Assembly: GCA_964016885.1 (NCBI GenBank)
Contig: OZ024745.1
Span: 121,210,001-121,274,000, forward strand
DNA: 64,000 bases
Reading direction: 5' to 3'
Source: Eledone cirrhosa
Taxonomy: Eukaryota
The first letter of the stretch is position 1; every line of letters starts with the position of its first letter. The translations under genes and the position numbers were made by a program. Shown piece by piece: positions 1 through 64,000 of this stretch. The notes below the pieces were generated by a model that was given only the letters and a program-made list of their open reading frames with translations, was not told where the DNA came from and did no database searches.

Positions 1-841
1 ACGAGGAGTTTTCCATTTGATTCGATCAAAGCAACAGCCTGCTCGTGAAATAACGTGCAAAGAGCTGAGCATTCCACGAGCACGTGTATTCTTAACAGAA
101 TTCTCAAAGATATTCAGACTGACATAGTGACTGACAAGACTGGCCCTTTCAATCACATTTACGAACAGTTTATTGAGTTTTCGTTTATTAAATTCCAGTC
201 ACAAGACATGGATCAACCCGAAGCTATGACAAAGAATACTTGCTGAAGATGTCATGTACTGGGATCAGATGAGGGACCAAATGATTGCGAAACCATTAGG
301 CCATGCTGTTTCCATCCTAGTACGATGATACTAAAAAAATCCATTTCAAAGGAGGCATTTTTCTCCACTATAAGTAATCAATCGAAGAGCCGATTTCTTT
401 GGTGCTTGTCGACATCTAAGAATGGGAACTTTCCTTAAGCTATTTAGTTAGTAACCCTGCCTCCTGGGGTCCCAGATGTACCAACCCCGCCTTCTATTTC
501 TATCTTATGGTGTCTCGATTAATCTCTGAACACATCCAAGGGCCACACTAACATCGTGGTAGGAGTCACGCCATGCTTCACTACTCTTTTCCTTGGAATT
601 CCACCCCGTTTCCTCAATCCCTCCTTCAAATATAATTCTTATATGTTTCTTAGCATATTCTATACGACTATCAATTTTGTGGGACATATTAGACGTTGGC
701 AGAGTCTAATCTTGGTACTTTTCGCACATCCCACCTTTTTGTTCTTCTTGTGTTTTTTTCTGTCTTGCCCATTGTATCTACTTCTGAACCACTTACTTTA
801 AACTTGTGACGTATTCCTCCTTTACTTAATGGTCATCTTGT

Positions 842-985
842 GAAGGCGCATGGCTTAGTGGTTAGAACATTGGGCTTTCAATCGAAAGGTTGTGAGTTGA
901 ATTCTCGGACCGGGTGATGTGTTATTTCCTTGAGCAAGACACTTTATTTCACGTTGCTCCAGTTTACTCAGCTGTAGAAATGAGA
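842..985 (+). mobile_element. tRNA-derived SINE family B (CORE-like body)
   Basis: A box TGGCTTAGTGG, B-box-like GAGTTGAATTC, then CCTTGAGCAAGACACTTTATTTCACGTTGCTCCAG. Related copies at about 3676-3800(-), 23083-23387(-), 25775-25910(+), 34055-34260(-), 41086-41200(+). Confidence 0.75.
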
Positions 986-1161
986 TGATAGGGCTGGGGT
1001 CCCTATCATTAAATTACCCAAGACACCTCCAACGAGATATACCTTGGAGGAGGCCAGCTAAACCTGCATAGGTGTGAGCTGTCACACAACACACACATCT
1101 TCACCGACCTCATTTTTACTTTAATTTATTTCATATATGTCAACACTAATTCTCGACATAC

Positions 1162-1346
1162 TGGATTGTCAGTATCGGTAGAGAGTCGGACGCCATGCTT
1201 TGTAGTATAGAGTTACGGCCCTTTACGGTCTGAGTTCAAATCCCGCCGAGGTTAACTTTGCCTTTCATCCTTACGGGGTCGATAAAATAAAGTACCAGTA
1301 ATGCACTGGGTAATTGCTGGCCTTGTGCCAAAAGTAGAAATAATTA
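1162..1346 (+). mobile_element. tRNA-derived SINE family A (Deu/Nin-domain-like body)
   Basis: Family consensus A box TGGCAGTATCGG, B box GAGTTCAAATCC, then GGTTAACTTTGCCTTTCATCCTTACGGGGTCGATAAAATAAAGTACCAG. At least 15 copies in the window. Confidence 0.85.
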
Positions 1347-1353
1347 TATTATA

Positions 1354-1539
1354 CAGTGAAATTCCGTTATAACTAATTTTACGAGGTAAAAAAAAAATCG
1401 TTGTAAAGAAAAATTCTTTATAACGAGATCGACCGAAACGAATCGAGCGTTTGTTTGTTATTACCTCGGGGATTGAAAAAAATTTCGTCATACTGAAAAA
1501 TTCGTTATAATGGTATTCGTTATAACGGAATTTTACCTG
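1354..1539. mobile_element. Tc1/mariner-pogo-type MITE
   Basis: TA|CAGTGAAATTCCGTTATAAC ... GTTATAACGGAATTTTACCTG|TA. Confidence 0.75.
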
Positions 1540-2172
1540 TATTATTATATTATCACTACTGCCACTACTACTACCACTGTCACTCGGGCCAAGTGCCACT
1601 TCCAGCTAAGATATCATCGCAGCCTGTTATTGTTGCTGCTGAAAACAATTCCATCTGATCTCACCATACAGAGAGATGGGAGGGCGAGAGAGATGGGGGC
1701 GATGACAGTGGGAGTTCGGCTCTTCCACGTTCGGACCGTATCCTTGTGGTTGTGTTTGTTGTCTATACTCTATCGAGTAATTAGCTCGGTGTTCGATACA
1801 TTTAATAAAAACAAAATAATGGAGTCCCTTATAGGTATTTTATATTCATTATTAAGGTGAGAAAGATTCGTTTAGGTAAACCCCTACTGCTAAAGTACCC
1901 CTGACCTGGTTCCTGAACAAGTTGAATGCAAATCTTATACCATGGCGTCACTAAGGAATTCACAATGGCTTGGTGATATTGTGGTGAAACTACCTCTGAC
2001 CAATAGATAGTTGCCTTATATATCCCTTTTGTTGATGTTGTAAAGCTATTTATTCTAAGCCATGTCACCGGTGTTTTGAGAAAGCAACACCAAATATCAG
2101 CCCGAGTCATATCAATGAATCGAAACAACAGAAGTTTTTATTTCTTCTTCATGTTTTTCTGTTGAACTTCTA

Positions 2173-2231
2173 GCTGTCTGATGAAGTCATAACTGTTGCA
2201 TAACGGTTATCACCGAAATATATATAACAGC
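2173..2231 (+). ncRNA. Type I hammerhead ribozyme motif
   Basis: GCTGT-CTGATGA-[long stem II]-GAAA-TATATA-TA-ACAGC. Stem I 5 bp perfect, palindromic stem III; stem II has a mismatch at its base. Confidence 0.7.
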
Positions 2232-2309
2232 GATTATGAATAAATGAAGTGAATTCTAATCTGTTGACTTGTACTTCATGGTTATATATATACAGTATAT
2301 ATATATACA

Positions 2310-2351
<42 letters not shown>

Positions 2352-3274
2352 ATGTATGTATGTATGTATGTTTGTATGTTTGTATGTATGTATGTATGTA
2401 TATATATAGGGAAACAATAATAAAGATTTACCAATATACAGCGAAAAAATTAGTTTATACAAAATAGATTATACCTTTTTTTAAAATATAGGTAGGTTTT
2501 CAGAAATAGTCATAGCTATCTAATTACTTTTTGTACTAACTGGTTTCGCTCTGAGTAGATTTTCAAAGTTTTATTTTGATATTTGTGTTGGCGTTGGATA
2601 TATCTTTTCTTTCACAGGGGTCTATATGTGATGTTGAGTTATATCCTCCATGTTCTGTTGTTTGTCGCTTGGTGGTGGTGTGGGGGATGGAAGTGATAGA
2701 ACATGGTAGGAAATGACAAGTGATAGGGGTTGTGCAGGTGATGGAGGGATGGAACTGAACAGATGATGACAAATGATGGTGTTATACATAGCAGAAGCAA
2801 GCAGAAGCAAGAGCTATAATAGCAGTAGAAGTGACATCTAGAGGAAATAGAGCGGCGCTAGGAGAATGGTTGTAGCTTGTTGTAGCAGACAAAGGAAAAA
2901 CACATTCTTCACCCAGATCAGCAAATGTGTATATACTATTTAACTTTTAACATCCTGTACCACATCAAACTGCATTAATAAGACATTCTTGAAAAGTACA
3001 AAACAACAATATCAGCGCATCACGTTAAAAATTAAAGTCTTTACTCTATTGTAGATTTTCACAATAATCAATTCACTAGTAACGATACTATAAACATTTG
3101 AATTAACAATCTTGCTTTGACATATTTACTACCAAATCATTACAGGATGTTAAGAGTTAAAGTTGCAGAGAATTAATGCGAGAAAAAACACGGCAAATTA
3201 ATACGAAGCCAATAGCGGTATAGTTCAATTACCCAAATATATCCATAAATTGTATCCCCAAATATATCCATAAA

Positions 3275-3439
3275 TACAGTGAAATTCCGTTATAACGAAA
3301 ATTGTATATACAGTGAAATTCCGTTATAACGAAAATTGTATATACAGTGAAATATCCATATAACGAAAATTGTATATACAGTGAACTTCCGTTATAACGA
3401 AAATTGTATATACAGTGAAATGCCGTTATAACGAAAATT
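3275..3439. repeat. 34-bp minisatellite (about 5 copies) made of the MITE terminus
   Basis: Unit TACAGTGAAATTCCGTTATAACGAAAATTGTATA; the first 22 nt equal 1352-1373. Confidence 0.9.
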
Positions 3440-4417
3440 CACTCGATAATTTTGATTTATAGCAGTAACCTTCTGGATTATCATTTAGTCTAGTCACTAG
3501 ACTAAATGATAATACACTAGACTCTAGTGTATAAGAAACAGGTAGAAGCTTCAAACACATAGAGGTTACTTATTTTACTCGATCGACAAGATCCCAGATT
3601 TCATTCACTTACCAAGGAACCAGGGTTTTCATTGGTCTTTCCAATTGCTGATACTATCTACCGATCACAACCCCTGGCAGAAAGAGCAACGTGAAATAAA
3701 GTGACTTGCTCAAGGATATTAAACATCGCTCGGTCCAGGAATCGAACTCGCAACTCCACGATTGCGAATCCCATTCTCTAACCACTAAGCCATGCACCTT
3801 CTCTAGAGGGTATAGTAGATGTAATATTATGATGTACATCGTGTTTCTGTAAGGAATTGAAACCTGATATTGTACCCCGTGACAGCAAACGCTGTATGGC
3901 ACATATCGTGTTAAAGATTTCGTTTTAATGGGCAGAAAGATGATGGTTTGTAAGTTAGGCGTAAGTTCAGAAATTTGGGGCTGAGTTCATAGCTGTTGTT
4001 TATTTTGTCGAATCCCTCTTCAGGATTTCAACTCAGAACATAAAAAGTCGGTACTGACTTTCTAATGATTCTGCCAGTCCATCACTCCAATGGAGAGAAA
4101 AACGATATTTGGAAGGAAGTGATATCATCGATTGAATCAACCCGAGCGTTTCAATGGCATATATTTCATCAACTCTGAATAGATAAAAGACAAAATCAAT
4201 CCTAACCGGATTTGAACTTAGAATGTAGAGGAACATAATTAGATACTGCAAGGCATTATCTTGACCACCCTATACTTTTTAATACCCCTCTGTTTTATCA
4301 TATAACAATTTAAAAAGCCACACGCACACTGTCTGACTGATAAGCACCCGAAAAGCTTGATAGCCCAAATAGAGAAGCTTTGTTAGCAAATTAACAACAC
4401 CAAGGTTTTCTACTCAC

Positions 4418-7400
4418 ATGAAGGTTTCTTAGTTATATTTCTTCCTTCTGGTAAATAATGACCATCAGTTACTTGATTATTGAGCGTTTGATATTTAGAT
4501 TCCATTGGTTTTACAAAATCATTTCTATCGCGAGTTTCTCTTTGCCGTATGTCATTACGCCTGACTAACTGAGCGTTGTTTGTTTCTAAATTAATTGGAT
4601 CAATAAAATCTGAATTTACTGCCTGTTTTTTTATTACAGTATTCGATTCATCCACCGACATGGTTGATGTACGATCGAAGTTATCTTTTCCCAAGTGTCT
4701 ATCATTTAGATCTTCCTCATTAAACAAACGTGCTTGTGCTGGTGAAAGAATTGTTTTTTTAAAACTTGCTCTTTTAACTTTTACAGGAACTTTTGAGGGG
4801 CTATTGGATGCAACGACAACTTTGGGATTATCTATTGCATCATGGAATATTTCAGCTCTAGGAGTGTCTGGATACGTAAAAGTGTTTCCGTTGATATTAT
4901 TTTGGACTTTCTGTTTGTCTTCTAATGAATCATCACTTAAGTTATCATCAGAAGCCGATGCTTCACTGATGTGCGGATCTTCTTGCATACTCATCGGATT
5001 CGTGTTTCCATCTAGGGGGGCCCAGCGTTTTAAACTATTTCTTTCTCTTAATACACTACCTTGATCTAGAGACTGGCATTTTATTGGGAGCTTACTTAAG
5101 GTTTTAGGATTCTCAGTTTCGGAAAATGATGCCGACCTGCTCACATTCTCTGTTGTATTTGGTTTAAATGTATCTTGGTGAGAATTAGTCGAGACGAATG
5201 GATCATCACTAAAGTTTGGTTTCGATTTTTGTGTTGCCAATTTCCTTTCTATATCTTCTGAAACGACGTCATCATCGATGATATCCGACCAATTTGGAGA
5301 GTTAGAAGCTGTATCTTGATCAACTATGTCAGTATCAAGCATCTTTGGATGGTAAGGCGTAGATCGCGAAAATTTACCATCAGCTGTGGTAATAGGATCA
5401 AGAGTTTTTTCTGATTTTTTAGGACCAAATAAAGCTTTAAATTTACTATACCATGCGCTAGATTTCTTGGCCTCATTCTCTTCTTTGTCAAATTCACTTG
5501 GTATTGGTGAAGTGGTTTTTTCTGCTACGTTCTTCTCATCTGATGGGAATTCCGATTCCGATAATTGTGAATCTGTATAGAAACTGCTGTTTTCAAATAA
5601 TGATTCGGTATCATCACTGTCATAATAGACGTTTGCTTTCTGATTCACTGTATTGTCTTCTACGATATTTATCGATGGAATATCCGGTGGTGGTGTTTTG
5701 TAATCAGTGGGTGGTGTAGAACGCCGATCTTCATTTGAACTTGATATCTTCTTCCTATCGGAACTGTACTCATCTTCATTTCCGTTGCTATCTGAATCAT
5801 TAAAATAGCTGTTTGTTGGAGTTAATTCTACGTTATTTTGTTTGCTCAGATGCCCTCCTTTGTCCGGACAGTAATATTTATAAAAAGGGTTATAAACCTC
5901 ATCTTCACGTTCACCCGAAATTTCATTTTCAAGGTCACTGAGCTTTTTGTTTTCTTCAGATGAGTTTGAATTATAATCTTTTGACTCCTTATTGAGAATT
6001 TTATCACTTTCACGCCTTTCCATCTTTTTGCTATCGTTACCAATTGAAGCATCAACTGAAACACCCTTTACTGGCTTAAGAACATCTTCCCTGGCCGTTG
6101 TATTATCTCCATCCTTAACGCTAGCTTCAGCATTACCGAAAACACTATCATTATCCCCGTCATCATCATCTTTACTAGCACTATTCTTGTGTTCCTCATT
6201 TTCGAAAGAATCGTCTTTTGTATTACTTTTCTTTCTATCAGATCTGAAAGTGAACATTTTGGAGATTTTTGTACGTATGCGAGAAAAGGAACCTAAACGC
6301 GGAGGAGGAGATTTTTCTGGAGACTCTATTTCAGAGGTTTCTTGAGAAGAATTTAAACTTGATGTACTGGTTGGACTCTGTTCCGATGATGCCTTTTGTT
6401 TATCAGCGTCTAATTTCTGTAACAAGTCTATAATAGAATCATTACCATATTTATTAAGTCTCTTCTGCTCAGTTTGGAGATTTTCTGACTTGGAATTTAA
6501 ATCAAGTGAACTTGGCTCACTCTGAAATTCTTCATCTTCAGAAATCATTTTTGGGTGTTCATCTTTGCTATTAGTGTTCGGGGCATTATTGGTTTCAGAA
6601 AGGAGATCTTTTGAGGCTTTAACAACATTAGCATCATTTGGCTTTTTTATGATTGGTTTAGCATAAACTGATGAACAACTCCCAACTTCCACTGCATTTT
6701 CTATATACTGGTCAACAGCCATTGTACAATCTATTAACGCATCTTTGCTGTTTGGCTGGACATTTTCTGTAGTTTCGTAAGTTTTACCATTTCTAATTCC
6801 TATAGGTGACTCATCAGTACTTTTATCAGATTTTCCCTTAGCTACACTTTTCGATTTTAATCTATCTCCGTCTACTGGATGTAAACTATCCTTTCGGCTT
6901 TGAACATCCTGGACCTCATCGATACGAATTGATTGATTGGGATCAATGAAATTTCGGTCAAAGATTCCAGTATCTAATGTTTTGTCCTTATCTGATGACC
7001 TGCTATTTATTTCGGTTGTTTCTTCATCATTAACACTAGACACCCTACCTGTCACTACATCAGATGTAACATCATCCATTTCATTGGAACTGTCATCACT
7101 GTCAGAGTCTTTTGTGAAAACTGAACGAACTTTCTCTCGAAAATTTCTGAAAGGTTTTGTGTTTTGTTTCGGACTTTCTGCGGAAGTTTTGTCCGAATGT
7201 TCCTGCTGGATTGTGGATGTTTCTTCATCACTAAGACTAGACATCTTACTTTTAGGTGTATTAGGTGTAACCTTTATTTCTTTAGAACAATCGTCACTAT
7301 CAGAATCTTTTGTGAAAACAGACCGAACTTTCTTTCGCAAATTACTGAAAGCTTTCGGACTTTCTGAAGAATTTTTGTCCGAATGTTCCTGCTGGTCTAC

Positions 7401-9562
7401 AGACGTTTCTTCATCCTCAAGATCAGAAACTTTGTCTTTTATAGTGTCAGGTGTAGCATCTATTTCATTAGAGTTGTCGTCACTATCAGAACCTTTTGTG
7501 AAAACAGACCGAACTTTCTTTCGCAAATTACTGAAAGCTTTCGGACTTTCTGAAGAATTTTTGTCCGAATGTTCCTGCTGGTCTACAGACGTTTCTTCAT
7601 CCTCAAGATCAGAAACTTTGCCTTTTATAGTGTCAGGTGTAGCATCTATTTCATTAGAGTTGTCGTCACTATCAGAACCTTTTGTGAAAACAGACCGAAC
7701 TTTCTTTCGCAAATTACTGAAAGCTTTCGGACTTTCTGAAGAATTTTTGTCCGAATGTTCCTGCTGGTCTACAGACGTTTCTTCATCCTCAAGATCAGAA
7801 ACTTTGCCTTTTATAGTGTCAGGTGTAGCATCTATTTCATTAGAGTTGTCGTCACTATCAGAACCTTTTGTGAAAACAGACCGAACTTTCTTTCGCAAAT
7901 TACTGAAAGCTTTCGGACTTTCTGAAGAATTTTTGTCCGAATGTTCCTGCTGGTCTACAGACGTTTCTTCATCCTCAAGATCAGAAACTTTGCCTTTTAT
8001 AGTGTCAGGTGTAGCATCTATTTCATTAGAGTTGTCGTCACTATCAGAACCTTTTGTGAAAACAGACCGAACTTTCTTTCGCAAATTACTGAAAGCTTTC
8101 GGACTTTCTGAAGAATTTTTGTCCGAATGTTCCTGCTGGTCTACAGACGTTTCTTCATCCTCAAGATCAGAAACTTTGTCTTTTGTAGTGTCAGGTGTAG
8201 CATCTATTTCATTAGAGCTGTCGTCACTATCAGAACCTTTTGTGAAAACAGAGCGAACTTTCTTTCGCAAATTACTGAATGGTTTTATATTTTCTTTTGG
8301 ACTCTCTGGGGAAGTTTTGTCCGAATGTTCCTGTTGGTCTTCATAATTTTCTAAACATATAGCAGAATCATTACTAAATCTATTCCGTCTATTGGCGTTA
8401 TCCTTTGAAGAAATTGAGTCATATGTTCTCTCATCTTTTAAAATGGCTTTATTAGATACATTTTCGTTAACAAATTTATTGCCTGGAGCTTGTTTTCTGT
8501 TAATCATATGTAAATCCTCGCAAGTGTCTTCCTTTGCACGATTATCTTTTGACACCTGATCAGCAGGCAGAAGGTCTATATTACGACGAGAATTAAGAGG
8601 AGCAAGTTTCTCCTCAACAGCCACTTTCAAATCTGAACTATACCAAGGAACATCGTTTCCAATATCGGAAGCTTTTTCCTTTGACCGATTAACTGTATCT
8701 TCTCCCTGATTATAATCGTTTAGTTCTTTACTTGAGTTGTTAACATTTTGTGAGGGAAATTGTTTGTGTTGGGACTCGTAAGTAGATTTTCCGATCTTAT
8801 CTTCAATACCTATAAAATCTGAATATTTATTTTGGTTGTCCGATTCAACTTCTTTTTGATAATTTGCAGCATTTGGAAAAATGTTCTCTGTATTGTTTGG
8901 AGTTGTTTTAACGGCTTTATTTTCGGTTTCTTTGTGTGTCACATTAATCTGAACTGGTTTTATGAAGAAGTCTTTATTTTCAGCAATTATTTTAGGCGTG
9001 GCATTCAATTTGCTACGATAAGATATCATTTTCTCTTCTACTCGATCCAAGCTGTAACAGTTTAGACCAGTAGCGTCTCTATCTTGATAGTCATTGGAAA
9101 GGTATTGATCATTATCGCAGACGTTTTCTACAGGAACACTTTCTTCTTCTTCTGACTCAGAGGACTTGTTCCGATTCATATTTGTTGAGCTTATACTCTT
9201 TGGCTGAGACAAACGTTTTGGTGAAGGTAACCTATTTGTCTTTTTGATAGTATTTGATAAATTTGATCTGGTATCGTCAGTACTAGAATTCCTTTTGGTA
9301 TTACTACTTGTTGTTTGTTTGCTTTGAGGAATGGTACTTTTGGAATAATCCTTTCCTAGTTGACTTGAAGATTCTTTTAATTTGTTTGATTTCACTGATA
9401 TGTGGGGCGGTAGTGGTATTCGAGTCTTGTTATCAGAGCTCTGCTTTCGTCCTCTGTCAAATGGACTCGCTTCACGTCGGTCTCTAGAGCTTGTTCTAGG
9501 AGTTCGAGATAAACCTCTATTTTGAGAAGCACCGTCTTCTTTCTGTTGCAACACAGGTGTCG
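4418..9562 (-). CDS. Giant internal coding exon (5145 nt, phase 1 to phase 1) of an uncharacterised, Ser/Asp/Glu/Lys-rich, probably disordered protein with 62-aa tandem repeats
   Basis: 1714-aa ORF bounded by acceptor ttttcaacttacAG|CG ACA CCT GTG (AG at 9564-9563) and donor TCA T|GTGAGT (GT at 4417-4416). Length is exactly 1715 codons. No family recognised. Confidence 0.85.
7010..8345 (-). repeat. Coding tandem repeat, 186-bp / 62-aa unit, about 7 units
   Basis: GCTTTCGGAC recurs at 7351, 7537, 7723, 7909, 8095 (period 186). Protein unit QQEHSDKNSSESPKAFSNLRKKVRSVFTKGSDSDDNSNEIDATPDTIKGKVSDLEDEETSVD; outer units diverged. Confidence 0.95.
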
Positions 9563-10650
9563 CTGTAAGTTGAAAAACATAAAATCAATTGAAGGATCTC
9601 GTTCATTCCAAGTTAACTGCATAAATTCATTGCTAGTAATGTTCTTACATCTGGAGCTATCATTATGTCTGGAGCTATTGACCTTCGTTGCTAGCAATAC
9701 TCTTACATCTGGAGCTATTGACCTTCGTTGCTAGCAATATCATTACATCTGGAACTATCGACAAAAATCTTTAACCTTTTAGTATTATATACAAGTGCTG
9801 CTGGAAAGTTCTATTGATATCAAATCTCAAGCTTTAGAAGAATCACCAGAATATATTCATAAATTTATTTTCCAATATTTACACGTAAATCCCGTTATAT
9901 CCCCATAATATATGTGGAATTCCATGACAAGGTCTTTACAGAAAATAAACTAATTCAAGAGAATTTGTCTGTAATTATTTAAAATTTACACACACAAACA
10001 TACACACACACACACGCAAATGATCTCCTTTTCCAACCCCATTTGAGCCTGTAAATAGTAATTTCTCGAAAGTTACTCATACATTTAATCATGTACCTAT
10101 GTTAGTTGTACTTATAAGCTGAATATTCGTGTAATTATATCCTAGAAATAGGTTATTAAAATAGTATTTATATTTTCATTCCCTTCCACTCCACATGCCA
10201 GAAACTAACATGAACTATAAGGTTTCTCTTATGCAAATCATTCATTTATCAAAACTCAAATTCCTCAGTAGTCCTGGTATATGTGACATAGCAATCTTCG
10301 ACCCCCACCCGAGATAATACTGCGAACGTGCTGGCTTGCCTCAGAAATTATTAGAGAGGTTTCCCTGTGCTCCTCGCGATACTGTTATCTTTTACTCTGG
10401 TAGTGGCTCGGTTGTCCACCCCTTTCGCCTGCCCTTTGTTGTATGTGGTCCTGGATGTGTGTGCTACCCGCTTCTGTGTTTTTTTCTTTTCTCTTACTTT
10501 TCCTCTTTCTTTTTCCTTTCCCTTTCCTTTATATTATATTTGTTTGTGATTTCGTTCTGTAAGCATTGTTTTATTATAGTTCTTTTTATACAACAGTGAA
10601 TAAACTTAACAGCTGTACAAATTACATACGTTCTGTGCTATTGCCGTGTA

Positions 10651-10832
10651 TTGGCAGCATCGGTAGAGAGTCGGACACCATGCTTTGCAGCATAGAGTTA
10701 CGTCCCTTTACGATTTGAGTTCAAATCCCACCGAGGTTAACTTTGCCTTTCATCCTTACAGGGTCGATAAAATAAAGTACCAGTAATGTATTGGGATAAT
10801 TGTTGGCCTTGTGCCAAAAGTAGAAATAATTA
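10651..10832 (+). mobile_element. SINE family A
   Basis: Full match to 1162-1346. Confidence 0.85.
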
Positions 10833-11075
10833 TCATTGATGACAGCAAGTACTAAACAATTAAAATTTTAGAATTATAATTGCCAATGCTAGATATGTTA
10901 GTAACTATTACAAGATTTGCTGAAGTGACTCTAAAATTTGATATACACAAAGATAAAGATATTTGAAATGGAGTGCTTTGATGAAGAGAAGAGGAAAACT
11001 TTTGTAAGATTATGATACTTATCAAAATAATCCGAAATAGGGATAAATAAGCTTTCTATCACCTTTCCTACTCAC

Positions 11076-11118
11076 CTGATCTGATCCCTTTAGATAACTG
11101 CTTGTTTACATCCAACGG
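11076..11118 (-). CDS. 43-nt coding exon of host gene (PLDVNKQLSKGIRS, phase 0 to 1)
   Basis: ccccttacaataacAG|CCG...TCA G|GTGAGT. The terminal G plus CG of the giant exon gives GCG in frame. Confidence 0.65.
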
Positions 11119-11636
11119 CTGTTATTGTAAGGGGAATGAAATCTAATTATTAAGATATGTTGTGATTATCAAACTTCAAATTATTTGTTTTTATTCCGGA
11201 GTGTGTTCGGGTTAAACTACAGATATTGCTAACTAAGCCGTCTACCTTAGTTAAATAAATAATGATTTTTCTACCCACTTTTCTTTGGACACACACACAT
11301 ACACACACACACACAGGCACGCGCACACACGCACACACACACATATACGCGCACAGGAACGGACGGACCACACGCACACGCATACACACACACACACACA
11401 CACAGGCACGCACGCACGCACGCACGCACGCACGCGCACACATGCACATACACACACACACACACACACACGTACGCACACGCACACACACACGTCGCAC
11501 ACGCGCACACACACACGTACACACACATATACATACACACACTCACACACAGAAACACACACACATATTTATAATGATATTTTCCGGTGATCCCTGAAAA
11601 TTATGAATAAAAAATGATGAATTATTACTTACATAC

Positions 11637-11803
11637 TACGTTTTTATCTCCAGATGTTTCTTTGGGGCCTACTTTAGTCTTTGTTACCCGGGGTGAAGGG
11701 ACCGGTTTTTTATAACCAAACCTATTTTGCGTAGAAGGAGTCACTTCACTTTTATTGGGACATCCCTCGAAACGTTTGTTTTGATCAGATCGGTTTGATG
11801 TTG
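11637..11803 (-). CDS. 167-nt coding exon of host gene (TSNRSDQNKRFEGCPNKSEV...GDKNV, phase 1 to 0)
   Basis: tttatttgttcAG|CA ACA... and GTA|GTATGT; an alternative GTAAGT donor lies 4 nt further on. Open frame, phase-compatible with neighbours. Confidence 0.7.
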
Positions 11804-12987
11804 CTGAACAAATAAATTTTATCAAAAGTCAAGTTTATAAAGTGATGAATAAAGTATAATCAATTAACTATAACCTACATTTGTAACATCCTTTCCTGAA
11901 ATCTATATATAAAGTTCTGTGATTCTGTCACAACACGTAAAAAGAGAGAGGGGTAATTTGACTACCTCATACTACTCCCTTCTCATTACGTCTGCTGCCA
12001 ACGGAATGTATGTGTGTGTAAAAGGAAGCAATGGGATATATCTCTCTATATATAAATTTCTGTGATTCTGTCACAACACGTAAAGAGAGAGGAGTAGTTT
12101 GACTACCTCATACTAGTCCTCTCTCTTTACATCTGCTGCCTATGTGAATGTATGTGTGTGTAAAAGAAAGGAACGGGGGTGGTGAAAAAACTATGTGAGT
12201 GTATGTGTATGTGTGTGTTTGTGTAAATGTATGTGTGTGTGTGTGTGTGTGTTTGTGTGAATGTATGTGTGTGTAAAAGGAAGGAAGGGGGTGGTGAAAA
12301 ACTACGCTGTGTGTGAGTGTATGTGTATGTAAATGTATGTATGTGTGTGTGTGTGTGTGAATGTACGTGTGTGTGTTTGTGTGAATGTATGTCAGAGTGT
12401 ATTTTTGTAAGCGTGCCTCTGTTTGCACGTTTATATTTATATACTACATATATTTATATACTCATACATATACATGTATATATGTATGTACATACACACA
12501 TACATACACACACATATATATACACGCGTCAGCGTATGGAAAAAAATTATAGTATAATATAAAAATGTGGACAACACATTGTTAACCCATGACGCACTGG
12601 GAAATCTGAAACTTGCAAATACTTTTGATAAAGTGGTTTGACCGAAAACTCTGTTTAATAGAAAATAATTATAGTTTAATGATTAATATTTGAAGAGTTT
12701 TGGTTGGTTGGTCTGTGAAGATATTCGGAGGAGGGGAATAGTGAGATAGATGTCTGTACAGATCAGTATAATGAAACAAGAGGAAATAATTGTGGTGTTT
12801 TCATGACAAATTCTTGTGAAATCACCTGAAATCAAATCGATGGATATCTGTGATGAGTTTGATGTTGTTATGTCCTTATGGATAAACGAATACACCGCAA
12901 CAGTGTAATAACAATATAATTGAAACAAACGGCAATAACCACATGTAATGGAACAACAATCTTTTAGAACTAACAATCCAACACACT

Positions 12988-13520
12988 AACTTGAACTCCA
13001 GCCTTGACTATCACCACACGAACTGTGAACTTGAACTCCAGCTTTGACTATCACCACACGAACTGTGAACTTGAACTCCAGCTTTGACTATCACCACACG
13101 AACTGTGAACTTGAACTCCAGCTTTGACTATCACCACACGAAATGTGAACTTGAACTCCAGCTTTGACTATCACCACACGAACTGTGAACTTGAACTCCA
13201 GCTTTGACTATCACCACACGAACTGTGAACTTGAACTCCAGCTTTGACTATCACCACACGAACTGTGAACTTGAACTCCAGCTTTGACTATCACCACACG
13301 AACTGTGAACTTGAACTCCAGCTTTGACTATCACCACACGAACTGTGAACTTGAACTCCAGCTTTGACTATCACCACACGAACTGTGGAACTAGTACTAA
13401 CTTTGACTATCAACACACAAACTGTGGAACTAGTACCAACTTTGACTATCAACACACTAACTGAGGAACTAGTACCAACTTTGACTATCAACACACCAAC
13501 TGTGGAACTAATACCAACTT
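12988..13520. repeat. 40-bp minisatellite (about 10 copies plus 3-4 diverged units)
   Basis: Unit AACTGTGAACTTGAACTCCAGCTTTGACTATCACCACACG. Confidence 0.95.
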
Positions 13521-13835
13521 CCCCACTAACTCAGCCCACTACTATTTATATGTAGCGGTCCAGCCCATTCTCGCCAGGGGGACGTCGTACTCTCGTACAA
13601 CAGATATGGAACTCCATGCTGTATTTTAGTATATTATTTATCACACGCAGCAGCTCAAAGTAAAATCAAGCTTGTCTGAGATAATTTTAGTGACACCACC
13701 GATGTTTAAAATAACTTAATAACCACATTGAAACGTCGTCGCATCAGTTCTTCTGGCCTAGTAAAGAGATCTCATGATCGTCTCTATTGGGAGACAATTG
13801 GAGTAAAACTCTTTGGGAAATATAAGAGAAGAAAA

Positions 13836-13943
<108 letters not shown>

Positions 13944-14751
13944 AAGACCATAGAGAAGCTACTACAAGTAGATTTGAAATATCCAGTTAATGGAAGATTT
14001 TACAAATCATCGGTTAGCTTTTCCGCGTACATTTGGAAATCACAATGGAATATGTCACGTGATGCCGATATCATAGCTTGGGATTGGCGTGATTTCTATC
14101 GTAATTAACCAGTGTCAGATGAAATGGTGTGGTATATGTTCCACATTTTTATGTTCTGAGTTTATTCTATATTTACTATCTCTATATTTACTGTTGTATT
14201 GTCAGATTCGTTAGAACGTCGGGTGGAATGCTTTGCGGTATTAGTTTCGATTATCTGTTCTCTGAGTTCGAGTCTCGCCTAGCTCAACTTTGCCTGTCAT
14301 ACGTTCGAGATCGATAAAAAAGTACCAGGCAAGTACTAGGATCGATTCTTCCTCTATATTTCTTTCGCATTTCCATTCACTCACTCTCTATCTTTCTCTG
14401 GAAGATATCTGCTGTATTCAGACCTGTAGAGGAGATTAGCTTCCCTAGGTTTTAAAAAGAATGCTGTCGAAACGCCGTCTGTCAATACGGTGCCCCTACG
14501 ACTCTATCGGAAGTTACGCATGCAATTTATATAATGGATTGAGACTAGAAGCAATTGTATATCTGAATATTTCTATCCATTTATGTTCAGCAGTGAATCC
14601 CATCCGCAACTGACTAATTCATTTGATTGCAGCTTGTTATAGCATCGGGCAAAATGTTTTGCGGTATTTAGTTACGGCTCATAGTCCTGCCGAAGTCAAC
14701 CTTACCTTTCATCTTTCCGTGGTCAATAAAATAAAGTACTGGAGTCAATAT

Positions 14752-16095
14752 AATGGTGGTGTGGTGGTGGTGGTGGTGGTGTGGTGGTGATGATGGTGTT
14801 GGTGTTGGTGGTGGTGGTGTGGTGGTGGTGATGGTGTTGGTGTGGTGGGGTGGTGGTGGTGGTGTGGTGGTGGTGGTGGTGGTGTGGTGGTGATGGTGGT
14901 GGTGGTGGTGGTGGTGGTGGTGTGGTGGTGGTGATGGTGTTGGTGTGGTGGGGTGGTGGTGTGGTGGTGGTGATGGTGGTGTTGGTGTTGGTGTTGGTGG
15001 TGGTGGTGTTGGTGTTGGTGTTGGTGGTGGTGGTGTTGGTGTTGGTGGTGGTGGTGTTGGTGGTATGGTGGTGTGGTGGGGTGGTGGTGGTGGTGGTGAT
15101 GGTGGTGTTGGTGTTGGTGGTGGTGGTGTTGGTGGTGGTATGGTGGTGTGGTGGGGTGGTGGTGGTGGTGTGGTGATGGTGGTGTTGGTGTTGGTGGTGG
15201 TGGTGGTGGTGTTGGTGTTGGTGGTGTTGGTGGTATGGTGGTGTGGTGGGGTGGTGGTGGTGGTGGTGTTGGTGTTGGTGGTGGTGGTGTTGGTGGTATG
15301 GTGGTGTGGTGGGGTGGTGGTGGTGGTGTGGTGGTGGTGATGGTGGTGTTGGTGTTGGTGGTGGTGGTGGTGGTGTTGGTGTTGGTGGTGGTGGTGTTGG
15401 TGGTATGGTGGTGTGGTGGGGTGGTGGTGGTGGTGTGGTGGTGGTGATGGTGGTGGTGATGATTGTGGTGGTGGTTGTGGTGGTGGTGGTGTGGTGGTGG
15501 TGTGGTGGTGGTGATGGTGGTGGTGATGATTGTGGTGGTGGTTGTGGTGGTGGTGGTGTGGTGGTGGTGGTGTTGGCGGTGGTGGTGGTGATGATTGTGG
15601 TGGTGGTGTGGTGGTGGTGTGGTGGTGGTGATGGTGGTGGTGGTGGTGGTGATGTTGGTGGTGGTGATGATTGTGGTGGTAGTGGTGGTGGTGGTGGTAG
15701 TGGTGGTGATGATTGTGGTGGTGATGTTGGTGGTGGTGTGGTGGTGGTGGTGGTGGTGGTGGTATGGTGGTGGTGGTGTTGGTGGTTGTTGTTGCTGTTG
15801 TTGTGGTGATGGTAATGATGGTTGTGGTGGTGGTGATGGTGGAATGGTGGTGGTGATTGCGGTGATGGTGGTGGTGGTGGTGGTGATTGTGGTGGTGGCG
15901 GTGGTGGTGGTGGCGGTGGTGGTGGTGGCGGAGATGGTAGTGATGACGATGAAGGTAGTGGTGATGGTGTTGGTGACGATGATGGTGATGGTTGTGGTGG
16001 TGGTAGTGGTGATGATGGTAGTGGTGGTGGTGGTGGTGGTGGTGATGGTGAATGTGGTGGTGGTGGTGGCGGTGGTGGAAATGGTGGTGATGATA
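14752..16095. repeat. (GGT)n-based compound microsatellite, about 1.3 kb
   Basis: GGT/GTT/GAT triplets with higher-order blocks. Confidence 0.95.
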
Positions 16096-16447
16096 ACTAT
16101 TTTGTCTTTTTTTTCTGAAAAGATTTCATTTGATAAAAAAAAAATCAATCTTGTTCAATGCATTTTCTCTTATTATTCACATGTATTGATTTCTAGCAAG
16201 CTAATTATTTGCAAAATAATTTAGCGTCATGTTACCAAATAATTATTCTTCCTTTTCTGCATGAAATTTAAATATTTATTTTCCGTTTGGCAATAGTGTA
16301 TTTAAGTCCCCCTTGTTTGTCCATGGTATAGCTTCAATGAATACATCTCACGTTGTCTATTTCTTAAACTAATTCTGATAAATATAAACGGAACATATTT
16401 ATCATGTTGCCATATGCTTTATTTACTATTGCATGACGGGATTCGTA

Positions 16448-16899
16448 GATTGGCAGTATCGGTAGAGCATCAGACACCATGCTTTGCAGCATAGAGTTAC
16501 GGTCCTTTACGGCCTGAATTCAAATCCTGTCGAAGTTAACTTTGCCTTTCATCCTTACAGGGGTCGATTAAATAAAATCAAGTCAAGTACTGGGGTCGAT
16601 TTAATCGACTTTCCCCTCCCCCCAAATTACTGGCGTTGTGCGTAAAGTAGAAATAGTTATTTATTATTATTATTGTTATTATGGCGGTGGAATGGCAGAA
16701 TCGGTAGGGCGTCGGACATCATGCTTTGCAGCATAAAGTTATGACTCGTTAGGTTCTGAGTTCAAATCCCACCGAGGTTAGCTTTGCCTTTCATCCTTAC
16801 GGGGTCGATAAAATAAAGTACCAGTAATACACAGCAGTCGATTTAATCGACCCTCCACTTTTTAAATTGCTGGCTTTGTGTCTAAAGTAGAAATCGTTA
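16448..16899 (+). mobile_element. Two tandem SINE family A copies (16448-16660, 16682-16899)
   Basis: Both carry A/B boxes and the family core; joined by a (TTA)n tail. Confidence 0.85.
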
Positions 16900-17214
16900 T
16901 ATATGTTCAAATCCAGCGGAGATGGCGTCACATATAAGTTTATATTAAAATACAAGTATATATACAGTATATGTACATATAACACATATATATGTGAGAG
17001 TATGTCTATATATGTACACAGACATACTCTCACGTCTTGCCGATGGAATCTCTTCCAGTTTCTTACTTTCCTGACCACTACAATTTGCAAAAATTCAAAC
17101 GCAATTTCAATGGTCGTCTCCTCTCTGTCTCACCCTTTTCCTTTCTCAGTAATCTCTAGCATTTCAGATGCTTTATTGCTTTGCTTGGGGTGAGTAAATT
17201 ATAAAAAAAGATTC

Positions 17215-17870
17215 CGTGTTTTCTTGTGAATATGTTCAGGTGTGTTCTTCACAATGTCCATCTATACGAAGTTCTCACCACCTCTGTCTACACCTCATCG
17301 TCTCTGCTCACCGTCTCTGCTCATCGTCTCTGCTCCCACTCCACAAACTTCAATTTTCTAACCAAACCTCTGCTTTATCTCCCGGTCGACGAAGCCCCGT
17401 ATCTACACCGCGTCGCTCCTCTTCATTCTTTTCTATGGAGCAGAAACGTAACCCTACACGCGGACCCCGACAAAGAGGATCGCCGGCTTCGATAGCAGAG
17501 CTCTGAGGCCCATCGAGAACATCAGATGGTACCACTACGTTTCCAACGAAGAGCTGTGTGCCCGCACGCATCATCCCGCAGCCTCTCGCTTCATAGCCAT
17601 GGGCCGCATGCTCTGGTACGGACATGTCCTTCGCTTCCCACCAGATCATCATATCAGGGATTTACTCTCGTTCAACGCAGCAGCTGAGAGCTGGAAGAGG
17701 CCACGCAGCGGTCTCCGCCCCAGATGGCTGGATGTGATTAAGGAAGATCTCCAGAGATTTGGAGGATGCAGAGGGGCTGGAACAGGGCCGACAACGATTG
17801 GGGGCAGTGGTAGAAGAAGAAGAAGAAGAAGAAGAAGAAAAAGAAAAAGAAGAAGAAAAAGAAGAAGAAG
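17215..17870 (+). mobile_element. RTE-clade LINE 3' fragment with (AGA)n tail
   Basis: Frameshifted C-terminus ...LWYGHVLRFPPDH...WKRPRSGLRPRWLDVIKEDL resembles the RTE ORF2 end. Confidence 0.7.
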
Positions 17871-18478
17871 ACCATATAACACGTTGCTGAGAAAGACAGT
17901 CTTCTATATAAACTGTGAAATTCAATAAAATCGATTGAAATACCACAAAATTTCTAACAATACATACAACGCAAGATGGTTGTATTTGGATATTCGATTA
18001 TTTCAAACGAGACACACCTTGAGAAATAACAAATATTTCAGTGACACAGAAAATAATACAGAAACACTGAGTAAGACATCAATTTATCGACAATAAACAT
18101 GTCATGGACATCTATTAACATATATATTTCATCTACTTTTAGTCATATGTGTGTTGAACGACCGTTTGTTCTGATAATACGTGCTACAGTGGTCTAAATG
18201 GGAAATGAGAGGGTCAATAGTGTAAAATTACACACCAGGTCCGAACACAGAGGAACCAAACTCTCGCCCTTCCCAATCTCTCACTATTAGGAGCAAATGG
18301 GGTCCCACGCGCTGACTGCCTCACGGCCCCGATGGTGTGGGAGATGCACTTCGAAGAACCAAATTGCCTGCTCGTGAAAATAACGTGTAAGTGATCGAAC
18401 ATTTCACAAACACGTGTACTTTTAACGTAGTTCTCAGGGAGATTCAGAATGACACACTGTGCAACAATTTTTTTTTCT

Positions 18479-18498
18479 TATATATATATATATATACA

Positions 18499-18554
<56 letters not shown>

Positions 18555-18751
18555 TATATATATATATATATATACAGTATATATATATACATATATATAT
18601 AAAAATATATATATATATATATATATATAAACATATATATATATATATAAACATATATATATATATAAACATATATATATATATATAAACATATATATAT
18701 ATATATATAAACATATATATATATATATAAACATATATATATATATATATA

Positions 18752-18812
<61 letters not shown>

Positions 18813-18981
18813 ATATATATATAAACATATATATATAAACATATATATATAAACATATATATATAAACATATATATATATATAAACATATATATATATAT
18901 ATAAACATATGTATATATTTAAACATATGTATATATATAAACACATATATATATATATATAAACATATATATATATATATA

Positions 18982-19036
<55 letters not shown>

Positions 19037-19055
19037 ACATATATATATATATATA

Positions 19056-19118
<63 letters not shown>

Positions 19119-19137
19119 ACATATATATATATATATA

Positions 19138-19196
<59 letters not shown>

Positions 19197-19306
19197 ATAT
19201 ATATATATATATAAACATATATATAAACATATATATATATATATATATATATATAAACATATATATAAACATATATATATATATATATATATAAACATAT
19301 ATATAT
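18479..19306. repeat. (TA)n microsatellite with AAAC interruptions
   Basis: Direct inspection. Confidence 0.95.
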
Positions 19307-19394
19307 GATGTCAGATACAATACATGCAATGCAATGCTTTTCCCCCTTGATGATATTAAATGAAAGAGATATAAAATAAAATGAGGGGTTTTAC

Positions 19395-19527
19395 CTGGGG
19401 AAGGCTTCATAGATCGTGTGGGCTTGACGGCCCTTACAGCTGGTTTACTTAGTCGATCGAAAAAGTCCTTCTGTGCAGCTATAGCTGCAGCTTTTTCTTC
19501 GTTTACAGGCTCTTTTTTCTTCTTTTC
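19395..19527 (-). CDS. 133-nt coding exon of host gene ([44 protein letters not shown], phase 0 to 1)
   Basis: catttattgcAG|GAA AAG and CCA G|GTAAAA. Protein-like sequence, phase matches the exon starting at 11803. Confidence 0.75.
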
Positions 19528-19676
19528 CTGCAATAAATGCCAAGAACTTACACTAACTAATGAGAGGGTCTCTATGTGACCATTTGACATTCAAGAAAAA
19601 GCAGCCATTTGTCCCTCAAATTACAATTGATTCCAACACCAGTATTTCAATGTACCCCCCCCACACACACTATATA

Positions 19677-19733
<57 letters not shown>

Positions 19734-19884
19734 TAAAATACCAGATTAAAGTTTAAGCAAAGAATCGGTGCTTTCACCCTTAACGGGATCTTCTGAAACT
19801 AAAAAATTCAATCTGTGAACGCAGAAGTAAATATTTCGAAAAACGTTGCAATCTTTGGATTTTAGTCTTCACATTTATTATTAT

Positions 19885-19942
<58 letters not shown>

Positions 19943-20137
19943 GACGACCCGTGCCCCGTTGGGTCACATTAATTTTTTTTTAAATGTTTAAATCGTGTTC
20001 ACTTAAAAATAATTTTTAAATAATTAAAATATACACAGACATGCATATAAAGTGAAATGAAACTGGAAGGCCCATATATATACGTGTGTATATGTATATA
20101 TATATAAATGTGTGTGTTTGTATACACACACACACAC

Positions 20138-20193
<56 letters not shown>

Positions 20194-20602
20194 AGTGTGT
20201 GTGTATATATGTATGTGTGAGTGTGTGTGTATATATATATATGTGTGGGTGTCTGTGATCTATATACACTGGTCATAGACACACACATATACGCACATAC
20301 ATATATATACACACACACTCACATATATATGCACAACAACACCACCAGCTCTCTCTCTTCCATTCTCCTTCTCTGTCTCCTCTCCCTCCTTCTATGTCTA
20401 TTTTTCTCTCTCTCTCTGTTTATGAAGGTACTCAGAAAAAGCCATATCTCGGGAACCCGTCCTCCGATTTACGCGAAACTTTTTTTTATTCCATTTGTAT
20501 TCCCATTTCAGAGTCAACTTCCTTTCAAAGTATTTTCCCATTATGCGACCTTTTGGCTGTATTACATTACAGACAAGCAAGCAAGCAATCACAGGATTTT
20601 AG

Positions 20603-20673
<71 letters not shown>

Positions 20674-21134
20674 AGTAGTAATCGGTTAAATTGGTCAATT
20701 TGAGTAACATGAAATCGAAGTCTGTGTCAATATACATATTTTGATATACGAATCGATTTCATAGCTGTTCCTGTGGTCATCAACCGTAGGTATAATGAGT
20801 GGTAATTCCTGGAGTATTTATATAGAAATCAATAAATTATATGAATACACCAAATTCCATAATTGAAGGATCAAAATTTATTATGTAACTTACACATGTT
20901 TCGTTAATATGTAAACGATTACATCTAGAATCACTAATCCGACGTAGATGTCAGGATAATTCGACTTCAAATATGTTGCATCTCGACTTTACATATTAAC
21001 TTATCAAATTTATTGATATATATATATATATATATCCTGACATCTACGTTGGATTAAGGATTCTAGATGTAATCGTTTACATATTAACGAAACATATGTA
21101 TATATGTATAGTCATACACAACAAGTAAACTCAC

Positions 21135-21288
21135 CTCTTTTAATGCTTGCAAATAGGGATGTTTCCCATCCATGATATTGCGTGTGCCGACATAAGCGGC
21201 TCCAACAAATGGTGGCAGTTCAGACGTCTTGCTCAATTTTTTCTTTTGATTAGATTCAGATTTGCATCTTTCATTTATTTCAGCAACC
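21135..21288 (-). CDS. 154-nt coding exon of host gene (VAEINERCKSESNQKKKL...GKHPYLQALKE, phase 2 to 0)
   Basis: cttttctcactttAG|G GTT and GAG|GTGAGT. Open, phase matches the exon starting at 19527. Confidence 0.78.
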
Positions 21289-21302
21289 CTAAAGTGAGAA
21301 AA

Positions 21303-21357
<55 letters not shown>

Positions 21358-21429
21358 TGACTATTCAAACAGAACTCAAAACGTTAAGTTCTAGTTTTGA
21401 ATATGTCACTATCTGTAAAACAATTTTTG

Positions 21430-21492
21430 TATTTTATCTGATGAGAGCGTACCAAAATTTTGATACCCATGAAATATATATATAATAAAATA
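21430..21492 (+). ncRNA. Type I hammerhead ribozyme motif
   Basis: TATTTTAT-CTGATGA-[imperfect stem II]-GAAA-TATATATA-TA-ATAAAATA. Stem I 8 bp perfect. Confidence 0.65.
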
Positions 21493-21534
21493 AATATGGT
21501 TTTATAAAGATAGTTTCCATTTATTAATATCAAT

Positions 21535-21569
<35 letters not shown>

Positions 21570-21651
21570 TTAAAACAGAAAACAAAAATAATAACGAAGA
21601 GTGCAGTACAAAGTGCTAGTATTAGGTTCACGCTTGAGAGTGGGGGGCGGG

Positions 21652-21688
21652 GGACGACGTTTCGGGCATAAGCCCTTCATCAGGAGGA
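21652..21688 (-). ncRNA. Minimal hammerhead motif with decayed stem I
   Basis: CTGATGA-A-GGGC ttat GCCC-GAAA-CG-TC. Shares the flank ATTAGGTT.ACGCTTGA with the 37896 copy. Confidence 0.45.
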
Positions 21689-21970
21689 AATTGGGAAGGG
21701 AAAGAATTCCGAGGGTGTGAGGGGGAGTGGTGGAAAGACATTAAAAGGGAAGGAAAAAAATTAAGGAGAGGGTAAACAATTAAAATAAAACAAGTGGTGA
21801 AAGGGTGTGAGGCGTGTAGGGTTGGTGGTGGGTGGATGGAGGAGGAGACAGAGGATCCGAGCGGGGAGGGCGGAAGGTGGTATGTGTGTAGGTGTACGTG
21901 TGTATGTGTGGACGTGAGTGTGAGAGTTTGGGGAAAAACGAGGTTCCATGTTCGGGTAATAGGAAGACCA

Positions 21971-22044
<74 letters not shown>

Positions 22045-22083
22045 GGAACAAAGAATCAGTGTTGCATAATATACATATTTAAT

Positions 22084-22176
22084 CACATATTACATATGTT
22101 TCACTGCCGATCAGCTCGAGGAACGATCGATTATGTTCGTTCTTAACTCTGGAATCAAAAGCTCCTCAGATATGTG
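22084..22176 (-). ncRNA. Type I hammerhead ribozyme motif with extended stem II, sense to the host gene
   Basis: CACATAT-CTGAGGA-[GCT...AGT, long hairpin]-GAAA-CATATG-TA-ATATGTG. Stem I 7 bp perfect, stem III palindrome ACAUAUGU, GUA cleavage triplet. Confidence 0.78.
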
Positions 22177-22256
22177 TTTTCACATGTAGACTCACGTCAC
22201 TAAATAATGAGTCTTGTTACTTTGGAGTTTCGCCTGTTTATCTCAGGGTCACCAGG

Positions 22257-22304
22257 CTTATCTGATGATCTTGTGATAAACAGGCGAAACTCCAGAGTAA
22301 CAAG
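22257..22304 (+). ncRNA. Hammerhead motif inside a fold-back (about 22200-22317)
   Basis: CTTAT-CTGATGA-tCTTGT gataa ACAGGc-GAAA-CTCcaGAG-TA-ACAAG. The mirror arm has CTGGTGA; a partial copy lies at about 38445-38495. Confidence 0.55.
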
Positions 22305-23082
22305 ACTCACTATTTAGCCTCAATAAAATAAATATCAAAACTATTTGAGTACTCTTTTCTCTCAGCCGGCAACCTCATACGGAGATATCCCGCGGACTTT
22401 TACGAAGCGCTGAGGGGATAAAATTAATAGAGTTAATATAAAATCTGTTGTGCTTATGTGAGGAGATGCTATAAAATGGATTATAAAATAGACCCTTAAA
22501 GATGGAAAAAGTAGTTATCTTGATGAAAGTTTAGTGTTCGAAACGATAAGACCCTTTTCCTACTATATCAAACATTAAATTAATATCTATCTTCACTAAC
22601 TGTGTCATTTACTGTGTTGTTTTGCGTTTACTTTTTACACACACACACACACACACACACATGTATTTACACCAACCATGATAATATGCCATGTGTGTTT
22701 ATATATTTATTCATATATCTCTCCATCTATAACACAAATATACACAAACGTCCGCCCCATACACACAATTCATTTCCTATCTCAGTCATGTTGCGACAAA
22801 ATGATGTTCGTTTTCCAATCACAAAGTCATGGATTTTAACTCTACATTTGTCTTTGTAAATGCCTCTTACTCCAAAGTTACTCATACATTTAATCTTGTT
22901 TGTTATTTGTACATATATATTGAACACTTATATGCTAGAAAGAAAATATTAAAATAGACTTCTTATCTTTAAACACTTTCACCTGTTAGTAATTAACATA
23001 AACTATAGAGGTTCTTTTATGCAAACCACTAATTTATCATAACAAATTTCCTATTTACTATGATGGTAATATAGCCGATAGT

Positions 23083-23387
23083 AGGCCCCTTTCAGTCATG
23101 AAAAACAATGGGTTTGTATCTCGAAAATTTTCCCCCCGAAGCACAATCCTGGACGAAGTTTTCTTTTTGTGGAATACCAGTTGTCACCCATGCATACCAG
23201 TCTCTCCTCTCCAGGCCACCGATGATGTCCAAGGCTAAGGCCGATACAGCTTGGCACCAGTGACATCGCAACTCATTTTTTTCCAGCTCTGTGAACTGAA
23301 GCAACGTAAAGTAAAGTGTCTTCTCCAAGGACTCACAACCTCATGATTGTGAGCCGAACGCTCTACCCATTAAGTCACGCGCCTTCA
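23083..23387 (-). mobile_element. SINE family B, longer copy with 3' body
   Basis: Reverse complement of the family B head, plus a tail shared with 34055-34260 (GATACAGCTTGGCACCAGTGAC..CGCAACTCATTT). Confidence 0.7.
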
Positions 23388-23611
23388 CATAATAAATGCG
23401 GTAGTTCTGGTATATAAGTTATACTAATCCTGAACGCTATAGCAGTGATTATTAGCGGAACTGGTACATTAATATTTAATGTTTCTTTAAAAGTTCACGA
23501 GAAATACCAATCGCTGTAACAAATTTAGAATACAATTTTAGAATATATTCATCTATAGTATCACACAAATAAAGAAAACCATCACATACACCTGTATTTA
23601 CATCGTTATCA

Positions 23612-24070
23612 TGGGATTGGCAGTATCGGTAGAGGGTCGGATACCATGCTTTGACACAGTTACGGCCCTTGCCATTCTGAGTTCAAATCCCGCCGAGGTT
23701 AACTTTGCCTTTCATTCTTACGGGGTCGATAATAGTAGAAACACTTATTATGCTATAGTACCAGTAATATACTATTATTATGATATAGTACCAGTAATAT
23801 ACACTTATTATGATATAGTACCAGTAATGTACTATTATTATGCTATAGTACCAGTAATATACAATTATTATGATATAGTACCAGTAATATACTATTATTA
23901 TGATATAGTACCAGTAATATACAATTATTATGATATAGTACCAGTAATATACTATTATTATGATATAGTACCAGTAATGTACTATTATTATGATATAGTA
24001 CCAGTAATATACACTTATTATGATATAGTACCAGTAATGTTGGCCTTGTGCTAAAAGTTGACACAATTAT
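23612..24070 (+). mobile_element. SINE family A split by a 30-bp minisatellite (about 23740-24040, 10 copies)
   Basis: Head 23612-23731, unit TAGTACCAGTAATATACTATTATTATGATA, then the SINE end TGTTGGCCTTGTGCTAAAAGT. Confidence 0.8.
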
Positions 24071-24190
24071 GATAGCGCCAACAGAAGCTAAATAGTAACT
24101 TATCACAAACCTTTTCCAAAAAATCAGCCACTAAAATCCTAATTGGAAACTAAACGAGTAATTTTTATTTTGAAATTAAATTTGATATAC

Positions 24191-24254
24191 GTCCTTCCAT
24201 AAACGGCCTGCAGAACTTGACTTCTGCTTAAGGTTGTGCATTTTTGTAACTGTT
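24191..24254 (-). CDS. Candidate 64-nt coding exon (QLQKCTTLSRSQVLQAVYGR, phase 1 to 2)
   Basis: aaattgtctAG|AA CAG TTA ... AGG AC|GTATAT. Bridges the phase-1 end of 42594 to the phase-2 start of 21288; donor is weak. Confidence 0.45.
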
Positions 24255-24789
24255 CTAGACAATTTAATTTGCAATTCCTTTTAAAACTTTTGTATAATTT
24301 GTAAGAATTTGTGTGTAATATTTAAATACTTGCAGACTATTTCGCTCTTCTTAATTTAATATTATAAAGTGAAATATATCATTCGAAGATACAGTGAAGA
24401 ACTCTTTAAAAAATTTGACAAAAAAAAATCAATTTTAGATAAAAATGTAAATAAATTTAAATAATCAACTTTATGAAAATTTCTCAAGAAAATATTTTCA
24501 CAATTCCGAATATAATAAAATGGCACAAGAAAATAATTAAAAACAAAAGCAAAAAAAAAAAAAAAATGATCGGAGCTGAGAACAAATGGATGCGAGAGGA
24601 TAACTCTAGAAATATTTTTTAAAATTAAAACCAATTAAATTTAAATATTACCTTCGATGAATAGGATTTAGAATAAAGCTGTTGAAAACTTTTACTTAAC
24701 AGAAATAAAATAAAAACAGAATTCCTTAGTAGATTCATGTGTATTTCGGATATCCCATAACAAGCCAGGTAAGTTCAGGTATCGCCTAC

Positions 24790-25400
24790 TTTCTGCAAGC
24801 GCAAAATTCTTGGATGACTAGGCTGCTACTCTGCCAGTGACCAACATTGGTGGTATTCTAAGTTTGGATGAGCTCTGCACCTACATTGCGGGAGCCGATG
24901 TCTGTGAGGGACTGAGATATCGCTGTGGTAAGTCCTTCGGCTCTACGGACGTTCGCTTGCTGCCTGAATGCTGGTCGCCCCACATCGAGCTAAACTTGAT
25001 CATTAAGCGGGCACTAACTCAGGTAAATATCCCCTCAGTTTTGGAGCCGGCTGGACTATCCAGAATTGAAGGGAGAAGCCAAATGGTCTTACCCTTTGTT
25101 ACTGGGTAAGAGGTAGATGTCTCATCTAGGATGACACAGACAGTGACTCTTCTGTCCCTTCTCACATCCTGGATGCTGCGGTAAATGTGAGAGTCAATGT
25201 TTCCATACTCGAAAGGAATAAAATTTAAACATACCGGAAGTTGTCGGTAAACCATTTCTTCCAGCCTGTGGCGTTCGAGACTTTTAGGGAAGCTGGGGGC
25301 CGCTGACAGCGAAGTTCGTGTCATTGTTAGCGGCTTCCCATACCGAGGTGTCACGTGATACCCGTGTTGGCGTGCCTAAAAGATATCCGATGACCTATGT
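24790..25400 (+). mobile_element. Degraded CRE-like (RLE-endonuclease) non-LTR fragment
   Basis: HIELNLIIKRALTQVNIPSVLEPAGLSR and CCAGCCTGTGGCGTTCGAGACTTT, shared with 59290-59710. Confidence 0.6.
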
Positions 25401-27647
25401 GGTGTGTGACCGATTGACGCACTTAGTGTTGAATTGATGTTTTTCCCCCGCATTGTGTATTATATTTATAATGTTCCTAGCAATAATTAATTGATTATAT
25501 GTATTGTATTTCTATTCTATTAATATTTGTTATATGATAATAAAAAAATTGGTATTAAAAAAAATGTACACACAATGAAATTTGATAATTGTATTGTTAT
25601 TATCAATATTTGAAATAAATGACTCAATAGAGAATTGTGTATAGTGAAAGACAGTATAAACATATTGTTACAAACAAGATTGGATGAATTACAAACCATT
25701 GAGGAATTTGAAAATACAGTCAGCACAATGCAGATAACTATAATAATAGGTTAATAGGTTAATATTTCGAGTAAGGCTTAGTGTTTAGAGCGTCGGGCTT
25801 ACAATCTTGAGGTTGTGAGTTCGATTCTCGGACCGGGCTTTGCGTTGTGTTCTTGTGCGAAACACTTTATTTCACGTTGCTCCAGTTCACTCAGCTGTAG
25901 AAATGAGTTTACCCAGCTATGGGTTAAATAGCCTCACTAACCCGCAATTGGCCAAGCATGGTGAGTACAGCTACACCCCTGACATGACCAAAACAGAAAC
26001 CGGTGGAGGTCAATCAGGGAGGGATTCCTCTGACAGGAGGGAAAAGGCCCTGGATTGATGGATTGAATTTCGGGTAAAATACACTCGTAGTAAAATATCG
26101 GGTAAAATACATCTGGCCATTTTCCCTCGTCTACAAGGATACTTTAATCGATTTATTCAACTATTATTTTTGTTATTCGCATTGTGGCGACTATGTTTTT
26201 AAATTTATATTCTTAAGAGTTTTTTGCCTGATAACTTTAAAAACATATCTAAAGTAATGATTTCATCAATCTTTGTTGAAACGATTTGAATAACATGGTA
26301 AATTGAAATGATTAGGAATAAAATCTAAAGCTCCACCATCCTGAACCAACCTGGTTCATCTCATACGATTTATCAACAGAACAACGGATAAAATTTAATC
26401 TTTAATGCATTAGGAAATCCAAGAATCCGCGATAGGATTTGTATTGCACAAAATATTAAAACTAGAACTTTATTTACACCCCCCCCCCCAAAAAAAAAAT
26501 TTATTTAATCAACATATTTAATTAAAAATTTGATTTGTTAAATTTTTTGAGAAATCCTAGTTTTCCGAAAAATGCATTAAAAGAGCGCCCTATCTTGCAG
26601 TACGGACAACAATCCCACCATATCAGATGAAAAGATCATTTTTACTTCTACCGCGATGTTCCCTAAATTCAAGTAATATTTTATTCCTTTCACGTTCGCC
26701 CATTGTGATGCTCCCTAAATTCAAGCAATATTTTATCTTCTTAACGTTCCCAGAAAGTCATTTTTACGCGTATTTAAAGTGCAAATTTACAAAATCCTAA
26801 TCAAGACACATTAATAAAAACTATTTTCTTAAAAATTCAGATCGATATTGCAAATTATCATAAGAAAAAAACCCCCCATATTTATACGTGGATTATGTTG
26901 TGATAGACGGATACAACGGAAAGTTTTTAGCAGCAACAGCGGTCGGAATACTTAATTTATCACAAAAACTACACACTCAAGTCATATCAAGTTAATTTTG
27001 ATCAATTATAGAAGCATTGCCTCTGACCAACCGGCAACTACTAAATTCTACTCTTTTTTTTTGTTTCGTTTTTCAGCTAACTCCCTAATTACTTGTAAAT
27101 CAACAACGGTTTCAGCTTTAATTGTTGCAGTAACAGCAGCTCCAGTTATTTCATAAATAACCTCAAGCTAACTAGGAACAGCTGGTGAAGTAAACTCAGA
27201 ATTTTGAGCTACTTGAATAGCTTTTCCTGACCAATTTGGGAAAAGCAAGAATTTTCTTTTTTTTAACTAATCAAGAGATCAACAAGGGCAATTGCCACCA
27301 TCACCCTCCACCAAATCTAAAGAGAAACAAGAGAGTTGAACCTGCTTTTGATTTTTAAAGTCCTCATCTTTCTTCGAAACATCGTTGAAGTAAATCCACT
27401 GTTCACAAATATCTCCTTGTACTCAGCATCACTCCTTTGACTTTAGCACCAACTTCAACGATTCTTTGCAAACAACGTAATTTTTTATCAACATCATTTC
27501 GAAATCCGACCGCCTGCTCTCAGTCAGTGCGCGTCATCCAAGTGTAAAATATTCTGAGATTCGCATGCGCAGTAGGCGTGCATTCTGCAGACGAAAACAT
27601 GTATGAAAATAAAATGTGATAGAAACGGCTGGTACACTTTTGATTAT

Positions 27648-27860
27648 TGGACTGGCAGTATCGGTAGAAAGTCGGACGCCATGATTTGCAGCATAGAGTT
27701 ACGGTCCTTTGTGGTCTGAGTTCAAATCCCGCCGAGGTTAACTTTGCCTTTCATCCTTACGTGGTCGATAAAATAAATCACCAGTAACGTACTGGGGTCG
27801 ATTTAATCGACTTTCCCCTCCCCCAAATTACTGGCCTTCTGCCTATACTAGAAATCATTA
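27648..27860 (+). mobile_element. SINE family A
   Basis: Match to family consensus. Confidence 0.85.
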
Positions 27861-28318
27861 TAGGACTATGCCTTGCTCGACTACAGTTACTCGATATGTA
27901 ATAATTAGCAGTCAAATATCCTTTAATTCACTCGGCACCATCTTCAAAGAAATCAGGATATGTTTGAAAACGTAGTCATAAAAATATGATACATATAAAA
28001 TTACTCAGCACGATCCTTTATTTCCTCGATCAGAGTTGACTGGGTGGCTGAACGATAACAGCAGCAGCTGTAACAGTATGATCTAACCAGGGAGCTTCTA
28101 TGTAGGTGTTCAATTTGCTAGAAACAGCAACCAAATCTATCTAAAAACACACAACACAGTCTTAAAAAAGGATACATTAGATAATATAGTCCTAAATAGA
28201 TACACTATATCAGGAAATCGTTGGAATGGTCACGTTAGGATGCCTTTGATCAGGACTTTGGGATTAAAGACGACTTACGACCAAACAACAACAACAATAA
28301 TAACAACCACAGCAATAA

Positions 28319-28529
28319 TAATGGTTTCTTATATAGGCACAAGGCCAGTAATTTGGGGGGAAGGCAAAGTCGATTAAATCGACTCCAGTGCGTTACTGGT
28401 ACTTTATTTTATCGACCCCGTAAGGATGAAAGGCAAAGTTAACCTCGGCGGGATTTGAACTCAGATCGTAAAGGGCCGTAACTCTATGCCGCTAAGCATG
28501 TTGTCCGGTGCTCTACCGATTCTACCAAT
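28319..28529 (-). mobile_element. SINE family A
   Basis: Reverse complement of family consensus; inverted relative to the 27648 copy. Confidence 0.85.
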
Positions 28530-28984
28530 GATAATAACAGAAAGGGGGATACAAACTGAAAGTGATTTGTTGATGTTTGTATTTTGAAGGAAGATGTGGG
28601 TAAAAATATAACTCTCTCTCACTCAGTCCCCCCCCCCCTCACACACAAAACCTAAAACAGAAAAAAGTAACAAAAGAATCAACAAAACAACGAGGAATCC
28701 TCTATATAGTCATTTAACCTATTAGAAATAGCAGCCAAAGCCTTCCCATATATTATATCCCACCGTCTTAAAGATATTAAAGACTTATGAGAGATTGCCA
28801 GAAACTTTAGGAAAGGTTGAATATGAGAAGATCTCCAGAGAAGAAACCAACCCACATCCTATGCAAGTGCCTCAACCCTTAATAACTTAAATTCTAAAGG
28901 AGTCGGGCCACATTCCTGCCATGACTCCTGAGTGCCCTTCTACTGATGCCTTATAACATCTTGGATATCAGAGTCTTCATTATA

Positions 28985-29680
28985 TTGTGTCTGACTATCG
29001 CAGCTGGCTTCCCATCACAACTGGAGCCAGCCTTGACCGCAGAGGGGGCAAGCGCCCCGATCGAATCATCCTCTTCGAAGGAGGTAGATCCCTCATCTGG
29101 GACGCCACCTATTGCGACACCTTCTCCGTCTCCAACTTAGTCGCCTCACCTACAAATCCCGGTACCATGGCCCGCCTTGCAGAGGAACGGAAAATAAACA
29201 AATACCGGGGACTGTCCGGCCGCTTCCCCTTCGTACCGGTCACCATCGAGACCTCAGGTGTACTTGGACCCCGCACAGTCAAGCTCCTCCCAACATTGGC
29301 GGCCCGTCTGAGGAGGGAGCCCTGTCTAAGGAAGGAGCTGCCCCGCAAGGTGAGGGTGGCTGTTGCAGCGGGTGTCGCTGGCCATTGTCCGTGGGAATGC
29401 TTTTGCGGTCTTGTCCCCGGGGTGCTGCCCTTTACCGCCGTGCCCTAGGCCCAGAGACCAATCATCCTCCCCCCTCCCCATTCCTCTCTGACACTAGAGT
29501 CCTTGCCATTCCCTCCGTTTCCCGTTTTTTTTCTTTTTCTATTTTTTCTCTATATTTTCCTATTTTACATTCCATTCTTCTCAATCTAAATTTTCTTTTT
29601 TTTTTCTTTTTCTATTAAACTGTATTTACATGATTTATTACATAAATAAAATAATATTATATATGTAAAAAAAAAAATAT
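28985..29680 (+). mobile_element. CRE-like non-LTR 3' end (restriction-like endonuclease)
   Basis: GKRPD..LIWDATYCDTF..AEERKINKY..FVPVTIETSGVLG (PD-(D/E)xK pattern), followed by a pyrimidine-rich UTR, AATAAA and an A-run. Confidence 0.75.
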
Positions 29681-30318
29681 ATATATATGATCATGGCACA
29701 AAACAACAAAAACGACTACGAAAAAGTGGCTAAGCCTTAAGAAAAAATATAACAAAAACACTCCGAGCCCTTCAAAATACTCACAAAAATCTTACAAAAA
29801 AGAAAAAAAATCAATGAAAATTAATAAAAAGGGCGGTGCCCCAGCATGGCCTCAGCTGGATGCCTGGAACAGGTAAAAAAGTAAAAGAGTAAATAAAAAC
29901 CCCAGAAAACTTGCCCTTAAAAAGCTCATGTGTTGTCATATAATCCAATATATTAAAGAACGATTACGGAAATGACTATGATATGACTTGATTGGTTAAC
30001 CAGGTAAGACTCGATCAGTTAACCAGGTAAGACATGATTAGTTAACCAGGTAATATTCTGAGACTCCAGGAACATTTTCTTTCAAAGGTAACAATATCTC
30101 TACCCACAGTTAATAAATTAACTACTACATGTATTTACAGTCATACTTAATGCATTTTAGTTGTCACTCGAGACGTTTTCTGTGTTAATGTGTGTATATA
30201 TGTATGTGTAGTTTATTTGTGTTTGTGTGTGTGTCTGTATGTGTGTGTGTGAGTGTAATAATGTATGCAGCAGCTGATGTGCTTGTATGTCGCAGCTTGT
30301 ACGGGTGGTTTTCTTCTT

Positions 30319-30358
<40 letters not shown>

Positions 30359-30633
30359 CGCACACACACACACACGTACACACACACACACACACACATA
30401 CACATATATACATATATATACATATATATATATATATATTAATTCAAAATATTAACAAAATAGATATTCGTGTGATCAAGTATATTTTATTATACATATT
30501 TCAGAGGTACTGAGTTAACTTCAACAGTACGTCCTCATCAGATAAAATAAGATGATGCATGACATACCCTGACATAGTAGATGGTTAAGATTCAATCATT
30601 CTTTGATTTATTCATTGAACCTTGATTAACCTT

Positions 30634-30685
<52 letters not shown>

Positions 30686-30778
30686 TTAGTGAGGGAGGAG
30701 GGGGTAGTATATATGGGTTTTATTTCAGGCCTTGCCAGACTGGCGAGATTTAAATGGATGATGCGTGTATGCATCTTA

Positions 30779-30836
<58 letters not shown>

Positions 30837-30897
30837 ATAATAATAAATTTCAAGACTAGTGAAAGCAGCGATTCTTTGCTTAAACTTTAATCTGTTA

Positions 30898-30933
<36 letters not shown>

Positions 30934-31118
30934 CGTTTCTGAATTTGTTTAGCAAGATTCTTTATCTGAAATCGTGTGTTGAACACAAACACAAACACAA
31001 ACACACACAGACACCCGGATGTGGCGCATGCGCAAACTGAGCACAAAACACACACACAGAAACAAAATGGCGTAGGACAGAAGAAAGGAAAGGCACAGAA
31101 ACAAAGAAAGGAATCCCC

Positions 31119-31163
31119 AGTCACTGATGAGGTCATAGAGTGTGTGACGAAAGGACTATGACT
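31119..31163 (+). ncRNA. Minimal type I hammerhead ribozyme motif
   Basis: AGTCA-CTGATGA-g-GTCA...TGAC-GAAA-GGAC-TA-TGACT. Stem I 5 bp perfect. Confidence 0.7.
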
Positions 31164-31425
31164 ATATATAAACAACTATCTGGTTGTGGAACCAACCAAC
31201 CAACCAGAAATTTATAAGTTTGTAGATTTGTAAATTTATAAATTTATAATAAATTGAAGTGAAAGCAACTGGTGCGTGTGTTTCTTATTGGCAACATGAC
31301 CCTCCCAAAGTATAACAATATATATATAATATAAAACGAAAAATCAGTGATGCATCTGGACTCAATTTATTGTGTGTAACAATTGAGTGCTCAACCGCCT
31401 ATGGAAGCATCATAGCTACCATCAA

Positions 31426-31461
<36 letters not shown>

Positions 31462-31593
31462 TAATGTATGTATGTATGCATGCATGTAAGTATATATATA
31501 TATATATATATATATAACAAAGAAGGTGTGGTAAGATACCAGTTGGACCATAACGCACCAGAGTATTCGATACTTAGGGTAGTAAAGTTGGTA

Positions 31594-31708
31594 ATAGGAA
31601 AAGAGTCAGGACCCCGACGGCTGAGCTCCGGCCGTTTCCACAGCTAGATCTGAACTAGCTGTCGAAACGGCCGGAGCTCAGCCGTCGGGGTCCTGACTCT
31701 TTTCCTAT
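31594..31708. repeat. Near-perfect hairpin, 54-bp arms, 7-nt loop
   Basis: ATAGGAAAAGAGTCAGG...CAGCTAG atctgaa CTAGCTG...CCTGACTCTTTTCCTAT, one mismatch. Confidence 0.9.
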
Positions 31709-31720
31709 ATATATATATAT

Positions 31721-31960
31721 ATCTATATATATAAATGGCAATTTCTGTCTGTTTGTGTGTGTGTGTTTGTTTGTGGATTTGTTTGCGAACCTAAAACTCA
31801 AAAACTACCCAACCGATCTTGATGAAGCTTGACACGCATGTGGGGCTCATGCCCATTTTATTTCTTACGTATATTTTATGTTAACCAAAGGGTTCCCCGG
31901 GGGCTCAAACCTCAGCTGAAAATTTTTTCCCTTCGATTTATATGAAATTTAAACCATAGG
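31721..31960 (+). mobile_element. Helitron-like non-autonomous 5' end (related copy 63717-63900)
   Basis: ATCTATATATATAAA..TCTGT(GT)n..CCTAAAACTC..ACCCAACCGA shared by both loci. Confidence 0.45.
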
Positions 31961-32298
31961 TAAATGACAAGATGTGATGCCTATTCACAAAAGTTTTGAA
32001 CTGATATTTTGAAAAAAATTATTTACAAGAAACAAAATAAGAATAAGATTTAATAATGTAATTTAGATTTGATATATTATAAAAAATAATGTTTTCCAAT
32101 TTTTCATGCATTACATTTTACATTAAGTAATATTGAAATGCAGAGTTTTTCTCCATAAATTATATCACTGATTTAAAATCAATCATCATTTTCTTACAAA
32201 AAAAAAATGTGTGAAACGCATATATATACTGCAGTAAACGTTTGGTAGAAATATCCAAGAGTAAGAGCACTCAGTCCATAGGAAGAGTTTGTTATAAA

Positions 32299-32446
32299 TA
32301 GTTACAACAGTGACACAAACAGGTACTTAAGTTTCGTTAGGTTCTGGACCTCAACTCATTTAGCCTGTCATAAGAAAAAGGCTGAATGAGTTGGGGTCCT
32401 GAACCCAACGAAACTTGAGTACCTGTGTATGTCACTGTTGTAACTA
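32299..32446. ncRNA. Inverted pair of hammerhead-like motifs with an 8-nt core variant
   Basis: Plus 32377-32426: AAAGG-CTGAATGA-GTTGGG..CCCAAC-GAAA-CTTGAG-TA-CCTGT. Minus 32319-32368: ACAGG-CTAAATGA-...-GAAA-CTTAAG-TA-CCTGT. Confidence 0.55.
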
Positions 32447-32447
32447 C

Positions 32448-32508
<61 letters not shown>

Positions 32509-33149
32509 TGTGTGTGTCTGTGTGTGTCAATGCTTTTAAATTTGCAGTTATAAACGTTCGCCATCTTACTGCAGTGAGAGAGCTTGTGTTTTCAAAGTGA
32601 CCCAACAAACTATGCGATGGAAGTTTCTCATGACCACACGTAAAGGCAAGGTTGTAGAAGGAAGTGAGACTCGCGACCCAGGAGGTCAGTGTTGAAGCAA
32701 GAGGAAGAAGTGGACCTCACCACTCAACGTTTAATAAAAGCTGCAGCATTTGGTCAAGCGTCATTCGTTTTAGATCTAATTGCCACTGAGACCAGCGTCA
32801 GAAGGTGTTGAAGGATTGAATTTGTCGGCAGCTAATCATATCTTTACACTAAACGAAACCAAGCACAGACGTTTCCTTGATCTTTGTCGACAAAGGTCTT
32901 TGTATATTCAGCACACTCAGCCTTGAAGTGATCGGTGAAGAGTAAAGGAGGAAGCATGTGAATCTAGAGACTTTTAGTTCTAGCCGACACATAAAGGTTG
33001 GATGTTTAATACAGTCGTTTCATTGACTCACGGAAGCAGGGGGTAATTTTCGGCAGCTGTATTCATGACTGAGCGTTTGGATCTACCCGGCTCGCCACGA
33101 ATTTCGAAGAGTTTAAAAAAGGTGCTGTGAATATAGTTGGATTCAATAT

Positions 33150-33650
33150 CACCTGTATATATGACTGCGTTGAAAAACAATTGGGACTTGGAACGCCCGA
33201 ACCTTGAAGTAAAATTGATCTGTGCAACCCAAAAGAACTGTTCTGATTGCAGATCAACTACAAAGACATCGTTGCTCTCGGTGGTACCAAGAAGCTTGCA
33301 GGATACACCTTCACCTGAAGAAGATCACATAATACACAGAGTAGGCTTTGCCATAAATAATGTTCTTCTTCAGAAACTATCAGAACCCCCAACCAGTATC
33401 AATGAACGACTAATGAAACTTACTCCGGTTTTAACTGGTAAAAGATCAACAAGCAACAATCATTTGTACCTATATTTCAAATTTTCAATTCTGACAATAC
33501 ACTGAACTAAAACTTCCTTGCCCAGCTTAATTTCAACCTTTCTAACAACCCCAGAACAAGTAAAGCCATACTTCTCGGAGTCTTGGTTTCTATGTGAGAG
33601 CAAAACAAGACAACAAGCCCTGGAAGAACATCGTCAAAAAAAACCCGTAA
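33150..33650 (+). mobile_element. RTE-like APE endonuclease remnant
   Basis: Broken frames GTWNARTL, DIVAL, VGFAINNVLLQKLSEPPTSINERLMKL. Confidence 0.55.
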
Positions 33651-33751
33651 TCATTGCAATACAGTGAATGAAATATAATTAGATAAAACAACATTAGTCG
33701 AGAGCAATATAAACTCATTGAAGATGTTATTTAGTCTTAATTATTGCAATT

Positions 33752-34052
33752 AATACTTTAAAATCCGGCAGAGAGGATGATGAAACTATTCTAAAATACT
33801 TTAAAATCCAGCAGATAGGATGATAAAACTGTTCTAAAATACTTTAAAATCCAGCAGATAGGATGATAAAACTGTTCTAAAATACTTTAAAATCCGTCAG
33901 GAAGAATGATAAAACTGTTCTAAAATACTTTAAAATCCGGCAGATAGGATGATAAAACTGTTCTAGAATATTTTAAAATCCAGCAGATAGGATGATAAAA
34001 CTGTTATAAAATACTTTAAAATCCGGCAGTTAGGATGATAAAACTGTTCTAG
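33752..34052. repeat. 43-bp minisatellite, about 7 copies
   Basis: Unit AAATACTTTAAAATCCAGCAGATAGGATGATAAAACTGTTCTA. Confidence 0.9.
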
Positions 34053-34054
34053 AG

Positions 34055-34260
34055 AGTTCCCCTCCGATGCACAAGCCGAGTAAAGTGTTTTTATCGAAGA
34101 CAAGGAGTCGCCCATGTATGCAAATCTCCCTTCTCCACACCACCAATGTTGTCCAAGGGAAAGGCAATGGCTGATACAGCTTGGCACCAGTGACGTCGCA
34201 ACTCATTTCTACAGCTGAACTGGAGCAACGTGAAATAAAGTGTCTTGCTCATGGACACAA
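34055..34260 (-). mobile_element. SINE family B fragment
   Basis: ACAGCTGAACTGGAGCAACGTGAAATAAAGTGTCTTGCTC is the reverse complement of the family B core. Confidence 0.7.
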
Positions 34261-34289
34261 TAGTCTAACCACTATATATATATGTATAC

Positions 34290-34393
<104 letters not shown>

Positions 34394-35044
34394 ATGAAAC
34401 ACCTGCAATAAAATACACTGACACAAATTACATGATTTCTTGGACTCAGGTGTGAACAGACACATGTGGGGAAAAGTAGCGGCCCTATAAGTGGTTATTT
34501 TGTATTGTTAATTTTTATGTTTGTTACATGCGATCTACTCATGATATTATGTCAATGTATGTTTAATAAATGTTATGAATAAATAAAAGTTGTATTGTAG
34601 GATTGTATACATTTTCTAATGTGTGCTTTAATATTAAAATAAGTTTATAATATCAAATAATATTTTCTACGCAATCAAATGGGGGTGTGCAGCATATTCC
34701 ATTGGCGGGCCACTTTTTGAACATTGGAACAACTATTAGGGCCATTAATATTCGTTAAGCACTATTCCAGAGATTCACCACAACTTCTTTCCATAACATG
34801 GAACTGGGAAATTATAACACACATAACCCTACAGTGAAGCCCTCTAGTAGAGGTCAACTAACAAAAAATTGTATTACGGTTACAAAAAAAATTCTAAATA
34901 AGCCTACAAGGTAAAAATTAAAAACGGTCATCGCGGGCCACTCTGACTGGTCTGGCGGGCCGGCTTGTAGCCCACGGGCTGCCTATTGCACGCCCCTGCT
35001 TTAATCTGAAATCATGCTAATGAGTACTAGAACCAAATAGAAAA

Positions 35045-36230
35045 GACTGATTTATGAAGCTGGTTTTAAATTGTATGTTATTGAATATGACAAAGGAACA
35101 TGGCAACTGTAGAGCTAAGAATGAGTTTTTATTGTTTGAAAAAGTGGTGAATAATTGTTTCTACTTTTTGGCACAAGGCCAGCAATTACTCAGTATATTA
35201 CTGGTACTTTATTTTATTGACCCCGTAAGGATGAAAGGCAAGGTTAACCTCGACGGGATTTGAACTCAGACTGCAAAGGGACGTAACTATGCTAGAAAGC
35301 ATGGCGTCTAACCCTCTACCGATACTACCAATTCACCATAATAAAGTCACACTTAAAAATATGCCAAAAAACAAAACGAAAGGTTGCAAACGCATCTATA
35401 TACTTTGGTGTGCAAACTACATTGAATTAAACATTGAATTTACCTGTAGATTAGAACCGAAGCATTGTAGCTTTTCATGGAGTCAAAAGAGGAAAGTTTA
35501 TACATCCGAAATGGATTAATATTACACCAGCGAACTCATATCACCCTAGTATTCGTAAAGGGTGTGGATTATAAAATTGAGTATCTTATAAGTTTATGAT
35601 TAACGAATGTAAAGTTTATGGTTGAAGTTGTCAGTTATCAAAAATACAGTAGAAATGGCAATAATGTTTTGACAATACTACTAACAATATCGCTGTAGAC
35701 TTTACATGACCATACTGTTACAAGAGGTCATGTGAAACGATATTTTACGTTAGCTTCAGTTTTCATGGCTGATGGAACCAAGCTAAAACCTATGGCAATT
35801 CTTTAAAAGCAAAACTGATGGATCATTTTCCAAATAAGATGTATGATACTTGTCAAAGAACACTGAAGAGATTGATGGAAATGAATCCAAAATTTGACAA
35901 GACGTTTAACAGGGTTAGGTCTCTACACAAACCAACATATTTGCTAGAGTAAGATTGATTCTATTCATATTTGTGTGATTCAAATAAATAAAAACTGAAA
36001 CAAAATGAAACAAGGCAAGCTGTTATCCCAGCAGGGATGTCAATTTTATAACCATTGGATGTGTCATCCAATAAACCTTTTAATATGTACGTATATCAAA
36101 AAGTTATGGAATACCTAGATGGTCTTAGTAAACAACTAACAAGGAGGTGCCTTAAAACACGAATTGTTAAATGGGCGAAAGACACTTAGAAAAACATATC
36201 TAATGCTACGATTGTAAAATCTTAAAAAAA
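35045..36230 (+). pseudogene. Decayed pogo/Tigger-family transposase
   Basis: YEAGFKLYVIEY..EHGNCRA (Brinker-like DNA-binding domain), MADGTKLKPMAI and AVIPAG...PLDVSSNKPF (DDE_1-type motifs), with stops and frameshifts. Confidence 0.7.
35151..35331 (-). mobile_element. SINE family A inserted in a pogo transposase remnant
   Basis: Reverse complement of family consensus. Confidence 0.85.
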
Positions 36231-36535
36231 TAAGTTAGACGTGGCCTGGCCAGTATTGACCGAAACCTATCAAAGTTATTCCAAATACACTACTAGGTGT
36301 GACTGAGTTTGAAAATCTATTTAATGGGTTAAAGCACCTAGCCGGTATCATGGAGATATGGGGTTCAATTCCTCATAGCAGCTGATGGCAACTTTCTTTT
36401 CCATCTTTAAGGGTCTTCACCTTATTTGATAAGCTATTTTATAACAGCTCCGCGCACGAGCACACCATTCTTTATATCAAATCTATTCGAAGAATTAATT
36501 TAAAAGTGTCAACAAGAAGACGAATGAATGAAATG

Positions 36536-36957
36536 AGTTGGTAGTGTCGGTAGAGGGTCGGACGCCATGCTTTGCAGCATAGAGTTACGGCCCTTTACGG
36601 TCTGAGTTCAAATCCTACCGAGGTTAACTTAGCCTTTTATCCTTACGGGGTTGATAAAATAAAGTACCAGTCACGCATTGGGGTCAATTTAATCGAATTT
36701 CCCTTCCCCCAAAATTGCTGGCCTTGTGCCTATATAAGAAATCATTATTATTATTATTATTGAAGGGTGGGGGGTTGGCAGTATCGGTAGAGGGTCGGAC
36801 GCCATCTTTTGCAGCATAGAGTTACGACCCTTTGCAGTCTGAGTTCAAATCCCGTCAAGGTTAACTTTGCCATTCATCCTTACGAGGTCGATAAAATAAA
36901 GTACCAGTAATTCACTGGAATAATTGCTGGCCTTGTGCCCAAAGTAGAAACAATTAT
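36536..36957 (+). mobile_element. Two tandem SINE family A copies (36536-36750, 36773-36957)
   Basis: Both match the consensus; (TTA)n between them. Confidence 0.85.
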
Positions 36958-37545
36958 TTCACTGGAGTTATACTTATATGAGTTTTAAGGAGTAACAATG
37001 AGTGTTCCCAAACAGACCTACTATATTAAATCTTTGTTGGTTTTATTCAATGAACAAATATAATTATTTCTGGGGTCAGCATATGACCTTTTTTCATCCC
37101 TAAAATAATCTTTCATTCATAATATTCTTTCCATCCAAAACTGAAATCTACCTTCCTCTAACCATAAATTTAGGTTCTTTTACTACTATTTTACCATCTT
37201 GACCTTCACTATCTTTCTATTGGTCAATTCAAAACCTGTTCCCAAACAGACCTATTGTATTAAATCTTTGTTGGTTTTTTTCAATAAACAAATATCATTA
37301 TTTCTGAAGACAGCATACATATGTGTAGGTATGTATATTCCCTCTGATAGTTTGTAAAAATTTTACATAGATCTATAGGATATGCATACCAACACACACA
37401 TATATATCCTAGAAACGATCGTAAAATGATGAATTTTTTAATATAAGGAACTGTTTCTTTGTTTATTCATTATTTTATTAATTTATATATATATATATAT
37501 ATATAGATATATATATAAATTAATAAAATAATGGATAAACAAAGA

Positions 37546-37620
<75 letters not shown>

Positions 37621-37669
37621 ATTATTTCTGGCAATATATTTATTATTATATATATGTTATTATTTCTGG

Positions 37670-37725
<56 letters not shown>

Positions 37726-37768
37726 ATTATTTCTGGCAATAGTATTACAACAATATCACCCTCCACAA

Positions 37769-37811
<43 letters not shown>

Positions 37812-37895
37812 AAAGGTAAACAGAAATAACAACACAATCGATACAGTATATGGAAAGGATATATTAGGTTAACGCTTGATATAGCAGGAAGAGGG

Positions 37896-37931
37896 TCTTA
37901 ACGTTTCGGACGCTAGTCCTTCATCAGAAGA
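37896..37931 (-). ncRNA. Minimal (36-nt) type I hammerhead motif, sense to the host gene
   Basis: TCTT-CTGATGA-A-GGAC tagc GTCC-GAAA-CG-TT-AAGA. Stem III is only the palindrome ACGU, as in Penelope-type minimal hammerheads. Confidence 0.75.
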
Positions 37932-38014
37932 AAGAATGAGAAATAAGATAGATTGAGGGGACGGGCGGTTTGGAATTGGAAAAAATGTCTTTAGATAAAA
38001 ATAACAGGTCCATT

Positions 38015-38062
<48 letters not shown>

Positions 38063-38502
38063 TGTGTGTGTGTGTGTATCAAAAGTATATATTGAGTTAA
38101 AAACTCACAAAAGTCCCCTATAATTAAAATAGCTTAAGGAGTAAACTTTTTCCGAGCCTTATAATACTGTAGGGAGAGACTAACACAGATATGTAGCTAA
38201 ATGGGTTCACAAGGAACAAAGACCGCCCGTTTTTCTCAATTTATCCTTTTGATTGGGTTCTGTGAACCATACTATGTTAGTCAATATTTTCTTTACCTTG
38301 GTGGTCTCTGTCCATTGTGATTTGAACATATATAGCTATATATCTGTGTTCGTCTCTCCTTACAGTATATATATATATATCCGTATGTGGTTGAAATGAG
38401 TACTCAATATCGAAGTAGAGTGTTAATATTCATTTTATTAAAGCTAAATAATGAGTCTTGTGACTCTGGAGTTTCGCCTGTTTATCACAGGTCAACATAT
38501 AA

Positions 38503-38558
<56 letters not shown>

Positions 38559-38819
38559 GAGAGAGAGAGAGGGGGGGAGAGAGGGAAGGAGAGAGAGAGA
38601 TAATTATAAATGGTGAACAAATAGAAATAATACATTATAAAATATATTTCTGTTTAAAGCATTTAAAATATTTCAGTATATTATAAATACGTAAAATTGT
38701 CCTCATTAGCTAATGACCCATACAATATTGTTTTGGTTGTTTAACTTCATTCTGCAATCCAATCCAGGTCATTCTAACTCCTGTTGGATGAACCCCTTCC
38801 TGGTAGACCTCCACAGCTT

Positions 38820-40328
38820 TCTGTTTGGTTTGGGTGCTGTCAGGGGTGTAGCCGTACTCACCATGCTATCTTGGACATCTGTTTGGTTTGGGTGCTGTCA
38901 GGGGTGTAGCCGTACTCATCATGCTATCTTGGACATCTGTTTGGTTTTGGTGCTGTCAGGGGTGTAGCCGTACTCACCATGCTATCTTGGACATCTGTTT
39001 GGTTTTGGTGCTGTCAGGGGTGTAGCCGTACTCACCATGCTATCTTGGACATCTGTTTGGTTTTGGTGCTGTCAGGGGTGTAGCCGTACTCATCATGCTA
39101 TCTTGGACATCTGTTTGGTTTTGGTGCTGTCAGGGGTGTAGCCGTACTCACCATGCTATCTTGGACATCTGTTTGGTTTTGGTGCTGTCAGGGGTGTAGC
39201 CGTACTCACCATGCTATCTTGGACATCTGTTTGGTTTTGGTGCTGTCAGGGGTGTAGCCGTACTCATCATGCTATCTTGGACATCTGTTTGGTTTTGGTG
39301 TTGTCAGGGGTGTAGCCGTACTCATCATGCTATCTTGGACATCTGTTTGGTTTTGGTGCTGTCAGGGGTGTAGCCGTACTCACCATGCTATCTTGGACAT
39401 CTGTTTGGTTTGGGTGCTGTCAGGGGTGTAGCCGTACTCATCATGCTATCTTGGACATCTGTTTGGTTTTGGTGTTGTCAGGGGTGTAGCCGTACTCATC
39501 ATGCTATCTTGGACATCTGTTTGGTTTTTGGTCCTGTCAGGGGTGTAGCCGTACTCATCATGCTATCTTGGACATCTGTTTGGTTTTGGTGCTGTCAGGG
39601 GTGTAGCCGTACTCATCATGCTATCTTGGACATCTGTTTGGTTTGGGTGCTGTCAGGGGTGTAGCCGTACTCATCATGCTATCTTGGACATCTGTTTGGT
39701 TTGGGTGCTGTCAGGGGTGTAGCCGTACTCACCATGCTATCTTGGACATCTGTTTGGTTTGGGTGCTGTCAGGGGTGTAGCCGTACTCATCATGCTATCT
39801 TGGACATCTGTTTGGTTTTGGTGTTGTCAGGGGTGTAGCCGTACTCATCATGCTATCTTGGACATCTGTTTGGTTTTTGGTCCTGTCAGGGGTGTAGCCG
39901 TACTCATCATGCTATCTTGGACATCTGTTTGGTTTTGGTGCTGTCAGGGGTGTAGCCGTACTCATCATGCTATCTTGGACATCTGTTTGGTTTTGGTGCT
40001 GTCAGGGGTGTAGCCGTACTCACCATGCTATCTTGGACATCTGTTTGGTTTGGGTGCTGTCAGGGGTGTAGCCGTACTCATCATGCTATCTTGGACATCT
40101 GTTTGGTTTTGGTGTTGTCAGGGGTGTAGCCGTACTCATCATGCTATCTTGGACATCTGTTTGGTTTTGGTGCTGTCAGGGGTGTAGCCGTACTCATCAT
40201 GCTATCTTGGACATCTGTTTGGTTTTTGGTGCTGTCAGGGGTGTAGCCGTACTCACCATGCTCGCTTGGCCATCTGTTTGGTTTTGGTCCTGTCAGGGGT
40301 GTAGCCGTACTCACCATGCTCGCTTGGC
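38820..40328. repeat. 58-bp minisatellite, about 26 copies
   Basis: Unit CTGTTTGGTTTTGGTGCTGTCAGGGGTGTAGCCGTACTCAYCATGCTATCTTGGACAT. Confidence 0.97.
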
Positions 40329-40587
40329 AAATTGTGGGTTGGTGAGGTTATTTAAACCATAGTTGGGGTGGATGGCTGTTGATTCTGAGGAGTTGATCCA
40401 CCCTTTTAACATTTCTTGTTTTTTTGTGCTACTGGGGTTCCACTTACCCTCCTTTCCAGACCAGGGTCTAGTGGGGGAGCCGATTTAATTGCCGACTGTT
40501 CAACCATGAAACAGGTTTTACTAGGTTACATGGTACCAGTAGCAGGCAGGAGCCTGACCTCACTCAACACCTAATAGCTCACTTTAA

Positions 40588-40807
40588 CCCTTTAGCATTT
40601 ATCTTACTCTATATATACTATTATATTTTCACGGTAAAGGTTTTGTTTCACTGTTAGATTGTCTTAGAAGAGAATCGCTGGGCAGTTGATATTATCTATT
40701 TTGTGGATAATACCTTATTAGAGGTATCAGTGGCTAGTTACAGCCGGTTTGAACAGAAAGAGGTGAGAGAGTTCTGGCCGGATACAGCCGGTTTAAATGC
40801 TAAAGGT
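40588..40807. mobile_element. piggyBac-type MITE
   Basis: TTAA|CCCTTTAGCATTTA ... TAAATGCTAAAGGT|TTAA. Confidence 0.7.
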
Positions 40808-41719
40808 TTAATCATTAATTTACAATCCAATAATCAAAGCATAATTATAATTTCTGAATCTCATAAATTGTTGTAGGCATAGAAACTCTTTAAGTTAGTT
40901 ATTAATAAGGCACGAAACCAGTGAAATGTTGCCAGCGTGCATTAACACGGAAGCAGAGTAGACCACAGCTGTCTATCATTCATGTGTAATCTGCTCCCTT
41001 TTCATCCCATGATAACTTTCCAAACAGGAGTTTTACACCAGAAAATATATTTGATACAATTAACCCTTTTGATACCAACCTGCGTGATGGCACATGGCTT
41101 AGAGGTTAGAGAATTAGATTCGAAATCGTGAGGTCGTGAGTGCGATTCCCGGACCGGGTGATGCGTTATGTCCTTGAGCAAGACACTTTATTTCACGTTT
41201 CTCCTTCTGCATGGATTTGCGACCGACAGATAGTATTAGCAATTGGAAAGACCAATGGAAACATTTTTTCCTCGGTCTGATTTGACGAGCTCCACCTCAT
41301 CATATGTATGTATTGGAAATCCTTGGTACAGTTAGGTATATTTGAAAAAAAGGAAAATAATGACTTCACTTCTAGTTTTAAACAATTTTATTTAATTTTA
41401 TAATATTATGATTTGTATCATAATATTATAAAATTAAATCAAATTGTTTAGAACTACAAGTGAAGTCATTCTTTTCCTTTTTTCAAATATATATATATAT
41501 AATAGCAGGGTGTGTATAGTATGTGTTTATATAAAACAAACATGATAGCCTCGCTATCAAAGAAAAATACATAGTGTTGACTTTTGTACAATGTCGCTTA
41601 ATGGGAACAATATGTATTTGTGTATCTTTATGAATTCTTGTTTGTGTATGTGTGTATATTGAATAGATATGTATATGTGCACATATGTGTGTATATGTAT
41701 GTACTTATATATGTGAGTG

Positions 41720-41757
<38 letters not shown>

Positions 41758-41759
<2 letters not shown>

Positions 41760-42030
41760 TCGGCAAACACGGGATTGGAAAATTCAAGGCTAATGGACGC
41801 CTCCTTCTTGAACCCTGTGCAGAAAACGACCTGAAGGATACGACACCCTCTTCTGTGTTCCAGCCCGCCACAAAACAACCTGGCAACATTCGAGGTCAAA
41901 ACACTGGCATATTCTTGATTACGTGTTGTCAAGGATCCGAGACAAAAAGGATGTGAGGATCACCAGATCCTTACCAGGCTGGACTGATCACCGGCTTGTG
42001 TGTTATCTCGTCTCAACCTTTCCATCCGTG
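41758..42030 (+). mobile_element. RTE-clade endonuclease fragment
   Basis: LGKHGIGKFKANGRLLLEPCAENDL ... TWQHSRSKHWHILDYVL ... WTDHRLV across frameshifts. Confidence 0.75.
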
Positions 42031-42310
42031 CACACCTCAAATCTCCATCTCACTTAACTTTTGAAAATCATCAAACTTGTGAAACCGGTTAAGTTATAAA
42101 TTATTGATTGTAAATAAACCTACTTAAAGACCTCAATTGCATTTTCAATTTATTTTTCCTATATTTTTACGTATGGCAGCGATAATGAGGGACAGAGACC
42201 GCTGGAGAGAACTCGTCCATGGATCTCGGGAATTTTACCCGCCTTAGATAGATAGATATATATATATATATATATTTATATGTGTGTGTGTGTATGTGTG
42301 TGTTTATATA

Positions 42311-42399
<89 letters not shown>

Positions 42400-42593
42400 C
42401 TGTATTTTTGTTCATGAAAACCTGTCTTAGAGACACAAATGAATGAACTTCATGTTTCATTGACTAGTTTGCTCTATTTCTTTTCTTAATTTTTTTTTTT
42501 ACTATTACAGAATTATAAAGAAATAAAAACGTCAATAACCACGATAACAACAACTACAACTATAACAATAACAACAATAACAACAATAATTAC

Positions 42594-42691
42594 CTTTCCG
42601 AAACCGTAATATCCAGAGGAACAAACGTATCACGTGTGCAACTTTCTCCAATTCCTTTGTGGAGTGATTTTTCTCCGAAAATATGTTTGTT
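42594..42691 (-). CDS. Candidate 98-nt coding exon abutting the retrotransposon tail (TNIFSEKNHSTKELEKVAHVIRLFLWILRFRK, phase 2 to 1)
   Basis: (att)15 ttgcAG|A ACA AAC ... AAA G|GTAATT. Short unique island between microsatellites, with canonical splice sites. Confidence 0.5.
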
Positions 42692-42697
42692 CTGCAA

Positions 42698-42744
<47 letters not shown>

Positions 42745-43005
42745 TTTCTTTATTAACCACAAGGGTTTACATAAAGTAGACATTAAGGACAGTGCAGGAC
42801 AATGCAGGACGGTACAAATGGGCATTTCTGCGTGTAAAAAAAACAAAAATAGAGGATGTAACAAAAATAACAATGAAAATAACAATGAAAAATTCCCCAA
42901 TAGGGGGGAGACTTCGGAGGGACATTTGTGGAGAAAGCCCAGTAAAAAGCCACAATGACCCTGACCACCAAGGCAAGTGCCCTCTCCCAGTTTTCCACCT
43001 TTAGT

Positions 43006-46000
43006 TTACAGATATATACTCAGAGTCGGCCCATTCACTCGGGCCATTCTTGCTTCTCTCACCCATCTTTCAACAAAATGCTGGGAAGAGAGCACTTCCT
43101 TCTCTACTCTGATTTTCCTTTTCAAATGAAATTTGAAAAAGTCAATCAGAGCATCACCGAAGAGGTAAGTGCTCGTCTTCAGCCCTTTCAAACGTGTCCA
43201 CCATACTATCTCTTTCGCCATGGCCACCAGACAGATAAAAACTGCCTGCCCTTCCCGGCTAAAGGAGGAGGGCGGGGCAATCCTCACGATAGACTCAGAT
43301 GATAGCTGGATCCGTCCTAAACGCGACAGCAGGTGTTCGACATAAACCCACAAGTCAGCAATTTTCGGACACTGGACGAGTGCGTGCAGGACGGTTTCGT
43401 CGCCCTGCGCGCATCTCGGACATGCCCGGCTGACGGCACCTCCATGCCTGTAGAGTTTATCCCGAACTGGCAAGGCTCCTCGGTAGCACTGCCAGGCCAG
43501 AGATTTCTGGAAGTTGTCCATAGGCCCTGGCCCGAAGGTTCTTCCGAAGAGATTGGCTAGTTGATTTTCGTCGACGCCTAGAGTTTCCCCAAGTACGTCG
43601 TCGCTCTTCCCCTCCACTAATCCTCTATAGAACGCCGAGGTGGAGTTTCCACCGATCACATTGCCCGATTGGTCGAGGGCTGTGAGCGCCTGAAGACATT
43701 CCAGTCTCCAGGCGCTCCCTCTCGGTCTTCGCTTGACCCAGGACTGCAGCTCCGTCAAGGAAACGAGCTGGGGAAAAACGCGTCTAGCAAACGGCGACCA
43801 CACCTGATCACCGTCGAGGAAGAGGTGGAGATGTCGTAGCCTGAGCGCGTGCCTGCGCATCATCAGCCACGGCATGCCCAGCCCTCCACGTAGCGGGTGT
43901 TGACAACAGATGGACCGCCTGACCATCGGAGCACGTCCCTTCCACAAAAAGCGAAAGAGCAAACGCTCCAGCGCAGTCAGGCGAGGCTTAGGACAAGGTA
44001 CGACGGTTAGGCGGTAGCAGATGACAGACGCGATGTACGCGTTAGCCACCTCCGCTCGACCTTTCAGGGATAGCTTCCTCTCCGCCCATTTCTGGGTGAG
44101 AGAAGCCACCCTGCTCGTCACCTCGTCCCAGTTTTTGTCCGTCTGGAGGTCCGGACCGAACCAGACCCCTAGCAATTTAACCGGTCCGTCCGTCCAGCGC
44201 CCGACGACGCTGTTGGACGGCATGGACCTGCCTCTCCAGGTGCCGAGCTGCAGGCCCACTGACTTTTCCTGGTTGATCATTGCTCCTGTCACCGCTTCGT
44301 ATTCTCTTAGTGTAGTGCCGATCGCCTCGATGTGTTTGGCGTTCGACACCACTACGGTGACATCGTCCGCATATGCTGACACGGATCTTCCGCATCCTAG
44401 TTCGCGCGGGACCCCCCTCAACGTCTCCAGTTTGTGCAGTAATGGCTCGAGAGTCAATACGTACAAGAGGGACGAGAGGGGACATCCTTGGCGGACCGAG
44501 CGCATGATGTTGAACGGTTCCGACAGGTGACCGTTCACTCTCACCACAGAGCAGATGTCGCTGTGCATGGCAGCGATCCAGCCTCTGAAGACGGGCCCAA
44601 AGCCAGCCGCCCTCAGGACTGCCGCTAGGTAACGATGGTCGACCCTATCGAAAGCTTTCGACTGATCTAAATTGATCAAGGACCCACCCGTGCCAGGTTC
44701 CCTAGCTACCCTCTCTACGATGTATCGCATGAGGTGGAGGTTGTCGTGGATGGATCTGTCGGGAATGGCGCATGTCTGCGCCTCTCCCACCAGACCACCA
44801 ACGACAAGCGCCAACCTCTTTGCTAGCACCTTGGCCAAAATCTTAAACTCTGTGTTTAGCAGAGTTATGGGCCGGAAATTGTCTATGTTATCCCCCTTGT
44901 TCGGATCCTTTCTCAGCAGTGCCACCGCTCCTCGGCTCACAGAACTGGGAATTCTCCCGTTCTGTTGCCAGTTGCAGTAGACGTCCGCCAAGAGGCCTTC
45001 GAACAAGTCTGGCATCTGTACGTAAAGTTCATAGGGCAGACCATCCAAACCAGGCGATTTACCCCTTGTGCAGCCAGTCATTGCCTCCCGTACTTCAGCG
45101 GCTGTTATCGGCTTTTCGCAACACCTCGCCTCAGTGGCCGAGAGCCGCGGCAGTCCGTCGAGGTAGACACTAAAGTCCATCCCTCTACCCGGCCCCCCGC
45201 TGCCCCCGAACAGCTGAGCGAAGTGTCGCTGAAAAGCTTCACACATTTGCCCGGGATCGAGTAGCATGCGCCCGTCGTGGTCCACCAAAGACCGGATCGT
45301 GGCTTTGTTGCCACGACGCGCCTCCGCCACTCGGGCCCATTGAACGGCTTTCGTCCCCTCGTGTCTGAGAGCACGCACCCTTGCTCTGACAACGCAGCCT
45401 TCGTGCTTTGCATTGAAGAATTGGTCAAGGGCCAATTTCGCCGCAAGCACGTCGGTCGCAATGCCTTTGCTAAGCGCCTCGTCTAATTTTCTAACTAGTT
45501 CTCCCTCTGCTCTATTTTTCTCTATTGCTAAAGCCTTACTAAACCTAATCGATTCTATTCTAATCGCTCTTTTCAGAGCAAACCACCACTTGTTGTTGAC
45601 GATGGCCCCCGTCAACGCCCGTTTAACTAGTTCGCTAATCCGGTCTCTGTAGGCCTTGCGCGCTGGTAAGGACGCGTTTAGCTTCCAGTAGCCGGGTCCT
45701 CGTCTATGAAGCCTATCTAAGTCAAGCACACAGATCACGAATTTGTGGTCCGTGTAGCTGACTATCTTGAATTGTGGACAGCCTATGCTAGACCTATCTA
45801 TTTCCCTACAAAATACTCTATCTAGATATGATCTGGATGACCCTATGCGGTTTGTCCAAGTCCACATTGGCACATTCGGGAAATCCAATCGGTACCTGTC
45901 AGACAGTTCAAAACGCCTGAGCAGGTTGGTGAGGCTCTTGCACCCTCCACCCCTATCCGCTAATCCCACACAGTCCCAGCGTGCATCTAAGATCCCGTTC

Positions 46001-46425
46001 CAGTCGCCCACTAACACTAAAGAGCGGGACGTTCCAAGAAAGGTCTCCAGACGCCGGAAGAAATCAGGCCGCCCTGCTCCTGTCGGGGCATAGACGGCCA
46101 CTAGCCTGAAAGCTTGCCCGTCTCCGCTGGTCACGTCCAGCACCACCAGCTTACCCTCTGGGTCCAGGAAGATGGCCCGTATGGCGAGATCCAAACCTCT
46201 CCGAAAAAGCACAGCAACTCCTCCACCGGATCCAGGACGGCTGGGAGATGCGTACACATCGAAGCCGCCGAAGATCGGTGCGAAGGCCCGTGCTTCGGAG
46301 ATTCTGGTCTCGCTGATGGCCACTACATCTATGTTTAGTGACCTGAGGTCGTTGAGCAGGTGACCCTGCTTCCATGACGACCCCAAGCCACGCGCATTTA
46401 TGCTGCCTATTCTGAGTGAGGTCAT
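43006..46425 (-). CDS. ORF2p: APE-type endonuclease, reverse transcriptase, C-terminal CCHC zinc finger (1139 aa)
   Basis: APE motifs SINARG, SET, GDWN, LDR, TDH. RT motifs KSPGLDG, FRPITLLN, DQSKAFD, QGCPLS, YADD. Zinc finger CPRC-x8-H-x4-C. GPGYWKLN linker is typical of L1/Tx1. Confidence 0.97.
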   Translation of the reverse strand: MTSLRIGSINARGLGSSWKQGHLLNDLRSLNIDVVAISETRISEARAFAPIFGGFDVYASPSRPGSGGGVAVLFRRGLDLAIRAIFLDPEGKLVVLDVTSGDGQAFRLVAVYAPTGAGRPDFFRRLETFLGTSRSLVLVGDWNGILDARWDCVGLADRGGGCKSLTNLLRRFELSDRYRLDFPNVPMWTWTNRIGSSRSYLDRVFCREIDRSSIGCPQFKIVSYTDHKFVICVLDLDRLHRRGPGYWKLNASLPARKAYRDRISELVKRALTGAIVNNKWWFALKRAIRIESIRFSKALAIEKNRAEGELVRKLDEALSKGIATDVLAAKLALDQFFNAKHEGCVVRARVRALRHEGTKAVQWARVAEARRGNKATIRSLVDHDGRMLLDPGQMCEAFQRHFAQLFGGSGGPGRGMDFSVYLDGLPRLSATEARCCEKPITAAEVREAMTGCTRGKSPGLDGLPYELYVQMPDLFEGLLADVYCNWQQNGRIPSSVSRGAVALLRKDPNKGDNIDNFRPITLLNTEFKILAKVLAKRLALVVGGLVGEAQTCAIPDRSIHDNLHLMRYIVERVAREPGTGGSLINLDQSKAFDRVDHRYLAAVLRAAGFGPVFRGWIAAMHSDICSVVRVNGHLSEPFNIMRSVRQGCPLSSLLYVLTLEPLLHKLETLRGVPRELGCGRSVSAYADDVTVVVSNAKHIEAIGTTLREYEAVTGAMINQEKSVGLQLGTWRGRSMPSNSVVGRWTDGPVKLLGVWFGPDLQTDKNWDEVTSRVASLTQKWAERKLSLKGRAEVANAYIASVICYRLTVVPCPKPRLTALERLLFRFLWKGRAPMVRRSICCQHPLRGGLGMPWLMMRRHALRLRHLHLFLDGDQVWSPFARRVFPQLVSLTELQSWVKRRPRGSAWRLECLQALTALDQSGNVIGGNSTSAFYRGLVEGKSDDVLGETLGVDENQLANLFGRTFGPGPMDNFQKSLAWQCYRGALPVRDKLYRHGGAVSRACPRCAQGDETVLHALVQCPKIADLWVYVEHLLSRLGRIQLSSESIVRIAPPSSFSREGQAVFICLVAMAKEIVWWTRLKGLKTSTYLFGDALIDFFKFHLKRKIRVEKEVLSSQHFVERWVREARMARVNGPTLSIYL

Positions 46426-46460
46426 GTTTAAAATAGAGTGGAAAAGATGGGAAAGACCAC

Positions 46461-48590
46461 TTACCGTACTTTTGGTAGAGGAGGGATGGTTTTTACATCC
46501 CTTTTCACTTGATCGTCTGGTGAAGGGACCGTTGAATCGTCTCTTCGGCTGGTCGTCGGCTCTTCTAAGAGAATGTCTGAGTATACTCTTCGATTGATGG
46601 TTCCTCCTAGGTCCCTGAAATCACCAACTGCGTTGGGGAATTTCGTTTTAATATTTGTGTATTGTTTCTGTGCTATTTTTAGCAGTCTTATGTTAGTTGG
46701 CGTTTTGATTGGTGCTGGTATTATGTAGTCCTGTTGTGAAATGTCTGTGTGTTCAATTATGTAAGTCATTAGTTTCTTGTTGTGTGTATTTATTGCCGTG
46801 CATTTGTTTTTCTGGGGGTGGGGTGTGGTTCTGCTATTTTCTTGTCGTTGTTGCTGGGTGTGTGTGTTTTGTTGTTGTGTTTGCGATGTTGGTGCTTGTG
46901 GTGGTGGTGTTGAAGGTGTTGTTGGCGGTGGGGTTGTCGCCGGTGGTGATGGTGGCGCTAGTGTGGGTGGTGATGGTGTTGGTGTTGTTGCTGCTGTGGG
47001 TCTCTTTGCAGTAGACTTTACCCTTTTCTCATTTCTTTCCTCCCTTTTCAAAGGCGACGATGCGCTGCTTCTGCGTTTGTGCCTTCTTACGACCTTTTGC
47101 CATCCCTCTCCCACCTCACACTCCATGTCTGATTCTGTGAGGTCGGGGAGGGGTACCAACTCCACTCTTTCACTTGTTGTTGTTGGTGATGTTTGCACTG
47201 GAGTCTCTGTTGCAGCTGCATTTGGTATTGCTGTTGTTGTTGTTAGTATTTCCACTGCTGCTGCTGTTTTTGATTTCCGTGGAGTGGGTATGGGTGCCAC
47301 GGGCCTATCGTTCCTGGTTGCCGCTTGTCCTGTTGCTGGTAGCCGTGGAGCCGGATTCGGAAGGAGGGGGGTTTTCTCCTTTCTCAGGGTCTTCTCGTTG
47401 CAGAAGGCCCTGAGGTGAGTCTTCGATCCACAGCGAAAGCATTTCGGGCGTTTGCCCTCAACACTTATGGGCAGTTGAGTGCCGTTATCGAAGTCTATCA
47501 CATCCGGGATAGCTTCGATGCACTCCTGGTTGGTTTGGATTAGCATCTCAATGGAGGAGCCGACCCAATCTTCTCTTACTTTTTTCTGTACTTGCAGTAC
47601 AGTTGTTTTGTCCTCGATTCCGACGAGGACAGACGCGGCCAGCCAAGAAGGGGTCATTCCGGGGGGGACGTGGGTCAGTTTGACCCTCACAATTTTTTGC
47701 CCGCAGTAGGAGGGCACCAACACCATTTCCTCGCTCCTTAGGGTCACTACTGATTGGGCCTTTGCCTCCTGGGGTGTGGCAAAAAGTACGTCTACGGTGG
47801 CGTATTTTTTGCCTCGGGTGATGTGCGTTTTCCTCTGCCACACAGACCCCAAGGCTTTTTGTATTTGGGCCTCTGTGGCTCTTTCCACCCTACGGGATTT
47901 TGTACTTACTGTACGGTACGTGACCGTACAGTGCTCTTGGGTTTCGAAAAAACTTTTCGCTGCCTTGCAGATTGCTCGGTGTCCGTTCTTTGTCACCATC
48001 TTCTTCGCTTCCTCTAATTCCTCATTTGTTATGAGGATTGTTTCCAAATTTTTCGCAATACCTGCAAATGAGATTGGTTTTTCTCTGCTGTTGTTGTTGT
48101 CGTCAGAGCTGCTGGTACTTTTGTTGTTGCTGCAGGTACTACGACTACTGCCTCCGCCGCTGTTGCTGTGGTTGTTGTTGGTGTTGCTGCTGCTAATGCT
48201 GTTGTTGTTTATGCTGCTGGTGATGCTGTTGCGGCTGCTACTGTTGTTTTCATTGTCACTGTTGCTGTTGTTATTACGGCTGCTACTGCTATTATTCCTG
48301 ACGTCAGACGAATGAACTGGGTTTTCGTATTTCCCGCACACCTGTTTCGTCGCTGTCGTCGTCGTCGTGGAGAAACCTTGCACGCTTTGCACGAGACTTT
48401 TCTTTTCTTTCGTCGCTTGCGAAAGAGAAGGGAGGGAGAGAGACACATTTAAAGAAGGGAGGGAGAGAGACAATCTTCTCTCTGCTGTAGTGATGATTGA
48501 GGAAGAAGAAGACGGAATGAGTGGGAGTGACGTATGAAATTTCATTTTGGTAGCCATGTTTTTTTGTTTAAAATGAAATTTTGGGTACAA
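46461..48590 (-). CDS. ORF1p: gag-like nucleic-acid-binding protein with one CCHC knuckle (709 aa; true start may be the second ATG)
   Basis: CFRCGSKTHLRAFC = Cx2Cx4Hx4C; N/S-rich and P/T-rich low-complexity tracts; ends 35 nt before ORF2. Confidence 0.9.
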   Translation of the reverse strand: MYPKFHFKQKNMATKMKFHTSLPLIPSSSSSIITTAERRLSLSLPSLNVSLSLPSLSQATKEKKSLVQSVQGFSTTTTTATKQVCGKYENPVHSSDVRNNSSSSRNNNSNSDNENNSSSRNSITSSINNNSISSSNTNNNHSNSGGGSSRSTCSNNKSTSSSDDNNNSREKPISFAGIAKNLETILITNEELEEAKKMVTKNGHRAICKAAKSFFETQEHCTVTYRTVSTKSRRVERATEAQIQKALGSVWQRKTHITRGKKYATVDVLFATPQEAKAQSVVTLRSEEMVLVPSYCGQKIVRVKLTHVPPGMTPSWLAASVLVGIEDKTTVLQVQKKVREDWVGSSIEMLIQTNQECIEAIPDVIDFDNGTQLPISVEGKRPKCFRCGSKTHLRAFCNEKTLRKEKTPLLPNPAPRLPATGQAATRNDRPVAPIPTPRKSKTAAAVEILTTTTAIPNAAATETPVQTSPTTTSERVELVPLPDLTESDMECEVGEGWQKVVRRHKRRSSASSPLKREERNEKRVKSTAKRPTAATTPTPSPPTLAPPSPPATTPPPTTPSTPPPQAPTSQTQQQNTHTQQQRQENSRTTPHPQKNKCTAINTHNKKLMTYIIEHTDISQQDYIIPAPIKTPTNIRLLKIAQKQYTNIKTKFPNAVGDFRDLGGTINRRVYSDILLEEPTTSRRDDSTVPSPDDQVKRDVKTIPPLPKVR

Positions 48591-49069
48591 AACCCCAATA
48601 ACTGGTTATTTAACCCCGAAGGGCCAAATAACGGACAGAAAGACCCCTCTCACGAGGAGGAGGGTGTCTTTATCAACAATTTGGTTCAAGTTTTAAACAA
48701 TTTACAATTGTTTTAACGGTTAAAAATTACTATACCTTACAGAGCCGAGCCTCCGTCAACCATGGCATTCAATAATAATAATAATATTAATAATAATAAT
48801 AATAATGATTTCTTTATTAACCACAAGGGTTTACATAAAGTAGACATTAAGGACAGTGCAGGACAATGCAGGACGGTACAAATGGGCATTTCTGCGTGTA
48901 AAAAAAACAAAAATAGAGGATGTAACAAAAATAACAATGAAAATAACAATGAAAAATTCCCCAATAGGGGGGAGACTTCGGAGGGACATTTGTGGAGAAA
49001 GCCCAGTAAAAAGCCACAATGACCCTGACCACCAAGGCAAGTGCCCTCTCCCAGTTTTCCACCTTTAGT

Positions 49070-52000
49070 TTACAGATATATACTCAGAGTCGGCCCATTC
49101 ACTCGGGCCATTCTTGCTTCTCTCACCCATCTTTCAACAAAATGCTGGGAAGAGAGCACTTCCTTCTCTACTCTGATTTTCCTTTTCAAATGAAATTTGA
49201 AAAAGTCAATCAGAGCATCACCGAAGAGGTAAGTGCTCGTCTTCAGCCCTTTCAAACGTGTCCACCATACTATCTCTTTCGCCATGGCCACCAGACAGAT
49301 AAAAACTGCCTGCCCTTCCCGGCTAAAGGAGGAGGGCGGGGCAATCCTCACGATAGACTCAGATGATAGCTGGATCCGTCCTAAACGCGACAGCAGGTGT
49401 TCGACATAAACCCACAAGTCAGCAATTTTCGGACACTGGACGAGTGCGTGCAGGACGGTTTCGTCGCCCTGCGCGCATCTCGGACATGCCCGGCTGACGG
49501 CACCTCCATGCCTGTAGAGTTTATCCCGAACTGGCAAGGCTCCTCGGTAGCACTGCCAGGCCAGAGATTTCTGGAAGTTGTCCATAGGCCCTGGCCCGAA
49601 GGTTCTTCCGAAGAGATTGGCTAGTTGATTTTCGTCGACGCCTAGAGTTTCCCCAAGTACGTCGTCGCTCTTCCCCTCCACTAATCCTCTATAGAACGCC
49701 GAGGTGGAGTTTCCACCGATCACATTGCCCGATTGGTCGAGGGCTGTGAGCGCCTGAAGACATTCCAGTCTCCAGGCGCTCCCTCTCGGTCTTCGCTTGA
49801 CCCAGGACTGCAGCTCCGTCAAGGAAACGAGCTGGGGAAAAACGCGTCTAGCAAACGGCGACCACACCTGATCACCGTCGAGGAAGAGGTGGAGATGTCG
49901 TAGCCTGAGCGCGTGCCTGCGCATCATCAGCCACGGCATGCCCAGCCCTCCACGTAGCGGGTGTTGACAACAGATGGACCGCCTGACCATCGGAGCACGT
50001 CCCTTCCACAAAAAGCGAAAGAGCAAACGCTCCAGCGCAGTCAGGCGAGGCTTAGGACAAGGTACGACGGTTAGGCGGTAGCAGATGACAGACGCGATGT
50101 ACGCGTTAGCCACCTCCGCTCGACCTTTCAGGGATAGCTTCCTCTCCGCCCATTTCTGGGTGAGAGAAGCCACCCTGCTCGTCACCTCGTCCCAGTTTTT
50201 GTCCGTCTGGAGGTCCGGACCGAACCAGACCCCTAGCAATTTAACCGGTCCGTCCGTCCAGCGCCCGACGACGCTGTTGGACGGCATGGACCTGCCTCTC
50301 CAGGTGCCGAGCTGCAGGCCCACTGACTTTTCCTGGTTGATCATTGCTCCTGTCACCGCTTCGTATTCTCTTAGTGTAGTGCCGATCGCCTCGATGTGTT
50401 TGGCGTTCGACACCACTACGGTGACATCGTCCGCATATGCTGACACGGATCTTCCGCATCCTAGTTCGCGCGGGACTCCCCTCAACGTCTCCAGTTTGTG
50501 CAGTAATGGCTCGAGAGTCAATACGTACAAGAGGGACGAGAGGGGACATCCTTGGCGGACCGAGCGCATGATGTTGAACGGTTCCGACAGGTGACCGTTC
50601 ACTCTCACCACAGAGCAGATGTCGCTGTGCATGGCAGCGATCCAGCCTCTGAAGACGGGCCCAAAGCCAGCCGCCCTCAGGACTGCCGCTAGGTAACGAT
50701 GGTCGACCCTATCGAAAGCTTTCGACTGATCTAAATTGATCAAGGACCCACCCGTGCCAGGTTCCCTAGCTACCCTCTCTACGATGTATCGCATGAGGTG
50801 GAGGTTGTCGTGGATGGATCTGTCGGGAATGGCGCATGTCTGCGCCTCTCCCACCAGACCACCAACGACAAGCGCCAACCTCTTTGCTAGCACCTTGGCC
50901 AAAATCTTAAACTCTGTGTTTAGCAGAGTTATGGGCCGGAAATTGTCTATGTTATCCCCCTTGTTCGGATCCTTTCTCAGCAGTGCCACCGCTCCTCGGC
51001 TCACAGAACTGGGAATTCTCCCGTTCTGTTGCCAGTTGCAGTAGACGTCCGCCAAGAGGCCTCCGAACAAGTCTGGCATCTGTACGTAAAGTTCATAGGG
51101 CAGACCATCCAAACCAGGCGATTTACCCCTTGTGCAGCCAGTCATTGCCTCCCTTACTTCAGCGGCTGTTATCGGCTTTTCGCAACACTTCGCCTCAGTG
51201 GCCGAGAGCCGCGGCAGTCCGTCGAGGTAGACACTAAAGTCCATCCCTCTACCCGGCCCACCGCTGCCCCCGAACAGCTGAGCGAAGTGTCGCTGAAAAG
51301 CTTCACACATTTGCCCGGGATCGAGTAGCATGCGCCCGTCGTGGTCCACCAAAGACCGGATCGTGGCTTTGTTGCCACGACGCGCCTCCGCCACTCGGGC
51401 CCATTGAACGGCTTTCGTCCCCTCGTGTCTGAGAGCACGCACCCTAGCTCTGACAACGCAGCCTTCGTGCTTTGCATTGAAGAATTGGTCAAGGGCCAAT
51501 TTCGCCGCAAGCACGTCGGTCGCAATGCCTTTGCTAAGCGCCTCGTCTAATTTTCTAACTAGTTCTCCCTCTGCTCTATTTTTCTCTATTGCTAAAGCCT
51601 TACTAAACCTAATCGATTCTATTCTAATCGCTCTTTTCAGAGCAAACCACCACTTGTTGTTGACGATGGCCCCCGTCAACGCCCGCTTAACTAGTTCGCT
51701 AATCCGGTCTCTGTAGGCCTTGCGCGCTGGTAAGGACGCGTTTAGCTTCCAGTAGCCGGGTCCTCGTCTATGAAGCCTATCTAAGTCAAGCACACAGATC
51801 ACGAATTTGTGGTCCGTGTAGCTGACTATCTTGAATTGTGGACAGCCTATGCTAGACCTATCTATTTCCCTACAAAATACTCTATCTAGATATGATCTGG
51901 ATGACCCTATGCGGTTTGTCCAAGTCCACATTGGCACATTCGGGAAATCCAATCGGTACCTGTCAGACAGTTCAAAACGCCTGAGCAGGTTGGTGAGGCT

Positions 52001-52489
52001 CTTGCACCCTCCACCCCTATCCGCTAATCCCACACAGTCCCAGCGTGCATCTAAGATCCCGTTCCAGTCGCCCACTAACACTAAAGAGCGCGACGTTCCA
52101 AGAAAGGTCTCCAGACGCCGGAAGAAATCAGGCCGCCCTGCTCCTGTCGGGGCATAGACGGCCACTAGCCTGAAAGCTTGCCCGTCTCCGCTGGTCACGT
52201 CCAGCACCACCAGCTTACCCTCTGGGTCCAGGAAGATGGCCCGTATGGCGAGATCCAAACCTCTCCGAAAAAGCACAGCAACTCCTCCACCCGATCCAGG
52301 ACGGCTGGGAGATGCGTACACATCGTAGCCGCCGAAGATCGGTGCGAAGGCCCGTGCTTCGGAGATTCTGGTCTCGCTGATGGCCACTACATCTATGTTT
52401 AGTGACCTGAGGTCGTTGAGCAGGTGACCCTGCTTCCATGACGACCCCAAGCCACGCGCATTTATGCTGCCTATTCTGAGTGAGGTCAT
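49070..52489 (-). CDS. ORF2p (APE-RT-CCHC), copy 2
   Basis: 1139 aa, intact; 3 aa differences from copy 1 (GGYD/GGFD, EAKC/EARC, LFGG/LFEG). Confidence 0.97.
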   Translation of the reverse strand: MTSLRIGSINARGLGSSWKQGHLLNDLRSLNIDVVAISETRISEARAFAPIFGGYDVYASPSRPGSGGGVAVLFRRGLDLAIRAIFLDPEGKLVVLDVTSGDGQAFRLVAVYAPTGAGRPDFFRRLETFLGTSRSLVLVGDWNGILDARWDCVGLADRGGGCKSLTNLLRRFELSDRYRLDFPNVPMWTWTNRIGSSRSYLDRVFCREIDRSSIGCPQFKIVSYTDHKFVICVLDLDRLHRRGPGYWKLNASLPARKAYRDRISELVKRALTGAIVNNKWWFALKRAIRIESIRFSKALAIEKNRAEGELVRKLDEALSKGIATDVLAAKLALDQFFNAKHEGCVVRARVRALRHEGTKAVQWARVAEARRGNKATIRSLVDHDGRMLLDPGQMCEAFQRHFAQLFGGSGGPGRGMDFSVYLDGLPRLSATEAKCCEKPITAAEVREAMTGCTRGKSPGLDGLPYELYVQMPDLFGGLLADVYCNWQQNGRIPSSVSRGAVALLRKDPNKGDNIDNFRPITLLNTEFKILAKVLAKRLALVVGGLVGEAQTCAIPDRSIHDNLHLMRYIVERVAREPGTGGSLINLDQSKAFDRVDHRYLAAVLRAAGFGPVFRGWIAAMHSDICSVVRVNGHLSEPFNIMRSVRQGCPLSSLLYVLTLEPLLHKLETLRGVPRELGCGRSVSAYADDVTVVVSNAKHIEAIGTTLREYEAVTGAMINQEKSVGLQLGTWRGRSMPSNSVVGRWTDGPVKLLGVWFGPDLQTDKNWDEVTSRVASLTQKWAERKLSLKGRAEVANAYIASVICYRLTVVPCPKPRLTALERLLFRFLWKGRAPMVRRSICCQHPLRGGLGMPWLMMRRHALRLRHLHLFLDGDQVWSPFARRVFPQLVSLTELQSWVKRRPRGSAWRLECLQALTALDQSGNVIGGNSTSAFYRGLVEGKSDDVLGETLGVDENQLANLFGRTFGPGPMDNFQKSLAWQCYRGALPVRDKLYRHGGAVSRACPRCAQGDETVLHALVQCPKIADLWVYVEHLLSRLGRIQLSSESIVRIAPPSSFSREGQAVFICLVAMAKEIVWWTRLKGLKTSTYLFGDALIDFFKFHLKRKIRVEKEVLSSQHFVERWVREARMARVNGPTLSIYL

Positions 52490-52524
52490 GTTTAAAATAG
52501 AGTGGAAAAGATGGGAAAGACCAC

Positions 52525-54654
52525 TTACCGTACTTTTGGTAGAGGAGGGATGGTTTTTACATCCCTTTTCACTTGATCGTCTGGTGAAGGGACCGTTGAA
52601 TCGTCCCTTCGGCTGGTCGTCGGCTCTTCTAAGAGAATGTCTGAATATACTCTTCGATTGATGGTTCCTCCTAGGTCCCTGAAATCACCAACTGCGTTGG
52701 GGAATTTCGTTTTAATGTTTGTGTATTGTTTCTGTGCTATTTTTAGCAGTCTTATGTTAGTTGGCGTTTTGATTGGTGCTGGTATTATGTAGTCCTGTTG
52801 TGAAATGTCTGTGTGTTCAATTATGTAAGTCATTAGTTTCTTGTTGTGTGTGTTTATTGCCGTGCATTTGTTTTTCTGGGGGTGGGGTGTGGTTCTGCTA
52901 TTTTCTTGTCGTTGTTGCTGGGTGTGTGTGTTTTGTTGTTGTGTTTGCGATGTTGGTGCTTGTGGTGGTGGTGTTGAAGGTGTTGTTGGCGGTGGGGTTG
53001 TCGCCGGTGGTGATGGTGGTGCTGGTGTGGGTGGTGATGGTGTTGGTGGTGTTGCTGCTGTGGGTCTCTTTGCAGTAGACTTTACCCTTTTCTCATTTCT
53101 TTCCTCCCTTTTCAAAGGCGACGATGCGCTGCTTCTGCGTTTGTGCCTTCTTGCGACCTTTTGCCATCCCTCTCCCACCTCACACTCCATGTCTGATTCT
53201 GTAAGGTCGGGGAGGGGTACCAGCTCCACTCTTTCACTTGTTGTTGTTGGTGATGTTTGCACTGGAGTCTCTGTTGCAGCTGCATTTGGTATTGCTGTTG
53301 TTGTTGTTAATATTTCCACTGCTGCTGCTGTCTTTGATTTCCGTGGAGTGGGTATGGGTGCCACGGACCTATCGTTCCTGGTTGCCGCTTGTCCTGTTGC
53401 TGGTAGCCGTGGAGCCGGATTCGGAAGGAGGGGGGTTTTCTCCTTTCTCAGGGTCTTCTCGTTGCAGAAGGCCCTGAGGTGAGTCTTCGATCCACAGCGA
53501 AAGCATTTCGGGCGTTTGCCCTCAACACTTATGGGCAGTTGAGTGCCGTTATCGAAGTCTATCACATCCGGGATAGCTTCGATGCACTCCTGGTTGGTTT
53601 GGATTAGCATCTCAATGGAGGAGCCGACCCAATCTTCTCTTACTTTTTTCTGTACTTGCAGTACAGTTGTTTTGTCCTCGATTCCGACGAGGACAGACGC
53701 GGCCAGCCAAGAAGGGGTCATTCCGGGGGGGACGTGGGTCAGTTTGACCCTCACAATTTTTTGCCCGCAGTAGGAGGGCACCAACACCATTTCCTCGCTC
53801 CTTAGGGTCACTACTGATTGGGCCTTTGCCTCCTGGGGTGTGGCAAAAAGTACGTCTACGGTGGCGTATTTTTTGCCTCGGGTGATGTGCGTTTTCCTCT
53901 GCCACACAGACCCCAAGGCTTTTTGTATTTGGGCCTCTGTGGCTCTTTCCACCCTACGGGATTTTGTACTTACTGTACGGTACGTGACCGTACAGTGCTC
54001 TTGGGTTTCGAAAAAACTTTTCGCTGCCTTGCAGATTGCTCGGTGTCCGTTCTTTGTCACCATCTTCTTCGCTTCCTCTAATTCCTCATTTGTTATGAGG
54101 ATTGTTTCCAAATTTTTCGCAATACCTGCAAATGAGATTGGTTTTTCTCTGCTGTTGTTGTTGTCGTCAGAGCTGCTGGTACTTTTGTTGTTGCTGCAGG
54201 TACTACGACTACTGCCTCCGCCGCTGTTGCTGTGGTTGTTGTTGGTGTTGCTGCTGCTAATGCTGTTGTTGTTTATGCTGCTGGTGATGCTGTTGCGGCT
54301 GCTACTGTTGTTTTCATTGTCACTGTTGCTGTTGTTATTACGGCTGCTACTGCTATTATTCCTGACGTCAGACGAATGAACTGGGTTTTCGTATTTCCCG
54401 CACACCTGTTTCGTCGCTGTCGTCGTCGTCGTGGAGAAACCTTGCACGCTTTGCACGAGACTTTTCTTTTCTTTCGTCGCTTGCGAAAGAGAAGGGAGGG
54501 AGAGAGACACATTTAAAGAAGGGAGGGAGAGAGACAATCTTCTCTCTGCTGTAGTGATGATTGAGGAAGAAGAAGACGGAATGAGTGGGAGTGACGTATG
54601 AAATTTCATTTTGGTAGCCATGTTTTTTTGTTTAAAATGAAATTTTGGGTACAA
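52525..54654 (-). CDS. ORF1p, copy 2
   Basis: 709 aa, intact; 4 aa differences from copy 1, all in the P/T-rich half. Confidence 0.9.
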   Translation of the reverse strand: MYPKFHFKQKNMATKMKFHTSLPLIPSSSSSIITTAERRLSLSLPSLNVSLSLPSLSQATKEKKSLVQSVQGFSTTTTTATKQVCGKYENPVHSSDVRNNSSSSRNNNSNSDNENNSSSRNSITSSINNNSISSSNTNNNHSNSGGGSSRSTCSNNKSTSSSDDNNNSREKPISFAGIAKNLETILITNEELEEAKKMVTKNGHRAICKAAKSFFETQEHCTVTYRTVSTKSRRVERATEAQIQKALGSVWQRKTHITRGKKYATVDVLFATPQEAKAQSVVTLRSEEMVLVPSYCGQKIVRVKLTHVPPGMTPSWLAASVLVGIEDKTTVLQVQKKVREDWVGSSIEMLIQTNQECIEAIPDVIDFDNGTQLPISVEGKRPKCFRCGSKTHLRAFCNEKTLRKEKTPLLPNPAPRLPATGQAATRNDRSVAPIPTPRKSKTAAAVEILTTTTAIPNAAATETPVQTSPTTTSERVELVPLPDLTESDMECEVGEGWQKVARRHKRRSSASSPLKREERNEKRVKSTAKRPTAATPPTPSPPTPAPPSPPATTPPPTTPSTPPPQAPTSQTQQQNTHTQQQRQENSRTTPHPQKNKCTAINTHNKKLMTYIIEHTDISQQDYIIPAPIKTPTNIRLLKIAQKQYTNIKTKFPNAVGDFRDLGGTINRRVYSDILLEEPTTSRRDDSTVPSPDDQVKRDVKTIPPLPKVR

Positions 54655-55039
54655 AACCCCAATAACTGGTTATTTAACCCCGAAGGGCCAAATAACGGAC
54701 AGAAAGACCCCTCTCACGAGGAGGAGGGTGTCTTTATCAACAATTTGGTTCAAGTTTTAAACAATTTACAATTGTTTTAACGGTTAAAAATTACTATACC
54801 TTACAGAGCCGAGCCTCCGTCAACCATGGCATTCAATAATAATAATAATATTAATAATAATAATAATAATGAACATAACAATAATAATAATGATGATGAT
54901 GATGATGATAAGGAGGAGGAGGAGGGTTTTGATGTTGATGATGATGATGGTGATTTTTTTTTTATTCAGCACGAAGGGTTTACAAAACAAAAACTCATTC
55001 AGGGCAGTACAAAAACGATACACCGTGGATTTATGGAAA

Positions 55040-55335
55040 CATGTGGTCGCAGCATTGTCGAATCGTTAAGATTAGGTTCCGGGTTCAATCACACTGCATC
55101 TTGGTCAAGTGTTACCACAGCTTCGACCTTGTGACTGAAACTGATTAGACAAGAACTGTTTGGAAGACTTTTTGATGGACTGCAACTGTAATTCAAAGGG
55201 CCAGCCTTGTCACACACTGTCTCTGATATTAACGTTAAGTGTACACATTCATATAGAATGCTCAGCCACTTACATATTAATTCCACGAGCAGAGTGTTCC
55301 ATTGATCAAACTTATAAAACATTCATCCATGAAAC
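55040..55335 (+). mobile_element. Degraded tRNA-derived SINE inserted in the old Tx1 3' UTR
   Basis: B-box-like GGTTCAATCAC. Body (GGGCCAGCCTTGTCACACACTGTCTCTGA...TTAATTCCACGAGCAG...TTGATCAAAC) is the reverse complement of the repeat at 1-150 and 18355-18455. Confidence 0.5.
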
Positions 55336-55491
55336 CGACGGAGGTCTAGTTCATGGAAATGTGTGAAAAGGAGAGATAACAAAAACAAAACGAGTAACAA
55401 TAAAATTCAAAACAGAAAATTTCCCAACAAGTGGAAGTCTTCCAAGGGATACTCGTAGAAAACCCCACAAAAGGACGTGGTCACCCTAACC

Positions 55492-56531
55492 CAGTGGTTC
55501 CCAACCATTTGTGTACCATGTCTCACCTCAACATCTAAAAAAGGGTATGCCCCCCTCCCCTCTTTGATATGAACAGCAATGATCAACTGCAAAGTGTAAA
55601 GAAATTGGGGTATAGGTGGTGCCAGATACACAGTAACATATGGAAGAAGAGGTAAGGCAGGAGTTTCTGACAGTGATGTGTACCATATAGGTGGTGCCAG
55701 ATACACAGTAACATGTGTGGAGGAGGTGAGACAGGAGTTTCTGACAGTAATGTGTACCATATAGGTGGTGCCAGATACACAGTAACATGTGGTAGAGGTG
55801 AGACAGGAGTTTCTGACAGTGATGTGTACCATATCAGTGGTGCCAGATACACAGTAACATGTGTGGTGGAGGTGAGACAGGAGTTTCTGACAGTGATGTG
55901 TACCATATAGGTGGTGCCAGATACACAATAACATGTGTGGAGGAGGTGAGACAGGAGTTTCTGACAGTAATGTGTACCATATAGGTGGTGCCAGATACAC
56001 AGTAACATGTGTAGAGGTGAGACAGGAGTTTCTGACAGTGATGTGTACCATATAGGTGGTGCCAGATACACAGTAACATGTGGTAGAGGTGAGACAGGAG
56101 TTTCTGACAGTAATGTGTACCATATAGGTGGTGCCAGATACACAGTAACATGTGTAGAGGTGAGGCAGGAGTTTCTGACAGTAATGTGTACCATATAGGT
56201 GGTGCCAGATACACAGTAACATGTGTAGAGGTGAGACAGGAGTTTCTGACAGTGATGTGTACCATATAGGTGGTGCCAGATACACAATAACATGTGTAGA
56301 GGTGAGACAGGAGTTTCTGACAGTAATGTGTACCATATAGGTGGTGCCAGATACACAGTAACATGTGTGGTGGAGGTGAGACAGGAGTTTCTGACAGTGA
56401 TGTGTACCAAAGTTGCCTTGGTGTAAAAGTAATAAAGTAAATTTGTTCTCATTAATATCATTTTCAAATGGGCCCCTTAAATATTCAAAATTCCCCCCTG
56501 TGGGGTGTGCGCCCCACGTTGGGAATCACTG
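55492..56531. mobile_element. hAT-type non-autonomous element with an internal minisatellite
   Basis: TIRs CAGTGGTTCCCAAC / CAGTGATTCCCAAC; 8-bp TSD CCCTAACC (55484-55491) / CTCTAACC (56532-56539). Confidence 0.85.
55612..56409. repeat. Minisatellite, about 60-63-bp unit, about 13 copies
   Basis: Unit ATAGGTGGTGCCAGATACACAGTAACATGTGTAGAGGTGAGACAGGAGTTTCTGACAGTRATGTGTACCAT with small indels. Confidence 0.9.
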
Positions 56532-57580
56532 CTCTAACCATTAAGGCAAATGCCGTCTCCTAGTTTTCCGCCTCCAATCTACATGTGAAAACTCAGAGCA
56601 GGCCCTCTCACTCGAACAATGCTCGCTACTTTCATCTACATGTCAATAAATTTGCTGGAAGGCAGCACTTAGACTTTTACTCTAAATTTCCTTTTCAAAT
56701 GAAACTTGAAAATGTTGATGAGGGCTTGGCTGAAGTGAAAATATCTGTCTTCAACCCTTTTCATTTAGTTCACCACACAACCTTTTCGTCATAGCCAGTA
56801 GACAGATAAACAGGGCCTGCCCTTCCCGGTTGAAATGAGTGATCTTCACGATAGAGTCAGTTGGTAAATGGGCAAGCGGATCCATCTTACACATGACTAC
56901 AGCTGCTCTTTATAATTCTGAAAGAAGTTATCAATTCTCAGACACAGAACGTGCAAGACGATTTTGTTACCATACTACTTTCGGGTTATTTAGAGCAGTA
57001 GAGCTTCCCGGTAACTCTACCTTATATTTCTGTAAATTGTCAGCTGTCCCCTTGGCTGAGCTCATTCTCAAGAGACCGTTCAGTCTCTCCTCGTATAAAA
57101 CTATAAATAACTATAAACCAATATGTCATAGTGCCCGTAATATTTATTACACTTCAGAACACTTAAGAAATCAATAGAAACAAACACAAACCATAAACAA
57201 ATGATCGAAGAAAAGTACACAAATGTAAGCTGATAGAAAACTAAAATGTTATTCTTCGAAGTAATTTCAAATATTTACCCAAACCAAAATCGATATTTGT
57301 CGATAAAAAGGAAAAAGGAAAATTAATTTTTTAAAATCAAGATCAATAGTTATTGCAAGGTAAAAGAAGTATAAATATATCAATTTGTTAAGATTTTGCT
57401 GACAAGGCAGTAAAGTTTGATCGTGACTAGTACTTTAATACTTTAGTACTTTAGTACTTTAGAACTTTAGTACTTTGCATTTTTGTTTTCGTTCTTTATA
57501 GAAGTACTCACAGCTTGTTAATAGCAGTAATAAAGATGTCTGATTACAACTAGGGTAGCAGTGTAGTTGGAGAGAGGGGG

Positions 57581-57916
57581 AGAATCGCAACGTTACGGTA
57601 GAATCGCAGCGTTAGGGTAGAATCGCAGCGTTAGGGTAGAATCGTAGCGTTAGGGTAGAATGGCAGCGTTAGGGTAGAATCGCAGCGTTAGGGTAGAATC
57701 GTAGCGTTAGGGTAGAATGGCAGCGTTAGGGTAGAATCGCAACGCTACGGTAGAATCGCAGCGTTAGGGTAGAATCGCAGCTTTGGGTAGAATCGCAGCG
57801 TTAGGGAGAATCGCAGCGTTAGGGAGAATCGTAGCGTTAGGGTAGAATCGCAGCGTTAGGGTAGAATCGCAGCGTTAGGGTAGAATCACAGCGTTAGGGA
57901 GAATCGTAGCGTTAGG
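57581..57916. repeat. 20-bp minisatellite containing TTAGGG, about 17 copies
   Basis: Unit TAGAATCGCAGCGTTAGGG with variants. Confidence 0.9.
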
Positions 57917-59289
57917 CTCACCGCCATGAAATTTGTAGATACATTTGATAGACTTTATTGAATTGAAGACTCTAACGTTTATGTATGCAATAAATGTGTT
58001 AGTGTAAGAAATAGAGAGTATTCATCGGGTGTCAATTCGACGCTGCCCAATCAAGGCTAGGAAGCCTTTACCCTCTAGTGACCTTTTGATTTCATGTTTT
58101 GGTTTCTTTGATAAAAAAGGATCTTGGAAACAATTCGGTGCATTATGCAGATAGGATTCCTGTTGAAGGACCAGCATGGATCATAAACCACGTGGAAGTT
58201 AACAATGTTGAAGAGCATTTAGTCTCTACCAGGGTCTGGAATCAATTTCAATGTTAAACAGATCAAGATATTTCATGGGTTAAGCAGCATTTTTTGGCTA
58301 GTCTATGGTATCATTATGAAATTCGACTGCTCCAAATATTTGACACTTGGTAAATAAATCCATCATTTTCCTCTGTTTTGAGTGGAAAATTCTGTCAATG
58401 TAATCACTATATTTATGATAACCGGCATATTACAGCTGCTATACCTCTGATCATAGGTCGACTCACCTATGACAAATCATACCGTGGTAGGCCTGCAATA
58501 CCTCTGATCATGGGTCTACTCACCTATGACAACATCATACCGTGGATGACTGAGAAAGGAAGGGGTGATCATGTCAACTGACGAAGGAAGGGGTGATTAC
58601 GTCGACTGAGGAAGGAAGGGGCCATCAAAATCAAATCCCACCGAGGTCAACTTTGTCTTTCATCCTTCCGGAGTCGACAAAATGAAATAACAGTTAAGTA
58701 GTGGTTTCGATTTAACCTGTTGACTGCCACGTATATCTTACACAGCTACAGTTGCTGTGGTGTTTTTTGGGGGGTGGGGGTGGGTGGGGGGGTCAGTAAA
58801 ATGACTATTCTTTAAAAACATTTATTATCACCACATAAATGACAAATGTCACATCAATAAACTAGTAACTCCATCTAGCTTTGAAGTTATGAACTGTTGG
58901 AAACGAGTTCATAACTTTGAAGTTATGAACTGTTGGAAAGAAGTTCAAACATATTAAGACAAGTTATCTCGTCCGCTGAACTGGAATGCATACATGTTAG
59001 GACGAGTTATCTCGTCTACGGCACTGAAGAGGTTAATCAACTTTGTTCTTTCCCCATAACATTGTTGGCTTGGTGCCTAAATTGGAGGTCAATATTGCAT
59101 AAGTGCGGGTTTGTATGATTAAATGATCACTTTACAACTGATGTTGTTCTAAGTTCAGTCCCACTGCGCGGCACTTCATGTTTTCTACCATCTACACATG
59201 CCTATCAGTTTTTTTATATAGAGAGATATATTTCATATTACAATATACTGTAGACAAATCTAAATATTTAAACTATAGAGATATATTTC

Positions 59290-59712
59290 ATCCTGGATGC
59301 AGCAGTTAGGGCGAGAGCTACAACTTCTGCGACCGAACAGAACAAAATCCTGAAATACCGTGTTGTGTCGGCTAACTACATTTTCCAGCCTGTGACGTTC
59401 GAGACTTTGGGGGAGTCGGGCGACTGACTGCGAGATTCTTATCTTCACTGGCTGCTCGCCTAATAGAGGTAACTGGTGATGCTCGTGAAGGCGCTTGGCT
59501 GTTCTAGCGCACCAGCCTCGCCATCATCTGAGGTAACGCTGCGAACGTGCTGGCTTGATCAAAAATCATTAGAGAGGTTTCCCAGTGCTCCTCGCGATAC
59601 TGTTATCTTTTACTCTGGTAGCGGCTCGGTTGTGCACCTCTTTCGCCTGCCTTTTTGTTCTATGGGGTCCCAGATGTGTGTGTTTTTTCTCTTGCTTTTT
59701 CTCTTTCAATAG
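59290..59712 (+). mobile_element. CRE-like non-LTR 3' fragment
   Basis: Remnant FQPV.FETLG motif; 3' UTR nearly identical to 10320-10500. Confidence 0.65.
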
Positions 59713-59726
59713 ATATGTACGTTAAA

Positions 59727-60114
59727 CAATTGTTTCTACTTTTGGCACAAGGCCAACAATTATCCCAGTGCATTACTGTTGCTTTATTTTATCGACCTCG
59801 TAAGGATGAAAGGCAAAGTTAACCTTGGCGAGATTTGAACTCAGACTGTAAAGGGGCGTAACTCTATGCTGCAAAGCATGGCGTCCTACCCTCTACCGAT
59901 ACTGCCAATCCAATAGCCATGTACGTTAAATAATGGTTTCTTATTTAGGCACAAGGCCAGCAATTGTGGGTGAGGGGAAAGTCGATTAAGTCGACCCCAG
60001 TGCGTGATTGGTACTTTATTTTATCGACCCCGTATGGATGAAAGGCAAAGTTAACCTCGGCGGGATTTGAACTCAGATCATAAAGGGCCGTAACTCTACC
60101 GATACTGCCAATCC
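59727..60114 (-). mobile_element. Two tandem SINE family A copies
   Basis: 59727-59912 and 59931-60114; ATGTACGTTAAA at 59715, 59919 and 60122. Confidence 0.85.
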
Positions 60115-60384
60115 AATAGCCATGTACGTTAAATGATAAACTTGTTTCATATTACAATATACTGTAGATAAATCTAAATATTTAAACTGCAACTGCATGT
60201 CTATACTAATTAAAATTAATTAGATAATTTGGATAATCATTAACGGCTGTCATTTTGTTTATAAAATCTCTGGATTGGCCGGACTATAAATCAAATGACA
60301 ATACCTTTTCATATTTATGTCAACCTAGTTATCTCCCTTTACACCAATCTGTATTTTGAGGTCGATAAACTAAGTCTCTTGTGA

Positions 60385-60680
60385 TGCTAAATTCGGCCAG
60401 TTGCAGACTGCGCATTAACATGTGATATCTCTCTCCACAAAGTTCGATCACCAACAGCAGAGTTCAAAGAGTAAAGATCAAGTCCTGTCCATAAGTTGAC
60501 ATTGTCAAGCCATCGTTTTGGCTGCCGGCCTCTGCTTCTCTTATCAGCCAACCTTTCTTCCAGGCATAACCTACTCACACCACGAGTTGATCTTTTTATA
60601 TGACCGTATAGTTTGAGTACTATTGACTTGACAATTGATGTAATTGGTCTAAGTTTGGTCATGCCTTGAGCCAGCATGGA
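60385..60680 (-). mobile_element. RTE-like LINE 3' fragment
   Basis: LKLYGHIKR...KRSRGRQPKRWLDNVNLWTG...DRTLWR. Confidence 0.7.
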
Positions 60681-61021
60681 ACAGTAGGCTCATAAAATTA
60701 ACATGAAAAAGTCACCTCAAAGATAAACCAAGTACCAGGTATTATATATGCGTTCTGTCAATAAGCGACTCCCTCACTATCCTCCGAGGCAGCGATTTCT
60801 CCATTATGTCCGCTGGAAGTACAAGGTGGCTTCTGCACGCCAGAATTCTCCCACACTGTACCAGCTCGTATCAGTGGTGTAGAGAGGATTTGAATATTCC
60901 TTCTTATATTTTCCTTGCGTTCTTTCACACACACCATGTACATATTTAATAGTTATTACGTACATTACTGAAGTATATAATTGATTAAAAACATACAAAG
61001 CTGAGCCACAGCTTGGCTATA

Positions 61022-61348
61022 CAGTGTACCCCCGGTATTCGCGGTCCCGGTTATTCGCGGAATTTTCCTTGGAACCTAACTAATAATTATTCGTGGAAAC
61101 TACCGCATATTCGCGGAATCGTAAATATCTTCCGTGATTTTTTAATGGTTTTTTCATGGCAATATATATTTTTTCACGCTTTTTAACGCTAAATTATTAA
61201 CAACAATATACCGTATTTGCCGGCCTAGATTTTACATCATGTTTTGACATTTATAGGTATTTTTATGGACCACGTCCAATATTCGTGGGTTTTTCACTCT
61301 TCGCGGGTGCTCTAGAAACGTAACCCCCGCGAATACTGGGGGACAATT
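61022..61348. mobile_element. Tigger-like MITE
   Basis: TA|CAGTGTACCCCCGGTATTCGCGG ... CCGCGAATACTGGGGGACAAT (imperfect TIRs). Confidence 0.6.
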
Positions 61349-61965
61349 CTATTCTAATGCCTGAAACCAGAAAAAAAAAAAATTACAAAAGTATTACATG
61401 CATTCTGCAGTGTAGATTGTTGTTTTCAACGCCGGGTTTTCTTTGATAGAGCAGACAAGAGCTTTCGAAAGCATTCCCGACAACATCCCATATTTTTTAC
61501 GTTGTCCAATGTATCTTTCTTTTCTTTAAGACGATAGGATGCCATTAGATGGACATGTAGATGGTAGAGTGTAATTTACGAGAAATTTCTCTGCTGTTTC
61601 AAGCAGGTCAAACAATCATTTAACTGCTCCCTTCTTTGTTTATATGTACCCTAGAGTAAATTGATAAGACGAAAACGCTAGATTCGAATTATTAAAAATG
61701 TTTTATTGTATTTTTGATCCAAGTGATAAACAGCGTTTTATTAGTTCTGAGAATTATACAATCTTGATATATATAAATCAGAAACACACGCACGTACAGA
61801 CAGATGCACACACATAGACAGACAGACAGACACATACACACGCACATATATATATATATAATATATATATATATGTGTGTGAGTGTGTGTGTGTGTGTGT
61901 TTGTGTGGGTATGTGCGTGTGTGTGTGTTTGTGCGTGTGTATGTGTTTGTGCGTGTGTGTGTGTG

Positions 61966-62157
61966 TGTTTCTGATTTAGGCACAAGGCCAGCAATTTTGC
62001 GGGAGAAGAAAGACGATTAAATCGACACCAGTGTTTTACTGGTACTTTATTTTACCAATCCCGTAAGGATGAAAGGCAAACTAAACTCAGGCAAACTAAA
62101 CTCAGAATGTAAAGGACTGGATCTCTATGCCGCGAATCATGGCGTCAGACGCTCAAC

Positions 62158-62158
<1 letters not shown>
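61966..62158 (-). mobile_element. SINE family A (diverged)
   Basis: Reverse complement of family core. Confidence 0.75.
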
Positions 62159-62250
<92 letters not shown>

Positions 62251-62839
62251 TAGATATATATATAGAGAGAGAGAGTGAGTGAGAAAAAAGATGAAGTTGG
62301 AAAACATAGCACGGGAGATATATTTAAGGGTCTGTTTTTCTTTTTTGATTCGTCAAAGTGACATTACTGAAAAGATAGTGTTATTAAAAAATGAGAGGGA
62401 CAATTCGTTTTAAAAAAAAAAAATGTTATGATGTATATAAATTATATGAAGAAATTTCCGGTTTCGATGTATTAAAATCCATCTTGTCAAATGTAGAGTG
62501 TAAAAAATTAAAAAGAGTTGATAGGAATCAAAAACGAAAGGTTTAAAATTAAAATCAAAATCAAAATAGAATGTTTGAATAAATTTTCTTCCATCCCGCT
62601 TGCTGAAAGGTTGGGTGGAATGAGAACTTTACTTGTTTTTCTGCAAGGGAGGAAATTGTTTCGAAAAATATCCTGTGAATGTATTGTTAATCTAGTGGTA
62701 AATAGTTCAAAAGGGGATAGGGGATTGTGAGAGCTGATTTCTGTAATAGTAGTAGGATGGTATGTGTACATATATACACACACACACATATATATAGAGA
62801 GAAGTATTGTCCCTCTCATTTTTTTAATAACATTATCTT

Positions 62840-63137
62840 TGGTGGATTGGCAGTATCGGTAGAGGGTCGGACGCCATGCTTTGACGCATAGAGTTACGGC
62901 CCTTGCCATTCTGAGTTCAAATCCCGCCGAGGTTAACTTTGACTTTCATCCTTACGGGGTCTATAAAATAAAGTACCAGTAATGCACTGGGTAATTGCTA
63001 ACCTTGGGCCAATGTAGAAACAATTATTGAAAAGATAATTGTTTCTACGTTTGGCACAAAGCCAGCAATTACCCAGTGCATTACTGGTACTTTATTTTAT
63101 CGATCCCGTAAGGATGAAAGGCAAAGTTAACCTCGAC
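62840..63137. mobile_element. Tail-to-tail inverted SINE family A pair (62840-63028 +, 63036-63137 -)
   Basis: The second copy is the reverse complement of the 3' ~100 nt of the first, with a spacer of only a few nt. Confidence 0.85.
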
Positions 63138-63345
63138 GAATCAAAAAAGAAAAACAGACCCTTAAATATATCTCCCGTGCTATTTCCAACTTCATCTTTT
63201 CTCTATATCCACTGTTTTGTATAGAATCCTTACTTCCCTTTTCTAATATATATATATATATTATAAGAATAGATTAAAGTTTAAGCAAAGAATCGCTGGT
63301 TTCACCCTTATCGAGCCCTCTTCAGATTTTGGTCATCAGATTTAT

Positions 63346-63393
<48 letters not shown>

Positions 63394-63615
63394 AGATCAA
63401 AAGATGGTTAAAAGAGTTCCATGTATTTTATTATGCGCATTTAAAAAACAAATATCAATTTGGGATGATATTTGCGTTCTCATCAGATAAAATATGGAGA
63501 CATGATATGAAGCTTAAAAAACACTTGCGAGCAGGGAAGTGTTAAATCTACATATTTTAAGTGTTAAATCTGCTTTATTTGGCTACAATAAAACTCACCT
63601 CCTACATATATATAT

Positions 63616-63717
<102 letters not shown>

Positions 63718-64000
63718 CTATATATATAAAACTGAGGATGTCTGTGTGTGTGTGTGTGTGAGTTTGAATCCCTAAAACTCGAGAACCACCCAACCGACTG
63801 TTTTCAAACTTTACACATGTAATATTTATGGTTCAGGGAGTGTTCTGAGCAAAAAGAATTTCAAATTTTCAATACCCTAGGGACCGCATTGGGCGATTTA
63901 GCGATCTCTCTCTATAATTCTTAGTCTTTCTCTTTTTAGATAGATACATACATATAACGTCGCGCCCTTATAATATCTGTCTGTATGTCTGCTGTCTGCA

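Follow-up and report, generated by a model that had tools for sequence, protein, structure and literature searches.

Among elements that occupy microsatellites, Dong belongs to the R4 clade and also bears the label Dong-R4. It has been listed, among APE types, as targeting TAA in silkworm, mosquito and a snail (PMC3812793), and the R4 clade is described as having a restriction-like endonuclease (PMC4640811). Kibi, Koshi and the crocodilian Tx1 families are AP-endonuclease LINEs of vertebrates residing in TC, TTC, TTCC or TTTC microsatellites, and the consulted part of their description mentions neither arrays nor 5′ borrowing (PMC4494074). Drosophila R1 uses one 28S site with a mostly fixed 14-bp duplication (PMC2718515), and its head-to-tail arrays, with spacers of target DNA, arise by insertion into the resident's 5′ duplication (PMC2718515, PMC5932611). 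In R2, homology guides the completion of the 5′ junction through about 28 nt of target sequence on its RNA. For human L1, 22 chimeric insertions have been reported, in which the cDNA leaves the RNA, pairs with nearby homologous DNA and duplicates that DNA, the non-L1 templates being typically <250 bp (bioRxiv 10.1101/2024.08.27.596794, citing Gilbert 2005).

The window, a stretch of 64,000 nucleotides from Eledone cirrhosa, carries two intact LINEs of equal length lying head-to-tail with a repeat period of 6064 (Table 1). As an earlier note on this DNA had described, each 3′ end reads AATAAA-GAAATC and is followed by ATT repeats, and each 5′ end adjoins ATT repeats.

Table 1. Features of the two-copy locus, in positions of the window.
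Feature	Position	Strand	Remarks
(ATT)15 tract behind left copy	42698..42742	-	(AAT)15 on forward strand
Left (downstream) full-length LINE	42743..48770	-	6028 bp; likely older; 3 private changes
ORF2 of left copy	43006..46425	-	1139 aa
ORF1 of left copy	46461..48557	-	698 aa
Identical 5′ part of the two copies	47304..48770 (left) = 53368..54834 (right)	-	1467 bp
Spacer, (ATT)6-AAT-(ATT)5	48771..48806	-	36 bp; exact duplicate of outer 5′ flank = target-site duplication
Right (upstream) full-length LINE	48807..54834	-	6028 bp; likely youngest; no private change
ORF2 of right copy	49070..52489	-	1139 aa
ORF1 of right copy	52525..54621	-	698 aa
Outer 5′ flank tract	54835..54870	-	36 bp; letters as in spacer
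Decayed ATC/CTC/ATT triplet tract behind old relative	54871..54954	-	
Older relative (3′ UTR and end of ORF2)	54955..56967	-	5′-truncated, decayed, interrupted by insert
Insert inside old relative	55492..56531	unassigned	1040 bp

ORF2 matches PF03372, PF00078 and PF13966 above the Pfam cut-off, and comprises an AP-type endonuclease domain (residues 22-210), a reverse transcriptase (511-754, with YADD at 685) and a C-terminal zinc knuckle (974-1026); the catalytic motifs are present. Its best solved match is human L1 ORF2 (residues 5-854, E 3e-52), and R2 matched only in the reverse transcriptase part (E 1e-21), the comparands including no CR1, RTE or I proteins. The Pfam search with ORF1 gave no match above the cut-off. 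Its translation has low-complexity ends and a single CX2CX4HX4C knuckle, and its look-alikes are CCHC and ZCCHC3-type RNA-binding proteins, with zf-CCHC at 0.90-0.93, which we treat as a lead only. An ORF1 with a CCHC knuckle is a feature of the Tx1 clade within the L1 group. We describe the element as a young, very abundant LINE of the APE-RT type, probably of the L1 group, for which the Tx1 label is plausible. An ORF2 with AP-type endonuclease and reverse transcriptase is a further trait of that clade, and no named Tx1 protein was among the search results. The earlier note also judged that both copies look transposition-competent; reading frames and catalytic motifs are intact in both.

Across the whole assembly, 1641 of 1687 exact 5′ ends (about 97%) follow (ATT)3, and 2972 of 3582 3′ ends (about 83%) adjoin it. 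Pure (ATT)8+ tracts number 48,929 in 3.0 Gb, roughly 0.1% of the genome or less, and the association is therefore not due to chance. The proposal that this is an APE-encoding family specific for ATT microsatellites is hence supported, and other copies mostly lie in ATT as well. CTT, GTT or ACT tracts are occasionally used. We disfavour the idea that ATT is a fixed 5′ end of the element, as the runs vary from 3 to 27 units with locus-specific interruptions, and as truncated copies also adjoin ATT (at the new 5′ junction in 8 of 20 clearly 5′-truncated copies, by our reading). Target preference has been defined elsewhere as one sequence type in >20% of flanks (PMC4494074), a level that ATT, at 97% of 5′ ends, far exceeds. 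Like Kibi, Koshi and the crocodilian families, the element is an AP-endonuclease LINE in microsatellites, but its target is ATT rather than TC or TTC. Dong uses the same repeat class (TAA is ATT on the other strand); since the present element has an N-terminal AP-type endonuclease, not a restriction-like one, and two ORFs, the shared target would be convergent. No ATT-specific Tx1 family appeared in the literature titles and abstract openings, and the family may already be named in Repbase or in subscription papers. ATT targeting by itself adds one more member to a known kind of element; an AP endonuclease with the predicted preference of about 97% for (ATT)n would offer a clean new specificity for structure-function work.

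The assembly contains at least 448 head-to-tail junctions, a lower bound because the junction patterns gave unequal strand counts (268 vs 180). Spacers are 24-54 bp long and vary in length within arrays. Of those with interruptions, 22/24 (from 7 of 9 arrays) reproduce the outer 5′ (upstream genomic) flank, 20 of the 22 without an added letter, and the duplication extends to precisely the first base of the resident. In the window the spacer equals the outer flank letter for letter, the lone interruption included. The earlier note had supposed that each copy brings a long (ATT)n tail, which becomes the next target. Young copies do sit behind older relatives (arrays a3 and a12, where the tract behind an existing copy was entered, and loci L068 and L087), outer 3′ tracts are long, and some spacers exceed the upstream tract (a6, a7). 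Nevertheless, the near absence of added letters in the informative spacers, three junctions lacking any ATT after the 3′ end, and non-ATT targets followed by 1-2 ATT only (a single one in ACT and CTT targets) make this supposition very improbable. Because nearly all informative spacers repeat the genomic sequence on the upstream side as far as the first base of the following copy, the idea that the tail makes its own target appears mostly wrong, and the target is instead regenerated by target-site duplication, as in R1 tandems. Unlike R1, the target is a dispersed microsatellite, and the duplication has no fixed length.

Target DNA can explain the tract found behind a copy. The (ATT)15 tract behind the left window copy would be leftover target plus its duplication, with an element-derived part that is short at most. 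Some tail growth is possible, as outer 3′ tracts (median 14 units) are longer than background tracts (median 9), though length-biased targeting alone, which predicts a mean of 14.5 units, could suffice. The claim that arrays seed themselves is supported. A strong preference for own copies beyond ATT targeting was rejected, since the excess is only about twofold by a rough count: a family 3′ end precedes about 27% of 5′ ends, and family-adjacent tracts make up, by our estimate, roughly 10-15% of the 48,929.

The two window copies differ by 23 substitutions and no indels over 6028 bp (16 synonymous, 7 replacement; pN/pS about 0.14), and 20 of the 23 differences are alleles present at other loci. 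As the differences are mostly synonymous and common to other loci, the 3′ parts appear to be separate in origin, and simple tandem duplication was rejected for this pair. The 5′ parts are identical (Table 1), and both copies carry an allele at element position 818 that is confined to this locus among 153 copies. The private changes of the left copy lie at element positions 2229, 3149 and 3772. On the count of three private changes versus none, which is weak on its own, the right copy is likely the younger, inserted upstream of the left copy and not into its tail.

What is new here is that neighbouring units share 5′ parts but not 3′ parts. Identity of >1 kb from the 5′ end was found in 31/76 adjacent pairs versus 1.8% of 11,453 cross-locus pairs, and from the 3′ end in 11/76 versus 7.8%. 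The difference ratio is 0.51 at the 5′ end and increases to about 1.0 at the 3′ end. A per-array Wilcoxon test of this polarity gave p=0.006 (31 arrays). Locus-private shared alleles per kb along the element are 30, 17, 10, 11, 5 and 11, while singletons are flat. The arrays were picked by intact head-to-tail junctions, and full-length units are consequently over-represented. Arrays might also grow by tandem duplication or unequal exchange, incoming cDNA overwriting the 3′ parts afterwards. Unequal exchange is known to expand TE dimers in Drosophila (PMC5932611), and this route probably explains some units: identical spacers recur (a1 has one of 51 bp six times, a2 one of 54 bp four times), and units are near-identical in a2 and a8 and alternate in a22. 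As the general route it is disfavoured by the asymmetry between prefixes and suffixes, because unequal exchange gives 5′ and 3′ sharing equally often; nor can it generate, from one copy, a dimer whose 3′ part is foreign (the window pair, L089/L090, L095/L076). The left ends of spacers differ within an array and some heads are untemplated, and the age staircases need one well-ordered overwrite per unit. We therefore regard this route as improbable for the arrays at large.

The mosaics were read from the assembly, and near-identical six-kb tandem units are hard to assemble, so that assembly or polishing might have homogenised adjacent repeats. The sharing, however, follows element polarity on both assembly strands (plus: a5, a7, a17, a23; minus: a1, a9, a13 and the window), and the switch points part old from young subfamily sequence cleanly. 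An artefact of this kind is scarcely credible.

Arrays with units of unequal age suggest a direction. In the trimer L238-L237-L236 the final unit is of the old type along its whole length; the middle one matches it over about 1 kb, the first over about 0.5 kb, and both are young thereafter. In L116 a young body carries an old-type head that is identical (0/1439 differences) to that of the neighbour downstream, and an upstream young body in a9 likewise bears the head of its older downstream neighbour. As predicted beforehand, the private 5′ alleles of L138 recur in the unit behind it. In arrays, then, the upstream unit is likely the newer copy and bears a duplicate of the older unit's front end. 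The pooled tests of direction did not reach significance (13 to 8 for linkage, p=0.38; 9 to 6 for private changes, p=0.61), and a further pooled count was 12 to 8.

We favour, with a probability of about 0.62, a reading in which priming takes place in the ATT tract immediately ahead of a resident copy, on its upstream side, and the new cDNA changes template to that resident, from which its 5′ end is completed. The AP-type endonuclease would nick the AAT strand, often at the start of the tract, and an RNA with just 0-2 AUU units after GAAAUC would prime at the nick. In the structures the tract is duplicated, and each insertion thereby leaves a target on both sides. With a resident 24-54 bp downstream, the first few hundred to several thousand bases of the new unit are those of the resident, mutations included. 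The cDNA, complete or truncated, may pair with the homologous resident, copy its 5′ part and then reconnect with the flank upstream, in the manner of synthesis-dependent strand annealing. A full-length chimera would result, and the array would grow at its 5′ side. Several observations stand against the switch in addition to the pooled tests: 35/76 adjacent pairs share <=500 bp, truncated copies sit unrepaired upstream of residents (L035, L224, L231), and the near-identical or alternating units of a2, a8 and a22 fit ordinary duplication. Truncated cDNA is also not plainly common enough in the youngest subfamily, as 36 of the best 40 3′-end matches are full length.

The main rival to cDNA switching is polar gene conversion. 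A double insertion as in R1, with the second cut at the border between ATT and element, would be followed by conversion from the spacer into the 5′ parts of the neighbours. Tandem R1 does arise by insertion into the resident's 5′ duplication (PMC2718515), the ATT spacer remains a nicking target, and sharing that declines with distance from the 5′ end fits conversion tracts too. A break at the spacer should, however, convert 3′ ends as well, where there is little excess; in the three arrays whose units differ most clearly in age, it was the head of the older, downstream unit that reached the upstream one, not the reverse; and the model needs a stagger of 24-54 nt whose end falls on the same base every time. 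We consider this rival unlikely, though it is the strongest of the alternatives.

Whether the homology-guided completion of the 5′ end on a neighbouring copy is a routine, genome-wide insertion route for this LINE is in our judgement an even bet. The consulted part of PMC2718515 describes no R1 unit carrying the resident's 5′ part. The annealing step proposed here resembles that of the templated human L1 insertions, from which the present case differs in that the template would be a sister copy and the tracts reach kilobases (>1 kb in about 40% of the sampled neighbour pairs). Homology would guide 5′ junction completion as in R2, residing here in the neighbour's element body. Among literature titles and abstract openings, with subscription papers outside the search, we found no report of 5′ sharing between tandem LINE copies.

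If the route is genuine, microsatellite targeting keeps placing new copies beside old ones, and the incoming cDNA acquires promoter, 5′ UTR and often ORF1 from the resident. Such borrowing during insertion would turn truncated cDNAs into full-length, possibly active chimeras, repairing truncated insertions and shuffling promoters between lineages. It would help to account for the unusually high number of intact copies, for the mosaic haplotypes and for a sister subfamily in which the same ORF2 goes with a different ORF1, and would provide a countable natural model for 5′-end swapping in LINEs. The junctions preserve in what order insertions followed one another at a single site and what each produced, and their switch points are mappable. 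These matters bear on how LINEs complete the 5′ junction and on the repeated gain of new 5′ ends by LINE lineages. Mammalian L1 lineages likewise acquire new 5′ ends. Distinct 5′ UTR groups have been noted in R1 (PMC2718515).

The view that three insertion ages are layered at the window locus is supported. The right flank is, as the earlier note held, the decayed tract of an older element in the same orientation as both full-length copies. That element, with its 3′ tip at about 54955-55012 and its 3′ body at 56527-56967, is nonetheless a distant sister lineage and not a close family member, being frameshifted and matching the LINE at 71% of nucleotides over 345 bp and at 43-48% of amino acids. 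The insert within it contains a 71-bp minisatellite and has 14-bp terminal inverted repeats (13/14 matching) and an 8-bp flanking duplication (7/8 matching); from the 8-bp rule, we take it to be a hAT-type MITE.

The LINE family represented in the window targets ATT tracts, duplicates the flank upstream of a copy already in place (the resident) as far as the resident's first base, and shares sequence with the downstream unit in a 5'-polar fashion. The window (G000:C5:121210001-121274000), which belongs to a genome of 3.0 Gb, carries two head-to-tail units of this family. In ORF2, the AP-endonuclease, RT and zf-RVT domains all scored above the Pfam cut-offs, and the best solved match was human L1 ORF2 (residues 5-854); the domain layout points to a putative Tx1 membership. 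Named homologues include those of a cuttlefish (50%) and an argonaut (64%), which makes a cephalopod the likely host. In Octopus vulgaris, L1-Tx1 is described among the recently active repeats, with 13 families and 421 insertions (PMC13282606). The two units differ at 23 sites (16 synonymous and seven replacement; pN/pS ~0.14), every one within 44413-47303. To their right lies a decayed, 5'-truncated relative (71% nucleotide and 43-48% amino acid identity), which is interrupted by a MITE-like insert.

Features of the window, in window positions
Feature	Position	Strand	Remarks
Open frame	4410-9179	minus	1589 aa, uninterrupted; 62-aa repeat present six times (period 186 bp)
58-bp minisatellite	38820-40327		26 copies
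LINE unit, left (downstream)	42743-48770	minus	6028 bp; ORF1 698 aa, ORF2 1139 aa
LINE unit, right (upstream)	48807-54834	minus	6028 bp; ORF1 698 aa, ORF2 1139 aa
MITE-like insert	55492-56531		contains a 71-bp minisatellite
19-bp minisatellite	57577-57916		contains TTAGGG

That the element targets ATT microsatellites, as proposed in the earlier note, was borne out genome-wide: (ATT)3 precedes 1641 of 1687 5' ends (exact 21-nt matches) and follows 2972 of 3582 3' ends (exact 26-nt matches). ATT was also present at all 30 5' junctions fetched in the first search, and the genome holds 48,929 pure ATT tracts of eight or more units. Among 20 clearly 5'-truncated copies, ATT lay at, or no more than two letters from, the new 5' junction in eight, which speaks for a target origin of the repeat. 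No ATT lies there in the remaining 12, many of which are older copies. These 20 copies (two from the best-match loci and 18 from 40 position-ordered loci) were scored by reading, and those that had a different ORF1 or deletions inside the element were not counted. At numerous loci (L063, L071, L077, L049, L032 and L061 among them), the target tracts adjoin a few recurring repeats, so that the ATT tracts seem to originate from other abundant repeats. Tx1 families with specificity for TC, TTC, TTCC or TTTC microsatellites have been described (PMC4494074), and Dong is listed with TAA as its target (PMC3812793). The window element works like these; ATT specificity is a new target for an already known kind of LINE. 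The family forms at least 448 head-to-tail junctions (280 + 168), the largest arrays comprising 10 units. Among 153 full-length units, sampled with a bias towards young copies, 109 have both ORFs open, and ORF2 variants common to several loci comprise 53 synonymous and 28 replacement changes, compared with a ratio of 1 to 3.1 for the sites.

The earlier note had also supposed that the element's own (ATT)n tail regenerates the target, which the spacers between array units do not support. In the window, the spacer equals the outer 5' flank over all 36 bp, interruption included. We surveyed spacers of up to 120 bp in 23 fetched arrays (a1-a23) and the window, and found 24 interrupted ones spread over nine arrays. 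Twenty-two of them (seven arrays) replicate the outer 5' flank past its pure run and end on the first base of the next unit, 20 without an added letter and two with heads of six and nine letters. The two exceptions are in a4 and a5; a4 was left out of the count (the scripted tally was 23) because its match rests on a one-letter excess. The flank-copying spacers measure 24-54 bp and differ in length inside one array. Furthermore, the element end runs directly into non-ATT flank at three junctions (in a1 and at the loci L237 and L238), copies within ACT or CTT tracts carry one ATT, and a 3'-truncated unit of a1 shows the same duplication. At these sites, the element thus contributes at most a short tail, and the target is regenerated by the duplication, a route described for R1 (PMC2718515), whose tandems the present arrays resemble in their working. 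Against this reading, the median ATT run is 14 units in outer 3' tracts, nine in outer 5' tracts and nine in the background (110, 65 and 75 tracts, respectively). Under targeting biased by tract length, the predicted mean is 14.5 units, so that a tail is not needed for the long outer 3' runs; slippage growth of these tracts is possible. In a5 (G000:C2:166145001-166185000), three units are flanked by a ~70-bp duplication that begins in one ATT tract, crosses 40 bp of intervening sequence and ends in another ATT tract, which suggests that the two cuts can be made in different tracts.

Sharing between neighbours was assessed at the 244 columns that vary between loci in an alignment of 153 full-length copies, comparing 76 adjacent pairs in 31 arrays with 11,453 cross-locus pairs. 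An identical prefix of more than 1 kb was found in 31 of the 76 adjacent pairs versus 1.8% of the controls, and an identical suffix of that length in 11 versus 7.8%, a contrast that persists when counted per array (p=0.006). Neighbours differ from each other at 0.51 of the control level over the initial 500 bp and at ~1.0 over the final 1.5 kb. Locus-private alleles common to the units of a locus number 30 in the first kb and 5-11 further on; singleton changes are flat along the element. The window pair conforms to this pattern: it shares 1467 identical 5' bases (control 1.3%) and one locus-private allele (position 818), with three private changes in the left copy and none in the right; its last 1670 bases are also identical, which is less unusual (control 5.6%).

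Pooled tests did not settle the direction of head transfer (13 to 8, 9 to 6 and 12 to 8), whereas arrays with copies of unequal age, chosen for this contrast, do settle it: the old head of the downstream unit sits on young upstream units. The last unit of a9 has 42 private changes beyond position 1038, and the five private changes in its 5' part are found again in each of the three young units upstream. In the array L238-L237-L236, the whole of the last unit is old; the middle and first units show no difference from it in the first 1011 and 468 aligned bases, respectively, and past these switch points approach the window copy. Likewise, L116 combines a young body with an old-type head in which 0 of 1439 positions differ from the downstream neighbour. 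The pair L104/L138 at first seemed reversed; for such a pair the model required the same private alleles in the next unit downstream, and that unit does carry them. In a3 and a12, where the upstream unit is clearly older, the common prefix is only 190 and six bases, which is what simple insertion downstream of a resident should yield.

We propose that the AAT strand would be nicked, that an RNA whose AUU end is very short would prime there, and that the cDNA would then switch onto the homologous resident, either its DNA or its nascent transcript. The resident would thereby supply the 5' part, and through the switch the junction would be exact even if the second cut were not. A comparable switch has been proposed for rare templated insertions of human L1 (as cited in bioRxiv 10.1101/2024.08.27.596794), and for R2 base-pairing is favoured for second-strand priming. 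The main rival to template switching is an R1-like insertion with polar gene conversion taking place afterwards. Unequal exchange (a process treated in PMC5932611) probably adds some units, with a2, a8 and a22 as candidate arrays. In a22 (G000:C2:119778001-119803500), units of two types follow one another as A-B-A-B, and the spacers between them hold 8, 24 and 8 repeats; either a dimer was duplicated or the duplication arose in assembly. The original observation is real. A literature search of titles, abstract openings and some passages, with Repbase and key papers outside its scope, found no report of routine borrowing of a neighbour's 5' part.

A sister subfamily (L207, L214, L220, L221, L222, L232 and L124; arrays a4, a19 and a21) matches the family at 93-98% from element position 2262 onward and has a different 5' UTR and ORF1 (~40% amino-acid identity). 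Its 5' end likewise comes after (ATT)n and follows six of 156 fetched 3' ends, giving mixed arrays. It is possible that the subfamily is a product of head swapping.

Elsewhere in the window, the 1589-aa open frame had no Pfam family above cut-off and is likely a large host exon. Three sequencing runs with different organism codes (X2, X6 and X7), which may reflect close relatives, contamination or transfer, contain 72-93% of sampled words, and the contigs of X6 cover the LINE at ~99%.
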